A stretch of DNA of 64,000 bases, from assembly GCA_031400935.1 (NCBI GenBank), contig JANNQV010000025.1, forward strand, positions 1 through 64,000. The letters run 5' to 3'. A program made the position numbers and the translations under genes. Of this stretch, positions 1-64,000 are shown piece after piece; positions within the stretch are counted from its first letter, which is position 1; each line of letters opens with the position of its first letter. The notes beneath the pieces were generated by a model. It saw only the letters and a program-made list of their open reading frames with translations. It had not been told where the DNA came from and searched no databases. The DNA is from Armatimonadota bacterium. Its GTDB lineage: Bacteria > Armatimonadota > Fimbriimonadia > Fimbriimonadales > Fimbriimonadaceae.

Positions 1-101
1 GGTCCCCTTGCGACAACTGTCATCGAAGCGAAATCGTATTCTGGTTTCAGAGAGTCATCGGTTTCAAATGTCTTTTTCATAGCTTTTTCTTTCAGATTCA
101 T
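1..101 (-). CDS. Partial small ORF (N-terminal 33 codons; the gene continues beyond the window start), putative antitoxin-like/DNA-binding protein
   Basis: ATG at 101..99 on the minus strand, read by hand as MNLKEKAMKKTFETDDSLKPEYDFASMTVVARGP. The KPEYDF motif resembles C-terminal regions of small type II antitoxins. It lies next to the DUF433/DUF5615 pair. It is not in the supplied ORF track because it is truncated. Confidence 0.25.
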   Translation of the reverse strand, partial: MNLKEKAMKKTFETDDSLKPEYDFASMTVVARG

Positions 102-125
102 TTAGCTCAAAGCGAATTCGGTTCG

Positions 126-455
126 CTATGGAATGGCAAGCAAACTCGCATTTTCTTCGATTTCAAAATCTAAGAGTTGCTGATGGCGCTGTCTCAATAG
201 AGATTCAACCAGATTTGTACGGCAATTTCCGAGCCGAATCCAGACGACCTTTGGTGGACCGCCTAGAACCATAGCTCTTTGCTGAAAGTCAGAGTCTTTG
301 CTAACAATAGTGAGGCCGTTCACCTTTGAGAAATCCCAGATTTCTGAGTCAGAGGACTCAATGCCAATTGAAACTACATGAATTGAATCTGGATAGAAGT
401 CAACTAGCAGTTCAACCAAATCTGGCGAAAGATTCGCATCGAACAGCAACTTCAT
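126..455 (-). CDS. DUF5615 family PIN-like toxin (Mut7-C-like)
   Basis: 109-aa ORF beginning MKLLFDANLSPDLVELL. It overlaps the upstream DUF433 gene by 4 bp, the classic two-gene TA arrangement. Confidence 0.6.
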   Translation of the reverse strand: MKLLFDANLSPDLVELLVDFYPDSIHVVSIGIESSDSEIWDFSKVNGLTIVSKDSDFQQRAMVLGGPPKVVWIRLGNCRTNLVESLLRQRHQQLLDFEIEENASLLAIP

Positions 456-736
456 TCGATAGGTGCCGCCAACCTACGTTCTCTCTCAGCCGCGAACGCT
501 AAACATGCTCGAATGTCTGTTTCGGTTAAGTAGGGAAACTCCTTAAGAATTTGCTCGTGCGACATTCCTGAAGCCAGATAGTCCAAAACGTCTGAAACGG
601 TAACTCTCATTCCACGAATGCATGGCTTTCCGCTTCGCTTATCCGGTTCAACGGTTATCACTTCTTGCCAGTTCATCTTCATATTGTACAGCAGAATTGT
701 AGCGTGCCAATTTTGAAGAATGACTCTAGCGAACAA
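452..736 (-). CDS. DUF433 family antitoxin-like protein
   Basis: 94 aa with a DUF433-like core (EPDKRSGKPCIRGMRVTVSDVLDYLASGMSHEQILKEFPYLTETDIRACLAFA). It is directly upstream of the DUF5615 gene and overlaps it. Confidence 0.6.
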   Translation of the reverse strand: MFARVILQNWHATILLYNMKMNWQEVITVEPDKRSGKPCIRGMRVTVSDVLDYLASGMSHEQILKEFPYLTETDIRACLAFAAERERRLAAPIE

Positions 737-741
737 ATGTG

Positions 742-840
742 CCCCTCACCCTCAGCTTCGCAGGTCCCTCTCCCCCACCAAGCTCCCCGATTTTTCCCTG
801 CGGCGGGGCAGGCGTTCCTCGCTGTGGGGGAGAGGGAACC
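742..840. repeat. C-rich/G-rich inverted repeat (CCTCTCCCCCAC ... GTGGGGGAGAGG); member of the GTGGGGAGAG dispersed motif family
   Basis: 12-bp inverted repeat at 767..778 and 824..835. The same GTGGGGAGAG core recurs at 42077..42090 and 51611..51622. It lies between the glgP stop and the TA operon start. Confidence 0.4.
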
Positions 841-863
841 TTAACTGCAAATGGGAAGGAGAA

Positions 864-3434
864 CTACCCCCCATTCTGCCAAACGACACAGTTCAGCTCG
901 GCAGGAATTACGATATCCTCATGCTTCGGAACAATTCGGAAGGCGTACCCAATTTCCCCAGCCGATTCGAGCTGGACTGAAGTCTCATAACGAAGAGGTG
1001 CAGCCTCGGATTCGATAAGAGACATATTCAGGACCTGGCTGCTGCCAATATCCCGGCTCGATTCGACCGGCCCATAAACTAGCTGAACATCAACTTCATT
1101 TGGCGAGAGGCTGCCAAGTGCTACTTCGGCTTGGAAATTGATGACTGCACCTACAATTGGCTCACCAGAAGTTTCCGCATTTGTGGAAACAAACTTCGCC
1201 TTTGGAAGCTCTGTTCGAATTCGAGCTCGCCAGTCTAAAGCCGCCTGCGCTCTGCTAAGCCCGTTCGTAGTGAGGGCCTGAAAGGCGTTCCAGGCTGGCA
1301 CATAGAAATTCCGCGCATAATCGCTCACCATTCGGGCAGTTGAGAATTGTGGCGAATGCTGCGCCATCGAGCGTTTCATCATGTGAATCCATTCATGCGG
1401 CAAGCCTTCATGGTTTCGGTTATAGAATTTCGGCCCGATTTCAGATTCGATTAGATGATAGAGTGCTTGGCTGTCAATCCAATCCTGCTGGCTTTCGTCA
1501 GGGAACTGCCGTTCGTCGCCAATCGCCCACCCGATTCCCGCTTCGTACGCTTCATCCCACCAACCATCGAGTACTGAGCAGTTCAGCCCGCCGTTCGGAA
1601 CGACCTTCATACCGCTGGTTCCGCTGGCTTCATGAGGGCGTCGAGGGTTATTAAGCCATACGTCCACACCTTGAACAAGGCGCCGAGCTACTTCCATATC
1701 GTAGTCTTCTAAGAAGACCATTCTCGACCTTGCGCCTTCGTCTTTCATAAAGGTCACGAGTTCTTGAATCAGCTTTTTGCCTCCATCATCCTTTGGGTGA
1801 CTCTTTCCTGCAATTACGATCTGGACTGGGCGTTCGGGATGGTAGAGAATGGCTTTCAACCGATCCTTATCGCTGAGCATGAGCGCAGCACGTTTATATG
1901 TTGCAAATCGCCTTGCAAAGCCGATTGTAAGGATGTCTGGGTCGAGAACGGTTTCGGCTTCCATCAAATCAAGCGGAGTTGCACCACGGCGTTTTAGGTT
2001 GGATTTCAACCTGCTACGCGAAAATCGAACAAGTTCCTTTCGAAGGGTTGCCTTTGTCTCCCACAATTCGCGGTCGTCAATCTGCCAAACCCGATTCCAA
2101 ATCTCTGAATCAGAAGATTGGGATCGCCATTCCAGTCCAATCGCACGATCCAAAAGTTCAGCTATGGGCTGACTGATCCATGTTGTCGTGTGAATTCCGT
2201 TCGTAACGGCCTGAATGGGAACTTCGTCTTCTGGATACCCCGGCCAACGCGAATGGAACATTCCCCGGGTTACTTTGGCGTGGAGTTTCGCCACGCCATT
2301 CAGGTAGTTCGCGTTTTCCATTGCGAATACCGCCATGTTGAAGGCTTCGCCTTCGTTTTCTTGATCGAGCTTGCCCAATTGAGCAAATTCTTCAAATGTA
2401 ATTCCCAATGGAGCGATATGGTGTCCGACATATTTTTGAAGGGTTTCAACTGCAAACAAGTCGAATCCAGCAGGTACCGGCGTATGCGTTGTGAAGACAT
2501 TTGAACTGACCACGATCTTGCGAGCGGTTCGAAAGTCCGTTCCGAAATCTTCCATCACTTGGCGAATTCGCTCGATAGTGAGGAACGCTGCATGTCCTTC
2601 GTTCATATGGCAAACGTCGGGCCGTTTGCCGACGGCACGGAGTGCTCTCATCCCTCCAATCCCCAGAATGATCTCTTGGCAAAGGCGCATTTCCTGGTCG
2701 CCTCCATAGAGGGTGTCGGTGATGTTCTGGTCGCCTGGGGCGTTTTCTAGAACGTTGGAATCTAAGAGGTATAGCTCAATTTTCCCGACAATCGCCTTCC
2801 AAATTTGACACGTAATGATACGGTCGAGGACTTCGACTTTAATCGTGATTGGCCGGTTATCTTCTCCTCGGACAATCGAAATCGGCATATTATGAAAGTC
2901 TGAAGTCAAATATTCTTCTTGCTGCCATCCGTCCGAATTCAGCCTCTGTCGGAAATATCCTCTTGAATAGAGCAGCCCGACCCCAACAAGAGGAATCCCC
3001 AAATCGCTCGCTGCCTTCAGGTGGTCGCCTGCCAAAATTCCAAGGCCGCCGGAATAAATCGGAAGCGATTCTGTGATCCCAAATTCAGCGCAAAAATACG
3101 CGATGATTTGGTTTTTGCCCCCGCTAAGGAATCCGAAATTTGTGGCTGGCTGCGAGAGATAATCGTCCAGATTATTCGCAATTCTTTGGACCCGCTCTAC
3201 GAAGTCTTCGTTCTTGGCTAGCTCTTGCAGCCGCTCCGATTTCGCTCGAAGGATGAGTTTGATCGGGTTGTGCTCGACGATATCCCATAGCTCGCGGTCA
3301 ATTTCTCGAAAGAGATTTCGGGCGTCGTGATTCCAAGACCAATAGAGGTTTTCGGCAATTCGGCGAAGGTCGGAAATCTCGGCTGGCAGGTTCTGAGCGA
3401 CGCCTAAGGTGTGGGAATATCGAGGAAATCTCAT
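864..3434 (-). CDS. glgP: Alpha-glucan (glycogen/maltodextrin) phosphorylase, GT35 family
   Basis: 856 aa. The PLP-lysine region EASGTSGMKVVPNGGLNCSVLDGWW matches the glycogen phosphorylase signature. The architecture resembles the alpha-glucan phosphorylase clade with an N-terminal DUF3417-like region. Confidence 0.85.
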   Translation of the reverse strand: MRFPRYSHTLGVAQNLPAEISDLRRIAENLYWSWNHDARNLFREIDRELWDIVEHNPIKLILRAKSERLQELAKNEDFVERVQRIANNLDDYLSQPATNFGFLSGGKNQIIAYFCAEFGITESLPIYSGGLGILAGDHLKAASDLGIPLVGVGLLYSRGYFRQRLNSDGWQQEEYLTSDFHNMPISIVRGEDNRPITIKVEVLDRIITCQIWKAIVGKIELYLLDSNVLENAPGDQNITDTLYGGDQEMRLCQEIILGIGGMRALRAVGKRPDVCHMNEGHAAFLTIERIRQVMEDFGTDFRTARKIVVSSNVFTTHTPVPAGFDLFAVETLQKYVGHHIAPLGITFEEFAQLGKLDQENEGEAFNMAVFAMENANYLNGVAKLHAKVTRGMFHSRWPGYPEDEVPIQAVTNGIHTTTWISQPIAELLDRAIGLEWRSQSSDSEIWNRVWQIDDRELWETKATLRKELVRFSRSRLKSNLKRRGATPLDLMEAETVLDPDILTIGFARRFATYKRAALMLSDKDRLKAILYHPERPVQIVIAGKSHPKDDGGKKLIQELVTFMKDEGARSRMVFLEDYDMEVARRLVQGVDVWLNNPRRPHEASGTSGMKVVPNGGLNCSVLDGWWDEAYEAGIGWAIGDERQFPDESQQDWIDSQALYHLIESEIGPKFYNRNHEGLPHEWIHMMKRSMAQHSPQFSTARMVSDYARNFYVPAWNAFQALTTNGLSRAQAALDWRARIRTELPKAKFVSTNAETSGEPIVGAVINFQAEVALGSLSPNEVDVQLVYGPVESSRDIGSSQVLNMSLIESEAAPLRYETSVQLESAGEIGYAFRIVPKHEDIVIPAELNCVVWQNGG

Positions 3435-3484
3435 GGCAACTAGGGAATTATCGGTTGGCTAGAGAAGGTACCTGGAAAATTTCT

Positions 3485-3630
3485 AGGAGCGTTGGCAAGT
3501 TGCTTCCAAGTGGTCGGCATGTGGCTAGCATGTTGAAGCCATCGGTAGAGCAACTTGCCAACAACCTGCCTAACACTTGCCAACAACTTGCCGACAACCT
3601 GAAGACCACTTGCAAACAACATGCCGACGA
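3485..3630. repeat. Array of imperfect direct repeats TTGCCAACAAC (x4, spacing 22/11/22 bp) plus an inverted copy, in the divergent glgP/SPFH intergenic region
   Basis: Repeat starts at 3555, 3577, 3588 and 3610. Inverted copy GTTGGCAAGTTGC at 3491..3503 versus GCAACTTGCCAAC at 3550..3562. Confidence 0.5.
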
Positions 3631-3680
3631 AGTGAATTCTCAGCAGGAATTTCCAAACTCATGCCGAATTCCCTCATTGG

Positions 3681-4760
3681 TTGCCTATGGACCTTAATCA
3701 ACTAAAGAAGGCATTTCAAGATATTGCCGAGCAGGCGCAACAGGCTCAGCAGGTACAAATCGCTAAGCAGCAACAAATTGGTGCACCGCCACCTGACCCT
3801 TTCGACGATTCAGGCCCACTGACTCCTGCGAGCCAATATCCTGCGGCCCGGCGAAAGCGGCAACCCACTTTGGAGAGAACTATGATCGTCAATTACCTTT
3901 CATTTATCGTCTGGATCGTCTTAATGGGCATCGGATGGATGCTCTTCGGAAGCCAATTCCGGGTCAGTGCCTCTTCATTTGGTGAAGCTCCATTTGGCAT
4001 GGCGTTCGCATGGTTTATTGGAAGCTGTCTGATTGCAAGCTCTCTCAAGCTCGCAGCGCAATGGGAACGAGTTCTTGTCTTTCGACTAGGCAAATACGGC
4101 AGAACTACTGGTCCTGGCGTGTTTTTCGTGATTCCACTATTAGAGCAAACTCGAGCAATTGATACGCGTGTGATCACCGTTGACATTCCACGACAAGAGG
4201 CGATCACAAAGGACAACGTTCCCATCGCCATTGATGGCGTTGTGTTCTTGCGCGTGGTTCGCCCCGATCAAGCCGTTATCAACGTTCAGGATTACATGTT
4301 CGCCATCGTTCAATTTGGGCGTTCTGCTTTGCGCGATGTCATCGGCGGTCGAACTCTTGACGAGGTCTTGAGTGAAAGAGAGGGCATCGGCAAGCAAATT
4401 GGGGAAATGCTGAAGACAGAAACCGAGCATTGGGGAATGGAGGTGGATGGAATTCGCATTCAAGACATCCTTTTGCCTGAAGACCTGAAGAAGGTCATGA
4501 GCCGCCAAGCTGGAGCTGAGCGGGAAAAGAGGGCGAACATTACCAAGTCTGAAGGCGATGCCATTGCCGCTGAAAACCTGGCGAAAGCAGCAAAAACCAT
4601 GCTTACCAGCCCTGGCGCGATGCAGTTGCGATCACTTCAGACCATAGACGGCCTTGGGCCCACGGCTTCCAATACTGTGGTGCTTTGTGTGCCGATAGAG
4701 GTTATGGAGGCGGTTGACGCCATCGCCAAGGCAAAGAGGGCGCATCAGGAGAAGGAGTGA
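3681..4760 (+). CDS. SPFH/band-7 (stomatin/slipin-like) membrane protein with a Q/P-rich N-terminal extension
   Basis: TM helix (IVNYLSFIVWIVLMGIGWMLF) followed by an SPFH core (VFRLGKYGRTTGPGVFFVIPLLE...). An alternative start at MIVNY (about 3882) is possible. Confidence 0.7.
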   Translation: MPMDLNQLKKAFQDIAEQAQQAQQVQIAKQQQIGAPPPDPFDDSGPLTPASQYPAARRKRQPTLERTMIVNYLSFIVWIVLMGIGWMLFGSQFRVSASSFGEAPFGMAFAWFIGSCLIASSLKLAAQWERVLVFRLGKYGRTTGPGVFFVIPLLEQTRAIDTRVITVDIPRQEAITKDNVPIAIDGVVFLRVVRPDQAVINVQDYMFAIVQFGRSALRDVIGGRTLDEVLSEREGIGKQIGEMLKTETEHWGMEVDGIRIQDILLPEDLKKVMSRQAGAEREKRANITKSEGDAIAAENLAKAAKTMLTSPGAMQLRSLQTIDGLGPTASNTVVLCVPIEVMEAVDAIAKAKRAHQEKE

Positions 4761-4763
4761 GCT

Positions 4764-5723
4764 TCAAATTCTCAGCCCTTGCTTCATCAACCACTCGTCA
4801 TCCAGGAACTTGCTCATATAGTTCCGAATGGAATCGGGAAGAACGACCACGATCCTTTCGCCGCCTTTGCATTCGCGGGCGATTTCTTCAACAGCTATCA
4901 GCGCGGAACCAGTCGAGCCGCCGACCAGCAAACCCTCTTCCCGAATGCACCTACGCGCCCAGCGGAACGAGTCTTCATCCTCGGTCTTCACCCAACGATC
5001 AATCACGCTCAGGTCAAGAGCTTCAGGAAAGAAATCGTAGCCGATTCCTTCCACCAAATACGGCCCGCCAGGTTCTCCTCCGCCCAAGATCGAGCCTTCG
5101 GGGTCTGCTCCAACGATCATGCAAGAGGGAAGTTGCTCTTTCAGATATCTTCCAATTCCAGAAATCGTGCCGCCCGTCCCAACTCCGGCGACCACATAAT
5201 CTAAGTTGCCATCCATCTGCTCAAAAATCTCTCGCCCAGTTCCAAAATAGTGCGCTGCGATGTTGTCGGGATTGGCATATTGATCGAGAATGTGCGAATT
5301 CTGCGTTTCCTCGTTCATCTTTCGGGCAACGCTGAACAGCGAATCTTCATCGTCTCGGGCGGCTTCTGTGCGAGTTCGGATTATCTTTGCCCCAAGCGCT
5401 TCCATCGTGCGCTGCTTTTCCATGCTCATCTTCATTGGCATGGCGATAATTAGCGGGTGCCCGAGAACTGCGCACGCCATCGCAAGCCCGATGCCTGTAT
5501 TGCCGCTGGTGGCCTCGATAATCGTGTCGCCTGGCTTCACCCTGCCTGACTTTTTGGCTTCCACAAGCATCCGAACGCCGATGCGGTCTTTCACCGATCC
5601 GCCAGGGTTCAGGTATTCACATTTCCCCCAGACTTCGACCGGATATTGCGCGAAGAGCTTGTTGATTCGGACCATCGGAGTGTTGCCGACAGCTTCAAGG
5701 ATTGTTGGAAAAGCGGTGTTCAT
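4764..5723 (-). CDS. cysK: PLP-dependent cysteine synthase / cystathionine beta-synthase family enzyme
   Basis: Motifs GGSVKDR, TSGNTGIGLA and GxGTGGT. The start is chosen at the internal Met (MNTAFP) because the upstream extension lies inside the lrp gene. The ATG overlaps the lrp stop as ATGA. Confidence 0.8.
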   Translation of the reverse strand: MNTAFPTILEAVGNTPMVRINKLFAQYPVEVWGKCEYLNPGGSVKDRIGVRMLVEAKKSGRVKPGDTIIEATSGNTGIGLAMACAVLGHPLIIAMPMKMSMEKQRTMEALGAKIIRTRTEAARDDEDSLFSVARKMNEETQNSHILDQYANPDNIAAHYFGTGREIFEQMDGNLDYVVAGVGTGGTISGIGRYLKEQLPSCMIVGADPEGSILGGGEPGGPYLVEGIGYDFFPEALDLSVIDRWVKTEDEDSFRWARRCIREEGLLVGGSTGSALIAVEEIARECKGGERIVVVLPDSIRNYMSKFLDDEWLMKQGLRI

Positions 5724-6184
5724 AGGGGTAGCGCCAAGGATGATTTCGGATTTGCCAAAACAAAAGAGCTTTTGATTTGTTGAATCCCTTTGATATGACT
5801 GAGCTTGAGCCGAATCAGATGCTCGTATGCTCGAATATCGGGCACTAGAATCTTGAGAAGGAAGTCGAATTCGCCGCTGACGTGATAGCATTCGACGATT
5901 TCGGGAATATCTCCAACGCTCTTGCGGAACCTCTCGATGGGTTGATCCTGGTGCAGCGAAAGACTAACCATTGCCCAAACTGTGATTCCAAAGCCTAGTT
6001 TTTCGGCATCTAGAACGGCAACATATTTTTTAATCAGCCCTGATTTTTCGAGATTTCGGACCCGGTGCAATGCAGAGGGCGGCGAGAGCTCGATCCGGTT
6101 AGCAAGCTCGGCGTTCGTGATCCTGCCATCCGCCTGTAGTATCCTCAATATCTGTAAATCAACATCGTCCAAAGAGTCCTTCAT
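5720..6184 (-). CDS. lrp: Lrp/AsnC family transcriptional regulator
   Basis: 154 aa. N-terminal HTH (DLQILRILQADGRITNAELANRIELSPPSALHRVRNLEKSG) and a C-terminal RAM domain. Confidence 0.85.
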   Translation of the reverse strand: MKDSLDDVDLQILRILQADGRITNAELANRIELSPPSALHRVRNLEKSGLIKKYVAVLDAEKLGFGITVWAMVSLSLHQDQPIERFRKSVGDIPEIVECYHVSGEFDFLLKILVPDIRAYEHLIRLKLSHIKGIQQIKSSFVLANPKSSLALPL

Positions 6185-6362
6185 TTGAAAGAGATTCTAT
6201 CCGATGTGAATCTCAAGAATGTCGCAGATTGATTGTGAAAGTGCAATTAGTACTAACAAAGCTCCATAATTTTGTCTCTAGAGCTAACATTTCTGAGCAT
6301 TGAGGTTGGAATGGACAATATGCGATTGCATTTTGAATTTCGAAACGCTACAATATCGGGAG

Positions 6363-8162
6363 ATGATTGAAGAGTTGACTTTGCCGCGCTGGGATGTATC
6401 CGCCTATTTTCCAAGCTTGGTTTCTGAGGAGTTTTCAGCGGCGGAGATGGAATTGAAATTTTCAATTGCCGCCCTAGAAAAAAGCATTCTGGAGCTTGGA
6501 GACTTGAACCCGAACTCACCAGAATTGGTCTCTTCGTTTGAAAACGTTTTGAAGCTCTACAACGAAACTGCAGATCAGTTGCGCTTGATTTCAACTTATG
6601 TTCGGTGTTTTGTCAATACAGATTCCAAGGATGATGTCGCGCTTCACAAGGATTCCGAGCTTGACCCATTTCGCGTTGCGTTGCAAGCCATTCGAACTAG
6701 GTGGGTAGGCATCATTCGAGAAACTGACATAGAATCGCTATTTTCAAAGAGTGATTTGCTGAAAGATCATGAGTTTGCTTTTCAGAAAGCCAAAGTAGTT
6801 GCAAATCACCAAATGTCGGAACCTGAAGAGCTACTTGCAGGGCAGCTTCGCACTACTGGATCACAGTCCTGGGAGAAGCTGTACGGAAGCTACACTTCAA
6901 TACTCGAAGGCGATGTTGTAGTACGAGGCGAGAAAAAGCGCCTACCCATGAGTTCGATTCGGGCGTTGGCGTACGATCCAATTGAGGCGACTCGTGAGTC
7001 CGCCTACTGCACTGAACTTAGAGTTTGGGAGAGTCATCGAGTGCCTTTAGCAGCTACGTTGAATGCGATCAAAGGGGAACACATTTCGTTGAGCAAGCGG
7101 CGAGATTGGAATTCTCCGCTTGATGAGTCCCTGTTTTCTGCAAATATTGACCGAGAGATTCTTGGTGCCATGCAGGAAGCTATTCGCGAAGCATTGCCGG
7201 TTTGGCGAAAGTATTTGAAGGTAAAGGGAAAGCGATTGGGCTATACGAACGGCCTTCCATGGTTTAGCCTTTTCGCGCCGATAGGAGGGCAGTCGAAGGG
7301 CGAATGGAACTACATCCAAGGCTCCGAAGCTATCTATGAGGCGTTTTCCGAATACGATAATGACCTTGTTGAGTATGCGAAGTTTGCAATTCAGTCGCAA
7401 TGGGTTGATGCAGAGCCAAGGTCTGGCAAAGTTGATGGTGCCTATTGTGCGGGAACGATGAACGGCGAATCGCGAATCTTGATGAACTTTAAGCCCTCCT
7501 TTAGCTCCGTTAGCACTCTTGCACATGAATTGGGTCATGGCTACCACAACTGGCTCCTTAAGGATCGAACTTCGGCTCAACGCCAAACACCTATGACACT
7601 TGCGGAAACTGCGAGCATCTTTTGTGAAACGCTTTTAGTACGTCATGGCATTCGAAACAAATCGGGTGAAGAGGTTCTGCAGATTCTCGAAGCTTCGCTA
7701 ATGGGAAATTGCCAGGTGATTGTGGACATACATAGCAGGTTCCTATTTGAAAAGGAAGTTTTTGACCGTAGAGGATCAAGCGAACTATCTGCAGACGAAT
7801 TGTGCTCGGTAATGAAGAAGGCGCAGCTAGATTCCTATGGCGATGGCCTGGATTCTGATTATCTGCATCCTTACATGTGGGCTGCCAAATCACACTACTA
7901 TTCTGGATTGCAAAGTTTCTACAATTATCCGTACACGTTTGGATTGTTGTTTGGTTTGGGGCTGTTTGCAATTTTCGAAGCCGAACCAAAGGGTTTTTCG
8001 GAACGGTACAAAAATCTGCTGTCCTCGACAGGAATGATGGATGCGGACGATTGCGCGAAAGAATTCGGAATCAATATTCGATCTAAAGACTTCTGGAAAG
8101 CAAGTCTCGGAGTTCTGGAACAATCCGTCAATCAATTTGTTGAGTTATCGCTAGTTTCATGA
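6363..8162 (+). CDS. pepF: M3 family oligoendopeptidase (PepF-like)
   Basis: HELGHGYH zinc-binding HExxH motif with M3-like length and composition. The ORF opens at 6300; the Met at 6363 is the more plausible start. Confidence 0.8.
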   Translation: MIEELTLPRWDVSAYFPSLVSEEFSAAEMELKFSIAALEKSILELGDLNPNSPELVSSFENVLKLYNETADQLRLISTYVRCFVNTDSKDDVALHKDSELDPFRVALQAIRTRWVGIIRETDIESLFSKSDLLKDHEFAFQKAKVVANHQMSEPEELLAGQLRTTGSQSWEKLYGSYTSILEGDVVVRGEKKRLPMSSIRALAYDPIEATRESAYCTELRVWESHRVPLAATLNAIKGEHISLSKRRDWNSPLDESLFSANIDREILGAMQEAIREALPVWRKYLKVKGKRLGYTNGLPWFSLFAPIGGQSKGEWNYIQGSEAIYEAFSEYDNDLVEYAKFAIQSQWVDAEPRSGKVDGAYCAGTMNGESRILMNFKPSFSSVSTLAHELGHGYHNWLLKDRTSAQRQTPMTLAETASIFCETLLVRHGIRNKSGEEVLQILEASLMGNCQVIVDIHSRFLFEKEVFDRRGSSELSADELCSVMKKAQLDSYGDGLDSDYLHPYMWAAKSHYYSGLQSFYNYPYTFGLLFGLGLFAIFEAEPKGFSERYKNLLSSTGMMDADDCAKEFGINIRSKDFWKASLGVLEQSVNQFVELSLVS

Positions 8163-8226
8163 TTTTTGAAGCAGTTTAAATGCCCCGTCCTTGGAGAGAG
8201 AACGGAGCAACAGTCATTCTACAAAA

Positions 8227-9279
8227 CTACGGATAGAACTGCCATTCAATCTCGTCGCAACGCTCAGTCCAACCGTCAATGTCACTAACATCTGCTGTTG
8301 GAACCCAGAACAGTTGTGCTCTGCTTTGTCCGGTAGTGGAATTTATATAGTTGGCAACATTTGTCGTAATGTCGATATTCAAGATCGCATCCGCGATTGT
8401 GGTGATTCTGTTCGCAATGTTGTTGAAACTTGACGTCGAATAGTTGTAAGCACGAAGAAACTCTATAAGGTCGTTCCTTGAAGCCGCAGTTTCACGCCGA
8501 ATTCTGATTTTCGATGGACTGTTAAGGGCTACAGGCAACGTCGAGGGTCGAGTTGTCGCCATTGTCAGTGTTGCATTGGCATCAAATTCGTCATTGAGAA
8601 TGAAAACTGGATCATTGTCGCTCAAGTGAAGAGAGCCAAGGGTTCCACCAAAATCTAGACCAGTATCAATCGTATATGAGGTAGCGTCAGTTGAAAGGAA
8701 ACTGAGTGCAGATACATTGTCAATTCCGACTGTCGCTGCTGCTCCTTCTCCTCCAGAGCTTGGCGGATCAAAGTCGTTGCGAATTTGCAAAAAACTGTTG
8801 GCTGCGAAAGTGGCAGCTAATGTATCTGTGCCCCAAACGAGAACCATGTTTGATGCTCGCAAGAAATACGTTGCGGTTACCCACCCGCTGTTTCCCGGAA
8901 GCGAGAAGCCAGGGTGAGTCACCCATCTTGCTCCTGTTGGGCCGTTAAACATGAGACGCATGTTGAGGGGAACAGCCGAAAAGTTCTTAATGTCCATCCG
9001 GACAATCGTGACTCCAGCCGAAGTGTAGTTCCCGCTCCATTGAAGATTGTTGTTCACTGCAGGTACCGATCCAGTTCCAAATCCACCAAGGCCTGTGAAT
9101 TGCAAGTAAGCATCTGTAGCACCTGCAGGACCACCCGAAGCGATGTTTACGGGATTCGCTCCACCTGACCAAAATAAAGTTGTCCCGTCTGTAAAGGTGT
9201 CAACCTGGCCCAAAACAACTTGTGCGTTGGCAGTCAAAGAAGTTATTACAAATGCAAAAAAAATAAAAATTCGTTTCAT
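8227..9279 (-). CDS. Secreted hypothetical protein, paralog of the 34040..35590 product (shared C-terminal module)
   Basis: Signal peptide MKRIFIFFAFVITSLTANAQ. The C-terminal roughly 140 aa aligns with the 34040..35590 product (SRNDLIEFLRAYNYSTSSF / SRNDITEFWQFRNYATSSW; LFWVPTADVSDIDGWT / YLWVPQADVSNIDGWT). Confidence 0.6.
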   Translation of the reverse strand: MKRIFIFFAFVITSLTANAQVVLGQVDTFTDGTTLFWSGGANPVNIASGGPAGATDAYLQFTGLGGFGTGSVPAVNNNLQWSGNYTSAGVTIVRMDIKNFSAVPLNMRLMFNGPTGARWVTHPGFSLPGNSGWVTATYFLRASNMVLVWGTDTLAATFAANSFLQIRNDFDPPSSGGEGAAATVGIDNVSALSFLSTDATSYTIDTGLDFGGTLGSLHLSDNDPVFILNDEFDANATLTMATTRPSTLPVALNSPSKIRIRRETAASRNDLIEFLRAYNYSTSSFNNIANRITTIADAILNIDITTNVANYINSTTGQSRAQLFWVPTADVSDIDGWTERCDEIEWQFYP

Positions 9280-9465
9280 AGCGTTGCTCTCCCTAAGATT
9301 ATGACGCCAACGATCAGCGATTCGGCATAGTACCGCACCGTGAAATTACTGGAAATTCGAGTAAAGGCGTACAGTTTGTTGGTCGCTGATTTGTCGAATT
9401 TTGGTTGGAACGTGAGCCGCCGTTTGAACCGATCTTAGCTTTCAACATGGTATTCTGCCAGCTTC

Positions 9466-10359
9466 ATGTCACGCGAAAACCATCAAGATATCCGAATCGG
9501 AACACTCGCCCCTTTGAGCAATGGTACCGACTATCTGCGCCAAATAATTCCTCATGGATTTGAGTCCTTTGAGCTTACGCTTTGGCAATACATTGGAGAG
9601 GTTGATCTTGATGCGTTTGCTGCTGAAATGCCTGATGTGCTTGGGGACGATGCGGTAATCAGTAGTTTGGGAATCTATGGAAACCCTCTCACTGATGAAA
9701 AAACAGCTGCGGATTGGGAAATTGTTATCAAGTCTTGCAAAAAATTTGGCTGTAAAGTAGTTTGCGGATTTGCAGGTGCGCTTGAGGATCGCCCTGTTGA
9801 TGAATCAATGCCGAAATTCAAAGAGGTTTTTGGAAAGATAGCCAAAGTCGCTGAAGGAGAAGGCGTAAAAATTGCTTTTGAAAACTGCGACATGGGCGGC
9901 TCTTGGAATCGGCCAGCTTGGAACATCGCTCACTCACCGAGAGCATGGGAAATGATGCTGAACGAAGTTCCTGGGGACACCCTTGGACTGGAGTGGGAGC
10001 CATGCCACCAAATGATCAGTCTCATTGATCCGATTGCCCAGCTTCGAAAATGGGCAAAGCGTGTTTATCATGTTCATGGAAAAGATGCGACGATTGCATG
10101 GGACGTGATCGAAAATTTGGGGATTCGGAGTGGGGAAGAGTACGTTTGGCATCGTACGCCTGGATTCGGGGACACAAACTGGACCGAAGTAATCTCGATT
10201 CTTCGCCAAAACGGATTTGAGGGAGCAATAGACATCGAAGGTTGGCATGACCCAATCTACCGAGATGAGCTCGAAATGACGGGTCAAGTCTATGCACTCG
10301 ACTACCTAAAGGCGTGTCGTGGCGGAGACTTTATTCCGAATCCAGTTTTGCAAAAGTAA
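9466..10359 (+). CDS. Sugar phosphate isomerase/epimerase (xylose isomerase-like TIM barrel)
   Basis: 297 aa with a TIM-barrel AP-endonuclease-2-like pattern (IAFENCDMGG, HVHGKD, IDIEGWHDP). Confidence 0.75.
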   Translation: MSRENHQDIRIGTLAPLSNGTDYLRQIIPHGFESFELTLWQYIGEVDLDAFAAEMPDVLGDDAVISSLGIYGNPLTDEKTAADWEIVIKSCKKFGCKVVCGFAGALEDRPVDESMPKFKEVFGKIAKVAEGEGVKIAFENCDMGGSWNRPAWNIAHSPRAWEMMLNEVPGDTLGLEWEPCHQMISLIDPIAQLRKWAKRVYHVHGKDATIAWDVIENLGIRSGEEYVWHRTPGFGDTNWTEVISILRQNGFEGAIDIEGWHDPIYRDELEMTGQVYALDYLKACRGGDFIPNPVLQK

Positions 10360-10364
10360 TGTGA

Positions 10365-10467
10365 CTTGCCCGTCCCGGGCAAGTGTGGCTCGACCGTCTC
10401 GGTTGAAGCCGCGCTACTCTGTTCCATGGGCGGAACGCCCATGCCAAGCTCGTCCGAAACTGACGAG
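10365..10467. repeat. Cluster of three GC hairpins with 3 to 7 nt loops between convergent genes
   Basis: CTTGCCCG-TCC-CGGGCAAG (10365..10383), CATGGGCG-GAA-CGCCCATG (10425..10443), GCTCGTC-CGAAACT-GACGAGC (10447..10467). They are the same GGGCG-NNN-CGCCC class as the hairpins inside dtd. Confidence 0.45.
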
Positions 10468-10477
10468 CCACGCAGCT

Positions 10478-11599
10478 CTATAACGCCTGCAGAAACTCCA
10501 GAAGTCGCTTTTGTTCCACAGGGCTAAGCTTCTGAAACGCTGCTTTGGAGTTTGAAGCCTCGCCTCCGTGCTTCAAAATTGCATCGAGAATCGTCGGTGC
10601 GCTACCATCGTGCCAATAAGGTCCTCCGAACACTCCCAACCCCCAAAGAGGCGCAGTGCGGTATTCGCCAATATCGTATTTGTCAATGGAAGTATGCAAA
10701 GGTTCGTTCGGCTGAATCTGGTGCGCTAAGAGGTCGGTATAGGCTTCAATCGTTTTCTTGTTTATTGCTGAAATTGAAGATTCGCCAGTTCGCAGACTTC
10801 CAACATGGCAAGTTTGGCAACCAACTTTAGTAAACAGTTTCTTGCCTTCCATAGCATTTGGAGTGAGCTTTGTTCGTGGAGGAGGGCCGAGCGTTTTGAT
10901 AAAAAACGACACGGCTTTAACTTGTCCAGCACCCAAACCGCCGGCAAAGTCTTCGCGCCCGTAAGGTTCAACTAGCATCCCAAGTTCACCCTTGAAAGCT
11001 TGAGTTACAAATAGATCAATACTCGAAACGTTTGGCTTCCACCCAAACTTTGCGGGCGAGCCGCCAAAAACGAGAGTTCGCCCTGAGATACCATCCTTAT
11101 TTTCGTCCGATGGATCAGCTAGTTTCGCGATCTCGACGTTTGGGACGGCCTCGAGCAAACCGAGGCCAAAAAGGGCAGGGGCACGCCGCGAAACTGCATC
11201 AGGAGGTCTAGAAGGCTCAACGAATCGCCGACTTTCATTCCGCTGAAGCCGGTGATACACTTTCAACCCAGTTCGGTCTTCGGAATCGGGAAGAAAGGTC
11301 ACAAAGGTTTTGGGGTCCTTGTTCGAACCGCCAAAATACGGCTCAAGATGGCATTTTGAACATTCGGTCTCATTGAAACCATTGCTCGACCGATCTGGGC
11401 GCCAAAGTTCCCAACGAAAAAGCCGCCTGCCACGAATATGGAGGTCCTCCTCGCTACTTGCCAGTCCCGGAATTGGATCGCCGATTTCAGCAGCGCTTGC
11501 AGCCAATGGGTATTCATCACTGACGCCAGTTCGAATAGTAGAGGCCGTATTGCCAATGAGGAACATATTAAGAACTGGCAGAATTGCGAGAAGATGCAT
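10478..11599 (-). CDS. Secreted di-heme c-type cytochrome (cytochrome c peroxidase / DUF1111-like oxidoreductase)
   Basis: Signal peptide. Two CxxCH motifs (CSKCH, CQTCH). The FGWKP motif resembles DUF1111 di-heme oxidoreductases. Confidence 0.6.
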   Translation of the reverse strand: MHLLAILPVLNMFLIGNTASTIRTGVSDEYPLAASAAEIGDPIPGLASSEEDLHIRGRRLFRWELWRPDRSSNGFNETECSKCHLEPYFGGSNKDPKTFVTFLPDSEDRTGLKVYHRLQRNESRRFVEPSRPPDAVSRRAPALFGLGLLEAVPNVEIAKLADPSDENKDGISGRTLVFGGSPAKFGWKPNVSSIDLFVTQAFKGELGMLVEPYGREDFAGGLGAGQVKAVSFFIKTLGPPPRTKLTPNAMEGKKLFTKVGCQTCHVGSLRTGESSISAINKKTIEAYTDLLAHQIQPNEPLHTSIDKYDIGEYRTAPLWGLGVFGGPYWHDGSAPTILDAILKHGGEASNSKAAFQKLSPVEQKRLLEFLQAL

Positions 11600-11697
11600 T
11601 CTTCTATTCTACGAAAGTAATGATGTCTTCTGCACCAATTTACCGAGAATTCTTCCATTTCAGGTACGATTTCGTTGTCCCCATCAAACTTTTCATT

Positions 11698-12267
11698 ATG
11701 AAACCCTCTACCAAAGTTGATAAGGCGTCGCCATCCGACATTGCAGATGCTGCTAGTCCCGTGCAACCTGAAGTTGCGCAAGCCGAAACTATTGATGCAA
11801 ACCTTGTTGCGATTTTAGATACATTGGCCGCAGTATCAGCCGAACGCGACTTGGCAAAGGATCAATCTATTCGAGCAATGGCCGAGCTTCAAAACGTTCG
11901 ACGCAGAAGCCAGGAACAAGTTGATTTGGTTCGAAAAATGGCAACGGAACATTTAGTCAGACAGCTTTTGCCAGTCCTGGATAACTTTGAGCGTTCCGCG
12001 TCGGCTTTGACAAGCGGAGCAAATGTGGAAGCAGTTTTGGAAGGGATTTCGGTTATTGAACGACAGCTTCGTGTAGCACTAGAGTCCGTGGCAGTAAAAC
12101 GAATGGAGTCGGTTGGAGCCGAATTTAATCCCGAGTTTCATGATGCAATTGGATTAGAAGCACACCCTGAACTGCCTGCAGATACCGTTTCGACTGAAAT
12201 CGAGGCTGGCTATACAATGGCTGGAAAAGTCATTCGGCCAGCGAAGGTGAGGGTTTCCCAAGGCTAG
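11698..12267 (+). CDS. grpE: Nucleotide exchange factor GrpE
   Basis: GrpE core (ELQNVRRRSQEQVDLVRKMATEHLVRQLLPVLDNFERS). The start is chosen at MKPSTKV; the ORF opens at 11584, overlapping the convergent cytochrome gene. Confidence 0.8.
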   Translation: MKPSTKVDKASPSDIADAASPVQPEVAQAETIDANLVAILDTLAAVSAERDLAKDQSIRAMAELQNVRRRSQEQVDLVRKMATEHLVRQLLPVLDNFERSASALTSGANVEAVLEGISVIERQLRVALESVAVKRMESVGAEFNPEFHDAIGLEAHPELPADTVSTEIEAGYTMAGKVIRPAKVRVSQG

Positions 12268-13649
12268 TGAGCAGAAAACTTTTTGGAACAGATGGAATTC
12301 GAGGAGTTGCCAATCAATTTCTTACTCCTGAGCTAGTTTTCGGGCTTGGGAAGGCTGCAGGGCAATTCTTGATTGATTCTCCAAGAGCGAACCGGGCTGT
12401 TATCGCGAGGGACACGCGACGAAGCGGGACGATGCTCAGCGCCGCAATGGCAGCAGGTTTGGCATCAGTTGGTGTTGAAGTAGACGATTTGGGAGTTGCA
12501 CCGACGCCGACTGTAACGTATGCAGCCAGGGTTTTTGACTATGGTGTAGGCGTCGTGATTTCAGCGAGTCACAATCCTGCGCCCGACAATGGCATCAAGC
12601 TCATCGGCCATGACGGTCGAAAGTTGAGCGACGACGAAGAACAAACAATTGAACTCCTCTTAGAAGTAAATACTTTTGCGCAGCCAGTCGGTTCGGAGAT
12701 TGGAAGTATTTCCAACGACCAATCTGTGGTTGACGCATATCTAAATTTTTTGGAGTCGCTCCTGCCAGAGCGACTCGACGGCATGAAAATAGCCATAGAT
12801 GCTGCTCATGGCGCGGCGTACCAGTTAGCTCCAGAAATTCTCGTTCGACTTGGGGCAGAAGTTCTCGTTTCGGGCGCAGAACCTGACGGAAACAACATCA
12901 ATGCTGACGGTGGGGCTACGAAACCAAGCGCGATTCAAGAATTCGTCGTTGATTGTTCGTGCGACTTAGGGGTAGCGTTTGATGGCGATGCTGACCGTGC
13001 TGTATTCTGCGATGCAAAGGGCACTCTAGTCAATGGAGACCGAACGATGGGTATTTGGGCATCGTATTGGAAGAATCAAGGAAGACTCAATCCGCAAATT
13101 GTTGTCGGTACGGTAATGAGCAATCAGGGATTTGAGAAGTATCTCAATTCTGAAGGAATTTCTTTGGAACGATCGCCGGTTGGTGATAAATACGTTTCCC
13201 AGAGAATTGATGCTACCGGATCAAAAATTGGAGGCGAGCAAAGCGGTCATATCATCTTTCCAGCCAATGGCCCGACCGGCGATGGATTAGCGACCATGCT
13301 AGAACTTCTTCGAATTTTGAAGCGTGAAAAACGCTCGCTTTCCACATTTATTGATGATTACGAACCCACTCCTCAAGTTCTTTATAATGTTTCTGTAGCT
13401 TCTAAAGATGGGTGGAACGAGAGCAAGCGAATCTTTGATGCCATCCAATTGGGCGAGCGAACGCTCGAAGGGAATGGAAGGGTAAACGTCCGCCCGAGTG
13501 GAACACAACCGATGATTCGAGTGATGGTCGAGGCGGAATCCTACGAACAACGGGATCGAGTCGCTGATTCGATAGTGAATGCGCTCATATCTGAACTTGG
13601 CGGAGAAATTTATAGCAAGGTTGATTTGACGCATGCTCTTGGCGATTGA
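12267..13649 (+). CDS. glmM: Phosphoglucosamine mutase
   Basis: MSRKLFGTDGIRG N-terminus and the SASHNP phosphoserine motif. 460 aa. Confidence 0.9.
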   Translation: MSRKLFGTDGIRGVANQFLTPELVFGLGKAAGQFLIDSPRANRAVIARDTRRSGTMLSAAMAAGLASVGVEVDDLGVAPTPTVTYAARVFDYGVGVVISASHNPAPDNGIKLIGHDGRKLSDDEEQTIELLLEVNTFAQPVGSEIGSISNDQSVVDAYLNFLESLLPERLDGMKIAIDAAHGAAYQLAPEILVRLGAEVLVSGAEPDGNNINADGGATKPSAIQEFVVDCSCDLGVAFDGDADRAVFCDAKGTLVNGDRTMGIWASYWKNQGRLNPQIVVGTVMSNQGFEKYLNSEGISLERSPVGDKYVSQRIDATGSKIGGEQSGHIIFPANGPTGDGLATMLELLRILKREKRSLSTFIDDYEPTPQVLYNVSVASKDGWNESKRIFDAIQLGERTLEGNGRVNVRPSGTQPMIRVMVEAESYEQRDRVADSIVNALISELGGEIYSKVDLTHALGD

Positions 13650-14364
13650 TTTAGGGAATACAAAGGCAGCTTTTGGGGTTTGGTCAGGAACTCGATGGAC
13701 TGATATCCGCCAATGGCCGTCACAATCGCTTAGTTCTAGCCCTGAACTTTTCGAATGGCTCAGTCAATTTAGGTTGGGAAATGGCGGAATCAAAGTCGTT
13801 TGCGCTAGTGTGAATCCGTCGGCAGAAGCAAGCCTTACCCGTGCAATTGAACGGACGTTGTACGCAGAGATTCATTTTCTGCGGACTGCACAGGATTTCA
13901 AGTTGAAGACGCTGTACTCTCCTGAGTTAGGCGCAGATCGAATGGCGAACATGGTTGGAGCATTGGACCAATTCAAGCCCCCTCTAATAGTAATTGACGT
14001 CGGAACTGCAACCACAATTGACGCGATAGATAAGACTGGAAGTCACATTGGCGGTGTGATCTTTGCCGGCCCTCAGTTTTCCATTGATGCGTTGCTTGCC
14101 AAATCGCCTTTGATGAAGCCTTCTGAATTACGGAACCACGAAGAACTCTTTAGCTTGAATACGACCGACGCGCTATCGAACGGCCATTTCCTTAGTCACT
14201 GGCACGCGTTATTAGGGATCGAACGTGAAATGAAGTTGGGGATGAAAGGAAGAGTTTCTGTTGTCACAACAGGCGGACTGGGACGAATGTTCAGTGAACT
14301 CGGGGAACTCGGCGAATACCGTCCAACCTTGGCGCTTGAAGGAATTCGGATCGTAAGTACATAG
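13633..14364 (+). CDS. coaX: Type III pantothenate kinase
   Basis: MLLAIDLGNTKAAFGVW N-terminus and a 243-aa acetate/sugar kinase fold typical of CoaX. It overlaps the glmM 3' end by 17 bp. Confidence 0.8.
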   Translation: MLLAIDLGNTKAAFGVWSGTRWTDIRQWPSQSLSSSPELFEWLSQFRLGNGGIKVVCASVNPSAEASLTRAIERTLYAEIHFLRTAQDFKLKTLYSPELGADRMANMVGALDQFKPPLIVIDVGTATTIDAIDKTGSHIGGVIFAGPQFSIDALLAKSPLMKPSELRNHEELFSLNTTDALSNGHFLSHWHALLGIEREMKLGMKGRVSVVTTGGLGRMFSELGELGEYRPTLALEGIRIVST

Positions 14365-14410
14365 TTTTGGCACGCGAATAAAGGCTCGACGCACACCAAA
14401 TGCAATTGAA

Positions 14411-15757
14411 CTAGAACCGTGCGTCAAACGCAAGACCGATCAGAACTGGCAGGGTTGGCGTTTGCTGACTGCCGCCGCCTATACTACCGGTGCCGCCTCT
14501 TCGAATTCGATAGAAGACTTGCCATCCAAATTCTTGAATTGGAATTCGGTTGGATCGAAAATCGCCCAAAGTCGCTGCAAGAGAATCTGCAAATACTCCT
14601 CGTTCCTTGCCGTTTCGAGTGTAGGATTGAACGGTTGCTCCTGGAATTGTGCTCTGCATTTGTGCGATATTTCCGTTCATCGGAACTTCCGCTCCAAAGT
14701 ATCTGCCATTTACAACTGGACGATTTGCTTGAAAGAAGGCAAAAATCCTCGCTCCCTTTGCCGAAAACATTGCGTAGATTTCTTTCTTTGCAACCATTGA
14801 GCTACTATCCGTTGCCGACTCCGTGTCAACTCCGGCTATGAAATCCTTTCCGTCAAGGTTGGCTCCAACTCCTGAAAAGAAGATAAAGACAGTTGCGTCT
14901 TCAGAAACTCGATCCGCCATCGCTTTTACGCTTGCCCGAATCTGTTGTGCCGTCGCATTTATGACCAGGTCAATGTTTTGTTCGCCATATCCCGCGTTCG
15001 CCATTAGGGACTCTCGGACGTGTTGAGCATCGTCGGCTCCCGAAGCAATTTTCAAAGATTCTAATTTGGATTCGGAATTCCCAATGATTAACGCGTATTT
15101 GTTTGAATTTATTGGAACTCGAATCCCAGAGTTGCTGAGCATTGGGGCATTGCCAGTTGAACTTGGTGTTCCCCCCGCGTTAGGATCAACCGTTGGAATT
15201 CCCGGCTGGTTGATGTCTCGACCCGTCATTTGAGCGACCAGCGAGATTTCCTCCGGCGACATTGGTTCGACATCCACTTTCCAAGTGAGTTGGCCTGATA
15301 CTTGAGTCAGCTTCTCTTCGAGTTGAATGCGCTTTGCGTTATTGTCGCCCTGTGCATAAATGGCGTTGAGAACAAAAAACGTTTCGTAGCTGTTCTGCTG
15401 TTTTGCCAAGAGTGCTTCAAGTTCAGTAGCCGCTTCAGCAAAAGCCTTGTTTCTGGCGGTCGCGTCCTTTTCTGCGGAACCCAATTTGAAGGCAGAATAA
15501 GCAGCGAGGAAATTTGGGGAATAGGGAACACCGTTTCGCCAGACTCTTCGTTCAGTTGCAGGTCCTGGCAAGATTGTTGCCTTGCTGAAGTCTTCTGTCC
15601 GGTAGGCAATAGCTTGTTTAAATGCTGTTCGGGCGCTTGCCCAATCGCCCTTTTTTGCGCTTGCAAGTCCAGTGTCGTAGCTTGACATCCAGCTTTGCGC
15701 TGGAGCAATTGCGGCCGCGCAAACGAGGCCGACCATCCATGAAATTCGTACATGCAT
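14411..15757 (-). CDS. Secreted caspase/CHAT-like (peptidase C14 fold) protein with an N-terminal TPR-like helical region; probably non-catalytic
   Basis: Signal peptide. Caspase-like core YALIIGNSESKL...ATVFIFFSGVGANLDG...FAFFQANRP, in which the His position (SGHG) reads SGVG and the Cys position (QACRG/DSCHSG) reads QANRP. Confidence 0.6.
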   Translation of the reverse strand: MHVRISWMVGLVCAAAIAPAQSWMSSYDTGLASAKKGDWASARTAFKQAIAYRTEDFSKATILPGPATERRVWRNGVPYSPNFLAAYSAFKLGSAEKDATARNKAFAEAATELEALLAKQQNSYETFFVLNAIYAQGDNNAKRIQLEEKLTQVSGQLTWKVDVEPMSPEEISLVAQMTGRDINQPGIPTVDPNAGGTPSSTGNAPMLSNSGIRVPINSNKYALIIGNSESKLESLKIASGADDAQHVRESLMANAGYGEQNIDLVINATAQQIRASVKAMADRVSEDATVFIFFSGVGANLDGKDFIAGVDTESATDSSSMVAKKEIYAMFSAKGARIFAFFQANRPVVNGRYFGAEVPMNGNIAQMQSTIPGATVQSYTRNGKERGVFADSLAATLGDFRSNRIPIQEFGWQVFYRIRRGGTGSIGGGSQQTPTLPVLIGLAFDARF

Positions 15758-15781
15758 TCGAATATATTCCTCTTACTTAAT

Positions 15782-16897
15782 TTAGAATCGAATTCCAAAG
15801 GTAAACGCTGTGTCCTTTGCGCCCGAGTCTGCGTTTCCAAACGCAATGTCAATGATCCAATTCTTAGCAGTCGGCCGGTATCCAATTCCGTAGGTGAATA
15901 CATTTCGATCGCTGAAATTCACACCCCCAGCAGGAACTACGGAATATCCAACCCTGATTGGAATTGTGAACGATTCTTTAGAATAGTGATATTCCATTCC
16001 GATGTGGCCAGCCGTATGTGAATCCTGCATAACACGTTCGCTGGATTCAGTGCTGAAAAAGTGCTCGATTTCGAGTCCGTAGACCATAAAATCGCTTCCT
16101 CCGCGATATCCATCTTGTCGTACGGCCAAGCTAACGGCAGCCCTGCCTGGAATTTTGGAATAAAGCGTTCCGGCGTCTTGCGGATCTTGGATTTCGATTG
16201 GAGTACGAACACTTGCACCGATTGTGAGATTAGATTTGCCCCTTGGGGTGAGAATAATTCCTGCAATTGCTCCAACGCCAAATCCTTCATCTTCAGAACG
16301 AGCGTCGCTTGTGGGAATATTCGGGTCAGTAAAGACAATTCTCTGCCGATTGTAGACAGAATTCATCGCTACGACCACTCCGAGACCGAAGCTAAAGCTT
16401 TGATCTTCAGAGGCCCTCCCCCAAGCCAGATTAAGAAAACTTGTGTTGATTCGAATTGAATCAAGATATTGCGATATGCCGCCAGGCAGGTTACTGCCGA
16501 ACTGATCATCGTGCATTGCACCGCCAACAGTCCAGCTAATACCAATGCCGCCTTTCCCCTTCCCGAGAGGCTTCGCATAGCCCACGTGTGAAAGACGAAT
16601 GTCGCCCGTAAAATCAAATGATTCTAAGCGCAAATCGTTTAGCGGCCCAGTCACTACTGTTTTCGTGTCGGGGAACGATCTACTCGCAACTGCTGCGATG
16701 GGCTGACTCACATATCCTAGGCCAGCTGGATTATAGTGTGCTGACAACGTGTCGGCTGAAGAACCATAAAGAGAGCCACCTGCTCCGAATGCTCGGCCAC
16801 CGGCATCAAACGAAGTAAGTAAATCTGGGACTTGCGCATAGGCAGAGCCTGCGACAAATGCCATTCCAATGCTAAAGAGCTTCCTTGCAACTAACAT
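15782..16897 (-). CDS. Outer-membrane beta-barrel protein (FadL/PorV-like)
   Basis: Start chosen at MLVARKLFSIGMAFVAGSAYAQ (signal peptide). Alternating beta-strand pattern and a C-terminal aromatic residue (..FTFGIRF). 17-bp gap to the upstream gene. Confidence 0.5.
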   Translation of the reverse strand: MLVARKLFSIGMAFVAGSAYAQVPDLLTSFDAGGRAFGAGGSLYGSSADTLSAHYNPAGLGYVSQPIAAVASRSFPDTKTVVTGPLNDLRLESFDFTGDIRLSHVGYAKPLGKGKGGIGISWTVGGAMHDDQFGSNLPGGISQYLDSIRINTSFLNLAWGRASEDQSFSFGLGVVVAMNSVYNRQRIVFTDPNIPTSDARSEDEGFGVGAIAGIILTPRGKSNLTIGASVRTPIEIQDPQDAGTLYSKIPGRAAVSLAVRQDGYRGGSDFMVYGLEIEHFFSTESSERVMQDSHTAGHIGMEYHYSKESFTIPIRVGYSVVPAGGVNFSDRNVFTYGIGYRPTAKNWIIDIAFGNADSGAKDTAFTFGIRF

Positions 16898-16913
16898 ATT
16901 ATTCTCCGTAATT

Positions 16914-17888
16914 CTACCGGTACCTAACGAGAACTTCTTGAGGGACTCCAGAATTTCCAGCTTTATCAATGATCGTGACAACGATCTTGAATTCTTTTGG
17001 CAATCCATTTCTCCACCGAAGGCGTCCCGTCCATCGGTTTGTGGTTCCGTTGATATTTCTAAACGTTCGAAGCGAAATACGGCCAATATAGGCGCCACCA
17101 GTAGTTCGGGCTACTACATCAACGCCTGAAACATCAACTGAGTTTCCTGCTCCATCAACTATGTCAACGGCAACAGAGACATTCGCTCTCGCCGCCAACC
17201 GAATATCAGTTCTAGGTTGAAGGATGATTGCGGTCGGATTGATCCTATCCACAATGACTTCAAAACTTCGAACTTCCTCGTTGTCGGCCTGATCTCTTAG
17301 TCGGATATTGATGGTTTTAGAGCCATCGAACTCGATTCCAGATGTATCCCAAATGACCGTAAATTCATCGTTGATGAGAACAGTGCCCGTGTTATTTGGA
17401 ATGTCTTGCCCGCCAACTTGAACTCGATAATCCTTAAAATTGGGCTCAAGAACTTTTACTCGAACTGAAACACTGCCTCGCACAAACGTATTTGTAATTG
17501 GGTTGAATTGCAAGAATTTGGGCTTGGTTACATCTAAGATTACGTTGACTGTAACGGGTATGTAGGTTTGACCGGGCTCTGTTACAGTAACGACGATTGC
17601 GTAGCTTCCTTCCGGTACTCCCTGATTAAAGTTCAGCGTAAGCGTACCGTTAATCGGATTCACGCCATCAGGGGTGAAATCATCGCTAACCGTGAACTGG
17701 CCGCCTGGGCCTGTCGCAACAGCCTCAACATGGACTTCGATGGTTGCCCCTGTAATGTTGAACCTGATCGTATTCGATAATCCAATAAATGAGCTTTCAG
17801 TTGGCGAAGTGACAGTCAAAGTCTGCGCAGTAGAAACCACGGATAGTGAAGCCATCAGCCCGAATAGGCAAAAAATCTTGCGTAACAT
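16914..17888 (-). CDS. Secreted protein with repeated Ig-like domains
   Basis: Signal peptide MLRKIFCLFGLMASLSVVSTAQ followed by three beta-sandwich-like repeats (TVTxP..., VxVxDxAGN). Confidence 0.5.
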   Translation of the reverse strand: MLRKIFCLFGLMASLSVVSTAQTLTVTSPTESSFIGLSNTIRFNITGATIEVHVEAVATGPGGQFTVSDDFTPDGVNPINGTLTLNFNQGVPEGSYAIVVTVTEPGQTYIPVTVNVILDVTKPKFLQFNPITNTFVRGSVSVRVKVLEPNFKDYRVQVGGQDIPNNTGTVLINDEFTVIWDTSGIEFDGSKTINIRLRDQADNEEVRSFEVIVDRINPTAIILQPRTDIRLAARANVSVAVDIVDGAGNSVDVSGVDVVARTTGGAYIGRISLRTFRNINGTTNRWTGRLRWRNGLPKEFKIVVTIIDKAGNSGVPQEVLVRYR

Positions 17889-18414
17889 TATGTGTCCTCG
17901 TATTTTCCTTTACGTTCGCTCGAATCTATATTGTAGGGTATTTGACTGGCTTTCGTCAACAACGTGCCCAGTTTGTACCTGATTCGCTTTGTTTGACTTC
18001 AACTTACTCAGCTGCGTTCGGTATTTAAGGCAAATTCACCGTGTATCAGCTTGGATTTAACCTAAATAGACGAAGTTCAAGCCCAAATTGATGCGAAGCA
18101 ATTCAAGAACTTGCTTGAATTTTTCTAATTTGGAAACTCACCCTCTAGCAATTGTTCGAATAATCCCGATAATCAGTGTCGGGGAAGAATTGAGAAAATG
18201 GTGTTGACAATTTTTTTGCTTAACCTAGCCAATAGAATGGATGTTCTCCGCTCTCTGTTCTCTGAATCGAAACCGCCACAACTGTTCAAATGTAAGTGGA
18301 AAGTGCTTCCTATGCTTGATTTTGCTGCGATGGCTCTTAAATTCGCCCCGAATGTCCGATACGCAATCGGATTCACCAGTACATTAATTTTGGAACACAA
18401 AGCAATCCGGCAAT

Positions 18415-19326
18415 ATGTTGTCTCGAATACCGCAAAATGTGAGGAGAGTTGTTTTAGTGGCCTTTGACGATCCAGAATTGAATAATATCCGTGGGAAAAT
18501 TGCTCGCGCGATCCAAGAACTCCCTGCGCTTCCGGTTGTTGTTACAAAGGTTCTCGAAGTAACCCAACGAGAAACGGTATCTGCAACAGAGATCGAGCGC
18601 CTTATAGGTTCAGATCCAGCGATTGCTACTAAAACCCTACGCATTGTCAATTCTGCTTATTACGGTATGTCCAAACAAATTGGAAGTTTGAGCCAAGCCG
18701 TTGTGATCTTGGGTGTGCAGCAGCTTAGAAATTTGGTGCTAAGTATAAGTGCAATGTCATTGTTCAAAGCTCAATCCGTTTCGGCAAGGGATGCGCATCA
18801 CAAATTTTGGCTGCATTCAATTGCTTCTGCATCGGCAGGGTTGACCTTAGCGCGAAAGAGGGGCCTACCATCGCACGAGCAGGAAGTCGCTTTTGTCGGT
18901 GGACTTCTTCATGATGTCGGTCGCTTGTTTCTTTTTACAAATTTTACAGAAACGTATCTGGAAATTGATCGCCGTTTTCGAGAAGGAGAGGTCCTCGAAG
19001 ACCTTGAAATGAGTTTGCTGGGGCTCACACATGCTCAGGTTGGGCAAGTTTTGGCGCAAGTTTGGCATTTTCCCGAACCACTTTCCGAATTGATGGGATC
19101 GCATAACGGCCCGTTCAACTCGGAGACTGACACGCTCTTGTTGACAATGCATGTAGCTCACCTTCTAGCTGATCAAGTGTTGTTCGATCCGAACGCACTC
19201 AGTAGGCTCGATCCCTTTGCTTCTCAATGGCTTGACGGATTTGACGAGGAAGTATTGCAAATTCAAATTGAGGTTGAAGCAAGAGTTGACTCTTTCGAAA
19301 AGATCTACGGGCTGCTTGCAGCATAA
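18415..19326 (+). CDS. HDOD domain protein
   Basis: HDOD signature region (SAYYGMSKQIGSLSQAVVILGVQQLRNLVLSISA ... GGLLHDVGRLFL). Directly upstream of fliD. Confidence 0.7.
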   Translation: MLSRIPQNVRRVVLVAFDDPELNNIRGKIARAIQELPALPVVVTKVLEVTQRETVSATEIERLIGSDPAIATKTLRIVNSAYYGMSKQIGSLSQAVVILGVQQLRNLVLSISAMSLFKAQSVSARDAHHKFWLHSIASASAGLTLARKRGLPSHEQEVAFVGGLLHDVGRLFLFTNFTETYLEIDRRFREGEVLEDLEMSLLGLTHAQVGQVLAQVWHFPEPLSELMGSHNGPFNSETDTLLLTMHVAHLLADQVLFDPNALSRLDPFASQWLDGFDEEVLQIQIEVEARVDSFEKIYGLLAA

Positions 19327-19392
19327 CAAGCAACTTCTTTATGTAGAGAGCTGGTTGAGATCAGCCGATAACTACAGGAGAGTAGGTAAATC

Positions 19393-21672
19393 ATGGGCGT
19401 TGGATCAAGCTTAAGCGGCGTAACATTTAGCGGAATTGGTAGCGGAATTGACACAGAGTCAATCATTTCGCGTTTGATGGCGCTTGAACAGATTCCAATA
19501 AATCGCCTTCAGGTTCAAAGACAGCAACTAGAGGGAAGAAAAGCTGCGTTGGCAGCCTTTCGAGAACGAGTCGCAGCTGTTTCTTCAGCCGGAGCAGCAC
19601 TCAACTCTTCATCAGCATTCAATCCAGTTTCAGCTGCATCGTCAAATGCTGCGACCGCAACGGTTAGTGCAAGTTCGGGAGCAGTTTCAGGAACCTACAA
19701 CCTAGCCGTCTCAAAACTCGCTCAATCGCACAAAATTGCAAGTTCAGCTCAAGCCGATTTGACTACAGCACTAAATGTCTCGGGTCGAGTGATGCTGAAT
19801 GGTCGAATGGTTTCAATAGAAGTCACCGATACATTGACATCCGTTGCCCAAAAAATTAACAGCTCTCAGTCTGGAGTTACTGCAAGTATCATTAACGGCG
19901 GGGCGGGACAAGCATATCTAACGCTGTCGTCGGCTACTTCGGGTGCAAACGGGAAGATTCAAATTTCCGACCTCTCAGGATCAGTCGCATCATCTTTGGG
20001 ATTCACAACTGGTGCAGCCTCCATTCGTGAAGCCGTAACTAATGGCGCAGCGAGCAGCACATTCTCTGCTTCAACAACTGCAATTGGGACTCTGTTGGGT
20101 GTCACTGATTTGACTTCAACTACGGTCAACATAAACGGTACCGATATCTCTTTGAATCTGCAAACGCAATCCCTTCAAGACATTGCAAATACGATTTCGG
20201 CCTCAGCTGCCGGAGTGACAGCTAGTGTCAAAGCGGTAACAGCAAACGGAACAACCCGGCATAGAATCGAAATTGTCGGGAATTCTGGCACACCGACATT
20301 TGTTGATCCCAATGGAACACTTGAGTCATTAGGATTTCTCCAAAAGGGGTTCGGCAGCCAGCTTCTTGCTGCTCAAAACGCTGCATTTACAATTGACGGC
20401 ATGACCTTTTCAAATGCGTCAAACACGGTCACGACCGTAATTCCTGGTGTCACCTTAACTCTTCTCAAAGCGAATGAAACGACTCCAGAAACGTCAACGA
20501 TCAACTTGAGTCAAGACAATACGGCTGTAAAGACGAAAATCAAAGACTTCATGATCACTTATAACAATTTGGTTGACTTTGTTAAAGCAAATTCTGCGTT
20601 TGATAAGGAGAATTTTGATTCTGGCCTTCTTTTTGGAGATGCAACCGTTCAATCTGTAGAGTCGGCATTGTCTCAGACGATGTTCAATACTGTCCAAGGC
20701 TTGGCAACTTCCTATTCAAATATGGGTCAACTTGGCTTCACATTTGATACGGATAGCAAGCTAAAACTTGATGAATCAATTCTTGACACGGTTTTGAACT
20801 CAAATCCGGAAGCTGTAGGCAATGTGTTTCGTACTACAGGAGCCGGTTCAACCGAGTCGCTTCAATTTGTTTCGAGTACAACAAAGACAAAGATAACGGG
20901 CAGCGGAAGTTACTCAGTCAATATCTCGCAGTTAGCTACCAAAGGCTATCATAGGGCTGCAATAGCTCAAACAAGTGTAAACGCAGCTGTCGAAACTCTA
21001 ACTTTCAATGGTGCGTCCCTAGGCAATACGGCTTATTCGTTGACAGTTCCTGCGGGGAACTCCCTTCAGGCAACAATTGACCTAATCAACAACGATTCGA
21101 AGCTAAAAGACATCCTGATAGCAACCAACGACGGTGGATCGCTAAAAGTTGAAGCAAGAAAATTCGGGACTAACGGCAACTTCACCGTTTGGTCCAACCT
21201 TGATGCTGCCGCTGATAATTCAGGAATTGGAAAAGTGGACGGAGTAATTGGAGCGCCAGTTCATTACACTGGTCTGGATACCGCAGGAACAATCAACGGA
21301 GAAACTGCGACGGGCAGCGGCCAATTCCTAACCGGCAGCGTAGGGAACGCGAACACCGAGGGTCTTCAAATTCTTTACACAGGCACCACAACTGGCAACG
21401 TTGGAACTGTCAAGTTTTCGCGAGGTGTTGCCGCCAGTATTCAAGACTTGGTGACTCAATTTACAGACGGTGTTTCAGGCCTGCTAACAGCGAACGACAA
21501 CTCGTTGCAAGCGCAAATCAAGAATATTGATGACACAATCGGGTCTATTCAAGCTCGGACTGTGCTAAAGAACCAAGAGCTTCGTAGGCGATTCTCAGTA
21601 ATGGAGCAATCCATCGCACGATTTCAGCAACAAGCTGGGCAGCTAAACGCGATTTCTTCAGGACTAAGATAG
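19393..21672 (+). CDS. fliD: Flagellar filament cap protein FliD (hook-associated protein 2)
   Basis: FliD N-terminal motif (GIGSGIDTESIISRLMALEQIPINRLQ) and C-terminal coiled coil (LKNQELRRRFSVMEQSIARFQQQAGQLNA). 759 aa. Confidence 0.8.
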   Translation: MGVGSSLSGVTFSGIGSGIDTESIISRLMALEQIPINRLQVQRQQLEGRKAALAAFRERVAAVSSAGAALNSSSAFNPVSAASSNAATATVSASSGAVSGTYNLAVSKLAQSHKIASSAQADLTTALNVSGRVMLNGRMVSIEVTDTLTSVAQKINSSQSGVTASIINGGAGQAYLTLSSATSGANGKIQISDLSGSVASSLGFTTGAASIREAVTNGAASSTFSASTTAIGTLLGVTDLTSTTVNINGTDISLNLQTQSLQDIANTISASAAGVTASVKAVTANGTTRHRIEIVGNSGTPTFVDPNGTLESLGFLQKGFGSQLLAAQNAAFTIDGMTFSNASNTVTTVIPGVTLTLLKANETTPETSTINLSQDNTAVKTKIKDFMITYNNLVDFVKANSAFDKENFDSGLLFGDATVQSVESALSQTMFNTVQGLATSYSNMGQLGFTFDTDSKLKLDESILDTVLNSNPEAVGNVFRTTGAGSTESLQFVSSTTKTKITGSGSYSVNISQLATKGYHRAAIAQTSVNAAVETLTFNGASLGNTAYSLTVPAGNSLQATIDLINNDSKLKDILIATNDGGSLKVEARKFGTNGNFTVWSNLDAAADNSGIGKVDGVIGAPVHYTGLDTAGTINGETATGSGQFLTGSVGNANTEGLQILYTGTTTGNVGTVKFSRGVAASIQDLVTQFTDGVSGLLTANDNSLQAQIKNIDDTIGSIQARTVLKNQELRRRFSVMEQSIARFQQQAGQLNAISSGLR

Positions 21673-21875
21673 CTTAAATCGTCCGCTGACGAAACCATCT
21701 TAGCGCAGTTGCATTTACTCGGAATACTCATAGCATTCATGCCTGTTTTGAACCCAAAAAAGCAGGTAATTATCGCCGGAACTTCTGCAACCATTCAATC
21801 CGATTCTTTCATTGTGCCAATTGAAGTTGGCACATAGGTAACGGAATACCTTCAGAAAATCGGGGACGTGCAAGG

Positions 21876-22079
21876 ATGGCGCGAAGAAATCTAAAAATTG
21901 TAAAACTGTTGGAACCAGAATTATGCGTTGAGTGCAGGTTTGCTCAAATGGCAGACGTTGAAGCAACAGATGGTTCCATGCAGCGCATGATTTATTGTCG
22001 CCGACTTGATTGCGACAACTGGGACTTCGGAAGTGCTGAGCCAGCGAGAAGCGTTCATGTAGATGAAGAAGCGGCGTAG
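21876..22079 (+). CDS. Small Cys4 (zinc-ribbon-like) hypothetical protein
   Basis: 67 aa with CxxC...CxxxxC. Poor RBS spacing. No FliS-like gene follows fliD. Confidence 0.3.
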   Translation: MARRNLKIVKLLEPELCVECRFAQMADVEATDGSMQRMIYCRRLDCDNWDFGSAEPARSVHVDEEAA

Positions 22080-22084
22080 GGGTC

Positions 22085-22232
22085 ATTGGTTGTAAGTTAT
22101 CGGTTATTAGTTATTAGTTATTAGTTGATGGTTGTTGGTTACAGGTTGTTGTTACGTTTTGATTGATGGATGTATGAGCCTTTCCCTCCGCTAACCGCAA
22201 ACTGCCACCTGCCAAGCAACTGCGGACGCCTG
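22085..22232. repeat. Composite dispersed repeat: (GGTTATTAGTT)n on one side, CCGCTAACCGCAAACTGCCACC on the other
   Basis: Tandem GTTATTAGTT x3 at 22102..22131. Related to ACCAATAACCAAC (42109..42160), the inverted repeats at 57704..57819, and CCGCTAACTGACAACTGCCGCC at 32360..32384. Confidence 0.5.
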
Positions 22233-22297
22233 TTCCGCCATGACTTTTGACCCACCACTTGATCATGCAGTAGACTTCGCGTGTTGTCTCATTCAAC

Positions 22298-23194
22298 GTG
22301 CCCGAAAAGAATCAAAATTCTAAACTTTCCAGACGAAGCCTAATCAAACGGGTCGTCCTTGTAGCCAGTGGTGTGTCCGTTCTGGACGCCTTTGTTATCG
22401 AACCGAATTGGTTCCGCTTTTTCACCCAAACAGTTCCTATAATGGACCTCCCCCCAGAATTCGAGGGCTATCGAATCGCTCTCTATTCCGACATTCACGC
22501 ACCAAGAGACATAACGAAGAAAAACGCACAGAAGGCCGTAGAGTTGGCGATGGATTTCCGACCAAATTTGATTGTGCTTCCGGGTGACTTTGTCGCTCAG
22601 CCAAGGGGAGTTCATTGGGTTCCAAACCTTATGGAATACTTCGACGGCCTGGAAGCGCCTGACGGCATATTTGGAGTCTTAGGCAACCATGACCATTGGA
22701 CGAACGCCAAGGAAGTCGAGCGAAGAATTCATGCTGAAACACCAATTGAACTGATTCACGGTAGGCACATCCGTTTGAGGCGGGGAACTGGTGCCTTGGT
22801 TTTGGGTGGAGTCAATGACCTTTGGTGCGGGAACACAGATATTGATGAAGCATTGCAGGGAGTTGATCCAATCGTTCCACGAATATTGCTCAGCCACAAC
22901 CCCGATCTCGCCGAGATTTCGACCGCTAAAGCAAGAGTTGATTTGATGCTGAGCGGGCACACTCACGGTGGGCAAATTCGAGTTCCGTTCGGCCCTGCGA
23001 TCCACACCCCTTCAAAGTTTGGAGACAAGTTCGCCCAGGGACTGGTTGAAGGGAAAAGGTACAGGGTTTTCGTGACACGAGGAATCTGTTCTGCATTCCA
23101 TGCGCGATTTATGTGCCGACCCGAAGTTGTCGGTATTACCTTGCGGAGAATGAATTCGATTGAAGCTGAATCAAAGGCGGAAATCCATTCATAG
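22298..23194 (+). CDS. Metallophosphoesterase (calcineurin-like, YkuE-type) with a Tat-like signal
   Basis: SRRSLIKRVV twin-arginine-like N-terminus. Motifs GDFV, GNHD, GHTHGGQ. Confidence 0.75.
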   Translation: MPEKNQNSKLSRRSLIKRVVLVASGVSVLDAFVIEPNWFRFFTQTVPIMDLPPEFEGYRIALYSDIHAPRDITKKNAQKAVELAMDFRPNLIVLPGDFVAQPRGVHWVPNLMEYFDGLEAPDGIFGVLGNHDHWTNAKEVERRIHAETPIELIHGRHIRLRRGTGALVLGGVNDLWCGNTDIDEALQGVDPIVPRILLSHNPDLAEISTAKARVDLMLSGHTHGGQIRVPFGPAIHTPSKFGDKFAQGLVEGKRYRVFVTRGICSAFHARFMCRPEVVGITLRRMNSIEAESKAEIHS

Positions 23195-23216
23195 AAGGTA
23201 TAGTTACGTTCCCAAC

Positions 23217-23292
23217 GCGCTCGTAGCTCAGTGGATAGAGCAACAGGTTGCGGACCTGTAGGTCGGAGGTTCGAGTCCTCTCGAGCGCGCCA
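23217..23292 (+). tRNA. tRNA-Arg (anticodon read as GCG)
   Basis: 76-nt cloverleaf folded by hand. Acceptor GCGCTCG/CGAGCGC, D-arm GCTC/GAGC with A20, anticodon stem ACAGG/CCTGT, loop TTGCGGA, T-arm GGAGG TTCGAGT CCTCT, discriminator G, encoded CCA. Confidence 0.85.
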
Positions 23293-23302
23293 TTTTCCTA
23301 AT

Positions 23303-23440
23303 TGTCCATTCCGGACACATGGGTAACAGGACGTTCCGAAGACATAGGTTACACTCTTCTTGTGTCCATTCCGGACACATTGGAAACGAGTACCTCAAGC
23401 CGTTCAAAGAGCCAACACTTAACCGAATGGTTAAGTGTTG
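23303..23440. promoter_or_regulatory. Two copies of the palindrome TGTCCATTCCGGACACAT (49 bp apart) plus a perfect 13-bp-stem hairpin CCAACACTTAACC-GAAT-GGTTAAGTGTTGG
   Basis: Copies at 23303..23320 and 23352..23369. Hairpin at 23410..23439. Located between the tRNA-Arg and the ytxH-like gene. Confidence 0.4.
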
Positions 23441-23522
23441 GAAAAAATTATCAAAAAAACAGTAACGGAATTCCAAAGAAGGGCGTACAATATAAGTATT
23501 CGCAATTAGGAGAAATACGAAA

Positions 23523-23759
23523 ATGAGTGATAGAGACAATGCAAACGGTTTGCTTTATATGTTGGCTGGAGTGGGACTTGGCGCGATTATCGGCGCAGCC
23601 GCAGGCCTGCTTTTTGCCCCTAAACCAGGAGCAGAGACCAGAGAAGAACTTGCAGACAAACTAAAAGAACTGAAAGACAAGACTGGTGAATGGGTAAACG
23701 AGCAACGTGCGAAGCGAAACGCCACGCCCAGCGAGCTTTTAGAAGAAATCGGAGCGTAA
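23523..23759 (+). CDS. YtxH-like (DUF948) small membrane/stress protein
   Basis: 78 aa. GxxxG-rich TM segment followed by APKPGAETREELADKLKELKDKTGEW, typical of YtxH. Confidence 0.6.
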   Translation: MSDRDNANGLLYMLAGVGLGAIIGAAAGLLFAPKPGAETREELADKLKELKDKTGEWVNEQRAKRNATPSELLEEIGA

Positions 23760-23786
23760 CAGCCAAGAACGAGTATCCTTACCAGC

Positions 23787-24980
23787 ATGACAGGTTGGAG
23801 GTTAGCGCTTTGGTTGGGAATGGCTTGCGGCGCATTGTGGTTCCTCTACCTCGTGCGCGGCATTTTATTGCCGTTTTTGCTGGCAATAATTATCTCCGTC
23901 GTACTTGATCCTTCAATTCGGAAGCTACGAATGCGAGGCATGAACCGGTTTTGGGCGGTTTCGCTCGTAATGGTCGCGTTTTTTGCGATCGTGACTGGAT
24001 TTGCAGTTTGGCTCACACCGATGGTTGGTGGGCAGGTCACGACGTTTAAACAAACTGTTGAAAAAGTCAGTTCAAGCATTGCAGCCCCAGATCCGAATCA
24101 AAACTTTTTTGTACGGTGGAACCCTGTAATCGTCGCTGAAATGCCAGAGCGTCAAGATTTTATTGACCAAACCCTAAAACAATTTGAGCCGCAACTCAAG
24201 GCGGTAGGCATTCCAACTACGCGGAAAGCACTTTATGACCGCTATATTGCTCCAAACAGCAAGCAAATTTCGGCTGGAGTGCAGAACTTCTTTAATAGTT
24301 TGTTCGGATTTGTAGCAGGTCTCACATCGCAGATATTCTTGCTTGTTTTGACTCCGCTGTTGGTTTTCATGCTTCTTGTTGATCTTGAGCGTATCAAAAA
24401 GCGATCAGTAACATGGATTCCTCCAGCAATACGTGCCTCGACCGTAGAATTGATCAGCGAAATCAGCGATGTTTTCACAAGCTACCTTCGCGGAATGACG
24501 TTGCTGGTCGTTCTCTATATGTGTGCCGCATCGCTTTTGCTTCTTCTACTTGGCGTTCAATATTCAATCTTGATTGGAATGGCGGCGGGCTTCATCTATC
24601 TCATACCTTACATCCGAGTTTTCATTTCGCTGCCGATATTGTTTTTCGTGAGCTTTATGAGTGGATCAGACAAGCTCTTGTTTTTCACTTTGCCATCCAC
24701 GTTGCACTATGCGATGGCGGTTTGTATCATTTTCTTTGCGTTTGATGCATCGTATGACACACTTGTCTCGCCTCGAGTCATTGGTAAGGCAGTTGGGCTC
24801 AACCCTGTCGTATCCATGTTTGTGTCCTTAGCTGGTGGTGCGCTCTTTGGGATTCCTGGGATGTTACTTGCGTTTCCTACTGCTGGGGCTTGCAAAGTGA
24901 TTCTGGACCGGATGTTACGATATACATCTACGACTCCATCGGTACTTTCTTTGCCTTCAGTTCCCTTGAGGCATCGTTAG
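23787..24980 (+). CDS. AI-2E family transporter (PerM/UPF0118)
   Basis: 397-aa polytopic membrane protein with AI-2E-like topology and conserved proline/glycine-rich TM motifs. Confidence 0.8.
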   Translation: MTGWRLALWLGMACGALWFLYLVRGILLPFLLAIIISVVLDPSIRKLRMRGMNRFWAVSLVMVAFFAIVTGFAVWLTPMVGGQVTTFKQTVEKVSSSIAAPDPNQNFFVRWNPVIVAEMPERQDFIDQTLKQFEPQLKAVGIPTTRKALYDRYIAPNSKQISAGVQNFFNSLFGFVAGLTSQIFLLVLTPLLVFMLLVDLERIKKRSVTWIPPAIRASTVELISEISDVFTSYLRGMTLLVVLYMCAASLLLLLLGVQYSILIGMAAGFIYLIPYIRVFISLPILFFVSFMSGSDKLLFFTLPSTLHYAMAVCIIFFAFDASYDTLVSPRVIGKAVGLNPVVSMFVSLAGGALFGIPGMLLAFPTAGACKVILDRMLRYTSTTPSVLSLPSVPLRHR

Positions 24981-25040
24981 GGGTTTTGGGAGTGCCGTCA
25001 AGCCCCCGGGCTTCAGCAGCGATCTCTGCAATTCTTTATA

Positions 25041-25210
25041 GTCCCTACAGGGACTGTCGAAAAATGATCCCAAAGGGATCCAATGATAATAGCCGGAGTT
25101 CGAACGAAGAGAGACCACTGGTTCAAACGGTCTCCAAATTATGCACTACGGAGGATTTCCAGATTCCCATATCCCAGTTTCTCAACACTCCCTTACAGGG
25201 ATTGATCCCT
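25041..25210. repeat. Cluster of short hairpins with 3-nt loops between convergent genes
   Basis: GTCCCT-AC-AGGGAC (25041..25054), GATCCC-AAA-GGGATC (25066..25080), TCCCT-TAC-AGGGA (25189..25201, overlapping the kinase stop codon). Confidence 0.4.
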
Positions 25211-27406
25211 TTTCAACCTTGCAACCAGCTGCTCTGGCGTAATTCGAACTGTTCTGTTTCCGGAATCCAATGACACAGCCATCTCTATCGGCTCAATCCT
25301 AAATGTTGCGACCCCACTATCAAACGTGAACTCAACTAGCTCATCTGCCATTTCAACAGACTCAAGTCGGCCCGTTGCGACGCGCCATTTCTTAATCAAT
25401 CCGCCAAACGAGATTTCTTCATCCGTAATCAAAAGCCTTCCAGATTTTTCCTCTAGCTTCGATTCAGAATTGCCTTCATTCTCGAATACTTTCGTAGCTG
25501 GACCGTCCCAAAGCAGATCAGGCCGCTTGGGATGTTCTAACCCAATCTCGCCTCGAACATACGACTGAACTATCGCGTCGCTTAAGTCATCGTTAAACTG
25601 AGTTTCAGCCTGAGATTCAGGCAAGTTAAGCCCGATTCGGTGCCATTCAAAGGGTGCAAGGCTCCGTTCCAGATGGTTTTTTAGAGCTTCAATTGAAGAA
25701 TGCACGAGTTTGAGCGCATATAAATCATGGTCGAACTCGGTTCCGCAATCAGCGCATACGAATCCTGGTTGTTTGCTAGATTTCCCAACGCCGAGCCATC
25801 TCAATTCTTCGATAGACAAGTGCCTGCCAATCAGCAGGTCGCAAGAATGGTAAGGGTCGCGGTCTACGTTAATCAGTGTAATTGAAGTATCCGTCAGAAC
25901 ATAATCCGCTCCGCACGAATCGCATTCTGCGTTTCCGCCAGAAGCCGGAAGGTGCGCAGCAATTCTTGCCCATTGCTCTGGATAGAGGGCTCCATATTGG
26001 CTTGTGTTTGCAGGAATTGCTTGTCGCCGTCTTCCATCAGTTAGTTGGTCGAATTGTGCTCCGCACGCTTTGCACATATACAGGGTTTGCGTGCGGCCAG
26101 AGTCATCCAGCCACTGTTCGCCGGTCTTTGAAACGGGTTCAGAATTCAATTCATCGGGAGTGCAGAGCCATAGTTCGCCGTCGGGCTCGAATTTCGCATT
26201 GCACTCAGCGCAGAAAATCGAAACACCTTTTTTGAACATTCCAGACTTCTGGTTCTTGAGCACTCCCGCCTTGCAATGCGGACAGATACCATTGGGAAGG
26301 CGATTTTCAATTTGCCCGAGTTTGCCGTCCCTGCAACAAGGACATTGGGACTCGGAAGTCGGGCGAATTCGGACGATGCCATCTCGGCAAGCTGGGCATT
26401 GCCTAGGTTTGAGCGGTTTCGGCTGCTCTAGAATCCCGATTTGACACGCTGGGCATTGGCGCTTTTGGAATCGTAACGATTTCAGTTGACCTGCTCTTGC
26501 GTCGAAGTCTGCCAACGAAAGTGGGACGATAAAGGTCTCATTTCCTTGGAGAATTCCAATCAATTCTGCGGCGGATTTGGCTCTGTCCTTGAGCGATTTC
26601 TGCAAACCTCGGTCAATTGCGTTCTTTAATCCGAGTGGCAAATCTGGGCGTTCGGCTTCCATGAGTTCTAGGGGCGTCGCTTCTTCTTTGGTTCGAGAAA
26701 TTTCGGGAAGAACGGCAGCGAAAATTGAAGCGCATAGCGCGTAAAGGTCGGTTGCGGGACCTCTATGCACATTTGACTTTAGAACTTCTGGTGCCGCAAT
26801 CTCAGAAAGAAACTGTTGCAGTTGCGAGTCGGTTCGATCAGCTTCCCATTCGCGAGCGGCGCCTGGGTCAATGAGAAAGCCTTGTCCAGGCTCGAAAAGA
26901 ATGTTTGAAGGCCGAATATCGTGATGCAATCTTGTTCGATGAATGGCTTCCAGGGCTTCAAGCAAACTCTTAAGAAGATGCAGCGCATCGCGAGAATCAA
27001 GTGCCCCAGATTGCGCGATTAGGGCTTGCAGATTTGGGGCTTCCTCGAAATATGGCGAAACCGAGAAGGCTGTCCCAAGTTCTTCGAAAGTGGCGATCAC
27101 GGGCAAATTGCCCGATACTTGAATCTTGCCGACTTGAGTGGCATGAGAAATAAACCTGCGACGAAGTTCATGGGCGATTGTCCATTCTTGGCCGAGATCG
27201 GCGTATCCTCCAGGTAATCGGGAAGCCGCATTTGGAAACAGTTCGCGGACTGCAACATGGCTTTCTCGCAGTTTGTCCAATGCCAAATATGTACAGCAAA
27301 ACCCACCCATCCCAAGGCACTTCAGAATTTCAAATCGCTCATAGAGAACGATATTTGGTGCGAGCGGGGTTCTTGTACCTTGTTGTTCCGTTTGCGCTTG
27401 CAACAT
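25193..27406 (-). CDS. Ser/Thr protein kinase fused to four zinc-ribbon (CxxC) pairs and a C-terminal bPH-like domain
   Basis: Kinase subdomains (GMGGFCCTYLA, HHDIRPSNIL, DPG). Eight CxxC motifs. C-terminal LLITDEEISFGG...RLESVE resembles a bacterial PH domain. The start is chosen at MLQAQ; the ORF opens at 27559 through an (SP)5 tract. Confidence 0.75.
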   Translation of the reverse strand: MLQAQTEQQGTRTPLAPNIVLYERFEILKCLGMGGFCCTYLALDKLRESHVAVRELFPNAASRLPGGYADLGQEWTIAHELRRRFISHATQVGKIQVSGNLPVIATFEELGTAFSVSPYFEEAPNLQALIAQSGALDSRDALHLLKSLLEALEAIHRTRLHHDIRPSNILFEPGQGFLIDPGAAREWEADRTDSQLQQFLSEIAAPEVLKSNVHRGPATDLYALCASIFAAVLPEISRTKEEATPLELMEAERPDLPLGLKNAIDRGLQKSLKDRAKSAAELIGILQGNETFIVPLSLADFDARAGQLKSLRFQKRQCPACQIGILEQPKPLKPRQCPACRDGIVRIRPTSESQCPCCRDGKLGQIENRLPNGICPHCKAGVLKNQKSGMFKKGVSIFCAECNAKFEPDGELWLCTPDELNSEPVSKTGEQWLDDSGRTQTLYMCKACGAQFDQLTDGRRRQAIPANTSQYGALYPEQWARIAAHLPASGGNAECDSCGADYVLTDTSITLINVDRDPYHSCDLLIGRHLSIEELRWLGVGKSSKQPGFVCADCGTEFDHDLYALKLVHSSIEALKNHLERSLAPFEWHRIGLNLPESQAETQFNDDLSDAIVQSYVRGEIGLEHPKRPDLLWDGPATKVFENEGNSESKLEEKSGRLLITDEEISFGGLIKKWRVATGRLESVEMADELVEFTFDSGVATFRIEPIEMAVSLDSGNRTVRITPEQLVARLKRDQSL

Positions 27407-27435
27407 TTCGTATTTGAATTCTGGCAGAACTTGGG

Positions 27436-27466
27436 AAGGGGATGGGGATGGGGATGGGGATGGGTG
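27436..27466. repeat. (GGGGAT)4GGG hexanucleotide tandem repeat (G-quadruplex-capable), 30 to 60 bp upstream of the kinase start
   Basis: Read directly: GGGGATGGGGATGGGGATGGGGATGGG. Confidence 0.7.
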
Positions 27467-27507
27467 CAGGGTATGGAGTCCAGGAAAGAGGATTGAGTCT
27501 TTAACTG

Positions 27508-27585
27508 GGAACCGATAACTGACAACTGAAAACCGATGACTTTGAAACGCGCACCACAAACCCTTAACCCCAAACCCTTCCCCAA
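27508..27585. repeat. G-poor dispersed repeat copy (GAACCGATAACTGACAACTGAAAACCGATGAC ... CAAACCCTTAACCCCAAACCCTTCCCC)
   Basis: Shares the AACTGACAACTG core with 32369..32380 and 42147..42158. Confidence 0.4.
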
Positions 27586-27608
27586 AAGTGGAGCTAAACT
27601 AAGGAACC

Positions 27609-28364
27609 ATGGTCGCCCTCTTCGCTGTCGCGATTTGCCAGTATGCTTTTTTTCCTTCTGCTCCACTGATCTATTCGGTTGTGATTGAGATGAATGGCAC
27701 ATTGCCCATTTTAGGAGGTAAAGAAGGGAAAGCGACAATTGAGTTCGATATGCGAGTTATCGGTCTTTTGCAGGATGCTGAAAAGCGGTCACAGGCAGAA
27801 TATGAGTTGCTCTCCTTTCGCACGAAAATGAATGGCGCACTACTTCCATTTGGGCTCGCAAGCGTAAAAGACTTCTTTCCGAAATCTATGTTTTCTTATA
27901 GTTCGACTGGTGAAGTGCTTCATACGACGGCTCCCAAGAAGAGCCTTCCAGCTTCAATGCCAGGGCTAGATTCGCAAAAATTACCGGAAACGACTTTCAT
28001 GCCAATAGTGTTTGGGAAAGGCTCTTCGTGGAACTTTGATAGAACTTTCAATGGAACCAAAATCCGATATTCGGCAACCTCAAAGCCCACAACCGAAGCA
28101 ATGGAAGAATGTGTATTTTCAGCATCACAAGCCGTGAAGTCTTGGGAGGATGAGTCAAACCGTCCAATAGCATCAAGGGAAGGTGCTGCTTTTGAAGTGG
28201 GTTCGCAATTGACCGCAAAGGGATTGCTGAGTTTTGATAAAGTTCAGCAATGCTTGATCCGATCGGAAACAACTGTTGAGATTGAAGGCGATGCGAGGCA
28301 CATTGAATCGAAGCAGTTGTTTCATCGGAAGCTGATGCTCAGAATTGTTTGCACCTTGAAATAG
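27609..28364 (+). CDS. Hypothetical protein with an N-terminal hydrophobic segment
   Basis: 251-aa ORF with coding-like composition and no recognisable motifs. Divergent from the kinase gene. Confidence 0.4.
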   Translation: MVALFAVAICQYAFFPSAPLIYSVVIEMNGTLPILGGKEGKATIEFDMRVIGLLQDAEKRSQAEYELLSFRTKMNGALLPFGLASVKDFFPKSMFSYSSTGEVLHTTAPKKSLPASMPGLDSQKLPETTFMPIVFGKGSSWNFDRTFNGTKIRYSATSKPTTEAMEECVFSASQAVKSWEDESNRPIASREGAAFEVGSQLTAKGLLSFDKVQQCLIRSETTVEIEGDARHIESKQLFHRKLMLRIVCTLK

Positions 28365-28581
28365 CAATAGGCATCTTCGATGTGAGGAGCCGACTCTGGT
28401 GTAACTCAAATCTCAGAGTAAGAGTAGCTCCGCGGACCAAAATGCGGAGCCTAGTCGTCTGTCGCTTCAAGTTGGTAACGTGCGTAGCTCCGCGCTCCAC
28501 GATTCGGCGCAACAACTGAATCGAAATGATTTGTCCCAAGCAGAGAAACATGGATTCGAGCCAAAATCTCCTATAAATTCC

Positions 28582-30138
28582 ATGCAACACCAAATCGTTC
28601 TCGTAGTAGATTTTGGGGGGCAATATTCCCAGCTGATTGTCCGAAGAGTTCGCGAATTTGGCATCTACAGCGAAATGGTGCCTTGGACGAAAGCCGAGTC
28701 CTTCATTCGAGGCAAAAGGCCGGATGCGGTCATTTTGAGCGGCGGCCCCCGCTCCGTTCTGGAAACAAAGGCACCATCAATTGAACTGACCAATTTAGAG
28801 GGGATTCCGACGCTTGGAATCTGCTATGGAATGCAGCTCATGGCGCATCAGCTTGGCGGGGAAGTTGAAAGGTCAAGCGACAGGGAATATGGTCTGAGGC
28901 AGGTAAAGGTCAAAGGCCCGACAGTTCATCCGCTAAAGGAATGGCGACTTGTTGATTCATTAGACAATCCGCAAGTTTGGATGTCGCATGGCGACCAGGT
29001 TTTAAGCATTCCTCCAGATTTCGAATGGACAGCGGAAACCGATTCATGCCCATTTGCAGGAATGGAGAGTGAATCGAGGCAAATGTTTGGCGTTCAGTTT
29101 CACCCAGAAGTTACGCACACAATTTCGGGCAGGGAAGTACTACGATCCTTTCTGATTGAAAAGGCGAAACTCACTTGCGATTGGACTGGCGAAAGCTTTG
29201 TCGAAGACTCAGTTAAGCAAATTCAAACACAAGTTGGACCCACTGGAAAAGTGCTGTGCGCGGTTTCAGGAGGAGTGGACAGTTCTGTCATGGCTGCTTT
29301 GCTCATTCGAGCGATAGGCGAGCGAGCCGTTTGCGTTTTTGTTGATCATGGGCTTTTAAGAAAAGATGAAGCCATTGGGGTTGAGGAGACTTTCGCAGGA
29401 CATTTCCATGCAAACCTCAAAGTTTTTCGGGAGCAAGAACGCTTCTTTGGTTCTCTTAAGGGCGTCACTGACCCAGAGCAAAAGAGAAAGATCATTGGTG
29501 AAGAATTTGTCAATGTATTTGACGCTCACGCCACAGAACTTGAGGATTGCGACTTCTTGGCACAAGGCACAATCTATCCCGACGTGGTGGAATCCGGCTC
29601 GGATACGGCGGCCAAGATCAAGAGTCACCACAACGTAGGCGGTATGCCCGATTGGTTCAAAGCGAAACGAACGATTATTGAGCCGCTTCGCTTATTGTTT
29701 AAAGATGAAGTTCGCCAAGCCGGGCGATTACTTCGCTTGCCCGATGAAATGGTGGATCGGGAGCCGTTTCCTGGCCCAGGCTTGGCAGTTCGAATCACCG
29801 GAGAAGTCACGCCTGAACGAGTTAAGATCGTCCAAGAAGCGGATGCAATCTTTCGCGATGAGCTTAGAGCTTCTGGAGCCAACAAGGGGATTTGGCAGTC
29901 TTATGCTGCCTTGCTGGACGTTCGAAGTGTCGGCGTAATGGGCGATGAGCGAACCTATCAGCAGCCAATCGTGCTTCGAGCGGTGGAAAGTGAAGATGCG
30001 ATGACGGCGACGGCAGTTCGAATTCCGTATGAAGTTTTGGAACGGGTTTCGTCGAGAATTGTGAACGAGGTGCACGGGGTCAATCGGGTGTTTTACGATT
30101 TGACTAGCAAGCCGCCAGCCACTATTGAGTTGGAGTAA
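28582..30138 (+). CDS. guaA: GMP synthase (glutamine-hydrolysing)
   Basis: GATase1 region (GICYGMQ) and ATP-pyrophosphatase motif (SGGVDSSV) with a conserved C-terminal dimerisation domain. The start is chosen at MQHQIVLVVDFGGQYSQL. Confidence 0.9.
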   Translation: MQHQIVLVVDFGGQYSQLIVRRVREFGIYSEMVPWTKAESFIRGKRPDAVILSGGPRSVLETKAPSIELTNLEGIPTLGICYGMQLMAHQLGGEVERSSDREYGLRQVKVKGPTVHPLKEWRLVDSLDNPQVWMSHGDQVLSIPPDFEWTAETDSCPFAGMESESRQMFGVQFHPEVTHTISGREVLRSFLIEKAKLTCDWTGESFVEDSVKQIQTQVGPTGKVLCAVSGGVDSSVMAALLIRAIGERAVCVFVDHGLLRKDEAIGVEETFAGHFHANLKVFREQERFFGSLKGVTDPEQKRKIIGEEFVNVFDAHATELEDCDFLAQGTIYPDVVESGSDTAAKIKSHHNVGGMPDWFKAKRTIIEPLRLLFKDEVRQAGRLLRLPDEMVDREPFPGPGLAVRITGEVTPERVKIVQEADAIFRDELRASGANKGIWQSYAALLDVRSVGVMGDERTYQQPIVLRAVESEDAMTATAVRIPYEVLERVSSRIVNEVHGVNRVFYDLTSKPPATIELE

Positions 30139-30374
30139 CGAAATTCCCCTCCCTTTTTAGACTTTGTCTAAGCGGACAAGAGTTGGGAGTTGATGTTTTG
30201 CAGCAGCTTTGATAGGTAAAACTATTGACCTCTCAGATTAGGAGACTGGTCGGTGATTTGGTTGGTCGGCAATGGGGACGCTTGGATTGGCGGTATTCGG
30301 ACTTTTGAATCGTGATGTAAACTGAATTGATTCAGTTGACCTTTATGTTGGGAACTTGAACCTAGGAATTTGGA

Positions 30375-31457
30375 ATGAAAAGCAGATTGCTACTTGCATG
30401 TCACTTTGCACTGTTAGGTTTTTCATGTTGTACGTGTGCTCAGCAATATAGACTTGATGTTCTCGGCGGGTTAGGTGGTTCGCATAGCTTTGCGACGGGC
30501 ATTGGTGCTTACGGGCAGGTTGTCGGTTACGCAAACACTCCACCGCCCTCTAATACTCATGGTTTCTTGTATTCGGATGGCACAATGCAAGATATTGGAA
30601 CGTTAGGCGGGCCAAATTGCTATGCAACTGGAATCAACGCTTCAAACCAGGTAATAGGCTATTCATCCTACGGTGCAGACGAACATGCTTTCGTGTTCAG
30701 TTCCAGGTCACTTACAGACATAGGTACGTTGGGCGGCACCAGAAGTAGGGCATTTGGAATAAACAATTCGGGACAAATTGTGGGCAATGCATACACTGCA
30801 CAAAATGCCGCAGATCATGCCTTTCTTTATTCGGGTAATTCAATGAGCGATTTGGGAACATTGGGTGGTACTCAAAGCGTGGCTTATGATATTAGCTCGT
30901 CTGGTAAGGTTGTGGGCGTAAGTTCTAATCAATTGGGGCTATTCCGAGCATTTGTGTACACCAGTGGGACTATGATTGATATTGGAACTTTAGGCGGCAG
31001 TGAAAGTTGCGCATATGGAGTCAACAGTTCTGGTCAGGTTGTAGGCCATTCAAACATTGTCAGCACGCAAAACCAACACGCATTTCTATACACAGAGGGA
31101 ACGATGGTTGATTTGGGAACCCTAGGCGGAAGCACAAGCTATGCCCACGGAATTAACTCATCTGGCGACGTTGTAGGCTTTTCATCGATCGGATTTTCAA
31201 GTAATCACGCTTTTCTTTTTTCTGGCGGTTCAATGCATGACTTAAACGATTTGGTTGATAGTTCTGGAGCAGGATGGGAGATTTTTGAAGCACGTGCGAT
31301 CAACGACTCAGGCCAGATTGCTGGAACTGCCTTCAACCTTAGTTCAGGCATAACCTCCGCAGTACTGTTGAATCCAGTCCCAGAACCAAGCTCAGTTACA
31401 ATTCTAGCTATGGGCGTAATAATTTCGTCACTAAGGGCAATGCGCAGGATAGATTAG
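30375..31457 (+). CDS. HAF-repeat extracellular protein with a PEP-CTERM sorting signal
   Basis: Signal peptide. Seven or more DIGTLGG-type HAF repeats. C-terminal VPEPSSVTILAMGVIISSLRAMRRID (PEP motif, then TM helix, then basic tail). Confidence 0.7.
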   Translation: MKSRLLLACHFALLGFSCCTCAQQYRLDVLGGLGGSHSFATGIGAYGQVVGYANTPPPSNTHGFLYSDGTMQDIGTLGGPNCYATGINASNQVIGYSSYGADEHAFVFSSRSLTDIGTLGGTRSRAFGINNSGQIVGNAYTAQNAADHAFLYSGNSMSDLGTLGGTQSVAYDISSSGKVVGVSSNQLGLFRAFVYTSGTMIDIGTLGGSESCAYGVNSSGQVVGHSNIVSTQNQHAFLYTEGTMVDLGTLGGSTSYAHGINSSGDVVGFSSIGFSSNHAFLFSGGSMHDLNDLVDSSGAGWEIFEARAINDSGQIAGTAFNLSSGITSAVLLNPVPEPSSVTILAMGVIISSLRAMRRID

Positions 31458-31598
31458 AGAAGAACTGACTACGTCTGTGTTAACTTCCATTACCTAAGTC
31501 CCACTGCCCCTGAATTGCACATCTATCGTGTCAGAACATTGGTTATTTGAAGGCAGACCAGTTCGTATAGTCATCCTACCTGGGTGGCCTGCACCTCG

Positions 31599-31627
31599 CA
31601 AAAAAGGAAGGGACTTTCTAGCCCTTC
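31599..31627 (-). terminator. Rho-independent terminator of the HD-domain gene
   Basis: Minus-strand hairpin GAAGGGCTAGAAAGTCCCTTC followed by CTTTTTTG. It overlaps the stop codon. Confidence 0.5.
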
Positions 31628-32172
31628 AACCCCAACTCTCCCGCATTCCCCCTCATCGCCTCAATCAAATTCCCAATGTGAACTGAAAGCTCCATCCCAA
31701 TCAACTCTGCCCCTTCCCGGACCTCGTCACGATTCACACCAGCGGCGAAGGATTTATCCTTTAATTTCTTGGTTACACTCGAAGGCTCGATGTCCATCAC
31801 AGACTTTGAAGGACGAACATATACGCAAGCCGTGATCATTCCGCAAAGTTCGTCGCATGCGAAAAGAAACTTTTCCATCAAGGAATCGCGCGAAATTCCC
31901 AAAACCGAATTGTGCGAACCGATTGCGCGGATGATCTCGCTTGGCCAACCTTCAGATTCCAGATGCCTCATTCCCCAAGCCGGATGGTCGTTTGGATGCT
32001 CTTCATAATCGAAATCGTGTAAAAGCCCGGTGATCCCCCAAGTTTCCACGTCCTCACCAAGGTTTGCTGCGTACCAACGCATGGCGGTTTCGACTGAAAG
32101 GCAATGGCGTCGGAGCGAGTCGCTTCGGACGTGGGAATGGAGAAGGGCGAGGGCGTCGGGGCGGGATTTCAT
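31618..32172 (-). CDS. HD domain phosphohydrolase
   Basis: HD motif region ([32 protein letters not shown]). 184 aa. Confidence 0.7.
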
Positions 32173-32176
32173 TTTA

Positions 32177-32399
32177 GGTAAGCAGTAAGCGGTTGGCGGA
32201 TAGCAGTTGGCGGAGGACAGGATTCGATTGGTGGTCTTTCATACTAAATAATTGAACTTGAAACAAAATTATTACTCAAGAGACCTTCCATCCGCGCTTT
32301 CCAATGATGAAGTTCCATTCCCAACCGCCAACTGCTATCCGCTTACTGCGAACTCCAAACCGCTAACTGACAACTGCCGCCCTAACTCCCCTGCCTGCC
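32177..32399. repeat. Inverted repeats GCGGTTGGCGGATAGCAGTTGGCGG / CCGCCAACTGCTATCCGC flanking about 110 bp, plus a CCGCTAACTGACAACTGCCGCC copy that encodes the last 10 codons and stop of the amidohydrolase
   Basis: Arms at 32189..32213 and 32325..32342. The nt 32363..32395 translate on the minus strand to GRGVRAAVVS-stop. Confidence 0.5.
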
Positions 32400-33814
32400 T
32401 TCACTCCTTCCTTAACTTTTCCTTCAGAAACAGCGACAACACCATTCACCACCACAAACTGAACGCCAACTGATGTTTCTGCAGGCTTGTCAAAAGTGGC
32501 TCTATCCAAGATTGTCTTAGGATCAAAAATAGTCAAATCAGCGTCGCAACCAACTTGAACCCTGCCCTTTTTCTTAAAGGCTGGGCATCTGCGTTCGAAT
32601 CGCTTAGCGGTCTTGAGTGTCATTTTCTCAATGGCTTGATTGAGAGTCAATATGCCGACATCGCGGGAATAGTGCCCTAAAACTCGGCAAAAAGTGCCTG
32701 ATGTGCGCGGATGACCGGCTCCGTCGCGAATCCTTCCATCGCTTCCAACCATTGTGATTGGGCTGGAAGCCGCCGCGCGGACTGCCGCTTCTGGGATGGC
32801 ATGAGCGATGACAAATCCGCCTTCGGCGCGATATTTTTCAAAGGATCCTTTGGTGAGCCGCTCGTGGGTCTTTGCCCATTCCAAGTCTCCATACGTGATT
32901 CCAAATTTCTTTTCCCAGTCTCCAGCAAAGACTTCGCTGGCGATGCCAGTTCCGAAGGCCGTGTAAGGGTAAAAATCGCAGGTTACATCGAATCCGCGTC
33001 TTTGGGCTTTTGCGATGAATTCGAGGGCTTGTGTAGTGCTTGAAAGTGCCATGCTGGGAACGTGGCAAATATGCAGCGGCGCCCCTGTCGCCATCGCCGT
33101 TGCCATCACTTCTTGAAAGCCGACGAGCGCGCTGAAGTCGTCTTCTAGAGTCCCATATCGCGTATGGCAATGGCAGCTTGCTTTGTATTTTGCGGCGACC
33201 TGAAACGCTTCTAGGACCTCCCAACGGGTGGTTGACGGGCGATATTCAAGCCCAAATCCAACACCCAATCCGCCAGCTTTCAGATTTTTCTCAATATGAG
33301 CGCAAATCCTCTTCATTTCTTCAGGGGCGGCTGCCCGGCTGATTTCGTCGTCTTGATCCCTCAGAACCGAGCTTCTGGCGTGCCCGTGTCCGGCGCCCGC
33401 ACCAAAATTGCAAAGTCTTTTGCCAGCGTTTTCCGAATACCACTTGGCTACGTCTTCTGCTCCACCTTCCATCTGAAGGGATGTGGTTACTCCGTCCAGA
33501 ATCTGGAGCCTGTCGTTGGATTCGTCTTGGCCATGGGCGATCGGGTCAATGAATCCGGGCGCAACGACAAACCCTTTGGCGTCAATTTCCTTCTTGCCAC
33601 GAATTGGACTTGAAGTGATGGCCATGATTCGATTTCCGTTAATGGCAACGTTTCGAATGGCATCCGTTTTCGTTTCAGGATCAATGACTCGTCCGTTGTG
33701 AATCACGATGTCATATTGTTTCTGGCCAAAGAATCCAAACGAACTCGAAGGAATGGAAACCGCGCTAACTGTAGTTGCCAGAAAAGTCCTTCGAGTCATG
33801 AGTAACTTTAGCAT
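32363..33814 (-). CDS. Amidohydrolase (N-acyl-D-amino-acid deacylase-like) with a Tat-type signal
   Basis: MTRRTFLATTVSAVSIPSSSFG twin-arginine motif. Metal-dependent hydrolase motifs (PGFIDPIAHG, HCHTR). Confidence 0.75.
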   Translation of the reverse strand: MLKLLMTRRTFLATTVSAVSIPSSSFGFFGQKQYDIVIHNGRVIDPETKTDAIRNVAINGNRIMAITSSPIRGKKEIDAKGFVVAPGFIDPIAHGQDESNDRLQILDGVTTSLQMEGGAEDVAKWYSENAGKRLCNFGAGAGHGHARSSVLRDQDDEISRAAAPEEMKRICAHIEKNLKAGGLGVGFGLEYRPSTTRWEVLEAFQVAAKYKASCHCHTRYGTLEDDFSALVGFQEVMATAMATGAPLHICHVPSMALSSTTQALEFIAKAQRRGFDVTCDFYPYTAFGTGIASEVFAGDWEKKFGITYGDLEWAKTHERLTKGSFEKYRAEGGFVIAHAIPEAAVRAAASSPITMVGSDGRIRDGAGHPRTSGTFCRVLGHYSRDVGILTLNQAIEKMTLKTAKRFERRCPAFKKKGRVQVGCDADLTIFDPKTILDRATFDKPAETSVGVQFVVVNGVVAVSEGKVKEGVKAGRGVRAAVVS

Positions 33815-34039
33815 TTCCTGAGAAATCCAAAACCAAATGAACAACTCGTTGTCCAAATGATAAAAATGCTCGGGAACTTCGCACGATTTGAATCATTTCG
33901 AACGTCTATAGTTTGGAGAGGGGAGAAGTAGAAACACCAGGTAAATCTGCTTGGTTTACCCAGCAATGTTTCGAGGGAGTCCCTCATCAACGTATTCTGT
34001 ACCAGCTGTGCTCCAATGAGGGTGCAGATTTATTGAAAT

Positions 34040-35590
34040 GTGGAGGATGAATTGAAAGTACAAAGCTTAACAATTATTGCTGCTATTGCAGCTGTGACAA
34101 TGGTCTGTGGCAATGCCACGGCTCAAAAGTTTGGCAAACGCAATGTCTTTGGATATTCTGGTTCGACTAGAACCGTGGCAGATTCAAATATTCAACGAGC
34201 ACGTCCGTTGCGATGGGCGCCGATTGACAAGTTTGGCAATCAGATTGGTCCATGGGTTTCCATGGTTCTAGATAACGATTGGCCCAATGGCCCATGGACA
34301 ACGATTTTTGATGCGATTGAGCTAAGTCCAGCAACCCTTGTCCCAGCTGCCCCAAACGGTGCACCGTACGAGAATCCAGGCTACGGACCTGCTTACATGG
34401 TTACGGGGAATTATGGCTTGACGTCTAACACTCCAGGTGCCAGATTTCGAGCTCCAGCCACATTTGAAATGACATTTTGGACCAACGACATGGAAATCAA
34501 TCCGCTTTATGCAGGGTTTGACGCAAATCGTTGCTCTTTCATGTGGTACTGGAACCCTGTTGGAGGTGCAGGTACAGAGGCTTGCATCATAAATATTAAC
34601 AACGCAGAAACGTTTGCTAATACAGCCGTAGGGCTTCCGCCACCTTCTGGACCCAACAACATTTCATGGGGCGGCGCTTTTGACGGCGTTGCGCTCGATT
34701 TTGGAATGACACTTCCAATTGGTGGCTTCTATGCAAATATTGACCTAGACGCAGGACCGACGCCATTAAGTATGGAGCTTCCAGGCGATGGCAAGGGTGC
34801 ATACATCGTAACGGTGAGAAGCGCAGCTACAACGCTGGCTTCTCGTGCACAACCGTACTTCTGGATCACGAAGCAAACAAATTATGGGTTGCCGGGTGGC
34901 AATCCGAGCAAACAAGGCCCATTCGAATGGGATGACGATACCGACATCGCAAGCACGTTGCCATTTCCAGCTGGGTACATAAACAACTCAGACGGGCGAC
35001 ACATGACTGATCCTCCGGGACCAGCGCATTTGGTAGAGTTCTACGATTACACAGGAGCAATCGGCCCTCCGATCATTGAACCTTTGGGACCTGCTTACGG
35101 CCTCTATTCAAATTTCGGGGCTTTTACAGCTACTTCAGAATCTGAACTGACGGTAGATGCTGGACTTCTCTTTGGCGGATCAGCTTCTTCTCTTCGAATA
35201 GCCGGCGATAGTGACATCTTGTACGTCCTCTGTGATGAATTTGATGCGATCGGCACTATTAGGCTAACAAAAGATACTTCAGTAACCACAACGACTGCGA
35301 TTTCGGTGATCGGCTCAACAAAATCAAGCCGAAACGATATTACTGAATTCTGGCAATTTAGAAACTACGCCACAAGCTCGTGGCAAACTGTTGGATTTCG
35401 AAATAGCCCATTAGGATCGTTTGTATCAAACCGAATTGACGCGACCGCAGGCGCAGCGAGTTTCCTGGATGGTAGCGGGGTTCTTCAATTCCGATACCTA
35501 TGGGTTCCTCAAGCAGATGTCAGCAATATTGATGGCTGGACAATGGAAGTGGATAGGTTGACTGTTTTTGTAAAAGGAACGGACGACTAG
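34040..35590 (+). CDS. Secreted hypothetical protein, paralog of the 8227..9279 product (shared C-terminal module)
   Basis: GTG start with a signal peptide. The C-terminal roughly 140 aa aligns to the 8227..9279 product. A structured leader (nested inverted repeats) sits at 33940..34040. Confidence 0.6.
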   Translation: MEDELKVQSLTIIAAIAAVTMVCGNATAQKFGKRNVFGYSGSTRTVADSNIQRARPLRWAPIDKFGNQIGPWVSMVLDNDWPNGPWTTIFDAIELSPATLVPAAPNGAPYENPGYGPAYMVTGNYGLTSNTPGARFRAPATFEMTFWTNDMEINPLYAGFDANRCSFMWYWNPVGGAGTEACIININNAETFANTAVGLPPPSGPNNISWGGAFDGVALDFGMTLPIGGFYANIDLDAGPTPLSMELPGDGKGAYIVTVRSAATTLASRAQPYFWITKQTNYGLPGGNPSKQGPFEWDDDTDIASTLPFPAGYINNSDGRHMTDPPGPAHLVEFYDYTGAIGPPIIEPLGPAYGLYSNFGAFTATSESELTVDAGLLFGGSASSLRIAGDSDILYVLCDEFDAIGTIRLTKDTSVTTTTAISVIGSTKSSRNDITEFWQFRNYATSSWQTVGFRNSPLGSFVSNRIDATAGAASFLDGSGVLQFRYLWVPQADVSNIDGWTMEVDRLTVFVKGTDD

Positions 35591-35615
35591 GCATTTCATA
35601 CCCGATTGAACCTAA

Positions 35616-35648
35616 CACCCCCGAAATTGCTTCGGGGGTGCTTTTTTT
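35616..35648 (+). terminator. Rho-independent terminator
   Basis: Perfect 10-bp stem CACCCCCGAA-ATTGC-TTCGGGGGTG followed by TTTTTTT. Confidence 0.7.
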
Positions 35649-35768
35649 GAAAAAAATAAAAAAAATAAAAAAATCCTTTCCTTTTCGAGAAAAGTACTAT
35701 ACAATGTGGAAGCGCTCTCCATTAAGAGCGCCGCATTCGTGGAAACGCGAGTGTTAGGAGGAATCATA

Positions 35769-36557
35769 ATGTTACGTAAAATCAATCGGGCGTTCACACT
35801 AATTGAACTATTGGTTGTAATCGCAATTATCGCAATTCTTGCAGCGATTCTATTCCCTGTGTTTGCGCAGGCAAAAGGCAGTGCAAAAACTACCTCGACT
35901 CTCTCCAACATGAAGCAGCAAATCACTGCACTCATCATGTATATGGACGACTATGATAACGTTCTGCGCGGACGATACAATGCTCCGCCAAGTACGGGCC
36001 CATTGGTACCGTATACATCTGAGAACATGATTTGGACGGGATATATTTATCCCTATATGAAGAACAAGGAAGCGTTTTTGGATGTGCGTTCGAAGGAACT
36101 GACAAAATATGCTGATGCTTGGCCAGATCGTGGTTGGCCATCCATCGGACAGAACTCTACGACTGGTGGTTGGTATTGGACAGCAAATCCAAACCAGATG
36201 GTGCTTGAGAGTGCAGATAAATTCAAAAACGTAGCGAAAGTCGTCATGTTGTTCACGAGCTTCTCAGGCGACACTTTGATTGGGCGCCGTGGATATTTAG
36301 CTAAAAACAATGCTGTAAATCTACCGACACCTGGACAAGTTTCAATGAACGACGTTCATAATGAAGGAACAGTCCTGGGCTTCCTTGATGGTCATGCCAA
36401 GAGGTACAAAACGGTAGCTTTGCTAGGCAATCCACTCGGTGACCCGACTTGTGACAACGCTCTGATACCATCAGTTACTGGTGAGTGGTGGCTAGATCGA
36501 AACGCAGCGAAGCTCAAAATGAATCTTTGGGACAACTGCATCATGGATCCTAACTAA
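35769..36557 (+). CDS. DUF1559 family protein with a prepilin-type N-terminal cleavage/methylation domain
   Basis: FTLIELLVVIAIIAILAAILFPVFAQAK pilin-like N-terminus. C-terminal DGHAKRYK motif typical of DUF1559. Confidence 0.75.
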   Translation: MLRKINRAFTLIELLVVIAIIAILAAILFPVFAQAKGSAKTTSTLSNMKQQITALIMYMDDYDNVLRGRYNAPPSTGPLVPYTSENMIWTGYIYPYMKNKEAFLDVRSKELTKYADAWPDRGWPSIGQNSTTGGWYWTANPNQMVLESADKFKNVAKVVMLFTSFSGDTLIGRRGYLAKNNAVNLPTPGQVSMNDVHNEGTVLGFLDGHAKRYKTVALLGNPLGDPTCDNALIPSVTGEWWLDRNAAKLKMNLWDNCIMDPN

Positions 36558-36623
36558 GAGGTCCAATGTGAAATCATGCCACCCGAACCATCGGGTGGCA
36601 TCCTTTGAGTTGGAAATAACGAT

Positions 36624-36902
36624 ATGAACAAATTCTCAATAATTCTAATTGCGCTTGGTTTGTTTTTTGCAGGTGGCTGCGGCAGTGAGCCAGTACCAAC
36701 TTCTTCGGCTCAAAGCGGGGCTGGAATTTCAGCTGTGCCTACCAGCGGTCCAGGAGCGCCTGATGTAACTCCAAGTTCAGAAGTCAAGGTGATCAACGAT
36801 CCCGCCCAGGCTCCTAAAGGACAGGGCTACATCGTAAAACCTGCTAATCCGAATGATCCAAAATATCAAGCTGATCCAAGGCTTGGGGGCGGCGGAGGGT
36901 AA
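36624..36902 (+). CDS. Small lipoprotein (Gly/Pro-rich)
   Basis: Lipobox LFFAGGC. 92 aa. Followed by a strong terminator. Confidence 0.5.
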   Translation: MNKFSIILIALGLFFAGGCGSEPVPTSSAQSGAGISAVPTSGPGAPDVTPSSEVKVINDPAQAPKGQGYIVKPANPNDPKYQADPRLGGGGG

Positions 36903-36956
36903 TTCCCTCGTTATCCTAGTTAGTTGCACAGGGGAGTGCAATGTATTTGGGAAGAG

Positions 36957-36995
36957 CTTGGCCTCCACATTTTGGAGGCCAAGTTTTTTTGTTTT
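36957..36995 (+). terminator. Rho-independent terminator
   Basis: CTTGGCCTCCA-CATTT-TGGAGGCCAAG followed by TTTTTTTGTTTTGGTTTTT. Confidence 0.7.
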
Positions 36996-37053
36996 GGTTT
37001 TTGATGTCGCGACCTTCTTCCGAACCCTCGATCCTCAAAGCTCATCTGACTTC

Positions 37054-37189
37054 TCCCTTCCTTTGAAGGAAGGGCTGGGGATGGATGGCGCTAACTTCGA
37101 ACTCATACAGTTCTTCGAGACTAAGTGCCACTGAATGCAACTTGGGAAACACTTGCCATCCACCCTTAATCCCTCCTTCAAAGGAGGGA
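37054..37189. repeat. MITE-like 136-bp palindromic element with about 35-bp imperfect terminal inverted repeats (TCCCTTCCTTTGAAGGAAGGGCTGGGGATGGATGG ... CCATCCACCCTTAATCCCTCCTTCAAAGGAGGGA)
   Basis: The TIRs are read directly, and each TIR is itself a hairpin. A related fragment (CCCCTTCCTCCCTTGGGAGGAAGGGG + CTTTCGAACTC) lies at 48230..48267. Confidence 0.5.
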
Positions 37190-37212
37190 AAAGTCTGCCT
37201 CTCATTCAAGTC

Positions 37213-37989
37213 TCAAAACCGGTGTTTAAGTAGCGTCCAAAACGCTTCTGGGGCGTCGGTCCACCGAATCTTCTTCCCTGCCTCTTTTGAGCGCGGATGG
37301 TATTGAATGGGCAATTCCATGATCTTATGCCCGCCTCGAATTGCCTTTGCGGTAACTTCCGGGCAAAACTCGAACCTCATGCAAGTTAGATTCATCCCTT
37401 GAATCACATCGGTTCGAAACGCCTTGTAGCAAGTGGCTTCGTCCTTTACCCTTCGAAAATAAAGAATCGCAACCGCCCACGAAAGCAGGACGTTGACTAC
37501 TTTGTTGGGCAATGCCATGCCAGCAGGGAAGCCGGAGGAAAACCGATTTCCATAAACGACCGTTGCTTCGCCCTTGAGTATCGGCGCGACAATCACTGGA
37601 ATCTGCTCCGGCGCATATTCCAGATCGGCGTCTTGTACGATGGTTGCTTTGCCATTGCAAAAGGGAAGCGCCTTTCGAATCGCCTCGCCTTTTCCCGTTT
37701 TGCTCTCACATTCAACTAGAACGATGCGCTCACCATAGGTTCGAAGTATCTCGCCGGTTCGATCTGTTGAACCCGCATTGACGACTACGACTTGAGTGGA
37801 AATTGGCAATGCAAGGAGGCGATCAACGACTTCGCCGATCGTTGCCTCTTCGTTATATGCGGGCACGACAATGGAAACATCATGAGACCCTCGATCCTTG
37901 CTCCGCTGTGAGGATCGAGGGATCGGTTGCTGGCTCAAGCGAGCACCATAGCTTCTTTGCCCCGGAAATACTCGCCAAGCCGAAGGCAC
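37213..37989 (-). CDS. Family 2 glycosyltransferase (dolichyl-phosphate mannose synthase-like)
   Basis: VSIVVPAYNEE...DAD GT2-A motifs. The annotated start overlaps the carB-C 3' end by 55 bp, so the true start is uncertain. Confidence 0.7.
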   Translation of the reverse strand: MPSAWRVFPGQRSYGARLSQQPIPRSSQRSKDRGSHDVSIVVPAYNEEATIGEVVDRLLALPISTQVVVVNAGSTDRTGEILRTYGERIVLVECESKTGKGEAIRKALPFCNGKATIVQDADLEYAPEQIPVIVAPILKGEATVVYGNRFSSGFPAGMALPNKVVNVLLSWAVAILYFRRVKDEATCYKAFRTDVIQGMNLTCMRFEFCPEVTAKAIRGGHKIMELPIQYHPRSKEAGKKIRWTDAPEAFWTLLKHRF

Positions 37990-39596
37990 GATGATTTGGA
38001 GGGATCGGCAAATATCTCAAGCGCATCTGCCAAAGCTTCAGCGGTGTCAATGCTTGTTATGCAGGCAACACCGATTTCTATGCAAGCCCTTCGGATTTGA
38101 GCTGCTTCGCGTTCGGCTTGCTTGTGAGTGCTAGGCGAATTGATGAGAATGCTGATTTCGCCTTGCATGATTCTGTCAAGAAGATTCGGCGAGCCTTCGC
38201 TGATTTTCATCACCCAAAGGTTTTCGATTCCAGCTTGTATTAGGGCGTCATGCGTTCCGCCAGTGGCGGCAATTTTGTATCCTTGATTGGCGAATGTTCG
38301 TGCAATCTGGACAGCTTTTTCCTTATCGTCATCTTTCACGGAAATGAGAACGTATCCATCGCCTTTGAACTGAATTCCGCTCGCGATCATGGCCTTGTAC
38401 AAAGCGGCGTTGAAGTGGTGGTCAATCCCCATGATCTCGCCTGTTGATTTCATTTCTGGGCCGAGGCTGGGTTCGACTTTTCGGAGTTTTTGGAAGCTGA
38501 ACACGGGTGCCTTGACTGCGAAGAGTACGGGTTCTGGAAGGACAGCTTTTCGTTCAATGAAATCGCTTTCTGGAACAACATAGCCCTTTGCCGATTCACT
38601 GCTAGAGGGTTCCAAGCACCAAAGTCCGCTTTGATAACTAAGGTCTGTAAGCTCTTCTCCCATCATGCAACGAGTTCCGAGGTCTACCATTGGGATTCCG
38701 GTGACTTTGCTGAGAAAGGGCACGGTCCGACTCGCACGCGGATTGACTTCAAGGACGTAGGCAATCTCGTTTTGAATGACAAATTGGATATTCATTAAGC
38801 CTTTGATCTTCAATGCTCGTGCAATTTTGCAAGCACTTTCAATCATTTGGGATTGAACTTCCAAAGTAAGTCCGACGGCTGGATATACTGCCATCGAATC
38901 GCCGCTATGAACTCCCGCGCGCTCAATGTGCTCCATGATTCCAGGAACTAAGGTTGATTCTCCATCGGAAATCACGTCAACTTCAGCTTCAACCCCTAAG
39001 AGGTATTGGTCAACGAGCACCGGTTGCCCTTCGCTTGCGGATTCAGCTTCTCCATAGAATTCGCGCAATTGCGCTTCGTCGTATACAATTTCCATTGCTC
39101 TTCCGCCCAAAACAAAACTTGGGCGAACGAGAACTGGATAGCCAACGCTGTTAGCGATCTCGACTGCTTGACTTAGGGATCGAACGGCTTTTCCTTTCGG
39201 GCGCGGTACGTTCAATTCTTCGAGCAAAGCGTCGAACTGCTCCCGATCTTCTGCCATAGCTATGGATTTGGGTGAAGTGCCGAGAACTCGAACTCCAGCA
39301 TCTTGGAGCGGCTGAGCTAGGTTAATTGCGGTTTGTCCGCCAAACTGGCAAACGACGCCGATGGGCTTCTCATGATTTACAACCTGAAGAACATCTGGCA
39401 GGGTAACAGGTTCAAAATAAAGCCCGTCAGAGGTGTCGAAGTCTGTTGAAACGGTCTCGGGATTATTGTTAATGACGATCGCGCGATAGCCGATCTTTTC
39501 GAGAGCCCAAACGCAATGGACGCAAGAGTAGTCGAATTCAATACCTTGACCGATTCGAATCGGCCCGGAGCCAAGAACAAGAATCGTATCGGGCAT
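37935..39596 (-). CDS. carB: Carbamoyl-phosphate synthase large subunit, C-terminal half (second ATP-grasp plus MGS-like domain)
   Basis: MPDTILVLGSGPIRIGQGIEFDYS matches the start of the second CarB repeat. C-terminal MGS-like domain (GYKIAATGGTHDAL). Complements the separately encoded N-half at 40483..42030. Confidence 0.8.
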   Translation of the reverse strand: MPDTILVLGSGPIRIGQGIEFDYSCVHCVWALEKIGYRAIVINNNPETVSTDFDTSDGLYFEPVTLPDVLQVVNHEKPIGVVCQFGGQTAINLAQPLQDAGVRVLGTSPKSIAMAEDREQFDALLEELNVPRPKGKAVRSLSQAVEIANSVGYPVLVRPSFVLGGRAMEIVYDEAQLREFYGEAESASEGQPVLVDQYLLGVEAEVDVISDGESTLVPGIMEHIERAGVHSGDSMAVYPAVGLTLEVQSQMIESACKIARALKIKGLMNIQFVIQNEIAYVLEVNPRASRTVPFLSKVTGIPMVDLGTRCMMGEELTDLSYQSGLWCLEPSSSESAKGYVVPESDFIERKAVLPEPVLFAVKAPVFSFQKLRKVEPSLGPEMKSTGEIMGIDHHFNAALYKAMIASGIQFKGDGYVLISVKDDDKEKAVQIARTFANQGYKIAATGGTHDALIQAGIENLWVMKISEGSPNLLDRIMQGEISILINSPSTHKQAEREAAQIRRACIEIGVACITSIDTAEALADALEIFADPSKSSCLRLGEYFRGKEAMVLA

Positions 39597-39749
39597 GCAA
39601 GTCCAATTGTGACTCATGCCTTGCTCGCGACGCTTGGATGGCTTGTATGGATTGTATAGATTCTATGGAGGATGCGGAATGCAGAATGCAGATTTGAAGA
39701 GCTACAAAGTTATGAAGCAAGTACTTAGGCAATTCAATCAAATAGCTGT

Positions 39750-40496
39750 CTAATGAAGCTTGACCAACGGGAAGACTTCGACATCAACGCCCTGACAAAA
39801 GATCACGTGCTCAATCTTTCGGTCTGGTAGCCCAATGGATTGGGCCAAGTCTGTTTCGAACCGCTCTAAGGATACGTTGGCTAGTTGGTATGGCTTGTGA
39901 TGAACTTGGCCCAGCATCATTGTTCCGTTTGAAAGTGTATAGAGTTGATATCTTTCAACGAGCCAAAATTCAAATGTTCCAGGTGCAGCCGAATGGAAAT
40001 CGGTCTCGTGGTCATATTTGAGAGTCATCGAAGCATGAGGTTCGTCGAGCCTTCTAATTCTGTAATCAATCGTTTGGCCGCTCAAATGAACTGCCATATC
40101 TGAATGCAAATAATTTAGCCCGAAGAAGTTTTTGGCATACTCACAAGCCAGCCATCTTGAAGCATCGAGTGAAAAGAACCAAACTCCTGGATCCATGCCG
40201 TTTCGATGTACATAGGTTCTAACATTTGTTTCCGGAAATGCGGATAGCCACGGAATTGCTGGCAACCCAGGATATCGAATGCTGTTCATCGTGAAGGCAA
40301 CTATGCCAATCCAAGCTTGCTCGACTCCATTTGCGTCTGGAAATGTGTCAATTTCAAGCTCAAGTGGAACGTGATTTCTCAGCATATCGGGCGAGACAGG
40401 ATAGTGGAGAAAGCATAAGTCTCGCCAAGATTGCAGCATCACTGGCTTCCCAATTGGCCGTGAACGCATTTGCAGATACTTGCTAATCGGCAGCAT
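39750..40496 (-). CDS. DUF2071 (YqjF-like, acetoacetate-decarboxylase-fold) protein
   Basis: 248 aa with length and motifs ([17 protein letters not shown]) consistent with DUF2071. It lies between the two carB halves and overlaps the carB-N 3' end by 14 bp. Confidence 0.6.
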
Positions 40497-42030
40497 CGTT
40501 TTCTTCGCCTACCGTTGCATAGAAGTAGGGGGTGTGTGACTCAAATTCTGCGGCGCATGTGTCAACCATTTTGTAAACTTGATTGGGCTGATGTTCAATG
40601 AGGGTATTGTGTTCATCATCAATTAGGTTCTGAAGTTTAGATAGGAACCACTTGTCAACTTTGCAAAGTTTGTTTACTTCGTCAATGCTCCAACCTCTCC
40701 GAAGGCCTTCTGCGATTGCCCATAGTCGTTCGTCTGTAGGGATTCTGATGGCACTTCTAAGTGCTTCATCCCGCATGGCCTCGAATTTCTCGTGTCTGAG
40801 GTCCTTCTGCTTCACTTCCAAGCCTCGAATAGCCTTCATCAGCGCAGATTCAAAATTCCTGTCAATCGCCATGACCTCACCAGTTGCCTTCATTTGAGTG
40901 AAGAGAGTGCGATCGCCACCAGAGAATTTGTCAAACGGCCAACGGGGGATTTTCACTACACAGTAGTCAAGCGCAGGTTCAAAACACGCCTTTGTTGTTC
41001 GAGTGACCTCGTTTTCAATCTGGTCTAAGGTCTTACCAACGGCAATTTTTGCGGCTACTCGAGCGATTGGGTAGCCGGTCGCCTTAGAAGCGAGGGCTGA
41101 GGATCTTGAAACTCGCGGATTGACTTCGATAATGTAATAGTCAAAGCTGTCTGGATTCAGGGCCATCTGGACGTTGCAGCCACCTTCAATGCCGAGAGAA
41201 TTGATGATTTTCAATGCGGCGGTTCGCATCATGTGGTATTCAAGATCGCTCAATGTTTGGCTTGGCGCAACAACAATCGAATCTCCTGTGTGAACGCCCA
41301 TGGGGTCGAAATTTTCCATGTTGCAAACGGTTATGCAGTTTCCAGCCGAATCGCGCATCACTTCATATTCAATTTCTTTCCAGCCCAAAAGGCTGCGTTC
41401 CACCATGATTTGGCTCTTCATTGAAAGCTTCAAGCCCTTGCAGCCGATTTCCCAAAGCTCTTCGGGAGAGTAGGCAACACCGCCACCCGTTCCTCCCAAA
41501 GTGTAGGCTGGACGAACGATTCGTGGGTATGCAAACTGGATGGGTCGTCCGCTCTCGCTAGGGACTTCAACAGGCAGAATGGCTCGAAGCTGATCTTCGG
41601 TTTCGACGATAAAGCTCTCAGGAACAGGCTCCTTAATTTCGCGCATGAGAGTTCGAAATTCCTCCCTGTCTTCTGCTTTTCGAATTGCCGAAAGAGGTGT
41701 GCCAAGAACACGTACATTGTTTCTCTCAAGAATTCCAGCATCGGATAGCTGGATCGCCAAATTGAGGCCAGTTTGTCCGCCTAAGGTGGGTAAGAGGGCG
41801 TCTGGCTTCTCCCGAATTATCACCCTTTCACAAAAATCAACGGTCAACGGTTCGATGTAAAGAGCATCCGATACTTCCGGATCGGTCATGATCGTTGCTG
41901 GATTTGAATTGATCAGGACGACTTGATGGCCTTCTTCTCGAAGGCTTTTGCAGGCTTGAGTTCCTGCGTAGTCAAATTCGGCGGCTTGTCCGATTACGAT
42001 GGGTCCCGAACCGATAACAAGCACCTTCAT
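40483..42030 (-). CDS. carB: Carbamoyl-phosphate synthase large subunit, N-terminal half (first ATP-grasp plus oligomerisation domain)
   Basis: [52 protein letters not shown] is the canonical CarB N-terminus. 515 aa. It ends after the oligomerisation domain at its own stop codon. Confidence 0.85.
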
Positions 42031-42053
42031 TCAAAAGCGAATTATATCATTTT

Positions 42054-42160
42054 TGGGGATCGGGAAGTGGAGTGTGGAGAGTGGTGCGTGGGGAGAGGGT
42101 GTACAGCAATCAACCAATAACCAACAACCAATAACCAATAACCAACAACTGACAACCAAG
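42054..42160. repeat. Composite dispersed repeat: G-rich GGGAAGTGGAGTGTGGAGAGTGGTGCGTGGGGAGAGGGTG joined to ACCAATAACCAACAACCAATAACCAATAACCAACAACTGACAACCAAG
   Basis: Read directly. Both halves have relatives elsewhere in the window (51591.., 57761.., 22102.., 32360..). Confidence 0.5.
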
Positions 42161-42167
42161 TACCGAT

Positions 42168-43262
42168 CTACCGTCGCCGCGGGATCATTCTTCTTCCAAA
42201 CATCATTCCACCCTGTTGGAAACTGTCAACACCATCAATCGGCGTCCAAAAAACAGATTGTCGCAAACCTGAGCTTAGGAACAATGCGAGGCGGCCACCG
42301 CCATCAAAATTCACTCGATACACGCCGTAATCATCAATTGAGCCGCTCAAAACCGTAAATGCAACCTGGACTCCAGTATGACTTGGCGATGGGCCGTACT
42401 CATCGCGAGTGTCAGTTGTTAGTCTAGTAGCTGTCGAGCTAGCAATGGCTGGTACGGAATAGATATCGAAGTTTCCATTTCGGTCAGTAGCAAAATAAAT
42501 GGTCGAGCCATCTTTGCTCCATTGCGGATTGATGTCGTCAGCTCCGTTGAGCGTCAAATTTACGAACCCTGTGCCATCCAAGTTCAACAGCCCGATATCT
42601 GCCTTGCCGCCAACAATTCTGGAGATTGCAAGCTTGTCACCTGTTGCGTTTACAAACGCTTCTTCAGCATCGCCGATTCTTAGCAAACCGCTTCCGTTCG
42701 TATTGATCGTGTAGACCCCAAAATCGCCTTCAGTTGCCGAAGCCGTGAAAACAATCTGGCTCCCATTTGGAAGGTATTGAACAGTCCCAACGTAAAGGAA
42801 ATTACTGGTAGTGAGTCGAGACGAACCAGAAATGGTAGGATTTGCGCCCCGGAAAAGGTCATAACGAGGATTTGACAAGCTCGAAGTGTAAAAGAAAGCG
42901 TATTGAGTGACGGGCAAATTTGGAGTCGCAACAGGAATGTTTTGGGTCAAATTGGCGAATGGGGTAACTGATGTTCCATCGGAATTCATGAATTTGACGG
43001 CTGTCCCAGAGCCATTTACGTCGCTAAAGAAGACCTTGTCGTCAGGAAGTGCCGATCCACCACCAGAAGTTGTGGAAGTCGTAGAGGTAGTGGATGTGGT
43101 CGAAGTTGTGGAAGTTGTAGAAGTTGTAGAAGTGGTTGAGTTGGTAGAGGTAGTTCCGGTTGTGCCTCCTCCCCCGCCGCCACATCCAATAAGGATGGCA
43201 AAAAGCAACGCAACGATAAAAGCAATAATTGGGCTGTACGATCGGAACCTGGCGATTTCCAT
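42168..43262 (-). CDS. Lipoprotein with a (TTS)n linker and TolB-like PD40 beta-propeller repeats
   Basis: Lipobox LIGCGGG. TTSTNSTTSTTSTTSTTSTTSTTSTTSTTS linker encoded by a 9-bp tandem repeat (43072..43165). PD40 motifs (DGSTIYFATDRNGNFDIYSV). The track ORF opens at 43316 with a TTG start; the ATG at 43262 is preferred. Confidence 0.6.
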   Translation of the reverse strand: MEIARFRSYSPIIAFIVALLFAILIGCGGGGGGTTGTTSTNSTTSTTSTTSTTSTTSTTSTTSTTSGGGSALPDDKVFFSDVNGSGTAVKFMNSDGTSVTPFANLTQNIPVATPNLPVTQYAFFYTSSLSNPRYDLFRGANPTISGSSRLTTSNFLYVGTVQYLPNGSQIVFTASATEGDFGVYTINTNGSGLLRIGDAEEAFVNATGDKLAISRIVGGKADIGLLNLDGTGFVNLTLNGADDINPQWSKDGSTIYFATDRNGNFDIYSVPAIASSTATRLTTDTRDEYGPSPSHTGVQVAFTVLSGSIDDYGVYRVNFDGGGRLALFLSSGLRQSVFWTPIDGVDSFQQGGMMFGRRMIPRRR

Positions 43263-43342
43263 TGGATGATATTTAGACACATTCAGGGTGTGGAAGTGTT
43301 CGGCAAACAACGTCAATCTTTGAATATTCGTAGACTAACCTA

Positions 43343-43383
43343 GTAAAAACAGATTCCCCCCAACTTCTACAAGTTGGGGGAAT
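43343..43383 (-). terminator. Rho-independent terminator of the metalloprotease gene
   Basis: Minus-strand hairpin ATTCCCCCAAC-TTGTAGAA-GTTGGGGGGAAT followed by CUGUUUUU. Confidence 0.6.
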
Positions 43384-43393
43384 GATTTATTCG

Positions 43394-45943
43394 CTAGTTG
43401 CAGATTATTTTCTTTACAACGAAATTGTCAATCGCAGCTTCAGTAACCCCATCGTTCGGGTTGTCCGTTGCCATGAACCTTACAACCATGTTGTTCGAAG
43501 TTGAAACAAAAGCACCGACTCGAAAGCTCTTTCGAATCCACGAGTTGTTTCCTGTTCCTGTGACCGTTTCAATGGTCGTCCAAGATGCTCCACCGTTGTT
43601 GGATATTTGAACTGTGAATACGTCAGGAACTCCATTTACTGAGTAGAACCACCGGCTGTATTCGATTATGCCTTCGCTTCCGCTAAGGTCGAATACGGGT
43701 GACTTTAGTTCAGTTGGACCTCCATCAACATCCGCCGCTCCAACTGCCCCGCCAACGACTCCTTGGCCTGTGAAGAAGCAGTTTGCACCAGTATCTGTGG
43801 AATCGTTTTCCGGTTGCGCAGGAACGGATCCGTTAACGGTTCCGATAGGATCGCCTCTTATCCAAGCCCCGGCCGAAAGTGCGGTGTTGGTTACTGTCCA
43901 AGGATTTGCAGCTTCAAACGTATCTGTGAATATGGTCGTGGTGGACAATCCAAGGATATAGCTCATGGGTGCCGATGCACCGCCAGCTGGAAAGAACACG
44001 GTATGCCCCTGATCATCTTGAACAGAGATATAGTAATCCACTTGAGAACCGCAGTTAGATTGATCTATTCCGCCCCACATAAAGCCAGGGTCGTTGTATT
44101 CAAGCATAGTTGTCTGATCCCATGCACTGCCATTTATTCGAAAGTTGATTCGAATGGATGGGATTATTGGATTCGATACGTTGGATCGAACTTGAAACCT
44201 CATGGGATGGTAAATATCAACGTTTGGTTGATAGACGACAAACCCCGATGGCATCGAAATTGGAACGAAAGTCAGCCATTGCAAAGCAGGAGCGGTTAAG
44301 CCTTTGAATCCGAATCCAAATGCGATGTCATCGTAATGGGGGGTTCCGTTACCTAGGTTCGCGTCATTGTCATCAAGAGTGAGGACATCAACCGTTAAAC
44401 CAGGTGTGATTCCAGGAGGATGCAATAGAATTGAATTGACTGCGTAATTTCGCATCAATCCCAATCCAATAGCATGTCCTATTGTTGTGTCCATTTTCCG
44501 AACGGTCTCCCAGAACGCGCCGCTAACAATCATGCCAGCGGTGTGAACTTCAGAACCTGCGTTCTCTGGATAGTGAATGGTGTTAATAGCATTTCGTAGC
44601 GGGCCAGTTCCAAATCCTTGAAAGTCAACACCTAAGAGAGGAGTGTCGCCAAGCAAGGAAGCAATTACATCGCCCATGCCCTCTCCATAGCCGCCCTGTC
44701 CAGTTCCAGCACGGTTAATGATGAAATGGCCGTATTCGTGGTAAATAACCGTTGAATAAGCAGTGTTCGGGCAAGAACCACCAGCATTGAAGAAGTTGAT
44801 CGTCATGTTTCCGCTGTTGAAGTTTGCGTTGCAAGTGGAAGCCTGATTTACGTTGGTAGTCAGCGAAATGTCAATACCTGGAAAAGCTGGGCTCATGGCT
44901 TTCGTGAAGTCATGAACTACGTGTGTTTGAAGATAAGCATTCACCTGAGCGACATCGAATTGAGCCAATCCGGCAGCATAGACGATATTGTTCGGTCCTG
45001 GAGGCGTTACGCTTGTACTTGAAGTTAAAGGAACTCCTTGCGCAGGCACAACTGTCGAATATCGGCCTACTAATCCTGAAGTCACTGTTACCGGAATTGC
45101 CCCTCCGTTTGCGATCGTGTAGTTTCCATTTACATCAGTGTAAGCAAAATTGCCGCCAGTGATACTGACTCTTAGGTGCGGCAAATTTGCCAATACTTCT
45201 GGATAACCGGGCCAATCTGGCATCAAGCCTGGGGAAGTCCAACCTTTTACTGAGCCTGACACGTCAACCTCGAGGACTTCGTTGCGGCGCTTTAGGATTT
45301 GTCCGGAAACAGCATCAACCCAAATCGTAGATGCTAGGTCGGTACTGTAAGCATTTCCGGTTGCCATGAATTTCCAAGCCAAGTGCTGGGCTGTTTCTCC
45401 GAGCCAAACTACAAGAATCGGCGCTGTAAAGGTAGTGTAAAGCGGATCGTTTTGCCGGAAATTCAAAACTGCTTTTGAAGCTGAGATTCTAACTTTTGGC
45501 AATGAACTGGTTACACTTCGACCATTCGCGCTTGCCAAAACAATTGGGTTTCCAAGTTGATTTCGAACAAGAATTGTCAAAAAACCGTTTTCGACGGGCA
45601 CTCCGCCCGCGACCTCTTGAAAATAGACGGCTGTAAATTTGCCGTTTGAAACATCTTGTGATCCGGTTCCGATGAATTCGCCTTCATTTGGAAGAAATAA
45701 ATCAGAGTATGACTTTACAAAATTTAATGCGGCCTCTTCTGGCGTGTATCCGCCGCCGAAAGGTGCCCCAAAAACCCTTTCGATGTTCGAGCCGCTAAAC
45801 AAAAATTGAACCTCAGGCTGGGTTCCACGCAGTTGCGACATCGCATCTTGTTGTCGCGTTACCGCATCCGATTGAGCTTGGGCAAATGTTGTCGTTGCCA
45901 GTGCAATAACGACAGCATAAAACCCGAATCTATTGATTCGCAT
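43394..45943 (-). CDS. Secreted zinc metalloprotease (thermolysin/fungalysin-like HExxH...GEGxxD) with a C-terminal beta-sandwich module
   Basis: Signal peptide. HEYGHFII followed by GYGEGMGD (Glu-zincin third-ligand motif). The C-terminal roughly 120 aa weakly resemble the shared module of the 8227..9279 and 34040..35590 proteins (NNSWIRKSFRVGAF; IDNFVV). Confidence 0.65.
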   Translation of the reverse strand: MRINRFGFYAVVIALATTTFAQAQSDAVTRQQDAMSQLRGTQPEVQFLFSGSNIERVFGAPFGGGYTPEEAALNFVKSYSDLFLPNEGEFIGTGSQDVSNGKFTAVYFQEVAGGVPVENGFLTILVRNQLGNPIVLASANGRSVTSSLPKVRISASKAVLNFRQNDPLYTTFTAPILVVWLGETAQHLAWKFMATGNAYSTDLASTIWVDAVSGQILKRRNEVLEVDVSGSVKGWTSPGLMPDWPGYPEVLANLPHLRVSITGGNFAYTDVNGNYTIANGGAIPVTVTSGLVGRYSTVVPAQGVPLTSSTSVTPPGPNNIVYAAGLAQFDVAQVNAYLQTHVVHDFTKAMSPAFPGIDISLTTNVNQASTCNANFNSGNMTINFFNAGGSCPNTAYSTVIYHEYGHFIINRAGTGQGGYGEGMGDVIASLLGDTPLLGVDFQGFGTGPLRNAINTIHYPENAGSEVHTAGMIVSGAFWETVRKMDTTIGHAIGLGLMRNYAVNSILLHPPGITPGLTVDVLTLDDNDANLGNGTPHYDDIAFGFGFKGLTAPALQWLTFVPISMPSGFVVYQPNVDIYHPMRFQVRSNVSNPIIPSIRINFRINGSAWDQTTMLEYNDPGFMWGGIDQSNCGSQVDYYISVQDDQGHTVFFPAGGASAPMSYILGLSTTTIFTDTFEAANPWTVTNTALSAGAWIRGDPIGTVNGSVPAQPENDSTDTGANCFFTGQGVVGGAVGAADVDGGPTELKSPVFDLSGSEGIIEYSRWFYSVNGVPDVFTVQISNNGGASWTTIETVTGTGNNSWIRKSFRVGAFVSTSNNMVVRFMATDNPNDGVTEAAIDNFVVKKIICN

Positions 45944-46124
45944 AATTCCTCCTATCTAACCGCCGCCCCGGTGGGCGTCACAGATATAGTCCTATTTTAG
46001 CGGCTAATTAGTTCGGATCGTGTGAGCTTTTTTCAAAATACTAGAATTCTTTGCTGAGAACCTTCAAAACCCGGCAAAATTGCCGACGATACCAATAAGG
46101 CCGCAATGTGCCTTGTTTGAATAT

Positions 46125-48221
46125 ATGAAGCAACTTCAGAATCTTCTCAAGCATACAGATCTGCTCTTTGGAGTGGGACTCGTTGTCGTTGTTGCAATTT
46201 TAATTTTGCCATTGCCCCATTGGGCATTGGACATGGGGCTTGTTGTGGCAATTGCATCGGCTGTCATCATCTTGCTCAGCTCGGTAAACGTGACCGATCC
46301 GCTTCAATTTTCTGTTTTCCCTTCGCTCTTGCTCGTTACGACGCTTTTTCGGCTTGCGTTGAGCATCGCCGCAACGAAACTCATTCTGGGTACTGGCCAA
46401 GCCGGGGCTGTCATCGAAACGTTCGGTAACTTCATCATGGGTGGCGACTTTATCGTCGGCGTTGTGGCGTTTCTGATCCTTGTCATTGTTCAATTTATTG
46501 TAATTACCAATGGTGCTGGACGTGTTTCAGAAGTTGTAGCTCGATTTACCTTAGATGCAATGCCAGGCAAGCAGATGGCGATTGACGCCGACCTTGCCGC
46601 AGGCTCGATTGACGAAGACCAAGCCAAGGAACGTCGAGAAAATGTAAAGCGTGAAGCCGATTTCTATGGTGCGATGGACGGCGCATCCAAATTTGTAAAA
46701 GGCGATGCAATCGCTTCGATTCTAATCATCATTATCAATATCATCGGCGGCTTTGCCGTTGGGTTCATGAAGGGCCAAGGCGACGCCTTGACGATCATGA
46801 AGACTTACACAATTCTAAGCGTCGGCGAAGGACTCGTTTCGCAGCTTCCGGCTTTGCTCATTAGTACCGCGAGCGGTTTGCTTGTCACCCGTTCAGGGCA
46901 ACAAAGAAGCATGGGCGCCGAAGTCATCGGCCAAATGCTAGGCCAGCCTAAAGCACTCACTTATGCTGGCGGAGCGCTCGCAGGAATGTCGCTGGTGCCA
47001 GGATTTCCAACGGTCATCTTTCTCATCGCTGCGGCGGGCTGTTTTGGAATCGGGCAGTTTATGGAGAAAACTCCTGGTGCTCGAAAACTCGTTGGTGCGG
47101 AAACTATGGACGAAAAGAAGGCAGACGCAAAGCTAGTGGAAGCCGCGGCAAAGCAAAGCGTTCCGCAGGGACCGGATTCAGTCTTGCCACTGCTTGCCGT
47201 TGATCCCCTAGAAATCGAAATCGGGCACGGCTTGACCAAACTTGCCGATGCCCGGGTTGGCGGAGATATGTCGGAACGGGTTACCTCAACCCGAAAACAG
47301 ATCGCATTAGAACTCGGGTTCGTAATGCCGACCGTTCGAATTCGCGATTCCATTCATTTGAAGAGTACGGAATACGCGATCAAAGTTCGCGGCGAAGAGG
47401 TTGCAAGGGCTGAAATCATCCCGAATATGCACCTTGCCATCTCTAGCGGGGAAGTGTTTGGCTCGGTTCCAGGAATAACTACAAAAGACCCTGTTTTTGG
47501 ACTCGATGCAATATGGATTGACCCAGCCAACCGAGAAACCGCCGAGCGATCTGGATATTCAGTAATCGAGCCTTCAGCGGTCATTACAACTCATTTAGGA
47601 GAAGTTGCCAAGGCCGCGGCATCCGAATTGCTTACAAGGCAAGACGTTTTCAAGCTCATCGAGAACGCGAAATTGCAAAACGAAAGCGCAGTTACCGAAC
47701 TCATTCCAAATGTTCTCACTGTTGGTGATGTGCAAAAAGTCCTTCAGCACCTTCTTCGAGAGCGAGTTCCGATTCGAGACATGGTCACCATTTTGGAAAC
47801 CATGGCAGACTTTGGCACACGCGTCAAAGACCCAGATCAGCTAGGCGAACTCGTTCGCGCAAACGTCGCCCGAACGATTACGCGCCAATTTGTAGACCCC
47901 ACGAACAAGCTTGCCTGCATCACTCTTGACCCAGCCCTTGAAAGAGATTTGGTTGAAAATGTAAACCTGACGAACTTCGGCTCAATGCTTGTCATCACTC
48001 CAGAGCAACAGCGCGACCTCATGGAATCCATCCGCGCAGAGGTTGACCGCGCCAATGTGCAAGGCTTCCATGCCGTTCTTCTTTGCGGAAACCAGCTTCG
48101 CCTTCCTCTCAAGAGGCTGGTTGAAAAGCAGCTTCCAACCCTGGCAGTCATGGCGTACAACGAAGTGGCAGAAACGGCAGAAGTGGAATTCATAGGGCAG
48201 CTAAAAGCCTTCGCGGCGTAA
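46125..48221 (+). CDS. flhA: Flagellar biosynthesis protein FlhA
   Basis: Canonical FlhA motifs (MPGKQMAIDADLAAGSIDEDQAKERRENVKREADFYGAMDGASKFVKGDAIA). The start is chosen at MKQLQNLL. Confidence 0.9.
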   Translation: MKQLQNLLKHTDLLFGVGLVVVVAILILPLPHWALDMGLVVAIASAVIILLSSVNVTDPLQFSVFPSLLLVTTLFRLALSIAATKLILGTGQAGAVIETFGNFIMGGDFIVGVVAFLILVIVQFIVITNGAGRVSEVVARFTLDAMPGKQMAIDADLAAGSIDEDQAKERRENVKREADFYGAMDGASKFVKGDAIASILIIIINIIGGFAVGFMKGQGDALTIMKTYTILSVGEGLVSQLPALLISTASGLLVTRSGQQRSMGAEVIGQMLGQPKALTYAGGALAGMSLVPGFPTVIFLIAAAGCFGIGQFMEKTPGARKLVGAETMDEKKADAKLVEAAAKQSVPQGPDSVLPLLAVDPLEIEIGHGLTKLADARVGGDMSERVTSTRKQIALELGFVMPTVRIRDSIHLKSTEYAIKVRGEEVARAEIIPNMHLAISSGEVFGSVPGITTKDPVFGLDAIWIDPANRETAERSGYSVIEPSAVITTHLGEVAKAAASELLTRQDVFKLIENAKLQNESAVTELIPNVLTVGDVQKVLQHLLRERVPIRDMVTILETMADFGTRVKDPDQLGELVRANVARTITRQFVDPTNKLACITLDPALERDLVENVNLTNFGSMLVITPEQQRDLMESIRAEVDRANVQGFHAVLLCGNQLRLPLKRLVEKQLPTLAVMAYNEVAETAEVEFIGQLKAFAA

Positions 48222-48229
48222 AGCATTAG

Positions 48230-48266
48230 CCCCTTCCTCCCTTGGGAGGAAGGGGCTTTCGAACTC
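48230..48266. repeat. Palindromic hairpin CCCCTTCCTCCCTTGGGAGGAAGGGG + CTTTCGAACTC between the convergent flhA and BNR genes (related to the 37054..37189 element)
   Basis: Perfect 12-bp stem with a 2-nt loop. Likely a bidirectional terminator or REP-like element. Confidence 0.5.
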
Positions 48267-51002
48267 CTACTGCCTGACTGTAAACAGCACCTGATCAAAC
48301 CGGACTCGCCACTTTGCAATGACATCCGCCGCCCAGGGCTCCGCTGTGACAAGTGCTTTGATTTCCCGGTTCGCTGGCGAGACAAAGCGAGAGGGATCGC
48401 CGGTTGCGACAAATTCAAAGGTCGAATCGGTTGTTGTTGTAGGCCGGAAATCGAGTTCTTCCCACTGGTTGCTATTCCAATTGAACAGCCTTGTCCTTAG
48501 CCCGAGATTGCGCTGCGTGGCATTCACTTCCAGCTTAAATGCAAGATAGCTTACATTGCCATGAGGCGAGACCGATGTGAATTGAACGCCCATCGGAGTC
48601 ACAAGACCAGGAGCAGTGAAATCGCCCAAAATGTCCAGCTTGTCGTTATCGCTGGCATAGAGGCTTGAAAGCCTTCCGCTCATCAAATTGCCCCAAATGA
48701 TGTTGTAGGTTGTCGGCGAAAGCGGCTCGGTTACTGAATCGAGAATATCCGCCGAATAAACACCCCTTCCATGAGTTACCGCAAGGAGCTTCGTTCCGGT
48801 TACCCATCGAAGCTCTTCCACGGGCGCGATTCCAGGGCCGACGTTTTGCGTTGACCAATTTTGCCCGCCGTCGCTGGATGTGAACAATCCAACATCAGTC
48901 CCTACATAAATCCAATTGGAATTGATCGGGTGAGTGGTAACGGCACTGATGGGCGTGCTGGGCAAGTCGCCGCTAATGTCCGTCCAGTTCGTTCCGCCAT
49001 TCGTCGTCATCCAGAGGTTGTTTGATTCGTAACCCATGAATGAAACCAGAATTCGGTTTGTGTTGTTTGGGTCAATTCGAATCGAACCAACCCATCTGGC
49101 AGGCAGTTGGGTTGCTCCGTTGTCAACTCGTGTCCAAGTCGGCGTTACCGCCGCTCCGTTGATTGTTTTCCAAACTTCGCCGTTGTTGTATCCAACCCAA
49201 ATCAAGTTGCTGTTGCTTTGTGCGATTGTAAAGGTCGAGATATTCCAAGGCGGGTTTGTAGCAAAATGCGCCTCATCGTTCTTGGAGCGGCCATTTGGCC
49301 TTCCTCCTGGCTGAATCGTCGGCTTGATAGCGGTCCAAGTGGGCGTTCCAGCTTTGATGTTATTGGATCGCCAAAGGCTTCTTGCACCAACGAGCATTCG
49401 GTTCGCATTACTTGGATCAAGGCCAAAGTAAGCGATGAAGTTGCAAGTTGTGGAGCTTCCCGCGTCAGTAATTCCGCTGTAGCAATAGTTGTAGCTACCG
49501 CCAGCACCGCCTGTTGTGCTTCTTACGATCTGGGCGTAATAGATTCCGGCATACCAATAGTTAACATCTGTAGGATCGTATTCGCAATAGACGCCATCGC
49601 CGCCGAAGACCGTTCCCCAATCTTGAGGAAGACCTGTGTAGCGAATCGTTCCGTTATCTTGCAATCCAGCTATCATGTTGCCATTGGCGGGATTCATTAC
49701 GGCGCCATAAACCTGTGCAATCCCGAGATTGTGGTTCAGGTTGTTTACCGGATTTAGTGTGTGATCGTTAGAACGATAGATGCCTCCATCGCAACCCACA
49801 AAAATGCGGCGATTGGTTGTTCCATTAAAGTTCGGATCGGATACGATGGCATGCATGTCGGCATGAACCCCGTTGAGCCCTTGTGTAAAAGTTGCACCGG
49901 CATTTGCACTTCTGTACAAGTAGACGCCGCCTAAAATTAGATTGTTTGCGTTTGCAGGATCAACCCAAAGCACATTGTTATAGGCTGCATAGGTGCTGAT
50001 TCCCCCACCAGTAGTTGTAAGTGTGAAAGTTGAGCCGCCATTCACCGAACGGTAAATTTTGATCGCGCTGCCTACACTTGCAGCACAATAGACCGTGTTT
50101 GGGTTGCTCGGTGCATAACGAACTTCAGAGCGATGGGGATTGGGGAGACCCGTCGCTGCAGTCCAGCTTAAACCGCCGTTGATGGAAACTTTCACGCCGT
50201 CATCGTGGAAACCTGAAATTACTTTTTGTCCATCAGTAGGATGAAACTGGACGTCGTAAGCAAGTCCCAACGAAGTTCTAACCCAAGTCGTGCCTCCATC
50301 GGTGGATCGCCAAACTCCTGATCCTGTCGCCGCCAGCATGTTTTGAGAATTCGTCGGCGAAATCGCAATGCGGTTTACAAAATACCAATCTGGCGTATTC
50401 GTAAAGGCAATTTGGCTCCAAGAAGTTCCGCCATCGGTGGATTTGAAGATTCCGGCACCTCGAACGGCCGCCGTGTTTGATGTTCCTTCGACAGTTTCAA
50501 AGAAGCCTTCTCCCGTGCCGGCAAAAAGGGTGTTTGGATTCGTTTGATCAAGTGCCATGCAGCCGATTGGCATAACTGGCATGAAATCGTCCATTGGCAA
50601 CCACGAAACGCCTGCATCAATGGTTTTCCATATACCACCGCTAAGCCCGCCCGTCCACATGATGTTTGTGTTCGTTGGGTGGATCAGAATGCTTCGAACT
50701 CGTCCGCCCAAATTGCCGGGACCATGCCATGTCCAACCGCCTGGAAAAACGCCCGCTCCATCAGAAGGGTCTACGATAAGATCTCGTTGAGAAATGGCTA
50801 ATGCAATAGCTCCGTCGGGGACCTTGCCGTTTTCTGACATTCGCTTATCAGATCGAAAATTCGCCGCTGCTACTGGACTGTCGAAATCGGATTCAGCTTC
50901 AGTAATTTGCCTAGGTTCCATGGAAGAGCAGACAATCAAAATGCCGATACCAAATACGAAGTAAGACCAAGCCACCACATTCAATTTCATTGTTGTCACC
51001 AA
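48267..51002 (-). CDS. Secreted BNR/Asp-box repeat protein (sortilin/VPS10- or GH74-like beta-propellers) with a C-terminal module distantly resembling the 8227..9279 and 34040..35590 family
   Basis: At least six S-x-D-G-G-x-T-W-type repeats (STDGGTSW, STDGGTTW, SINGGLSW, SVNGGSTF, SSDGGQNW, TTNGGTNW). N-terminal signal/TM segment. Confidence 0.65.
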   Translation of the reverse strand: MVTTMKLNVVAWSYFVFGIGILIVCSSMEPRQITEAESDFDSPVAAANFRSDKRMSENGKVPDGAIALAISQRDLIVDPSDGAGVFPGGWTWHGPGNLGGRVRSILIHPTNTNIMWTGGLSGGIWKTIDAGVSWLPMDDFMPVMPIGCMALDQTNPNTLFAGTGEGFFETVEGTSNTAAVRGAGIFKSTDGGTSWSQIAFTNTPDWYFVNRIAISPTNSQNMLAATGSGVWRSTDGGTTWVRTSLGLAYDVQFHPTDGQKVISGFHDDGVKVSINGGLSWTAATGLPNPHRSEVRYAPSNPNTVYCAASVGSAIKIYRSVNGGSTFTLTTTGGGISTYAAYNNVLWVDPANANNLILGGVYLYRSANAGATFTQGLNGVHADMHAIVSDPNFNGTTNRRIFVGCDGGIYRSNDHTLNPVNNLNHNLGIAQVYGAVMNPANGNMIAGLQDNGTIRYTGLPQDWGTVFGGDGVYCEYDPTDVNYWYAGIYYAQIVRSTTGGAGGSYNYCYSGITDAGSSTTCNFIAYFGLDPSNANRMLVGARSLWRSNNIKAGTPTWTAIKPTIQPGGRPNGRSKNDEAHFATNPPWNISTFTIAQSNSNLIWVGYNNGEVWKTINGAAVTPTWTRVDNGATQLPARWVGSIRIDPNNTNRILVSFMGYESNNLWMTTNGGTNWTDISGDLPSTPISAVTTHPINSNWIYVGTDVGLFTSSDGGQNWSTQNVGPGIAPVEELRWVTGTKLLAVTHGRGVYSADILDSVTEPLSPTTYNIIWGNLMSGRLSSLYASDNDKLDILGDFTAPGLVTPMGVQFTSVSPHGNVSYLAFKLEVNATQRNLGLRTRLFNWNSNQWEELDFRPTTTTDSTFEFVATGDPSRFVSPANREIKALVTAEPWAADVIAKWRVRFDQVLFTVRQ

Positions 51003-51077
51003 TTTGTGTTTGACTGTACTTTAGCATGAGACGACCAGAAATCGTTATGTTGTTTTAGCAAAACTAGCAATTTTCAA

Positions 51078-51590
51078 TTGCTTGGATCGCGTATCCTACT
51101 TGGAATGATTGAAAGGGCCGATCAATTTAGGATTGAAGCAAGGACCGACCTTATGGCAGTTGAAATCCTCTTCAGAGAATACGCAGCAGAGCTAGACATA
51201 GATTTTTGCTTCCAAGGATTTGAGGCAGAAATTTCGTCGTTGCCAGGAAAATACGCAGTTCCGATGGGTGCAATTTTGCTCGCGACTGATGCGAGTTCTG
51301 GAAGAGAAGCAGGCATTGTCGCGCTTCGTCCTTTTGGCGATTCTGGTCAATGCGAGATGAAGCGAATGTATGTTCGCCCGGAGTTTAGAGGAAAAGGCCT
51401 AGGACGAATGCTTGCTGTCGAAATAATTGCTGTGGCTTCACAGGCAGGATATACTGAAATGCTGTTGGATACGCTTCATAAACTTCAACCTGCGATAAAG
51501 CTTTACAAGGACCTGGGCTTCGAGGAAATTGAAGCGTATTATGACAATCCGATTGAAGGAGTGGTCTATTTGAGGAAGATGATCCTATAG
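51078..51590 (+). CDS. GNAT family N-acetyltransferase
   Basis: Acetyl-CoA binding motif (RMYVRPEFRGKGLGRML). Confidence 0.75.
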   Translation: MLGSRILLGMIERADQFRIEARTDLMAVEILFREYAAELDIDFCFQGFEAEISSLPGKYAVPMGAILLATDASSGREAGIVALRPFGDSGQCEMKRMYVRPEFRGKGLGRMLAVEIIAVASQAGYTEMLLDTLHKLQPAIKLYKDLGFEEIEAYYDNPIEGVVYLRKMIL

Positions 51591-51658
51591 TGATGAGTGG
51601 GGAATGGAGAGTGGGGAGAACAGATTCAATTCAATCTATACATCCAACTCATCCGACG
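51591..51658. repeat. Dispersed repeat copy with imperfect termini GATGAGTGGGGAATG ... CATCCAACTCATC (GTGGGGAGAG core); its right end encodes the RimM C-terminus (SSDELDV-stop)
   Basis: Read directly. Same GGATGAGTTGG core as 54684..54700. Confidence 0.45.
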
Positions 51659-52151
51659 ATTCTCCCAGCATCCCATCAATCAGCTTAACTGTAATCGTTT
51701 CTGTATCAAAATCAACCATTTCCACGAACTGTTCAATGGCTGGAATCAGGATTTCGCCAATTACCAAAACATCATGAGCAGGGTACTCCTGGACAGCGTC
51801 AACTTGGCCTACTGTTTGGCCATCGGTGGTTACAACGGTCATTCCGATGAGATCTTCAACTAAATATTCGTCGTCATCGAGTTCTGGCCGCTCGCCTTTT
51901 GGAACTGAAAGAATTTCCCACTTCAAGGCTTCGGCTTGCTCAATTTTCCGAATTCCTTCAAGTTCCAAAACGACCTGGTTTTTCTGCAAACGACTTGCCA
52001 GAATCTTGTACGATTCGCCTTTTAGCAAAACGAATTTACCAGCGTCGAACCGCTCCACCATATTGGTCATCAATTCTACTTTCATTTGGCCGCGAAGGCC
52101 AAATGTAGTCACAATCTTACCGATAGGAACGACAGGAGGTTTTTTTGCCAC
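51636..52151 (-). CDS. rimM: Ribosome maturation factor RimM
   Basis: RimM N-terminal motif (IGKIVTTFGLRGQMKV) and a PRC barrel. In the ffh-rpsP-KH-rimM operon. Confidence 0.75.
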   Translation of the reverse strand: MAKKPPVVPIGKIVTTFGLRGQMKVELMTNMVERFDAGKFVLLKGESYKILASRLQKNQVVLELEGIRKIEQAEALKWEILSVPKGERPELDDDEYLVEDLIGMTVVTTDGQTVGQVDAVQEYPAHDVLVIGEILIPAIEQFVEMVDFDTETITVKLIDGMLGESSDELDV

Positions 52152-52393
52152 TAGTTATCGGTAACGATTTTGACAAAGGCCTTTTCTCGCGACTTTGCAG
52201 CAACTGCGCTTACTACGCACCGAATTGCCGAAACAACACGACCGCTTCTGCCAATAACCTTGCCCACATCATCGCCTGCTACTCGAACAAAAAATGTTCG
52301 CGTATGGCCATCGAGGCTCTCTTCAACTTCAACTTGGTCTGCGTGTTCAACAACGCCAGACACTAATTCTTCAACAAAGGATTTATAGCTCAT
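52151..52393 (-). CDS. KH-domain protein (YlqC/UPF0109)
   Basis: 80 aa with KH GxxG motif (VIGRSGR). Canonical position between rpsP and rimM. Confidence 0.7.
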   Translation of the reverse strand: MSYKSFVEELVSGVVEHADQVEVEESLDGHTRTFFVRVAGDDVGKVIGRSGRVVSAIRCVVSAVAAKSREKAFVKIVTDN

Positions 52394-52402
52394 AGTGGCT
52401 CC

Positions 52403-53047
52403 TTAGGCTTGCGGTGCAGCCTCTTCGGTAACGGCATCAACTGTCGCAGTTTCATCTGCAACGGCATCTGCGCTGGCAGTTAGTTCGGCAATTGGTCCTT
52501 CAGGTGCAACAGCTTCAATATCGGTAGCGGTTTCGGCAGGTGCTTCCACAATTTCTTCAACAATGGCTTCAACTGGTGCTTCTGCAACTACTTCAGGTGC
52601 TGTTTCAACAACGGCTTCAACTGCAACGGTTTCAACCGGTGTTTCAACGACTTCTGCAACAACTGGCGCGGTTTCGGCAACAGGTTCGGGCTTTGCCGCT
52701 GTTTCGACTGGCGCAGCTTTAATGACCGATTGAACAGACATAGAAGATGTTCGCTTGTCGAGGAATTTGTAGGACTTCTTGGCTGAAGGACGCTGCTCGA
52801 AATACTTTTCGAGAATGCCGACGCGGTTCATGATGATCGCGGCAGTTTCAGAGGGCTGTGCGCCTTCTAAAAGCCAGTGAATCGCCCGATCTTCTTTGAT
52901 GTTGATTAGCTTCGGCTTTGTTACCGGGTTGTAGGTGCCGATGATCTCAATGAAGGCACCATCTCGGCCCGCCGTGCTTTTCGCAACAACTACACGATAA
53001 AAGGGACGGTGCTTGCTGCCCGACCTACGCAATCGAATTTTTACCAA
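52403..53047 (-). CDS. rpsP: 30S ribosomal protein S16 with an approximately 125-aa low-complexity acidic A/E/V/T-rich C-terminal extension
   Basis: MVKIRLRRSGSKHRPFYRVVVAKSTAGRDGAFIEIIGTYNP is canonical S16. The tail is encoded by degenerate GCTTCAAC/GTTTCAAC repeats. Confidence 0.85.
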   Translation of the reverse strand: MVKIRLRRSGSKHRPFYRVVVAKSTAGRDGAFIEIIGTYNPVTKPKLINIKEDRAIHWLLEGAQPSETAAIIMNRVGILEKYFEQRPSAKKSYKFLDKRTSSMSVQSVIKAAPVETAAKPEPVAETAPVVAEVVETPVETVAVEAVVETAPEVVAEAPVEAIVEEIVEAPAETATDIEAVAPEGPIAELTASADAVADETATVDAVTEEAAPQA

Positions 53048-53243
53048 TTTAATTTTCTCCTATATCAGTCCCGACTTCGCGGGGCTTCCTCACCTCTCGT
53101 TTACCCCGAAGTTCGGGATCGCGAAAGCCCTGATTTCTCAGGAGGGTGGTCTTTCACTATTTACGGAATAAATTCCGTGGATCGTGGTGCGGAAAAAATT
53201 CCGCGCTCCGTTCTAGTTTCGCATTTCGTGACAAGTTTCGATT

Positions 53244-54572
53244 TCAGCGGCGGCGATGTTTCTTCATCTTCTTTTCCATTTGAGTGAAATGCTTCATGTT
53301 CTTCTTCATTTCATGGAATTGCTTGATGAGCTGATTCACTTCTTCGACGCTGGTGCCCGATCCTCGCGCAATGCGCTTTCTTCGGGAACCATTGATTATA
53401 TCCGGATTTGTCCTCTCTGCGGTTGTCATCGAGAGAATAATCGCCTCAACTCGGTTCATGCTGCCATCATTTAGCTTGTCTAAAGCCTCCTGAGGGATTT
53501 GTGCACCAATTCCTGGAATCATTTTGAGAAGGCTTTGCATGTTGCCCATTTTCTTCATCGCTTTGAACTGCTGAAGCATGATATTGAAGTCAAGTCCGCC
53601 CTTTCGTACGGCGGCTTCCATTTCCTTGGCGTCGTCTTGATCGAAGGCTTCTTCGGCTCGTTCGATGATTCCCATCACATCGCCAAAGCCAAGAATTCTT
53701 TCTGCCATTCGTTGGGGATGAAATTGGTCGAGAGCTTCTGTTTTCTCGCCAACGCCGATAAATCGAACCGGAACACCCGTCGCTTGCCGAACGCTTAGAA
53801 CCGCTCCACCGCGAGTGTCTCCATCGAGTTTGGTAAAGATCGCACCAGTCAGCGGCACTTTTTCATGGAAAGCATTGGCAACGTTTACTGCTTCTTGACC
53901 GGTGGTTGAATCTAGTACAAGGAACGTTTCTGTTGGCTTAACGGCTTTGACGATGCTTTCAAGCTCCTGCATCAATCCGCCGTCAATTTGAAGGCGGCCA
54001 GCAGTATCAACTATTAGCACATCGCACATCAAATGACGGCAACGATCTAAAGCTTCTTTTGCTATGGCAACTGGGGAACTGCCGTCTATTTTTGCAAAGA
54101 CGGGGACACCGATTTGCTCACCTAGAACTTGCAATTGCGTGATTGCCGCAGGCCGTTGAATGTCGCAAGCCGCAAGCATGACCTTTTTGTCTTGCTTTTG
54201 TAGCCAGAGTGCCAACTTGGCGGCGGTTGTAGTCTTCCCCGAACCTTGCAATCCGCAAAGCAGGATGACAGTCGGCGGACTCGAACTCCAACTGAATTTG
54301 GCGGTCTCGGCTCCAAGAAGCGAAACTAATTCATCTCGGACAATTTTGAGAATGGTTTGATCGCCGGTCAGGTTTCCGAAAATGTCTTCGCCGACGGCTT
54401 GTTCTTTGACTCGAGCCATGAAGTCTTTCGCGACTTGGAAATTTACGTCTGCTTCAAGGAGTGCGACTCGAACTTCGCGGAGCATTTCGGCGACGTCATC
54501 TTCGGTTAACCGGCCTTTGCGCCGAAGCCCCATGAATATCCCGGAAAGGCGTTTTGTCAGGTTGTCGAGCAT
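53244..54572 (-). CDS. ffh: Signal recognition particle protein Ffh
   Basis: The start is chosen at MLDNLTKRLSG, the canonical Ffh N-terminus. GTPase motifs (GLQGSGKTT, DTAGR). M-domain with a Met-rich C-terminus. Confidence 0.9.
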   Translation of the reverse strand: MLDNLTKRLSGIFMGLRRKGRLTEDDVAEMLREVRVALLEADVNFQVAKDFMARVKEQAVGEDIFGNLTGDQTILKIVRDELVSLLGAETAKFSWSSSPPTVILLCGLQGSGKTTTAAKLALWLQKQDKKVMLAACDIQRPAAITQLQVLGEQIGVPVFAKIDGSSPVAIAKEALDRCRHLMCDVLIVDTAGRLQIDGGLMQELESIVKAVKPTETFLVLDSTTGQEAVNVANAFHEKVPLTGAIFTKLDGDTRGGAVLSVRQATGVPVRFIGVGEKTEALDQFHPQRMAERILGFGDVMGIIERAEEAFDQDDAKEMEAAVRKGGLDFNIMLQQFKAMKKMGNMQSLLKMIPGIGAQIPQEALDKLNDGSMNRVEAIILSMTTAERTNPDIINGSRRKRIARGSGTSVEEVNQLIKQFHEMKKNMKHFTQMEKKMKKHRRR

Positions 54573-54599
54573 TGATAGGGAGTGTACCGGGGCTGTAGG

Positions 54600-54725
54600 T
54601 GATGCTATTGATCTGGGTGAGAGAAATGAACTGGGTGACTTGGGTGCCCGGAAGGGTTTGTCAGCTTCTCGGAATTCACTCATTTCACCCAACTCATCCA
54701 ATTCAGCCGCATCACCCAATTCACG
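54600..54725. repeat. Imperfect inverted repeats CTGGGTGAGAGAAATGAACTGGGTGACTTGGGTG / CACCCAACTCATCCAATTCAGCCGCATCACCCAA in the divergent ffh/BNR promoter region
   Basis: Read directly. Shares GGATGAGTTGG with 51641..51658. Confidence 0.45.
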
Positions 54726-54758
54726 TCGAATCCGTATCTTCAGTATCATAGGAAAGTT

Positions 54759-57689
54759 ATGGTTGTCCTCACATTCGTCGCCGCTTTAATTCTTCCAAAT
54801 CCGGAACTGCAGCAAACTCCTCAGCTTCTTAAGAGGCTCAAAGCCCCTTACACAATGGCGGAGGATGTTAAGAAGCATTTCGCGCCGCAGATTGGAATGG
54901 ACACGACTGAACGACTTGCCGGGTATGAAAAGCGGCTCAAAATGGAGTCAGATTCGATAACCCAAGCTTTAACGTGGAGGTCAGTAGGCCCCGAAGTTCA
55001 AAGCGGGCGAGTCATCAGAGTTCTTTCAAATCCTAAAAATCCAGACGATATTTATGTTGCTTTCGCAACTGGTGGACTTTGGAGAACAAAAGATGGCGGA
55101 GTCAAATGGAAGGCGCTTTTTGAAAAGCAAAGTAGCTTTGGGATCGGCGATATGGCTCTAGGACCCGATGGCAAGACCATCTGGATCGGAACGGGCGAGC
55201 ACAACAGCCAACGAACTTCCTATCAGGGAACAGGCGTTTTCAAATCAACCGACAGCGGCGAAACCTGGCAGCACGTGGGTCTTGAAGACATCAATCACAC
55301 AGGTGCGATTTGCGTTAACCCTAAGAATGGGAACGACGTGGTCGTTGCTGGACTAGGACACCTGTATTCGAGCAATTCAGAGCGTGGCATATTCAAGACA
55401 TCCGACGGCGGAAAGACTTGGAACCAAACTCTGAAAATCAATGACCTTACCGGCGTCATTGACATGACAATGGACCCCAATGATCCGAAAACCATTTACG
55501 CATCTTCGTGGGATCGAGATCGAAGGGCATGGGATTTCCGAGATGCCGGACAAGCGACTGCAATTTACAAGTCGGCCAATTCAGGTTCAACTTGGCAGAA
55601 ACTCGATGGTGGGTTGCCATCTGGCGATTTAGGACGAATCGGATTAAGTGTCAGTGAATCTAACTCAAATGTAGTTTACGCATTCATTGACAACTGGAAC
55701 GCAGACCCAGACACGATCTACGACGACGAATACGCCCCATCGGGAACTTTGACTCCGTGGCGATTCCTTCAGTTGAAGGACGAGCAATTTAACCAAATTT
55801 CTAAAGAGGCTATTGAGAGATTCGTGACCCGCTACCTACCTGCAGGAACAAAGGCTGACGACATTATTCAAGGCGTCAAAGGCAAGAAGATGACATTGGA
55901 AGCCGTTGCTCAACTTATGGAAAAACGGAGCGCAAACGTTTTTGCAATTGAAAGAGTCACTCACCAAATATGGCGATCCGATGACAAGGGAAAGACTTGG
56001 AAGAAGACTCACGCCTACCGATTTGGGGTTCATGGAGGCTACTATTTTGGCGAAATCCGCGTGAATCCAACAAATCCAGACGATCTATGGACGCTTGGAA
56101 CTCTTTTGCTTCGATCTAAGGATGGCGGGAAGACCTGGAAGCGAACCGCGAATAGTGTGCATGTTGATTTTCACGACCTATGGTTTGATCCGCGAGATTC
56201 AAAACGAATGGTTGTCGGATGCGACGGAGGACCGTATTTCAGTGGTGATGACGGTGAAACTTGGCGGCATTGGAACAATTTGCCAGTAGGGCAAACCACA
56301 ACTCTAGCGGTTGACAACAAAGTGCCCTACAACATATATGTTGGCTTGCAAGACAACGGAACTTTGGTCGGACCAAGCACATACAACCCCGGGCGTACTT
56401 CGCTCAATGCGTGGAAAGCTATTGGTGGCGGAGATGGAAGCTGGATTGCTGTTGACCCGCGCGATGATGGAGACCTGGTTTATGTCGCCTCGCAATGGGG
56501 ATCGCATCAAGCGATCAATCAGAAAACGAACGAAAGATGGGGCTCTGCGGCTCGTGCTCAGCAAGGCCAGACGCCGCTTCGATATCAATGGATTTCGCCA
56601 CTGATTATTTCATCTCACCACCCAGATATTCTTTATTTGGGATCGCAGTTTGTACATCGCTCGATGAACAAGGGGCGTGCCTGGACGACGATCAGTCCAG
56701 ATTTGACCACAAACCGTGAGCAGGGCGATGTTCCGTACGCGACGATCAAAACTCTGGACGAAAGCCCATTCAAGTTCGGGCAATTGATTGCTGGAACGGA
56801 TGACGGAATCGTCAAACTAACAGTTGACCACGGCACAAATTGGACGGACATAACTCCTCCCGCGAAGAATAAGTGGGTTTCGAGAGTGCTGTTTTCGAAG
56901 TTTGAAACAAACACAGTTTACGTGACCCAAACCGGCTACCGAGAGGATGATTATAGGCCGTACGTTTGGCGGTCCACAGACCTTGGGAAGAACTGGACTT
57001 CCATAGCAAGCAACCTGCCATTGGAGTTTGTGAATTCGATAAAGGAAGACCCGCGAGAGAAGAATATTCTTTACTTGGCTACTGGAATCGGCGTGTTTCG
57101 AAGCACAGATACCGGTAACTCATGGGAAGTGCTTGGCGGAAATTTCCCACGATGTGCGGTTCACGATATCGTGATCCACCCGCGAGATTTGGAGATTGTC
57201 GCAGCGACTCATGGAAAGAGCGTTTGGGTTTTTGACCTCAAACAGCTTGACAAACTGACGGTTGATATTCAATCCAAACCAATCCATATGTTTGATTTAC
57301 CAACGATGGCGTTTACAGACACGTGGGCGATGCGGCGTTCGGAAAATTATGATGGCGAGCCTGCTCGAGAACCAACGGTTGGCAGTTGGCTCTGGCTTAA
57401 GGCAGGCGGAAAGGGAACGATTCGCATAAAAGACGCCGCTGGAAAGGTTTTGAAGGAGAAGTCCTTTGATGCACTCCGTGGGCTTCAGCAATGGACTATC
57501 GAACTCGTCCTTTATCCAGCGACTAGCAAATGGGCGATAGACAACAAGAATCGGCCCCGGACCACGATTGAAGAAATCCTCGCGGATCCATTTGGACCAG
57601 CTCGAGGGAAGTATCTGCCCGCGGGAGAGTATTCGGTCGAAATTTCGGTTGGCGATGTGACCCAAACGGTGAAGTGGAAGTTGCTTTAA
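54759..57689 (+). CDS. Secreted BNR/Asp-box repeat protein (sortilin/VPS10- or GH74-like)
   Basis: At least nine BNR-type repeats (KDGGVKW, TDSGETW, SDGGKTW, NSGSTW, DDKGKTW, KDGGKTW, DDGETW, TDLGKNW, TDTGNSW). N-terminal hydrophobic signal. Confidence 0.65.
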   Translation: MVVLTFVAALILPNPELQQTPQLLKRLKAPYTMAEDVKKHFAPQIGMDTTERLAGYEKRLKMESDSITQALTWRSVGPEVQSGRVIRVLSNPKNPDDIYVAFATGGLWRTKDGGVKWKALFEKQSSFGIGDMALGPDGKTIWIGTGEHNSQRTSYQGTGVFKSTDSGETWQHVGLEDINHTGAICVNPKNGNDVVVAGLGHLYSSNSERGIFKTSDGGKTWNQTLKINDLTGVIDMTMDPNDPKTIYASSWDRDRRAWDFRDAGQATAIYKSANSGSTWQKLDGGLPSGDLGRIGLSVSESNSNVVYAFIDNWNADPDTIYDDEYAPSGTLTPWRFLQLKDEQFNQISKEAIERFVTRYLPAGTKADDIIQGVKGKKMTLEAVAQLMEKRSANVFAIERVTHQIWRSDDKGKTWKKTHAYRFGVHGGYYFGEIRVNPTNPDDLWTLGTLLLRSKDGGKTWKRTANSVHVDFHDLWFDPRDSKRMVVGCDGGPYFSGDDGETWRHWNNLPVGQTTTLAVDNKVPYNIYVGLQDNGTLVGPSTYNPGRTSLNAWKAIGGGDGSWIAVDPRDDGDLVYVASQWGSHQAINQKTNERWGSAARAQQGQTPLRYQWISPLIISSHHPDILYLGSQFVHRSMNKGRAWTTISPDLTTNREQGDVPYATIKTLDESPFKFGQLIAGTDDGIVKLTVDHGTNWTDITPPAKNKWVSRVLFSKFETNTVYVTQTGYREDDYRPYVWRSTDLGKNWTSIASNLPLEFVNSIKEDPREKNILYLATGIGVFRSTDTGNSWEVLGGNFPRCAVHDIVIHPRDLEIVAATHGKSVWVFDLKQLDKLTVDIQSKPIHMFDLPTMAFTDTWAMRRSENYDGEPAREPTVGSWLWLKAGGKGTIRIKDAAGKVLKEKSFDALRGLQQWTIELVLYPATSKWAIDNKNRPRTTIEEILADPFGPARGKYLPAGEYSVEISVGDVTQTVKWKLL

Positions 57690-57692
57690 GAT

Positions 57693-57821
57693 TTGTTCGG
57701 GTTTGTTGTTAGTTATTGGTAATTAGTTGTTGAATTGGAAGTGCAACGAACCGCGAGCTGCTAACAACCAATAACTAACAGCGAATAACTAACAACCAAT
57801 AACCAAGAACCAATAACTATA
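57693..57821. repeat. Long imperfect inverted repeat (GTTTGTTGTTAGTTATTGGTAATTAGTTGTTG ... CTAACAACCAATAACTAACAGCGAATAACTAACAACCAATAACCAAGAACCAATAACTA) between convergent genes
   Basis: The arms are reverse-complementary (TTGTTAGTTATTGGT / ACCAATAACTAACAA). Member of the ACCAATAAC family. Probably a bidirectional terminator. Confidence 0.55.
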
Positions 57822-57829
57822 TTCCGCTC

Positions 57830-58378
57830 TCAACCTTCCACAATTATCGTAACTGGCCCTTCGTTGACAAGCGAAACCTGCATATCTGCCCCAAATCTGC
57901 CCGATTGGACATTGGGGCAGATTTGCTTTAGTTCGTTGAGCAATGAGTTGTATAGCTTTTCAGCTTGATCGTAAGGAGCAGACTCGACAAAGCTCGGCCT
58001 TCTGTTTTTCGAAGTTTCGCCGTAAATCGTAAAGTTTGAAATGCAAAGTATTCCTGCTTTTTTCTGTGGCTCGGGCGTCTCGCCCGAGAGGGGCGTATCC
58101 GTCTCGGACGTTGTCTGATCACCCTTGGGCGAGACGCCCAAGGCACTCATATCCGAGCCGAACATGACACACGAATCAGCCCAAGATAGGTTCATCTTCC
58201 CAGATTGATCATTGAAGATTCGAAGTCCCCATATCCGATCAGCTAGCTTTCTGGCATTGGCTTCAGTGTCGTCTCTGTGCGCAGCGACCAGGACTACAAG
58301 GCCGACACCGATGGCTCCGGTTGCTTCTCCATTTACCGAAACGCTGGCCTGAGAAACTCGCTGAACAACTGCTTTCAT
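57830..58378 (-). CDS. dtd: D-aminoacyl-tRNA deacylase carrying an in-frame insertion of about 35 aa
   Basis: MKAVVQRVSQASVSVNGEATGAIGVGLVVLVAA ... GKMNLS ... SNFTIYGETSKNRRPSF ... GRFGADMQVSLVNEGPVT are canonical Dtd. 182 aa against a typical 145 aa or so. Confidence 0.8.
   Translation of the reverse strand: MKAVVQRVSQASVSVNGEATGAIGVGLVVLVAAHRDDTEANARKLADRIWGLRIFNDQSGKMNLSWADSCVMFGSDMSALGVSPKGDQTTSETDTPLSGETPEPQKKAGILCISNFTIYGETSKNRRPSFVESAPYDQAEKLYNSLLNELKQICPNVQSGRFGADMQVSLVNEGPVTIIVEG
58068..58159. repeat. Double-hairpin palindromic element inserted in frame inside dtd
   Basis: CTCGGGCG-TCT-CGCCCGAG (58070..58088) and CCTTGGGCG-AGA-CGCCCAAGG (58123..58143) are inverted copies of each other, flanked by GGCTCGG / CCGAGCC. 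They encode the extra Dtd residues. Confidence 0.55.
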
Positions 58379-58446
58379 ATCTCAGATTTTAGAACGAAAA
58401 TCAAATTCGCGAACACATTTCATTCATTTCGGGATATAACCAACGC

Positions 58447-60558
58447 ATGACTCTGATAATTCCTATCTTTGTGCTGGCCATGACAAACACCTTTCAAACT
58501 GATCACACCGAAACGAGGAGGTCTGATTTCAAAGAGACTCTTCATGGCAGAGAAATGGCCGACCCGTATCGCTGGCTTGAAGACGCCAATTCTGATGAGA
58601 CCAAAGCATGGGTTCAGGCTCAAAACAAGGTCACTTTTGACTATCTTGCAAATTTGCCTGATCGGAAAGCAATTGCAAAGCGCTTTGAAGAGCTTTACAA
58701 TTTTGAAAAGTTCGGGACGCCTAGCTACATCGCTGGAAAGTATTTTTGGAATTACAACAGCGGCCTGCAAAATCAAGATGTGATTTATTGGGCAAAGAAA
58801 ATCAGCGGCGAAAAGAAGGTGCTGATTGACCCGAACACCCTCTCCAATAATGGAACGGTTGCTCTAAGCGGAATGTCAATCTCAGACGATGGAAAGCGCC
58901 TTGCATACGCCGTCAGCCGAGGCGGTTCTGATTGGAAGGAATGGTATGTCCGCGATATCGAGACTAGCAAGGATTTGGAAGACCATATCGAATGGTCGAA
59001 GTTCAGTGATGCCTCATGGGATCACCAAGGCAACGGCTTTTACTATTCGAGATACGATGCTCCTAAAGTCGGAACCGCTCTTCAAGAGCAAAACTTCTAC
59101 CAAAAACTTTACTATCATCGAGTCGGTGACCACCAAGCGAACGACAAACTGATTTATGAGCGGAAGAATCAAAAAGAATGGGGGATAGGCGGCACGGTCA
59201 CCGAAGATGGGCGTTTCCTCGTTTTACCGATCTGGAAAGGCACAAACCGCGAAAATCAGATTTTCTATAAAGATTTCAACGACAAATCGGGCAAGGTGGT
59301 TGAGCTAATTGCCGGGTTCGACGCTCAGTACACGTTTCTTGGCAATTTCGGGCACATCTTTTACTTTCAAACTGACAAAAATGCTCCTCTTGGCAAAGTA
59401 ATTTCGATTGACGTTCGAGAGCCAATGAACCGAAAAGAGGTCATTCCGCAGTCGAAACAGGCTCTGGAAGGAGTCAGCATGACTGGCGGCAGACTTTTTG
59501 CAAACTATCTGAAGGACGCCTACACGCAGATCAAAGTCTACGATTTGAGCGGACATTTTGAACGAGACGTGAAGATGCCCGGAATAGGAACTGGAGGCGG
59601 ATTTGACGGCAGGCGGGATGACCGATTTACTTTCTATAGTTATGCCAGTTTCGACACTCCGACGACAATTTATAGATATGACATTGACAGCGGGAAAAGC
59701 GAGAAGATTTTTCAGCCAAAGGTTAAGTTTGATCCAAGCAAGTTTGAAACAAAGCAAGTCTTTTACAAGAGTGCAGATGGCACCAGAATTCCCATGTTCA
59801 TCAGCCACAAAAAGGGATTGAAGCTGGATGGAACAAATCCTACGCTTCTTTATGGCTATGGTGGATTTAGTTCAGCAATGACGCCGTTTTTCTCGCCTTC
59901 ACGCCTGCTCTGGATGGAAGCTGGCGGCGTTTCTGCGGTGGCGTGCATTCGCGGAGGAAGCGAGTACGGTAAGGCTTGGCACGATGGCGGAAAGCTGTTC
60001 AAGAAGATGAATTGCTTCCAAGATTTCATATCGGCAGGCGAATATCTGATAGAGAAAAAATACACGTCTAAGCCACGGTTAGCTATTCAAGGCGGCTCCA
60101 ACGGCGGATTGCTCGTTGGCGCTTGTATGAACCTTCGCCCCGATCTGTTTGCAGTTTGCCTGCCCGAAGTCGGCGTCATGGACATGCTCCGCTTCCACAA
60201 ATTCACGATTGGTTGGGCTTGGACGAGCGACTATGGCTCGCCCGACAAGAAAAAGGATTTCGAATACTTGCTGAAGTACTCTCCGCTTCACAACCTGAAA
60301 CTAGGCACGAAGTATCCGGCGACCTTGATTATCACAGGCGATCATGACGACCGAGTTGTGCCAGCTCATAGTTTCAAATATGCTGCTCAGCTTCAGTATT
60401 GCCAGTCGGGCGATGCTCCCGTGATGATTCGTATTGAGACGCAAGCTGGGCATGGCGCTGGCAAACCGACGACGAAGATTATTGAAGAAATCGCTGACAA
60501 ATGGGCGTTTGCTTTGCACAATCTGGCTTACAAGTTGCCGAGTGGGTTTGGGAGGTAG
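58447..60558 (+). CDS. Prolyl oligopeptidase (S9A family)
   Basis: N-terminal beta-propeller region (DPYRWLED) and a catalytic domain with GGSNGGLLVG (Ser nucleophile), Asp and His (QAGHGAG). Confidence 0.85.
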   Translation: MTLIIPIFVLAMTNTFQTDHTETRRSDFKETLHGREMADPYRWLEDANSDETKAWVQAQNKVTFDYLANLPDRKAIAKRFEELYNFEKFGTPSYIAGKYFWNYNSGLQNQDVIYWAKKISGEKKVLIDPNTLSNNGTVALSGMSISDDGKRLAYAVSRGGSDWKEWYVRDIETSKDLEDHIEWSKFSDASWDHQGNGFYYSRYDAPKVGTALQEQNFYQKLYYHRVGDHQANDKLIYERKNQKEWGIGGTVTEDGRFLVLPIWKGTNRENQIFYKDFNDKSGKVVELIAGFDAQYTFLGNFGHIFYFQTDKNAPLGKVISIDVREPMNRKEVIPQSKQALEGVSMTGGRLFANYLKDAYTQIKVYDLSGHFERDVKMPGIGTGGGFDGRRDDRFTFYSYASFDTPTTIYRYDIDSGKSEKIFQPKVKFDPSKFETKQVFYKSADGTRIPMFISHKKGLKLDGTNPTLLYGYGGFSSAMTPFFSPSRLLWMEAGGVSAVACIRGGSEYGKAWHDGGKLFKKMNCFQDFISAGEYLIEKKYTSKPRLAIQGGSNGGLLVGACMNLRPDLFAVCLPEVGVMDMLRFHKFTIGWAWTSDYGSPDKKKDFEYLLKYSPLHNLKLGTKYPATLIITGDHDDRVVPAHSFKYAAQLQYCQSGDAPVMIRIETQAGHGAGKPTTKIIEEIADKWAFALHNLAYKLPSGFGR

Positions 60559-60580
60559 GAAAGCGATTCAATCGCGAGAC

Positions 60581-61504
60581 ATGAAACTGTCGACTTCTTT
60601 GCTTATGGGATCAATGCTCATATGTCTCCTTAGTAATGTTGGATGTTCATCGAATTCAAGAATATCAAATTCGCCCAATCATAGCTGGTTAAACGAAAAA
60701 TCGAGTTTGGATAACGTCAAAGCCTTACCGAGGTTTCATGACATGAAGAAAGGAGAATACACCTTACGAATGGAGAGAGAGTACTTTTTCTTCGTCAGAG
60801 ACGACGGTATCAAACCGCGACTTATAACAGTTGCGGAAATTTATCAGGAGGATCAGGAATCCCTCAGTTTCGCTATAACAGTTAGCCTCCCTTATAAGGA
60901 ACGTGAGAATGGGCTACCTGTCGATGGCGAACTGGATCGAGTTTGCCGAATCGAAGACAAGATCATGGAGCACGTTGAATCAAAAGGTGGACTCTATGTG
61001 GGGCATATTACTTTCAATGGGGCATTGAAGGCCGTATTCTATTCGCCTGTTCGGCTAGAATCTGCCCTTAAGATCAAAACTGGACACTTGAAGTCCATTA
61101 CGATTTCTCTCGAAGTAAGATCGGACCCCAGTTGGCATGTTTATTCACTTGAAATGGCACCTACAACCATTGAAAGAGAACAAAGCACGTACCGCCGGCT
61201 AATGAAAACCCTAAAGGACAGCGGCGATGATCATTCAAAATCTCGCACCGTAGATTTTGCGGCATTGTTCTCAAATGAACACGGCAGAGCAGATTTTCTA
61301 AAAGAAGCTGAGAAACTCGGCTTCGAGAAAAGTTCGACCTTGAAACCCCTATGGACCGATGATGAAGGGATGTTCTGGTGCGAAATGGTCAAAGTGTCAA
61401 CTCTTGAATCCAACGAGATTTTTGAATGTACTTCTCAACTTCGGAAGTTAGCAAATCAGTTTGGGGGCAAGTTTGATGGTTGGGCATGTACAGTCGAGAA
61501 ATGA
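60581..61504 (+). CDS. Lipoprotein with DUF695/RraB-like C-terminal region
   Basis: Lipobox LLSNVGC. C-terminal ...KFDGWACTVEK resembles the RraB-family ending. The ORF opens at 60434 inside the POP gene; the start at 60581 is preferred. Confidence 0.45.
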   Translation: MKLSTSLLMGSMLICLLSNVGCSSNSRISNSPNHSWLNEKSSLDNVKALPRFHDMKKGEYTLRMEREYFFFVRDDGIKPRLITVAEIYQEDQESLSFAITVSLPYKERENGLPVDGELDRVCRIEDKIMEHVESKGGLYVGHITFNGALKAVFYSPVRLESALKIKTGHLKSITISLEVRSDPSWHVYSLEMAPTTIEREQSTYRRLMKTLKDSGDDHSKSRTVDFAALFSNEHGRADFLKEAEKLGFEKSSTLKPLWTDDEGMFWCEMVKVSTLESNEIFECTSQLRKLANQFGGKFDGWACTVEK

Positions 61505-61506
61505 GA

Positions 61507-63768
61507 TCACATTGAGGGAGGTGGTGGCTCCCCGAACTTCATCTGCCCACTTGATTCCTCTACTGTCTTCCGAAAGTCTGCCGGAAGTTGTTCGTACGGC
61601 ACGTAAGAATTTCCTGGCGGCATGATGGCGTCCATCAGATTGCCATTCAGGCTTGCCCTCTCGGTCAGTTGGACAGTAATGGAGTAGGTCACCCTTTTTC
61701 CCATTTTGAAGCCTTCATAGGCTGTAAATCCGCCCCGGCTGTTTCCAGGCAAGTTCGTGTTTGCTGAAACCGAACGATAGATTCCAAGCTCACGAGCGGT
61801 GAACAGTTTGGATTCTTCGCTGGTTGGAGAATTTGCCATGACTGCGTCTTCGTCATCCATTTCTAGCTCAACAAAGCCCGTTGCCGGAATTCCGCCGGAA
61901 AGGTATTCGGTTCTTTCTTCAGAGAGAAATTCGGACCCGCCGCCAAAGGAGAATCCTTCGCCGCTGGAAAACGCTCTGACGGTTCTGTTTACATTTCCTC
62001 CAGACTCAGGAGCCTCGATATTTGGCCCACCTTGCGAATCGAAAACAAGCGAGTGGATCAAAGTTCTTTGATTCGGTCCCAATAACCTCAGTTCAAGCTT
62101 TCCACCATCCATAAGTTGTCGTCGTCGCAACGGATCCAGCGAGCCCCACAGCTTTGTAAGTTCAAAGTCTTGCTGTGCGCCCTTTAGGAAACGTGATCTT
62201 GATTCTGAAACGATTAGGCCGCAATATCGGTCAACAAATCCTCCGGAAACGTACTTCGCGTTCTGCGACTGCAAGTAGTATGCGAGCGTGTCCAAACCGA
62301 GCCTTCCTTCTTTAGCAATAGTCTGAATCAGATTTGAAGTAGCAATTCTTGACGGCCGGGTCAACCGAGTTTGGATTGGATCGAGCGGACGTACTACGGT
62401 CCATCCGTCCTTTGACATGACTTCTGAATCCAACGTTGACGAGACAATTTGAAAGAGTTGAGTCGGCGAAAGCGTTTGGTGAACTCTTGAAGCTAACCGA
62501 GTTGCCGCATAGTCTGGAACAATCGCAATCAGGTTCGACTTTTGTTCATCCGCAGCACCCAATAACGCCTCCGATACAGCAAAACTGAGGGGATCGAATT
62601 TGTCCGGAGACAATAGCTTGGCTCTCCATTCTGGCGTGACAACAGGTTTTGCTGTTGGTGCAGCTGATGGCGCTGTACCGTCCAATGCGATGGCAACTCC
62701 AACTGATTGTCTGGTTCTCCGGCTTCCACCCAAGCTCAAAACAAAGATGTCACTATTGGAGTTTGCAGGAGCATATTGAATCAAAGTTGAATGCTGTTTT
62801 GCTGAATCGGAAAAAGCAATTGGAGTCTCAGTTCCGGTACTTGGAACTGATGATGATGATGTTTCCCTCAAATTCATGAATAGGTTTGATTGACTTACGA
62901 TATTTCCCTTTTGGTCTGCGATCATAAGGCTGAAGGAAATGGAATTTGAACCGTTGCGAAATACAATAAGCAATGCCTTGCCTAGAGGGCTGTTCATTGG
63001 TTTGTTTGCGGACTGGCCGAACATCACAATCTCGTTCTCGGCTCGTTTTGGTTGAGGCAGTGCAGCGCGTTCTGCTAAATAAATGGCATGAAGGCGGGCA
63101 TATTCGTTGAGCGCTAAACTCGCAGGACCGGGAAGAGACCGTTGCATCGCAGTCGGATTTGTTGAAAACACGGTTCGGGTATCTGAAGGAAGTTGGACCA
63201 ACACTTTTGGATCGAGGGAAGCAACAATTTTCTGAAGGCAATAAAGCCCTGGAGTTGTAACTTGCAGGATTGAAGCCGGAGCCGCCAATTCGTTTGCGTT
63301 ATGTAATTCTCCGATTCTGTTCTGGTTCTGAGATTCCCGCTCAGCCTGAATTCGGGCTTGCTCCCGGTTGTAGGGTCCCATCACACCTAATTCTTTTGCA
63401 ATTCTTACTTGCTCAGCAATGATCTTTGGCAGCATTGCCAACTGTGTTCGTGCCCATTCAGCTGTTTCGTGGCGGCTTGTATAAGCTAGTTGATACGAAG
63501 TTCCGCTCCTTTGCCATTCGCCCCCTAAGCATTCGGCGACGTTCGCCATGAATTCGCGAAGGGTCACGTTGTCAACTTTGACAATCACTGGCTCCGAACC
63601 CAAGAACCCTGGAACTGTGAGCTGAACACCCGAATCTTTTGAAACGGTTGCAATTACCGATTTAAGCGGTTGAGCGACAGATTTGAAGGTGACTTTGGTA
63701 TCAAGTTCATCGGCAAAAGCGACTGAACTGATTGCTAAAGTTGAAAAAAGAAGGGTTGCGAATTTCAT
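61507..63768 (-). CDS. Large secreted hypothetical protein
   Basis: Signal peptide MKFATLLFSTLAISSVAFA. 753 aa with coding-like composition and no confident motif. Confidence 0.5.
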   Translation of the reverse strand: MKFATLLFSTLAISSVAFADELDTKVTFKSVAQPLKSVIATVSKDSGVQLTVPGFLGSEPVIVKVDNVTLREFMANVAECLGGEWQRSGTSYQLAYTSRHETAEWARTQLAMLPKIIAEQVRIAKELGVMGPYNREQARIQAERESQNQNRIGELHNANELAAPASILQVTTPGLYCLQKIVASLDPKVLVQLPSDTRTVFSTNPTAMQRSLPGPASLALNEYARLHAIYLAERAALPQPKRAENEIVMFGQSANKPMNSPLGKALLIVFRNGSNSISFSLMIADQKGNIVSQSNLFMNLRETSSSSVPSTGTETPIAFSDSAKQHSTLIQYAPANSNSDIFVLSLGGSRRTRQSVGVAIALDGTAPSAAPTAKPVVTPEWRAKLLSPDKFDPLSFAVSEALLGAADEQKSNLIAIVPDYAATRLASRVHQTLSPTQLFQIVSSTLDSEVMSKDGWTVVRPLDPIQTRLTRPSRIATSNLIQTIAKEGRLGLDTLAYYLQSQNAKYVSGGFVDRYCGLIVSESRSRFLKGAQQDFELTKLWGSLDPLRRRQLMDGGKLELRLLGPNQRTLIHSLVFDSQGGPNIEAPESGGNVNRTVRAFSSGEGFSFGGGSEFLSEERTEYLSGGIPATGFVELEMDDEDAVMANSPTSEESKLFTARELGIYRSVSANTNLPGNSRGGFTAYEGFKMGKRVTYSITVQLTERASLNGNLMDAIMPPGNSYVPYEQLPADFRKTVEESSGQMKFGEPPPPSM

Positions 63769-63776
63769 AATTGAAC

Positions 63777-64000
63777 CTAGTTTCTAACAGTGGATACGAT
63801 TTGGTTTGGCTCGAGGGTTCCTATAGCTGTCCTAATTTGAAATTCTCCCGGCAGAATTGAGAGCACGTAGAGATTGAGGACTAGAAATACTGCAACGAGA
63901 ACAGGAAGATTCCATCGAGGCAATTTCGCGAATAACGATTGCCATCCAATGGCAAAGAGAATCGCAATTGGGCCGATTGCAGGCAATAGATAGCGGGCTT
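63777..64000 (-). CDS. C-terminal fragment of a membrane protein (the gene continues beyond the window end)
   Basis: Hydrophobic ORF with no stop before the window edge. The Met at 63986 may be internal. Confidence 0.25.
   Translation of the reverse strand, partial: ARYLLPAIGPIAILFAIGWQSLFAKLPRWNLPVLVAVFLVLNLYVLSILPGEFQIRTAIGTLEPNQIVSTVRN

Follow-up and report, generated by a model that had tools for sequence, protein, structure and literature searches.

Within a 64,000-nucleotide stretch of an Armatimonadota genome (the window, as it is called below), three adjacent genes on the minus strand encode, in order, an exported protein with Ig-like domains (gene 1), an outer-membrane beta-barrel (gene 2) and an exported protein that joins a TPR-like helical domain to a caspase fold from which both catalytic residues have been lost (gene 3). 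We interpret this trio, with confidence that is roughly even, as a vertically inherited operon specific to the Fimbriimonadaceae/Fimbriimonadales (Armatimonadota). The gene 3 product has lost its catalytic dyad and yet is strongly conserved, and hence the operon most likely encodes a non-enzymatic complex of the cell envelope.

Gene organization and conservation of the operon

The ORF list places all three genes on the minus strand with the boundaries that a preliminary description had assigned to them (Table 1). That description had the genes co-directional and separated by 17 and 25 bp; the common direction holds, but the gaps measure 16 nt (16898-16913) and 24 nt (15758-15781). A ribosome-binding-site-like GGAG or AAGAGGAA lies inside each gap, and every gene of the trio has a ribosome-binding site of its own. 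The barrel ORF was listed from an upstream GTG (17098); its true start is the ATG at 16897, as a GGAG ribosome-binding site precedes this codon and the signal peptide conserved in orthologues begins there. By inspection, the signal peptides end in APA↓Q (gene 3), AYA↓Q (gene 2) and STA↓Q (gene 1), and a lipobox is absent from all three; the localisation of the products is predicted from these signal peptides as judged by eye. A consensus scan picked out a candidate operon promoter upstream of gene 1, for which the evidence is weak since such sites are no more numerous in the region than expected from shuffling. Public records currently list the genes of the trio as 'caspase family protein' or 'hypothetical protein'.

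Table 1. Positions of the three genes, their predicted domains and key sites in the window
Feature	Position	Strand	Remarks
Promoter-like site, TTGACG, 18 nt, TACAAT	17930..17959	-	about 40 nt upstream of gene 1; consensus scan, 10/12 matches; candidate operon promoter
Gene 1, exported protein with tandem bacterial Ig-like beta-sandwich domains, 324 aa	16914..17888	-	ORF; homologue profile matches
Gene 1 signal peptide, aa 1-21	17826-17888	-	cleavage STA↓Q; N-terminus read directly
Gene 2, FadL-superfamily outer-membrane beta-barrel, 371 aa	15782..16897	-	PorV/PorQ-like by sequence; C-terminus ...FGIRF
Gene 2 signal peptide, aa 1-21	16835-16897	-	cleavage AYA↓Q
Gene 2 N-terminal 'hatch', aa 22-62	16712..16834	-	QVPDLL...NPAGLGY, with NPA motif; read directly
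Gene 3, exported TPR-like and pseudo-caspase protein, 448 aa	14411..15757	-	ORF
Gene 3 signal peptide, aa 1-20	15698-15757	-	cleavage APA↓Q; N-terminus read directly
Gene 3 N-terminal TPR-like helical domain, aa 22-177	15227..15694	-	
Gene 3 insert in helical domain, aa 56-87	15497..15592	-	D..T.LPG....WR.G.PYSPNF.AAY; highly conserved
Gene 3 low-complexity linker, aa 178-211	15125..15226	-	length varies across family
Gene 3 caspase (C14, clan CD) fold domain, aa 212-448	14414..15124	-	without catalytic dyad
V297 codon, catalytic His position	14867..14869	-	S-G-V-G instead of S/A-G-H-G; codon verified; alignments with active homologues, metacaspases and MALT1
N345 codon, catalytic Cys position	14723..14725	-	Q-A-N-R-P instead of D-A-C-R-N; codon verified; alignment with active homologues

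The trio is not a chance feature, given over 100 full-length homologues for each of its proteins and a conserved gene order. The preliminary description had proposed looking for the operon in related genomes, and of the 66 loci with at least 2.4 kb of upstream DNA, 63 have the Ig-like and barrel genes immediately upstream of the caspase-like one. The labels of the 83 fetched loci are of the Armatimonadota type in 80 cases and simply 'bacterium' in one; the other two, on metagenome-assembled genomes, are probably the result of mis-binning. The trio is intact at loci where the flanking genes differ (e.g. L001, L023, L036 and L082), and in three genomes (L031, L067 and L057) the caspase-like gene occurs without the other two, indicating that it can persist apart from them at this locus. 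In the window, fliD and an HDOD gene lie divergently upstream of the trio; across 48 long loci fliD is found in 38 and the HDOD gene in 33, and coaX-glmM-grpE occupies the other side in 35. As this whole neighborhood is syntenic within the lineage, part of the conservation of gene order reflects shared ancestry rather than functional coupling.

The outer-membrane barrel and its Ig-like neighbor

Gene 2 had been described as a FadL/PorV-like barrel with an aromatic C-terminus, and this proved correct: its product shows the 14-stranded barrel and N-terminal hatch of the FadL/TodX fold, ends in an aromatic residue, and belongs to a family of which 30 of 31 members are matched by the NCBIfam PorV/PorQ profiles (best E 7.7e-15, all sub-threshold). 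Other NCBIfam matches in these 31 members are to PorVQ2 (13), T9SS_OM_PorV (11) and, weakly, BamG (3). The window barrel scores below every curated cut-off, reaching 32.7 bits against NF033709 (cut-off 90) and 19.9 bits against PF03349 (Toluene_X; cut-off 29.7), the latter profile matching 5 of the 31 members at E <= 0.01. Conservation within the barrel is highest in the hatch, with Q22, P24, D25, D31, G33, G38, G40, S52, N56, P57, A58 and L60 invariant, and it is over this segment that the family profile finds its best PDB sequence match, the N-terminus of F. johnsoniae PorV (6h3i_F, E 0.017). The best affinity of the barrel by sequence is thus to PorV/PorQ, albeit sub-threshold.

These matches bear on an alternative in which gene 2 encodes a conventional FadL/TodX-type channel that takes hydrophobic molecules, with the two exported proteins serving as periplasmic helpers or being functionally unrelated operon-mates. 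We regard this as unlikely, because the profiles favor PorV/PorQ over Toluene_X and because the genes are kept as a tight three-gene unit at nearly all informative loci. Further, a FadL system dependent on a caspase-fold or Ig-like partner is not known to us.

The earlier view of gene 1 as an Ig-like repeat protein with a signal peptide likewise agrees with its N-terminus and with its homologues, most of which carry precomputed matches to PF19077, PF17957 or PF13750. The window protein itself gives only sub-threshold matches, to Big_13, Big_3 and Big_3_2 (20.8 bits for Big_13 against a cut-off of 27). In the PDB, the gene 1 family profile recovers the Rib/R28 protein and 2yn3 (deposited as a 'putative inner membrane protein') with E of 0.0014-0.0037.

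A caspase fold without its catalytic dyad

The signal peptide and N-terminal TPR-like region attributed to gene 3 are both present. Of the caspase/CHAT (C14) fold proposed for its C-terminal half, the C14 part stands and the CHAT part does not: Pfam Peptidase_C14 (PF00656) matches residues 220-401 with E 3.3e-10 and 40.5 bits against a cut-off of 21.4, and also matches 28 of 30 family members, while the CHAT profile finds no match in gene 3 at E <= 1. The domain has the caspase-hemoglobinase fold. It is joined to the helical domain by a linker that is gap-rich in the family alignment and has pLDDT <50 over residues 180-209 of the model; family members reach 714 aa and match as two stretches flanking this linker. 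In the N-terminal half, 12 of the 20 positions that are at least 95% conserved fall in the insert at aa 56-87, which is a candidate interaction surface. PADLOC returned a generic 'caspase' domain match for gene 3 (E 1.6e-8) and no match for genes 1 and 2. A role as an anti-phage defence caspase-like protein was considered and rejected, in view of this generic match, the unmatched partners, the exported product and the conserved housekeeping neighborhood.

The two motifs that had been read by eye as a degenerate catalytic dyad, IFFSGVGA in the His region and AFFQANRP in the Cys region, were placed at the His and Cys sites by alignment with active caspases. Several observations converge on this point: 1) In the alignment with the active homologues P0380, P0373, P0367, P0361 and P0383, FYFAGHGVQ lies opposite IFFSGVGAN, and LDACRNNP opposite FQANRPVV. 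2) HMM alignments to metacaspase-4, metacaspase-9 and MALT1 agree on V297 as the His position. The MALT1 alignment is gapped near the Cys, which falls opposite A344, the neighbor of N345; neither of these positions is a conserved Cys. 3) V297 and N345 are 48 residues apart, in accord with the spacing of about 47 given before and taken as correct for the fold. 4) Among 84 orthologues, position 297 is A in 32, V in 21, N in 7, T in 6 and Q in 4, with others in the remainder and never His; position 345 is N in 38, P in 15, S in 12, H in 8 and R in 6, again with others and never Cys, beside an invariant R346. In all, 12 different residues are tolerated at 297 and 9 at 345, within motifs that are otherwise fixed. 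5) A conserved His or Cys is found nowhere else in the family, no column of the alignment of the 84 orthologues reaching 50% of either residue. The dyad has therefore not been relocated and the fold is caspase-like, so that neither of the outcomes named beforehand as contradicting the preliminary description appeared. By these alignments, the gene 3 protein is a bacterial caspase fold that has lost both its catalytic His and its catalytic Cys, and it cannot cleave by the caspase mechanism.

Despite this loss, the caspase domain is conserved almost to the level of GlmM: across 21 genomes its median identity to the window protein is 52%, as against 57% for GlmM, 43% for GrpE and 33.5% for CoaX. 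Gene 3 is evidently under strong purifying selection, and 17 of the 33 domain positions that are at least 95% conserved sit in the pair of loops that were once catalytic (residues 296-309 and 341-370). The family comprises 109 clusters (50% identity) at E <= 1e-30, the next matches being generic caspase domains at about 1e-23. Its probable source is the secreted TPR-caspases with an intact dyad, from which the gene 3 protein would descend. P0380 is of this type, with a signal peptide, TPR, a Pro/Thr-rich linker and a caspase domain with intact GHG and ACRNN; it shares the architecture of gene 3 and can be aligned over the full length of the domain, the C-terminal Q-x-P...F strand included. However, P0380 keeps FAGHG and DACRNN where the gene 3 family has S/A/T-G-x-G and Q/E-x-x-R, the gene 3 family is distinguished by an insert of 6 residues (SNRIPI...GWQ) and by a loop that is shorter beyond the Cys site, and P0380 is without barrel or Ig neighbors.

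A possible envelope complex and its relation to known systems

We infer that the three proteins are in mutual contact and hold definite positions in the envelope, with the pseudo-caspase binding a ligand, and we picture the purpose of the complex along the following lines. All three products would be exported by Sec and then cleaved by signal peptidase I. The barrel would insert in the outer membrane as a member of the FadL superfamily that by sequence is nearest to the PorV/PorQ/BamG branch, whose studied members serve as docking platforms for partners rather than as lipid channels. The gene 3 protein might act as a periplasmic adaptor, its former substrate groove and TPR surface keeping a ligand, either peptide or protein, at the barrel; this role is proposed because conservation in the protein is strongest in the former active-site loops and in the helical-domain insert. 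The binding scaffold that the preliminary description saw in the pseudo-caspase is likewise a proposal. The three-domain Ig-like protein would be a third subunit or a client.

A broader version of this proposal is that PorV/PorQ-type partner-holding barrels extend beyond the T9SS and BAM of the FCB superphylum, and that the Fimbriimonadaceae hold an independent or ancestral barrel-docked module, in which a dead C14 fold serves as adaptor where PorU is catalytic, with display or handling of the Ig-like protein at the outer membrane. We consider this version distinctly unlikely.

c-FLIP heterodimerises with caspase-8 through the caspase fold. By analogy, the pseudo-caspase could be a decoy or regulator that pairs with an active caspase homologue encoded elsewhere, the barrel and Ig-like genes being incidental. 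This seems very unlikely: no active C14 paralogue is present in the 64-kb window or the fetched flanks, the operon linkage would be left unexplained, and since the gene 3 protein is exported its partner would need to be periplasmic too. Beyond the fold, c-FLIP and Raptor, as eukaryotic pseudo- or scaffolding caspase folds, are unrelated in sequence to gene 3 and belong to another compartment and domain of life.

The initial statement that such a trio has no obvious described counterpart was too strong, as pseudo-orthocaspases (PMC6426788), PorV/PorQ with PorU/PorZ (PMC8545088) and BamG-BamH (PMC12611786) have all been described. Bacterial pseudo-orthocaspases are C14 p20 domains with the His-Cys dyad substituted, some carrying TPRs (FS dyad type) and some predicted to be exported (Klemencic et al. 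2019, PMC6426788); SyOC of Synechocystis (PMC7889975) is another example. Like gene 3 they are prokaryotic caspase folds with both dyad residues replaced and the variant fixed across a lineage, which implies a non-proteolytic function. They differ in having fixed replacement pairs (such as Tyr-Ser, Tyr-Ala, Phe-Ser or Gln-Cys), whereas positions 297 and 345 drift freely in the gene 3 family. Further, the paper describing them (PMC6426788) does not mention Armatimonadetes, nor does it describe an outer-membrane barrel or an Ig-like operon partner.

In the T9SS of Bacteroidota, the barrels PorV and PorQ anchor the soluble partners PorU and PorZ (PMC8545088). Its attachment complex resembles the trio in bringing together a PorV/PorQ-like barrel, a clan-CD-fold protein (the sortase PorU) and an Ig-fold protein. 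Hence the trio could be a relative, relic or precursor of this complex, its barrel carrying the clan-CD-fold protein as PorV carries PorU, with the Ig-like protein as cargo. We give little credence to this idea. The trio differs from the T9SS complex in coming from outside the FCB superphylum and in having a catalytically dead clan CD protein of the C14 rather than the gingipain type; Pfam annotation, which covered 20 of the larger ORFs in the window, showed no T9SS-type domains, and NCBIfam gave no match to a T9SS C-terminal sorting domain on genes 1 or 3. The BamG barrel similarly anchors BamH in the BAM complex of Bacteroidota (PMC12611786). This pair is reported only from FCB phyla, and BamH, a lipoprotein of the cell surface, has a carbohydrate-binding fold; the partners in the trio are not lipoproteins, and the match to BamG is weak and confined to the three barrels noted above.

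The caspase domain is most conserved in the loops that surrounded its active site, which might instead mean that the gene 3 protein remains a hydrolase, with catalytic residues of a non-canonical kind; polar N300, D305, K324, R346, E357, Q366 and T370 are each at least 95% conserved. This is hardly probable, as positions 297 and 345 vary freely inside otherwise fixed motifs and no conserved Cys, His or Ser is on offer. To our knowledge, no clan CD enzyme works without the His-Cys dyad. An equally slight chance attaches to the trio being an accessory envelope structure of the flagellum, as its frequent proximity to fliD and the HDOD gene might suggest, since coaX-glmM-grpE is just as syntenic on the other side, pointing to a general conservation of gene order, the trio is also present at loci with no fliD close by (L001, L009, L025, L027, L036 and L050), and none of its proteins resembles a known flagellar protein.

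Implications

As kinds, both bacterial pseudo-orthocaspases and partners docked on barrels have precedents. If the proposed non-enzymatic envelope complex is real, it would extend the emerging picture of FadL-family barrels reused as docking platforms (PorV, PorQ and BamG) to a poorly studied and mostly uncultured phylum, and would provide a clear bacterial case of a caspase fold retained purely as a binding module of the envelope. The practical value is modest: 'caspase family protein' could be better annotated as a non-peptidase homologue. The gene 3 family is a clean natural experiment on a dead caspase groove; as its catalytic positions drift while the surrounding loops stay fixed, these loops are the target for asking what such a groove binds.

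A caspase fold without its catalytic dyad

The last gene of the minus-strand trio (gene 3, following gene 1 for an Ig-like protein and gene 2 for a barrel) had been described from the sequence as encoding a TPR-like region and a caspase/CHAT (C14) domain. Both the caspase-fold and the "TPR-like" assignments are sound, because residues 220-401 exceed the gathering score of Pfam Peptidase_C14 (E 3.3e-10), a profile that 28 of 30 family members match, and the AlphaFold2 model, built with 30 homologues (pLDDT 81), resolves into a helical domain at aa 22-177 and an alpha/beta domain at 220-420, joined by a disordered linker (180-209). The CHAT profile gave no match to gene 3, so the domain is C14-type and the CHAT part of the description falls away. 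Against PDB sequences the single protein produced only spurious dynactin matches, and a family profile was required instead.

The catalytic positions were judged from three independent alignments, using both HMM and MAFFT methods. Family-profile HMM alignments place the family G-x-G opposite the G-H-G of metacaspase-4, metacaspase-9 and MALT1; the alignment with MALT1 has gaps at the Cys motif and sets the MALT1 Cys opposite A344, the neighbour of N345. The MAFFT alignment is clear: bacterial caspase homologues that keep the dyad, taken from the representative search (P0380, P0373, P0367, P0361 and P0383), set FYFAGHGVQ against IFFSGVGAN and LDACRNNP against FQANRPVV, so that V297 is the equivalent of the catalytic His and N345 that of the Cys, with the following Arg (R346) kept. 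Across the window protein and 83 orthologues from species-level genomes, position 297 is never His (A 32, V 21, N 7, T 6, Q 4 and seven other residues) and position 345 is never Cys (N 38, P 15, S 12, H 8, R 6 and four others), while the surrounding G296, G298, N300, F341 and R346 are fixed or almost fixed. The protein was also searched for a conserved His or Cys at other positions, which would have spoken for an active protease, and none was found, no column reaching 50% of either residue; the dyad loss proposed in the preliminary description thus extends to the whole family, which we regard with very high confidence as a family of pseudo-enzymes. The rival reading here is catalysis by non-canonical residues.

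The dead fold is not decaying and is strongly constrained. Measured against the window protein over the same 21 genomes for all genes compared, median identity is 52% for the caspase domain and 47% for the helical domain, with values of 57% for GlmM, 44% for FliD, 43% for GrpE and 33.5% for CoaX among the neighbours. Of 33 positions conserved at 95% or more in the caspase domain, 17 lie in the former catalytic loops (296-309 and 341-370), and 12 of the 20 such positions in the helical half fall in an insert at aa 56-87 (D..T.LPG....WR.G.PYSPNF.AAY). On conservation, these loops and the insert are the obvious candidates for functional surfaces.

The C-terminal tail, which is conserved (...QTPTLPVL...DARF-COOH), was considered as a sorting or beta-signal-like motif and rejected, because in active caspase homologues the segment aligned with it is the terminal strand, Q-x-P...GEFYF; by this alignment ...DARF is the homologue of their last strand (GEFYF) and no special signal. 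A weak family-profile match (E 0.036) joins aa 145-227, covering the end of the helical domain and the linker (conserved W-K-V-D-x-E...P-E-E), to residues 424-509 of Myxococcus PilQ (3jc8). Four family members (P0254, P0292, P0273 and P0262) are 612-714 aa long, and their profile matches fall in two stretches flanking a low-complexity linker; hence the stretch that tethers the TPR-like domain to the caspase domain is probably far longer in these proteins.

Organization and export of the trio

The three genes are arranged head to tail, separated by gaps of 16 nt and 24 nt (17 and 25 in the preliminary description), each with a motif resembling a ribosome-binding site. The ORF list places the start of gene 2 further upstream, at GTG 17098; the true start is ATG 16897, given the GGAG motif before this ATG and a signal peptide that is kept in orthologues. 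A promoter-like site precedes gene 1, and the count of such sites in the trio region is not above shuffled expectation. On one side the trio is bordered by the divergent genes HDOD and fliD, on the other by the convergent coaX, glmM and grpE, which makes it a self-contained unit. A mobile element or island was rejected on the flat GC content (0.46-0.52) and the conserved synteny with housekeeping genes.

Features of the trio and other observations in the window
Feature	Position	Strand	Remarks
Gene 1 (Ig-like)	16914-17888	minus	ORF, 324 aa
Gene 2 (barrel)	15782-16897	minus	ORF, 371 aa
Gene 3 (caspase-like)	14411-15757	minus	ORF, 448 aa
Promoter-like site	~40 nt upstream of gene 1		TTGACG-18-TACAAT
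Gln codons after A-x-A	15695-15697, 16832-16834, 17823-17825		first mature residue of the three proteins
Segment with weak PilQ match	15077-15325		gene 3 aa 145-227
fliD with adjoining HDOD-domain gene	18415-21672
flhA (FHIPEP)	46080-48221
Carbamoyl-phosphate synthase large subunit	37935-42030	minus	appears to be two separate genes
N-terminal ATP-grasp half	40483-42030
Second ATP-grasp half and MGS domain	37935-39617
ORF between the two halves	39750-40496		248 aa
ORF	43394-45943		849 aa; no Pfam match at E <= 1e-5
ORF	34040-35590		516 aa; no Pfam match at E <= 1e-5
ORF	8227-9279		350 aa; no Pfam match at E <= 1e-5
ORF	27609-28364		251 aa; no Pfam match at E <= 1e-5

By inspection, the N-terminus of each product is a typical Sec signal peptide with A-x-A before Q at its end, and none of the three contains a lipobox. 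Anchoring of the gene 1 and gene 3 products as lipoproteins was rejected, there being no lipobox and the signal-peptide Cys not being conserved. Gln is the first mature residue in all three proteins; it never varies in the pseudo-caspase family (Q21) or the barrel family (Q22), and the Ig-like orthologues often have Gly or Thr at this position. Gln directly after the cleavage site resembles the Bacteroidetes "Q-rule" of N-terminal pyroglutamate.

The barrel and the Ig-like protein

The AlphaFold2 model of gene 2 is a closed barrel (pTM 0.79), with the N-terminal 47 residues at low confidence. Among 31 barrel members, 30 match the NCBIfam PorV/PorQ profile (best E 7.7e-15), 13 PorVQ2, 11 T9SS_OM_PorV, 3 BamG and 5 the Pfam Toluene_X (FadL) profile, every one of these matches lying under the curated cut-off. 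Among PDB sequences the family profile matches the N-terminal segment of PorV best (E 0.017), and this segment corresponds to the barrel's most conserved part (Q22, P24, D25 ... N56-P57-A58). From this tally and the PorV segment, gene 2 is classified as a member of the FadL superfamily nearest to the PorV/PorQ/BamG branch, and not as a demonstrable member of any one family. The members of this branch that have been studied serve as docks and not as channels: PorU and PorZ are held at the cell surface by PorV and PorQ (PMC8545088), and BamH by BamG within the Bacteroidota BAM complex (PMC12611786). With these as precedent, we propose a docking role for gene 2; the rivals are that it is a true FadL channel, or that the trio is a relative of the T9SS.

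The gene 1 protein of the window has only sub-threshold matches to Big_13 and Big_3, and precomputed Big_13, Big_7 or Big_3_3 matches are present on most of the 120 homologues listed. In the PDB its family profile matches the Rib-type R28 protein and 2yn3, deposited as "putative inner membrane protein" (both at E 0.0014-0.0037). Gene 1 probably consists of three tandem beta-sandwich domains of ~100 residues per repeat.

Distribution, gene linkage and origin

More than 100 full-length homologues were found for each trio protein, all the named ones coming from Fimbriimonadaceae or Armatimonadota MAGs, and in public annotation they appear as "caspase family protein" or "hypothetical protein". When 1.8 billion representative proteins were searched exhaustively with an HMM, 109 clusters scored E <= 1e-30; beyond these, scores fall abruptly to generic caspase domains (~1e-23), whose matches are confined to the first half of the domain. 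Scanning GTDB at one genome per species gave 115 loci; of those kept, 80 bear Armatimonadota-type labels, the exceptions being two odd bins and a single locus called simply "bacterium". Loci L013 and L053, labelled "Methanoregulaceae archaeon" and "Archangium gephyra", contain a Fimbriimonadaceae-type trio (54% and 44% identity), and these labels probably reflect mis-binning in public MAGs.

In tblastn searches of 83 loci with the window proteins, the order Ig, barrel, caspase was seen in 63 of the 66 with at least 2.4 kb upstream. The Ig/barrel pair is missing as a unit from L031 (7121-9281) and L067, where the pseudo-caspase gene directly follows a HAD gene, and in L057 (5799-7145) the pseudo-caspase gene is solitary in a different context, without Ig and barrel genes upstream; by eye, its neighbours on either side are a putative transporter ORF and a ThiF/MoeB-like ORF. 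The wider neighbourhood is also syntenic in 48 long loci (fliD in 38, HDOD in 33, coaX-glmM-grpE in 35), so that gene order alone overstates functional coupling; the trio is intact where the flanks differ (e.g. L001, L023, L036 and L082). A mirror-tree comparison of the TPR domain, caspase domain, barrel and Ig protein with neighbouring genes (controls GlmM, CoaX and GrpE), limited to 13 usable taxa, gave correlations of the barrel of 0.74 with HDOD and 0.29-0.51 with its operon partners. The trio as a flagellar accessory is the rival reading at this point. The presence of fliD and flhA in the window implies that the organism is probably flagellated. In relatives (e.g. L001 4032-4841, L031 9320-10177), a Cof-type HAD hydrolase gene lies upstream of the trio in 25 of the 48 loci and a cytoplasmic 285-aa protein, with a helix-hairpin-helix-like motif by eye, downstream in 21; both are absent from the window (14365-14410, 17889-18414).

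P0380 (475 aa) has the same architecture as gene 3, in which clear TPRs follow the signal peptide and a Pro/Thr-rich linker leads to the C14 domain, but retains the dyad that the gene 3 family has lost. It thus appears that the Fimbriimonadaceae family derives from secreted TPR-caspases as an inactivated branch. P0380 has neither a barrel nor an Ig gene in its neighbourhood, so their linkage is specific to the dead family. That the pseudo-caspase is a decoy for an active caspase is a further rival reading.

A model for the trio

A defence system was rejected, the PADLOC match being to a generic caspase domain only. Bacterial pseudo-orthocaspases, including TPR-bearing and exported variants, have already been described in a study that makes no mention of Armatimonadetes (PMC6426788); those show fixed substitution pairs, whereas in the gene 3 family both positions drift freely. 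Our literature searches found nothing on PorV in Armatimonadota or on a Fimbriimonas caspase and the outer membrane, and in the literature searched no dead caspase is described, outside the FCB superphylum, together with an Ig-like protein and a PorV-like barrel.

The trio is one compact operon fixed in the lineage, and its products are an exported protein in which a TPR-like domain precedes the dead caspase fold, a PorV/PorQ/BamG-type barrel of the outer membrane and an exported Ig-repeat protein. We propose that the barrel would serve as the membrane anchor and the pseudo-caspase as a periplasmic adaptor, whose former substrate groove and helical insert may hold a peptide or protein at the barrel, with the Ig-like protein as a subunit or client. 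To this arrangement as a whole, a barrel-anchored pseudo-caspase adaptor with an Ig-like subunit or client, we would give an even chance.

What the first reader, a model, noticed from the sequence alone, without database searches (positions are those of the whole stretch)
25193..27406. Ser/Thr kinase fused to four zinc ribbons and a bPH-like domain
After a Hanks-type kinase domain (HHDIRPSNIL catalytic loop) the protein carries eight CxxC motifs arranged as four zinc-ribbon pairs (CPAC..CPAC, CPCC..CPHC, CAEC..CKAC, CDSC..CADC), then a C-terminal region (LLITDEEISFGGLIKKW...RLESVE...) resembling a bacterial PH (bPH_2) domain. This is an unusual architecture, possibly a nucleic-acid- or membrane-tethered signalling kinase. 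The ORF can also be read from an upstream start through an (SP)5 tract encoded by the GGGGAT repeat, so repeat length could alter the N-terminus.
Basis: partly seen in the sequence, partly recalled or inferred. Interest (0 to 1): 0.55.

Follow-up and report, generated by a model that had tools for sequence, protein, structure and literature searches.

The report
Degenerate kinase with zinc ribbons, PH domain
This gene encodes a soluble bacterial Ser/Thr-kinase-like protein fused to four zinc ribbons and a PH-like domain; the family is undescribed and was found only in Fimbriimonadia-type Armatimonadota, and this copy has lost key catalytic residues, so it probably signals without normal kinase activity.

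Summary

- The C-terminus is not a bPH_2 member by sequence. Only 5 of 69 relatives give sub-threshold bPH_6 or bPH_10 hits.
- The (SP)5 extension is very unlikely to be translated. The ATG is conserved, the closest relative has an in-frame stop 12 codons upstream, and the tract is not conserved.
- This copy is a sequence-defined pseudokinase. Its relatives keep VxxKEL, αC-Glu, HRDxKPSN and DFG. The window clade has VAVREL (Lys→Arg), αC Glu→His, HHD, DIRPSN and DPG, has lost the third G-loop Gly, and lacks the activation-loop Thr. The domain is still under purifying selection.

The architecture defines a conserved family of at least 257 clusters at 50% identity. Every named locus is from Fimbriimonadia or Armatimonadota. 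The gene sits in a housekeeping-type syntenic block, not a defence island. The function of the zinc-ribbon/PH module is unknown; I infer partner binding.

Verdict: a new variant of a known kind, of moderate interest.

The parts
25193..27406 (-). Complete CDS, 737 aa plus stop; start at the conserved ATG 27406-27404
   Evidence: Homologues P0002 and P0003 start at the same Met. Residues L15, L21, R24 and F25 are invariant or nearly so, which rules out the shorter 705-aa gene call (P0001).
26537..27349 (-). Hanks-type protein-kinase fold (residues ~20-290) with degenerate motifs: G-loop GMGGFC, β3 VAVREL (Lys54→Arg), αC His88 (family Glu), HHD161-163, Arg165 (family Lys), Asn168, DPG180-182
26471..26521 (-). 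Connecting helix (residues 296-312) with conserved D302 and L308
   Evidence: AF2 helix 298-309; conservation in alignment A1.
26357..26470 (-). Zinc ribbon 1 (residues 313-350; C318, C321, C337, C340), basic (net +6)
   Evidence: Invariant Cys. Sub-threshold Zn_ribbon hits. Charge. The pairing of CxxC motifs is inferred from spacing, not verified.
26237..26356 (-). Zinc ribbon 2 (residues 351-390; C355, C358, C375, C378), basic (net +3; family mean +5)
26042..26236 (-). Zinc ribbon 3 (residues 391-455; C399, C402, C445, C448) with a variable ~42-residue insert (β-hairpins plus helix 429-436), acidic
25931..26041 (-). Conserved helical segment (residues 456-492) carrying the LYPEEWARVAAGL-type motif
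   Evidence: This motif was the pattern that retrieved the 37 genome loci.
25724..25930 (-). Zinc ribbon 4 (residues 493-561; C495, C498, C551, C554) with a ~52-residue conserved insert (RWLGVGK motif), acidic (net -8)
25523..25723 (-). β-strand plus three-helix linker (residues 562-628) with the invariant W-H-R and LP motif
25196..25522 (-). PH-like β-sandwich with a C-terminal capping helix (residues 629-737), acidic (net -7)
27433..27464 (.). Hexamer repeat, (GGGATG)5.3 on the + strand, which is (CCCATC)n on the coding strand. It lies 27-58 nt upstream of the ATG, in the leader or divergent promoter region, and is most likely untranslated.
27415..27427 (-). CTGCCAGAATTCA box, conserved immediately upstream of the start codon in the window, L002 and L007
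27609..28364 (+). Divergently transcribed 251-aa protein of unknown family. It is a conserved neighbour and a candidate partner (association inferred from synteny only).
   Evidence: No Pfam or NCBIfam hit. Homologues are adjacent and divergent in at least 16 related loci at 25-34% identity.

Best explanation
The gene encodes a soluble cytoplasmic member of an undescribed family found here only in Fimbriimonadia-type Armatimonadota. The family combines an N-terminal Hanks-type Ser/Thr kinase domain, a helix, four Cys4 zinc ribbons (two basic, two acidic with conserved inserts), a helical linker and a C-terminal PH-like domain.

In most members the kinase is canonical. There the zinc-ribbon/PH module presumably targets or regulates it by binding a partner (inferred).

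The window's copy belongs to a sub-clade in which six canonical kinase positions changed together: β3 Lys→Arg, αC Glu→His, HRD→HHD, catalytic-loop Lys→Arg, DFG→DPG, and the third G-loop Gly→Cys. The activation-loop Thr residues are also lost. The catalytic Asp163, Asn168 and the DFG Asp180 are retained, and the domain remains under purifying selection.

Most likely this copy acts as a pseudokinase-type scaffold or switch. It may still bind nucleotide, and its output would be set by what the invariant zinc-ribbon/PH module binds rather than by efficient phosphotransfer.

Shown: the architecture, the fold, the motif states, the conservation, the synteny and the start codon. Inferred: zinc binding, loss of activity, and partner binding.

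For: Family: about 72 full-length homologues. The profile of the non-kinase region alone finds 257 clusters, and all ten long variants tested are kinase fusions. All 37 genome loci come from Fimbriimonadia or Armatimonadota MAGs, a few with deviant record labels.

Degeneracy: motif tables. The kinase domain is the best-conserved part among canonical members (55% identity) but is only 37% identical between the window clade and canonical members. The corresponding figures are 48 versus 41% for the zinc ribbons and 39 versus 31% for the linker plus PH domain. Within the window clade dN/dS is about 0.08-0.10. Lacking the VAIK Lys meets the published sequence definition of a bacterial pseudokinase, and a conserved Lys→Arg also defines the ActPs2 family (bioRxiv 10.1101/2025.01.12.632604). 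Other lineages lost the β3 Lys or the catalytic Asp independently while keeping the Cys array.

Context: the gene is monocistronic. It lies between a divergent conserved unknown gene and a convergent AI-2E transporter plus YtxH, near guaA, and this order recurs across distant relatives.
Against: - Asp163, Asn168 and Asp180 are retained, and both lost lysines are replaced conservatively by Arg, so residual or altered catalysis cannot be excluded.
- No biochemical data exist for any member.
- No ligand or partner has been identified.
- The neighbours are convergent or divergent rather than operonic, so synteny may reflect only vertical inheritance in a narrow clade.
- dS is near saturation, so the dN/dS values are rough.
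Confidence: 0.55

Rival explanations
1. It is an active but atypical Ser/Thr kinase. Arg54 and Arg165 take over the phosphate-contacting roles of the two lysines. The coordinated substitutions retune nucleotide or substrate specificity rather than abolish catalysis.
For: - The catalytic Asp163, Asn168 and the Mg-binding Asp180 are kept.
- Both Lys changes are conservative, and all the changes are fixed identically in three diverged relatives (76-77% identity) under dN/dS of about 0.09.
- Some kinases lacking the VAIK Lys still bind ATP or remain active, for example WNK (discussed).
Against: - The β3 Lys→Arg change is the classical kinase-dead substitution (established knowledge).
- The αC Glu partner is lost as well, as are the HRD Arg, the DFG Phe (now Pro), a G-loop Gly and the activation-loop Thr residues.
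- The kinase domain has diverged disproportionately from the canonical members.
Confidence: 0.3
2. One reading: the kinase is tethered to nucleic acid through the zinc ribbons, or to the membrane through the bPH-like domain.
For: - Zinc ribbons 1 and 2 are consistently basic across the family (means +4.8 and +5.0).
- Zinc ribbons commonly bind nucleic acids (general knowledge).
- The fold of the last domain is PH-like.
Against: - There is no transmembrane or amphipathic segment (maximum hydropathy 1.45).
- The PH-like domain is acidic in the window protein (-7) and near neutral in the family (mean -1.3). Zinc ribbons 3 and 4 are acidic.
- No bPH_2 hit was found.
- No DNA- or RNA-related genes are consistently adjacent.
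- PH-like folds bind peptides and proteins as often as lipids.
Confidence: 0.15
3. It is an anti-phage defence kinase of the PD-T4-6 or MADS Mad6 type.
For: - PADLOC PD-T4-6 models hit residues ~20-290 (best E 1e-20) and mad6 hits at 4e-13.
- NCBIfam MAD6 hits at E 3.5e-16.
Against: - The hits cover only the generic kinase domain.
- The NCBIfam score is 58.8 against a cut-off of 460.
- The gene sits in a conserved housekeeping-type block (guaA, AI-2E transporter, YtxH, tRNA-Arg). That block is found across the class, with no methylase, nuclease or mobile-element genes nearby.
Confidence: 0.03
4. Translation starts at the upstream TTG (27559), giving an (SP)5-containing N-terminus whose length varies with the hexamer repeat.
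For: The frame is open from 27559, and the repeat is a perfect hexamer array.
Against: - L002 has an in-frame stop 12 codons before the conserved ATG.
- The extension is not conserved in L007.
- All 38 aligned homologues begin within about 30 residues of the kinase domain.
Confidence: 0.05

Closest known systems
Bacterial Hanks-type Ser/Thr kinases (PpkA, PknB/Stk1)
   Same: - Pfam PF00069 scores above threshold.
- The general plan is shared: an N-terminal kinase followed by a C-terminal accessory module.
   Different: - There is no transmembrane segment and there are no PASTA, FHA, vWA or TPR domains. The accessory module (four zinc ribbons plus a PH-like domain) has no curated model.
- The window copy lacks the β3 Lys, αC Glu, HRD Arg, catalytic-loop Lys and DFG Phe.
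Bacterial pseudokinase families of the bSTK atlas (e.g. ActPs2, with conserved VAIK Lys→Arg)
   Same: It meets the same sequence definition, loss of the VAIK Lys, with the same Lys→Arg replacement.
   Different: - The lineage differs (Armatimonadota, not Actinobacteria), and the HRD Asp and DFG Asp are retained.
- It is a sub-clade inside an otherwise canonical family.
- The main text of the atlas does not mention zinc ribbons, PH domains or Armatimonadota. Its supplementary tables were not checked.
Eukaryotic PH-domain kinases (Btk/Tec, GRK2)
   Same: A protein-kinase fold and a PH-fold domain sit in one polypeptide. The Btk, Tec and GRK2 PH domains are among the best structural matches of the C-terminal domain.
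   Different: - The PH-like domain is C-terminal and acidic, and it has no evident phosphoinositide-binding basic pocket.
- It is separated from the kinase by four zinc ribbons. The resemblance is almost certainly convergent domain usage.
Bacterial PH domains (Pfam bPH_2 PF03703, bPH_6 PF10756, bPH_10 PF23494)
   Same: The PH superfold is shared. A few relatives give weak bPH_6 or bPH_10 hits (3 and 2 of 69, best E 0.0028).
   Different: - There is no bPH_2 hit at all, and nothing reaches a gathering threshold.
- The domain is not associated with transmembrane helices, unlike the YdbS/YdbT-type bPH proteins (my knowledge of that family).
Generic Cys4 zinc ribbons (Pfam Zn_ribbon_8, Zn_ribbon_6/DZR, Zn_ribbon_FGT1_2)
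   Same: - Paired CxxC knuckles on β-hairpins.
- Many sub-threshold hits across family members: Zn_ribbon_8 in 12 of 17, Zn_ribbon_6 in 11 of 17, and FGT1_2 in 9 of 17 (best E 3e-7).
   Different: - It is a fixed array of four units with conserved, family-specific inserts in units 3 and 4.
- No single known domain covers the region.

Membership tests
Hanks-type (eukaryote-like) protein kinase superfamily, Pfam PF00069 | Sequence match to the Pkinase profile above the gathering threshold | tested here: met
   57.2 bits against a cut-off of 31.7, E 2.2e-15, residues 26-233
Hanks-type (eukaryote-like) protein kinase superfamily, Pfam PF00069 | Bilobal kinase fold | tested here: met
   [not shown]
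Catalytically canonical Ser/Thr kinase | β3 (VAIK) Lys forming a salt bridge with the αC Glu | tested here: not met
   Arg54 and His88 in the window. The family has Lys in 33 of 39 sequences and Glu in 36 of 39.
Catalytically canonical Ser/Thr kinase | HRD catalytic Asp and DFG metal-binding Asp | tested here: met
   Asp163 and Asp180 are present, but in the contexts HHD and DPG. The catalytic-loop Lys165 is Arg.
Pseudokinase (sequence definition: lacks at least one of VAIK Lys, HRD Asp, DFG Asp) | Loss of at least one residue of the triad | tested here: met
   VAIK Lys→Arg. The definition is the one stated in bioRxiv 10.1101/2025.01.12.632604.
Pseudokinase (functional definition) | Absence of phosphotransfer activity | not testable with these tools
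   Requires an in vitro kinase assay
Cys4 zinc ribbon | Two CxxC knuckles per unit, conserved | tested here: met
   8 CxxC motifs with 16 invariant Cys; none of 20000 shuffles reach 8
Cys4 zinc ribbon | Match to a curated zinc-ribbon profile above threshold | tested here: not met
   Only sub-threshold hits. In the window protein the best is Zn_ribbon_SprT at 19.1 bits against a cut-off of 28.1. Several zinc-ribbon families recur across members.
Cys4 zinc ribbon | Tetrahedral Zn coordination by the paired knuckles | not testable with these tools
The pairing 1-2, 3-4, 5-6, 7-8 is inferred from spacing.
Bacterial PH domain bPH_2 (PF03703) | Sequence match to the family profile | tested here: not met
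   No hit at E<=10 in the window protein or 29 relatives, and none at E<=1 in 69 relatives
PH-like superfold | Antiparallel β-sandwich closed by a C-terminal α-helix, with structural similarity to PH, PTB and GRAM domains | tested here: met
   [not shown]
PD-T4-6 / MADS Mad6 defence kinases | Full-length equivalog score and a defence-system gene context | tested here: not met
   NCBIfam score 58.8 against a cut-off of 460. The context is housekeeping-type synteny with no partner genes.

The most novel reading that the evidence does not exclude
The module of four zinc ribbons, a helical linker and a PH-like domain may be a new, lineage-specific sensor or adaptor that is the real functional core of this family. 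The kinase domain would then be a dispensable output that has been silenced repeatedly, in at least four or five independent lineages including this one. The conserved divergent 251-aa protein of unknown fold would be its partner. If so, this would be a natural series of transitions from kinase to pseudokinase on a fixed scaffold in a poorly studied phylum.
Probability: 0.2. Interest if true: 0.6.

Novelty: new variant of a known kind. Interest (0 to 1): 0.4.

Why it matters
Bacterial Ser/Thr kinases are classified largely by their accessory domains, and bacterial pseudokinases are barely studied. This family adds an accessory module not covered by Pfam or NCBIfam and not mentioned in the main text of the 2025 bacterial kinase atlas.

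It also offers closely comparable canonical and degenerate members with an invariant non-catalytic module. That makes it a convenient natural system for asking what a bacterial pseudokinase does.

The finding corrects three points for annotation: the start codon, the domain content, and the label 'serine/threonine protein kinase', which is probably wrong in the enzymatic sense for this clade. It does not by itself open a long-standing question, and the biology of the host (uncultured Fimbriimonadia) limits its immediate impact.

Tried and rejected
- The afdb50 fold library was unavailable, so AlphaFold-database neighbours of the zinc-ribbon array and the PH-like domain could not be surveyed.
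- Model coordinates and PAE are not exposed. Cys-Cys distances and any contacts between the zinc-ribbon/PH module and the kinase active site could not be measured.
- Profile searches of the zinc-ribbon region and of the PH-like region against PDB sequences gave only chance-level hits: RING fingers at E 0.007-0.1, and a mannosidase and RnlA at E above 0.3. I rejected a RING-like cross-brace reading because it rests on those weak hits and the CxxC spacing fits tandem ribbons, but I could not exclude it structurally.
- I rejected a defence-system reading (the PADLOC and MAD6 hits) because the hits cover only the kinase domain and the genomic context does not fit.
- I checked whether the kinase and the unknown 251-aa gene form a recombination or divergence island relative to L002. 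Nucleotide identity is 74-75% against 81-83% in the flanks. This shows only faster protein evolution, not an island.
- Literature searches for this architecture found nothing specific.
- No promoter or terminator signal above chance was found. A weak hairpin plus T-run at 25066-25080 (minus strand) is noted only.
- No second family member is present in the 64-kb window.
Full report
**1. What is there.**

The minus strand carries one long ORF, 25193-27559. Pfam recognises only a protein-kinase domain, at residues 26-233 (E 2.2e-15, above threshold). NCBIfam and PADLOC hits are likewise confined to the kinase domain and fall far below the family cut-offs. The protein has no hydrophobic segment (maximum 19-residue Kyte-Doolittle hydropathy 1.45), so it is soluble.

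**2. The cysteine array is real and conserved.**

None of 20000 shuffles of the region reach eight.
- About 72 full-length homologues (700-750 aa, 33-40% identity, 97-98% coverage) exist in public data. Those that carry a name are labelled Fimbriimonadaceae, Fimbriimonas or Armatimonadetes.
- In a 39-sequence alignment all 16 cysteines of the eight motifs are invariant, whereas the other cysteines of the region are not.
- Scanned one by one, family members give recurrent but sub-threshold hits to many generic zinc-ribbon models: Zn_ribbon_8 in 12 of 17, Zn_ribbon_6 in 11 of 17, Zn_ribbon_FGT1_2 in 9 of 17, and DZR in 7 of 17.
- The region is therefore not a known single domain. It is best read as four Cys4 ribbons. 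Units 3 and 4 carry conserved inserts of about 42 and 52 residues. Ribbons 1-2 are basic across the family (means +4.8 and +5.0) and ribbons 3-4 are acidic (means -4.4 and -8.1).
- The pairing of neighbouring CxxC motifs, and zinc binding itself, are inferences.

**3. The C-terminus is PH-like, but not bPH_2.**

- AlphaFold2 with the family alignment gives a confident full-length model (pLDDT 87.3, pTM 0.72). The model of residues 556-737 is very confident (pLDDT 94.2). It shows a short β element and three helices, then a β-sandwich closed by a C-terminal helix.
- By sequence the window protein hits no Pfam family in this region. Among 69 diverse relatives only 3 hit bPH_6 (best E 0.0028) and 2 hit bPH_10. 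None hit bPH_2.
- The fold claim therefore holds, and the family assignment does not.
- The domain is acidic in this protein (net -7; family mean -1.3). That argues against a classical role in binding anionic lipids.

**4. The start codon and the repeat.**

- The hexamer array (27433-27464, 5.3 copies) is real. It lies in frame between an upstream TTG and the ATG.
- In the two closest loci (76-77% protein identity) the ATG and a CTGCCAGAATTCA box just before it are conserved.
- The region corresponding to the repeat in those loci is only a degenerate, C-rich tract with 6-nt periodicity. L002 has an in-frame TGA 12 codons upstream of the ATG.
- All aligned homologues begin just before the kinase domain, and residues 15-25 are conserved. 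This also rules out the shorter 705-aa gene call.
- The (SP)5 reading is therefore very unlikely to be translated. The repeat sits in the leader or the divergent promoter.

**5. This copy is a degenerate kinase.**

- The family consensus has every canonical Hanks motif: GRGGFG, VVKELAP, αC Glu, HRDIKPSNIL, DFG and TPGYAPxE.
- The window protein and its three closest relatives instead have GMGGFC, VAVREL, αC His, HHDIRPSN, DPG and LSEIAAPE.
- In other words they have lost the β3 Lys, its Glu partner, the HRD Arg, the catalytic-loop Lys, the DFG Phe, one G-loop Gly and the activation-loop Thr residues. They keep Asp163, Asn168 and Asp180.
- Among canonical members the kinase domain is the most conserved part (55% identity). 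Between the window clade and canonical members it drops to 37%. The zinc-ribbon region drops only from 48% to 41%.
- Within the window clade the domain is still constrained: 80% identity, and dN/dS about 0.08-0.10 with dS near saturation.
- Loss of the VAIK Lys meets the sequence definition of a pseudokinase used in the 2025 bacterial kinase atlas. The atlas also notes a family (ActPs2) with a conserved Lys→Arg.
- Other lineages of the same family lost the β3 Lys independently: to Asn in L006, L025 and L034; to Arg in L040; and to Leu, together with GFG, in P0046 and P0048. L038 lost the catalytic Asp. All of them keep the Cys array.

**6. Distribution and context.**

- A profile of the non-kinase region alone, searched against 1.84 billion representative proteins, finds 257 clusters (167 at E<=1e-30).
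- The shorter hits are fragments. All ten of the longer variants tested (798-1069 aa) are also N-terminal kinases. The long variants scanned with the profile show a longer linker, sometimes duplicated zinc-ribbon units, and in most of them the same PH-like end.
- A scan of one genome per GTDB species found 37 loci, all in Fimbriimonadia or Armatimonadota MAGs, a few with deviant record labels.
- The gene is monocistronic. Downstream, transcribed convergently, lie an AI-2E-family transporter and a YtxH protein. Upstream, transcribed divergently, lies a 251-aa protein with no Pfam or NCBIfam match, followed by guaA.
- The convergent AI-2E transporter (usually with YtxH) recurs in more than 20 related loci. 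The divergent 251-aa gene recurs in at least 16, at only 25-34% identity.
- This is a conserved chromosomal block, not a mobile or defence island. It makes the 251-aa protein a candidate partner, but not a demonstrated one.

**7. How it most likely works.**

- Shown: the architecture, the folds, the motif states, the conservation pattern and the start codon.
- Inferred: the zinc-ribbon/PH module is the ligand- or partner-binding part of a cytoplasmic signalling protein.
- In canonical members this module would target or gate a working kinase. In the window's clade phosphotransfer is probably lost or strongly reduced, and the protein would act as a scaffold or conformational switch, possibly still binding nucleotide.
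- The main rival is an atypical but active kinase in which Arg replaces both lysines. I put it at about 0.3.
- Nucleic-acid binding through the basic ribbons 1-2 is compatible with either model and is untested.
- Membrane tethering, a defence role and a repeat-variable N-terminus are poorly supported.

**8. Comparison with known systems, and novelty.**

- The kinase domain is an ordinary member of the bacterial Hanks-type superfamily in fold. PpkA and PknB are the closest structures.
- What is not described is the accessory module. I found it in Pfam and NCBIfam only as sub-threshold generic zinc-ribbon hits. The main text of the bacterial kinase atlas and of the pseudokinase review contains no mention of zinc ribbons, PH domains or Armatimonadota. 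Other literature searches found nothing.
- The combination of a kinase fold and a PH fold recalls Btk/Tec and GRK2, but without sequence relationship and with a different domain order.
- I classify it as a new variant of a known kind: a bacterial Ser/Thr kinase family with a new accessory module, here in pseudokinase form.
- Interest is moderate (0.4). It is a solid, annotatable and testable finding, but it is not mechanistically surprising and no function is yet attached.

Noticed in passing
window 27609-28364 (+): A 251-aa protein with no Pfam or NCBIfam match is transcribed divergently from the kinase. Homologues (25-34% identity) occupy the same divergent position in at least 16 distantly related loci, so it may be a functional partner.
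   Followed up: partly
window 23217-23292 (+): A tRNA-Arg gene with anticodon GCG and an encoded CCA end. As far as I know, bacteria normally decode CGU and CGC with an ACG (inosine) tRNA, so a GCG anticodon is unusual.
   Followed up: no
window 27407-27500; L002 3900-3972; L007 90-154: The leader upstream of the kinase ATG is C-rich with a 6-nt periodicity (CCCnnn) in all three close loci. It is a perfect (CCCATC)5 array only in the window. A CTGCCAGAATTCA box directly precedes the start codon in all three, and no Shine-Dalgarno-like sequence is visible.
   Followed up: partly
related proteins P0201, P0207, P0208, P0215, P0224, P0226, P0231 (968-1069 aa): A longer group keeps the kinase and the four zinc ribbons, and most members also keep the PH-like end. 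It has about 100 extra residues after the kinase and one to three extra copies of the second half of zinc ribbon 4. One related 798-aa variant (P0212) is labelled Fimbriimonadales.
   Followed up: partly
loci L006, L025, L034, L038, L040; proteins P0046, P0048: Independent losses of catalytic residues occur elsewhere in the family while all 16 cysteines are kept: β3 Lys→Asn, Arg or Leu; HRD→HQD or HLD; catalytic Asp→Asn in L038; DFG→GFG in P0046 and P0048.
   Followed up: partly
window 23523-24980 (+): The pair of a YtxH-like small protein and an AI-2E-family transporter lies convergent to the kinase. It is conserved next to the kinase in more than 20 related loci. These neighbours are 90-96% identical in protein to L002, against 77% for the kinase.
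   Followed up: partly
window 25066-25080 (-): A short GC hairpin followed by a T-run lies about 113 nt downstream of the kinase stop codon. It is a possible terminator, but the number of such sites in the region is no higher than in shuffled sequence.
   Followed up: no

Follow-up and report, generated by a model that had tools for sequence, protein, structure and literature searches.

Three exported proteins encoded in the window, as we call the whole 64,000-nucleotide stretch of DNA analysed here, end in homologous copies of a C-terminal module that belongs to a large unnamed family. With about 145-150 residues and a predicted lectin/CBM-like fold, this module may be a binding domain that tethers or targets diverse exported proteins non-covalently, an explanation to which we give an even chance. 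The features concerned are collected in Table 1.

Table 1. Module-bearing genes and other features of the window, with one feature of the unrelated contig L020
Feature	Coordinates	Strand	Description
Gene A	34040..35590	+	ORF of 516 aa as listed; unannotated N-terminal part of ~340 aa, then C-terminal module
Predicted Sec signal peptide of gene A product	34052..34123	+	MKVQSLTIIAAIAAVTMVCGNATA, cleaved before QK; read from the sequence
Module copy A	35135..35578	+	aa 366-513 of the listed ORF; predicted galactose-binding-domain-like beta-jelly roll; family HMM E=1.7e-38
Prepilin-type H-X9-DG gene	35706..36557		directly downstream of gene A
Gene B	8227..9279	-	exported protein of 350 aa; unannotated N-terminal part of ~175 aa and C-terminal module
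Signal peptide of gene B product	9223..9279	-	MKRIFIFFAFVITSLTANA, cleaved before QV
Module copy B	8233..8688	-	aa 198-349; BLASTP match to copy A; family HMM E=1.5e-52
Gene C	48267..51002	-	BNR/sortilin-Vps10-type beta-propeller of 911 aa; hydrophobic N-terminus, C-terminal module
Module copy C	48273..48728	-	aa 759-910; diverged subtype with AEP...IAKW in place of the WIP and DGW motifs; family HMM E=1e-38
Metalloprotease gene	43394..45943	-	different C-terminal beta-sandwich
Second BNR/sortilin gene	54759..57689		product without the module
tRNA-Arg	23217..23292
Prepilin-type H-X9-DG gene of contig L020	8338..9147		between two family members; contig unrelated to the window

Three module copies in the window

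A sequence-only reading of this DNA had described a C-terminal region common to the products of genes A and B, and both ORFs were found as it described them, with the quoted sequence blocks present verbatim. BLASTP aligned aa 361-507 of the 516-aa protein with aa 193-344 of the 350-aa protein over 154 columns (35% identity, 58% positives, E=3e-24) and gave no significant match between the N-terminal parts, which had likewise been called unrelated. When a profile built only from copies A and B was run against all 401 stop-to-stop ORFs of the window, what had been noted as a weaker echo in the BNR/sortilin protein encoded by gene C turned out to be a true third copy (E=1e-4, HMM positions 8-154). 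The three copies can be aligned end to end in a three-way alignment, with pairwise identities of 18-35%, and all of them were recognized by a family HMM made from 148 database members without any window sequence (Table 1). The metalloprotease, which had been named as a further carrier, has to be struck from the list, as it scored E=4.2 with the A+B profile and E=1.2 with the family HMM, and reached an hhalign probability of 0.5%. This protein ends in a beta-sandwich of another kind, to which choice-of-anchor-J, Reelin-B and GH114_assoc match weakly, the choice_anch_J model attaining 16.2 bits against a cut-off of 30. The window holds three module copies, not four.

Signal peptides had been attributed to all four of these proteins, and hydrophobic, signal-peptide-like N-termini were indeed seen in each. 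For gene A, a TTG codon at 34052 (giving 512 aa) is a likelier start than the GTG at 34040, with the sequence GGAGGA at 34042-34047 preceding the TTG, and the ortholog P0009, which begins MKVNFF, supports this start. The hydrophobicity of its product reaches a maximum of 2.8 within the first 45 aa, and the cleavage site given in Table 1 was placed by the AxA rule. No Pfam or NCBIfam family scored above its cut-off on the gene A product, and none matched that of gene B, for which no exact copy of the protein is on record and the cluster representative P0001 is near-identical. Gene C matched Pfam Sortilin-Vps10 (5e-20) and, under the cut-off of that model, an NCBIfam F510_1955-family glycosylhydrolase (8.6e-30).

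Selection, family size and distribution

Two contigs of the metagenome-assembled genome (MAG) 'Armatimonadota bacterium SOY_40_concoct_342' are collinear with the window at 79-84% nucleotide identity and carry orthologs of genes A and B; this identifies the window as part of a chromosome from a related member of the phylum. The gene A ortholog (locus L004) shows 84% nucleotide identity, and the module of the gene B ortholog (locus L001) shows 86% protein identity within a flanking region of 83% DNA identity. Comparison of gene A with its ortholog gave dN/dS values of 0.05 for the N-terminal part and 0.13 for the module, and gene B gave 0.10-0.12, so that the modules range from 0.12 to 0.13 and the N-terminal parts from 0.05 to 0.10. 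The values for the modules indicate that the module is under constraint and that each paralog is separately maintained by selection, while the low identity among the three copies marks an old paralogous family.

An exhaustive HMMER search with a three-sequence profile through 1.84 billion cluster representatives (clusters at 50% identity) detected 1,778 representatives at E<=1e-3, 473 at E<=1e-10 and 10 at E<=1e-30. A chance similarity or a recent local duplication, the latter having been named beforehand as an outcome that would refute the observation, can practically be dismissed: the BLASTP E-value, the divergence of the window copies, the number of representatives and the purifying selection in the MAG orthologs together rule it out.

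The family was far less visible to other searches. A word-indexed homology search with module A found no match, and one with a 71-sequence profile found just five short unnamed metagenome proteins. A scan of genome contigs with a narrow alignment returned four loci, all from one Armatimonadota MAG, and a metagenome scan with degenerate patterns returned ten short contigs of one assembly, the patterns being too narrow in both cases for a taxonomic survey. No inspected member has a name beyond 'hypothetical protein', and every one of them was recovered from a MAG or a metagenome. Three members lie in the 64 kb of the window, three in the 22 kb of contig L020 and two in the 24 kb of L019, a density that fits a shared targeting module and, by extrapolation from these segments, suggests tens of members per genome. 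One member, P0159, adjoins a gene with PSD2-5/PSCyt3 domains and a gene of the HXXSHH family; since these neighbours belong to families named for Planctomycetes, the family probably reaches PVC-type bacteria.

Searches against named domains

The possibility that the module is an already named domain had been raised at the outset, and in our searches neither a Pfam nor an NCBIfam model covered it. No Pfam-A family reached its cut-off over the module, either in the window proteins or in 71 isolated modules, and at E<=1 these 71 gave sub-threshold matches to GH114_assoc and one match to CBM65_1 (0.063), with none to F5_F8_type_C, CBM_6, CBM_35 or other families of the superfamily. GH114_assoc (PF14741) was the sole curated model to recur, in 10 of the 71 modules at E<=1 (best E=2.4e-5). 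Its cut-off is 22 bits, and module A scored 17.9 when isolated and 14 as part of the whole protein; the match takes in model positions 37-125 of 126 and leaves out the first third of the module. At E<=1e-3 it was found in one of 106 full-length members. Release 20 of NCBIfam yielded no consistent match and no sorting-domain or choice-of-anchor model for the 71 modules, nor did these match Por_Secre_tail or a type A or B CTD of the T9SS in Pfam or NCBIfam at E<=1. Sequence profile searches of the PDB brought up antibody heavy chains and CHMP1, both at chance level, and were discarded. A literature search on the module, PF14741 and sorting signals of Armatimonadota found nothing specific.

The composition of the C-terminal end was examined in the 150 best of the 1,778 representatives. 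A hydrophobic C-terminal helix is missing from nearly all of them (median 0.44 for the maximal 15-aa Kyte-Doolittle value of the last 45 aa, with values >=1.6 in two of 150), as is a basic tail, the mean number of Lys and Arg in the last 8 aa being 0.72. As it has neither transmembrane helix nor basic tail, the module is not a PEP-CTERM/LPXTG-type signal.

Predicted fold and conserved residues

AlphaFold2 modelling with the 71-sequence alignment produced a sandwich of about ten strands (pLDDT 93.5, pTM 0.87), which superseded a run with three sequences (pLDDT 65.6). The top structural neighbours of this model were CBM32, CBM29, CBM61, CBM16, CBM22, F-lectin, discoidin and MAM domains; the module is thus predicted to adopt a galactose-binding-domain-like jelly-roll fold, much as the sequence-only reading had anticipated when it suggested a structure check for galactose-binding or MAM-like folds. 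The similarity is one of fold, at 5-14% identity and a TM score of about 0.5, with no close solved relative. The galactose-binding-like fold is also found in non-lectins such as IFT25, APC10/DOC and XRCC1; both this and the restriction of the similarity to the level of the fold speak against a binding module.

In module A numbering, residues G15, G20, D30, D39, D100, P130, D138-G139-W140 and D145 are near-invariant in the family, and E40, E66, R71, D73, N82, W88, R125 and D133 are well conserved; module A itself departs from the consensus at three conserved positions, with G29, S66 and S100 in place of S, E and D, respectively. The near-invariant residues are mostly Asp, Gly and Trp in predicted loops, where most of the conserved acidic residues also lie. 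The module as a whole is acidic and poor in lysine (D 7.4%, K 1.3%), as is the case in Ca2+-binding extracellular sandwiches. If the strands simply alternate, the loops with D39/E40, D100 and D133/D138 would be found at the end of the sandwich away from both termini, which is the ligand-binding end in CBM32, discoidin and F-lectin domains. Given the lectin/CBM fold, a cleaved sorting signal is less well supported than non-covalent binding in the sense of anchoring or targeting, which is the best-supported mechanism. It is a point against this mechanism that one binding site would not serve all members, as the DGW motif, present in 120 of the best 150 representatives, is absent from the other 30 as well as from the BNR-protein subtype.

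C-terminal placement and passengers

In 148 of the 150 best representatives, which are between 138 and 1,318 aa long, the module ends 0-4 residues from the C-terminus, in 107 of them exactly at it; the sole internal modules are those of P0132 and P0139. Never were two significant copies found in one protein, whether among these representatives or in the loci examined. Proline is the exact last residue in 61 of the 148 (41%). A strongly hydrophobic segment within the first 45 aa, used here as a crude proxy for a signal peptide and distinct from a SignalP prediction, is present in 83% of the 133 full-length representatives and in all three window members. A Pfam domain was detected in the N-terminal part of about 20 of 106 full-length representatives, mostly beta-propellers and peptidases; the families include SBBP, Lactonase, PQQ_2, PD40, GSDH, DPPIV_N, Pectate_lyase22, Trypsin and Laminin_G_3, among others, and further passengers are reprolysin-like M12B peptidases (L003, L015) and an HpiC1-like domain (L019).

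These passengers bear on two explanations other than surface tethering. The module could be an ordinary substrate-targeting CBM that directs secreted hydrolases to environmental polysaccharide instead of to the cell's own surface, as its fold neighbours are CBMs of polysaccharide-degrading enzymes, a window member carries a glycosidase-like BNR/sortilin propeller, one representative has a Pectate_lyase22 domain and there is the weak link to GH114_assoc. It would also suit the lifestyle of cultivated Armatimonadota, which are known polysaccharide degraders (PMC12485897). We nevertheless regard this as rather unlikely, for the passengers are mostly non-CAZymes, so few of them have any Pfam domain, and neither tandem copies nor a variable position were seen. 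Typical CBMs, by contrast, are found mainly on CAZymes, where their position varies and tandem arrangements are frequent.

A structural role without binding, in which the module would assist C-terminal folding, stability or oligomerization in the manner of pre-peptidase C-terminal or P-domains, would accord with the peptidases among the members, that is, the reprolysin-like ones and the trypsin of one representative, and with the protein-protein roles of the same fold in IFT25, APC10 and MAM. It is very unlikely in view of passengers that are mutually unrelated and of a conservation that falls on acidic and aromatic loop residues and not on the core alone. Domains that assist folding or stability usually accompany a single catalytic family.

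The strictly C-terminal position of a single module, together with a clear polysaccharide-degrading enzyme domain in one of 106 full-length representatives (Pectate_lyase22), also counts against the binding-module interpretation, and a fixed C-terminus with its exact terminal Pro in 41% would be better explained by recognition through a machinery. The sandwich may accordingly be a secretion or sorting tag, recognized in the periplasm by a machinery, specific to Armatimonadota and PVC-type bacteria, for translocation across the outer membrane or attachment to it, and then possibly removed or used for covalent attachment, as a functional analogue of the Bacteroidota T9SS CTD. Besides the fixed end, such a tag would account for the one copy per protein, the many members per genome and the great diversity of signal-peptide passengers. 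At about 150 aa it is larger than known secretion tags, however, and its jelly roll is a different fold class from theirs; its fold neighbours are binding modules, it matches no sorting domain of Pfam or NCBIfam, and it is internal in P0132 and P0139. We consider a secretion tag unlikely on balance, and the gene neighbourhoods described below weigh on both sides of it.

Genomic context

The surrounding genes of the window are housekeeping or unrelated ones, among them M3 peptidase, glycogen phosphorylase, phosphoglucomutase, GuaA, a split CarB, Ffh, RimM, S16, FliD and FlhA. tRNA and Rfam scans of the window found the tRNA-Arg of Table 1 only. The three window members have no common neighbour, and no conserved partner gene emerged from the member neighbourhoods of five unrelated contigs. 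This scattering of the members is as in other sets of sorted proteins and would thus fit a secretion tag, whereas candidate machinery for it was found neither in the window, where T9SS genes are absent from all 64 kb, nor in the member contigs, and no processing enzyme lies near members in the neighbourhoods examined.

A prepilin-type H-X9-DG gene adjoins members both in the window and in L020 (Table 1), which adds to the case for a secretion tag. A regex scan of the first 18 loci detected a prepilin-like gene in L004 alone, where it is the ortholog of the window gene. The pilin-like proteins of the window and of L020 have only the generic features of their abundant family in common, and the N-terminal parts of the members adjoining the two genes are unrelated. 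Genes of this type are very abundant in Armatimonadota and Planctomycetota-type phyla, in which the H-X9-DG prepilin-like proteins are hugely expanded, and the adjacency in two contigs, which may be due to chance, is a faint lead. If followed, it would make the module the tag of an undescribed sorting or surface-display pathway of Armatimonadota and Planctomycetota-type bacteria that may work with H-X9-DG prepilin-like proteins, with the members either exported through a T2SS-like apparatus or docked as cargo on fibres that resemble pseudopili. The fixed C-terminal end with its frequent Pro, the single copy, the many passengers and the two prepilin adjacencies are what this proposal builds on, and we hold it to be decidedly unlikely.

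The sequence-only reading had seen in the module the hallmark of a sorting or anchoring system. One part of this stands, namely a conserved domain at the extreme C-terminal end, in 148 of 150 representatives, of signal-peptide-bearing proteins that are otherwise unrelated. The likening to known systems does not, as the features of PEP-CTERM or LPXTG signals, a match to T9SS CTD or choice-of-anchor models, a processing enzyme and a conserved neighbour are all lacking in the data described above.

Proposed role of the module

For the non-covalent binding module that we prefer, the following course of events can be envisaged. The carrier would be exported by its N-terminal Sec signal peptide with one module as its very last domain, which after export would fold into an acidic sandwich, probably stabilized by Ca2+. 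A ligand shared by the modules would then be recognized through the conserved Asp, Glu, Asn and Trp residues (SDD, DE-D-N, D100 and D-x4-DGW), and the likeliest candidate for it is a glycan from the envelope or the exopolysaccharide matrix of the producing cell itself. In this way the known passengers, which comprise reprolysin-like metalloproteases, BNR/sortilin and further beta-propellers, beta-helix repeats and a large number of unannotated folds, would be held close to the cell or to a polysaccharide substrate. The analyses above establish the homology of the modules, the size of the family, the fold, the position at the C-terminus, the lack of a transmembrane tail and the purifying selection; retention at the surface, a glycan as ligand and the binding of Ca2+ are inferred.

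The fold and the use of accessory beta-sandwiches on secreted proteins are already known, and it is the family itself that is undescribed in Pfam, NCBIfam and the literature found. The family is a large one, restricted to phyla that have received little study, and such strict C-terminal placement is unusual for a CBM-like domain. It offers a handle on the exported proteome of these phyla: searching Armatimonadota and related lineages with a module profile would single out, in each genome, tens of proteins that are extracellular or located at the surface, with N-terminal domains mostly of unknown fold. Binding to the producer's own glycan, if true, would amount to a new non-covalent surface-display system, a secretion tag would mean an undescribed outer-membrane export route, and an ordinary CBM would be a candidate for a new CBM family; a curated domain model is worthwhile under all three.

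Comparison with known domains and sorting systems

GH114_assoc is N-terminal and tied to GH114, whereas the module is C-terminal and no GH114 catalytic domain occurs among the 106 full-length members; the two would at best be distant sister families. The beta-jelly rolls of CBM32/F5-8 type C, CBM29, CBM61, CBM16, CBM22 and F-type lectins are superimposable on the module model, but the module differs from these galactose-binding-domain-like CBMs and lectins in being strictly C-terminal and single-copy, on passengers that are mostly not glycoside hydrolases. MAM domains, which are extracellular accessory sandwiches too, were matched by Foldseek in meprin, LAST-MAM and neuropilin (TM 0.46-0.60), although no Pfam MAM or NCBIfam choice-of-anchor model matched the module.

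With PEP-CTERM, LPXTG and MYXO-CTERM signals the module shares its character of a C-terminal element common to many unrelated exported proteins of a genome. Signals of the PEP-CTERM type are about 25-35 residues long and tripartite, with a motif followed by a transmembrane helix and then a basic cluster (PMC1569441, PMC11980579). In contrast to these, and to LPXTG, GlyGly-CTERM and MYXO-CTERM signals, the module is a globular domain of 150 aa devoid of hydrophobic helix and basic tail. Like the module, the T9SS CTD of Bacteroidota is a folded beta-sandwich with which many unrelated Sec-exported proteins end at their extreme C-terminus, and the genes for these are scattered around the chromosome. 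The likeness would be one of functional analogy only; the module is of another fold class, is about twice as large and occurs in Armatimonadota and in Planctomycetota-type contexts.

Start codon of gene A and other genes of the window

Gene A, encoding a module-bearing exported protein, is listed with a GTG start at position 34040, which is probably wrong, as the start region (34040..34060) contains a GGAGGA sequence at 34042-34047 followed by a TTG at 34052, and translation from this TTG yields MKVQSLTII..., in agreement with the N-terminus (MKVNFF...) of the database ortholog P0009.

The presence of the flagellar genes FliD and FlhA suggests that this Armatimonadota lineage is flagellated. 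FlhA is convergent with the module-bearing BNR gene and ends 46 bp away from it. The carbamoyl-phosphate synthase large subunit (37935..42030, minus strand) is apparently encoded by two separate genes, one at 40483..42030 and the other at 37935..39617. Both contain a preATP-grasp and an ATP-grasp domain, and they are separated by a DUF2071 gene (39750..40496). Two ORFs, 61507..63768 (minus strand, 753 aa) and 27609..28364 (plus strand, 251 aa), gave no Pfam match at E<=1e-3.

Features of the window and of contigs L019 and L020 from other genomes
Feature	Position	Strand	Remarks
FliD	19393..21672	+	flagellar
FlhA	46080..48221	+	flagellar
Prepilin-type N-methylation / H-X9-DG-like protein	35706..36557	+	AFTLIELLVVIAIIAILAAILFPVF ... 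H-x9-DGH
PD40 protein	42168..43316	-	Tol-Pal-like beta-propeller repeat
Secreted metalloprotease	43394..45943	-	HEYGH motif; weak FTP propeptide match
Second, larger BNR/sortilin-Vps10-type protein	54759..57689	+	976 aa
Family member(s) from a local group, L019	21134..22150
Family member(s) from a local group, L020	6782..13864

Distribution of the module and adjoining prepilin-like genes

The sequence-only reading had also noted weaker echoes of the module in the metalloprotease, but this protein is not a family member: the last ~180 residues make up a beta-sandwich of another type, which choice-of-anchor J, Reelin subrepeat B and GH114_assoc match weakly and below threshold. The second BNR/sortilin-Vps10-type protein is without the module, its C-terminal region being of another kind. 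The PD40 protein has a LIGC sequence resembling a lipobox, together with a run of Gly and a low-complexity (T-T-S)n linker of ~35 residues; these features suggest a lipoprotein whose stalk is heavily modified or extended.

The prepilin-like gene of the window follows gene A after 115 bp, both being on the plus strand, and a comparable gene (8338..9147) is flanked by two family members on L020, a contig unrelated to the window; the two proteins have nothing in common beyond the DGH motif and the helix generic to pilins. As H-X9-DG prepilin-like genes are abundant in these phyla, their location next to family members may be due to chance. Family members are grouped locally in other genomes, with two in 24 kb (L019) and three in 22 kb (L020), and in one grouped member the module is combined with an N-terminal sandwich that is HpiC1-cyclase-like.
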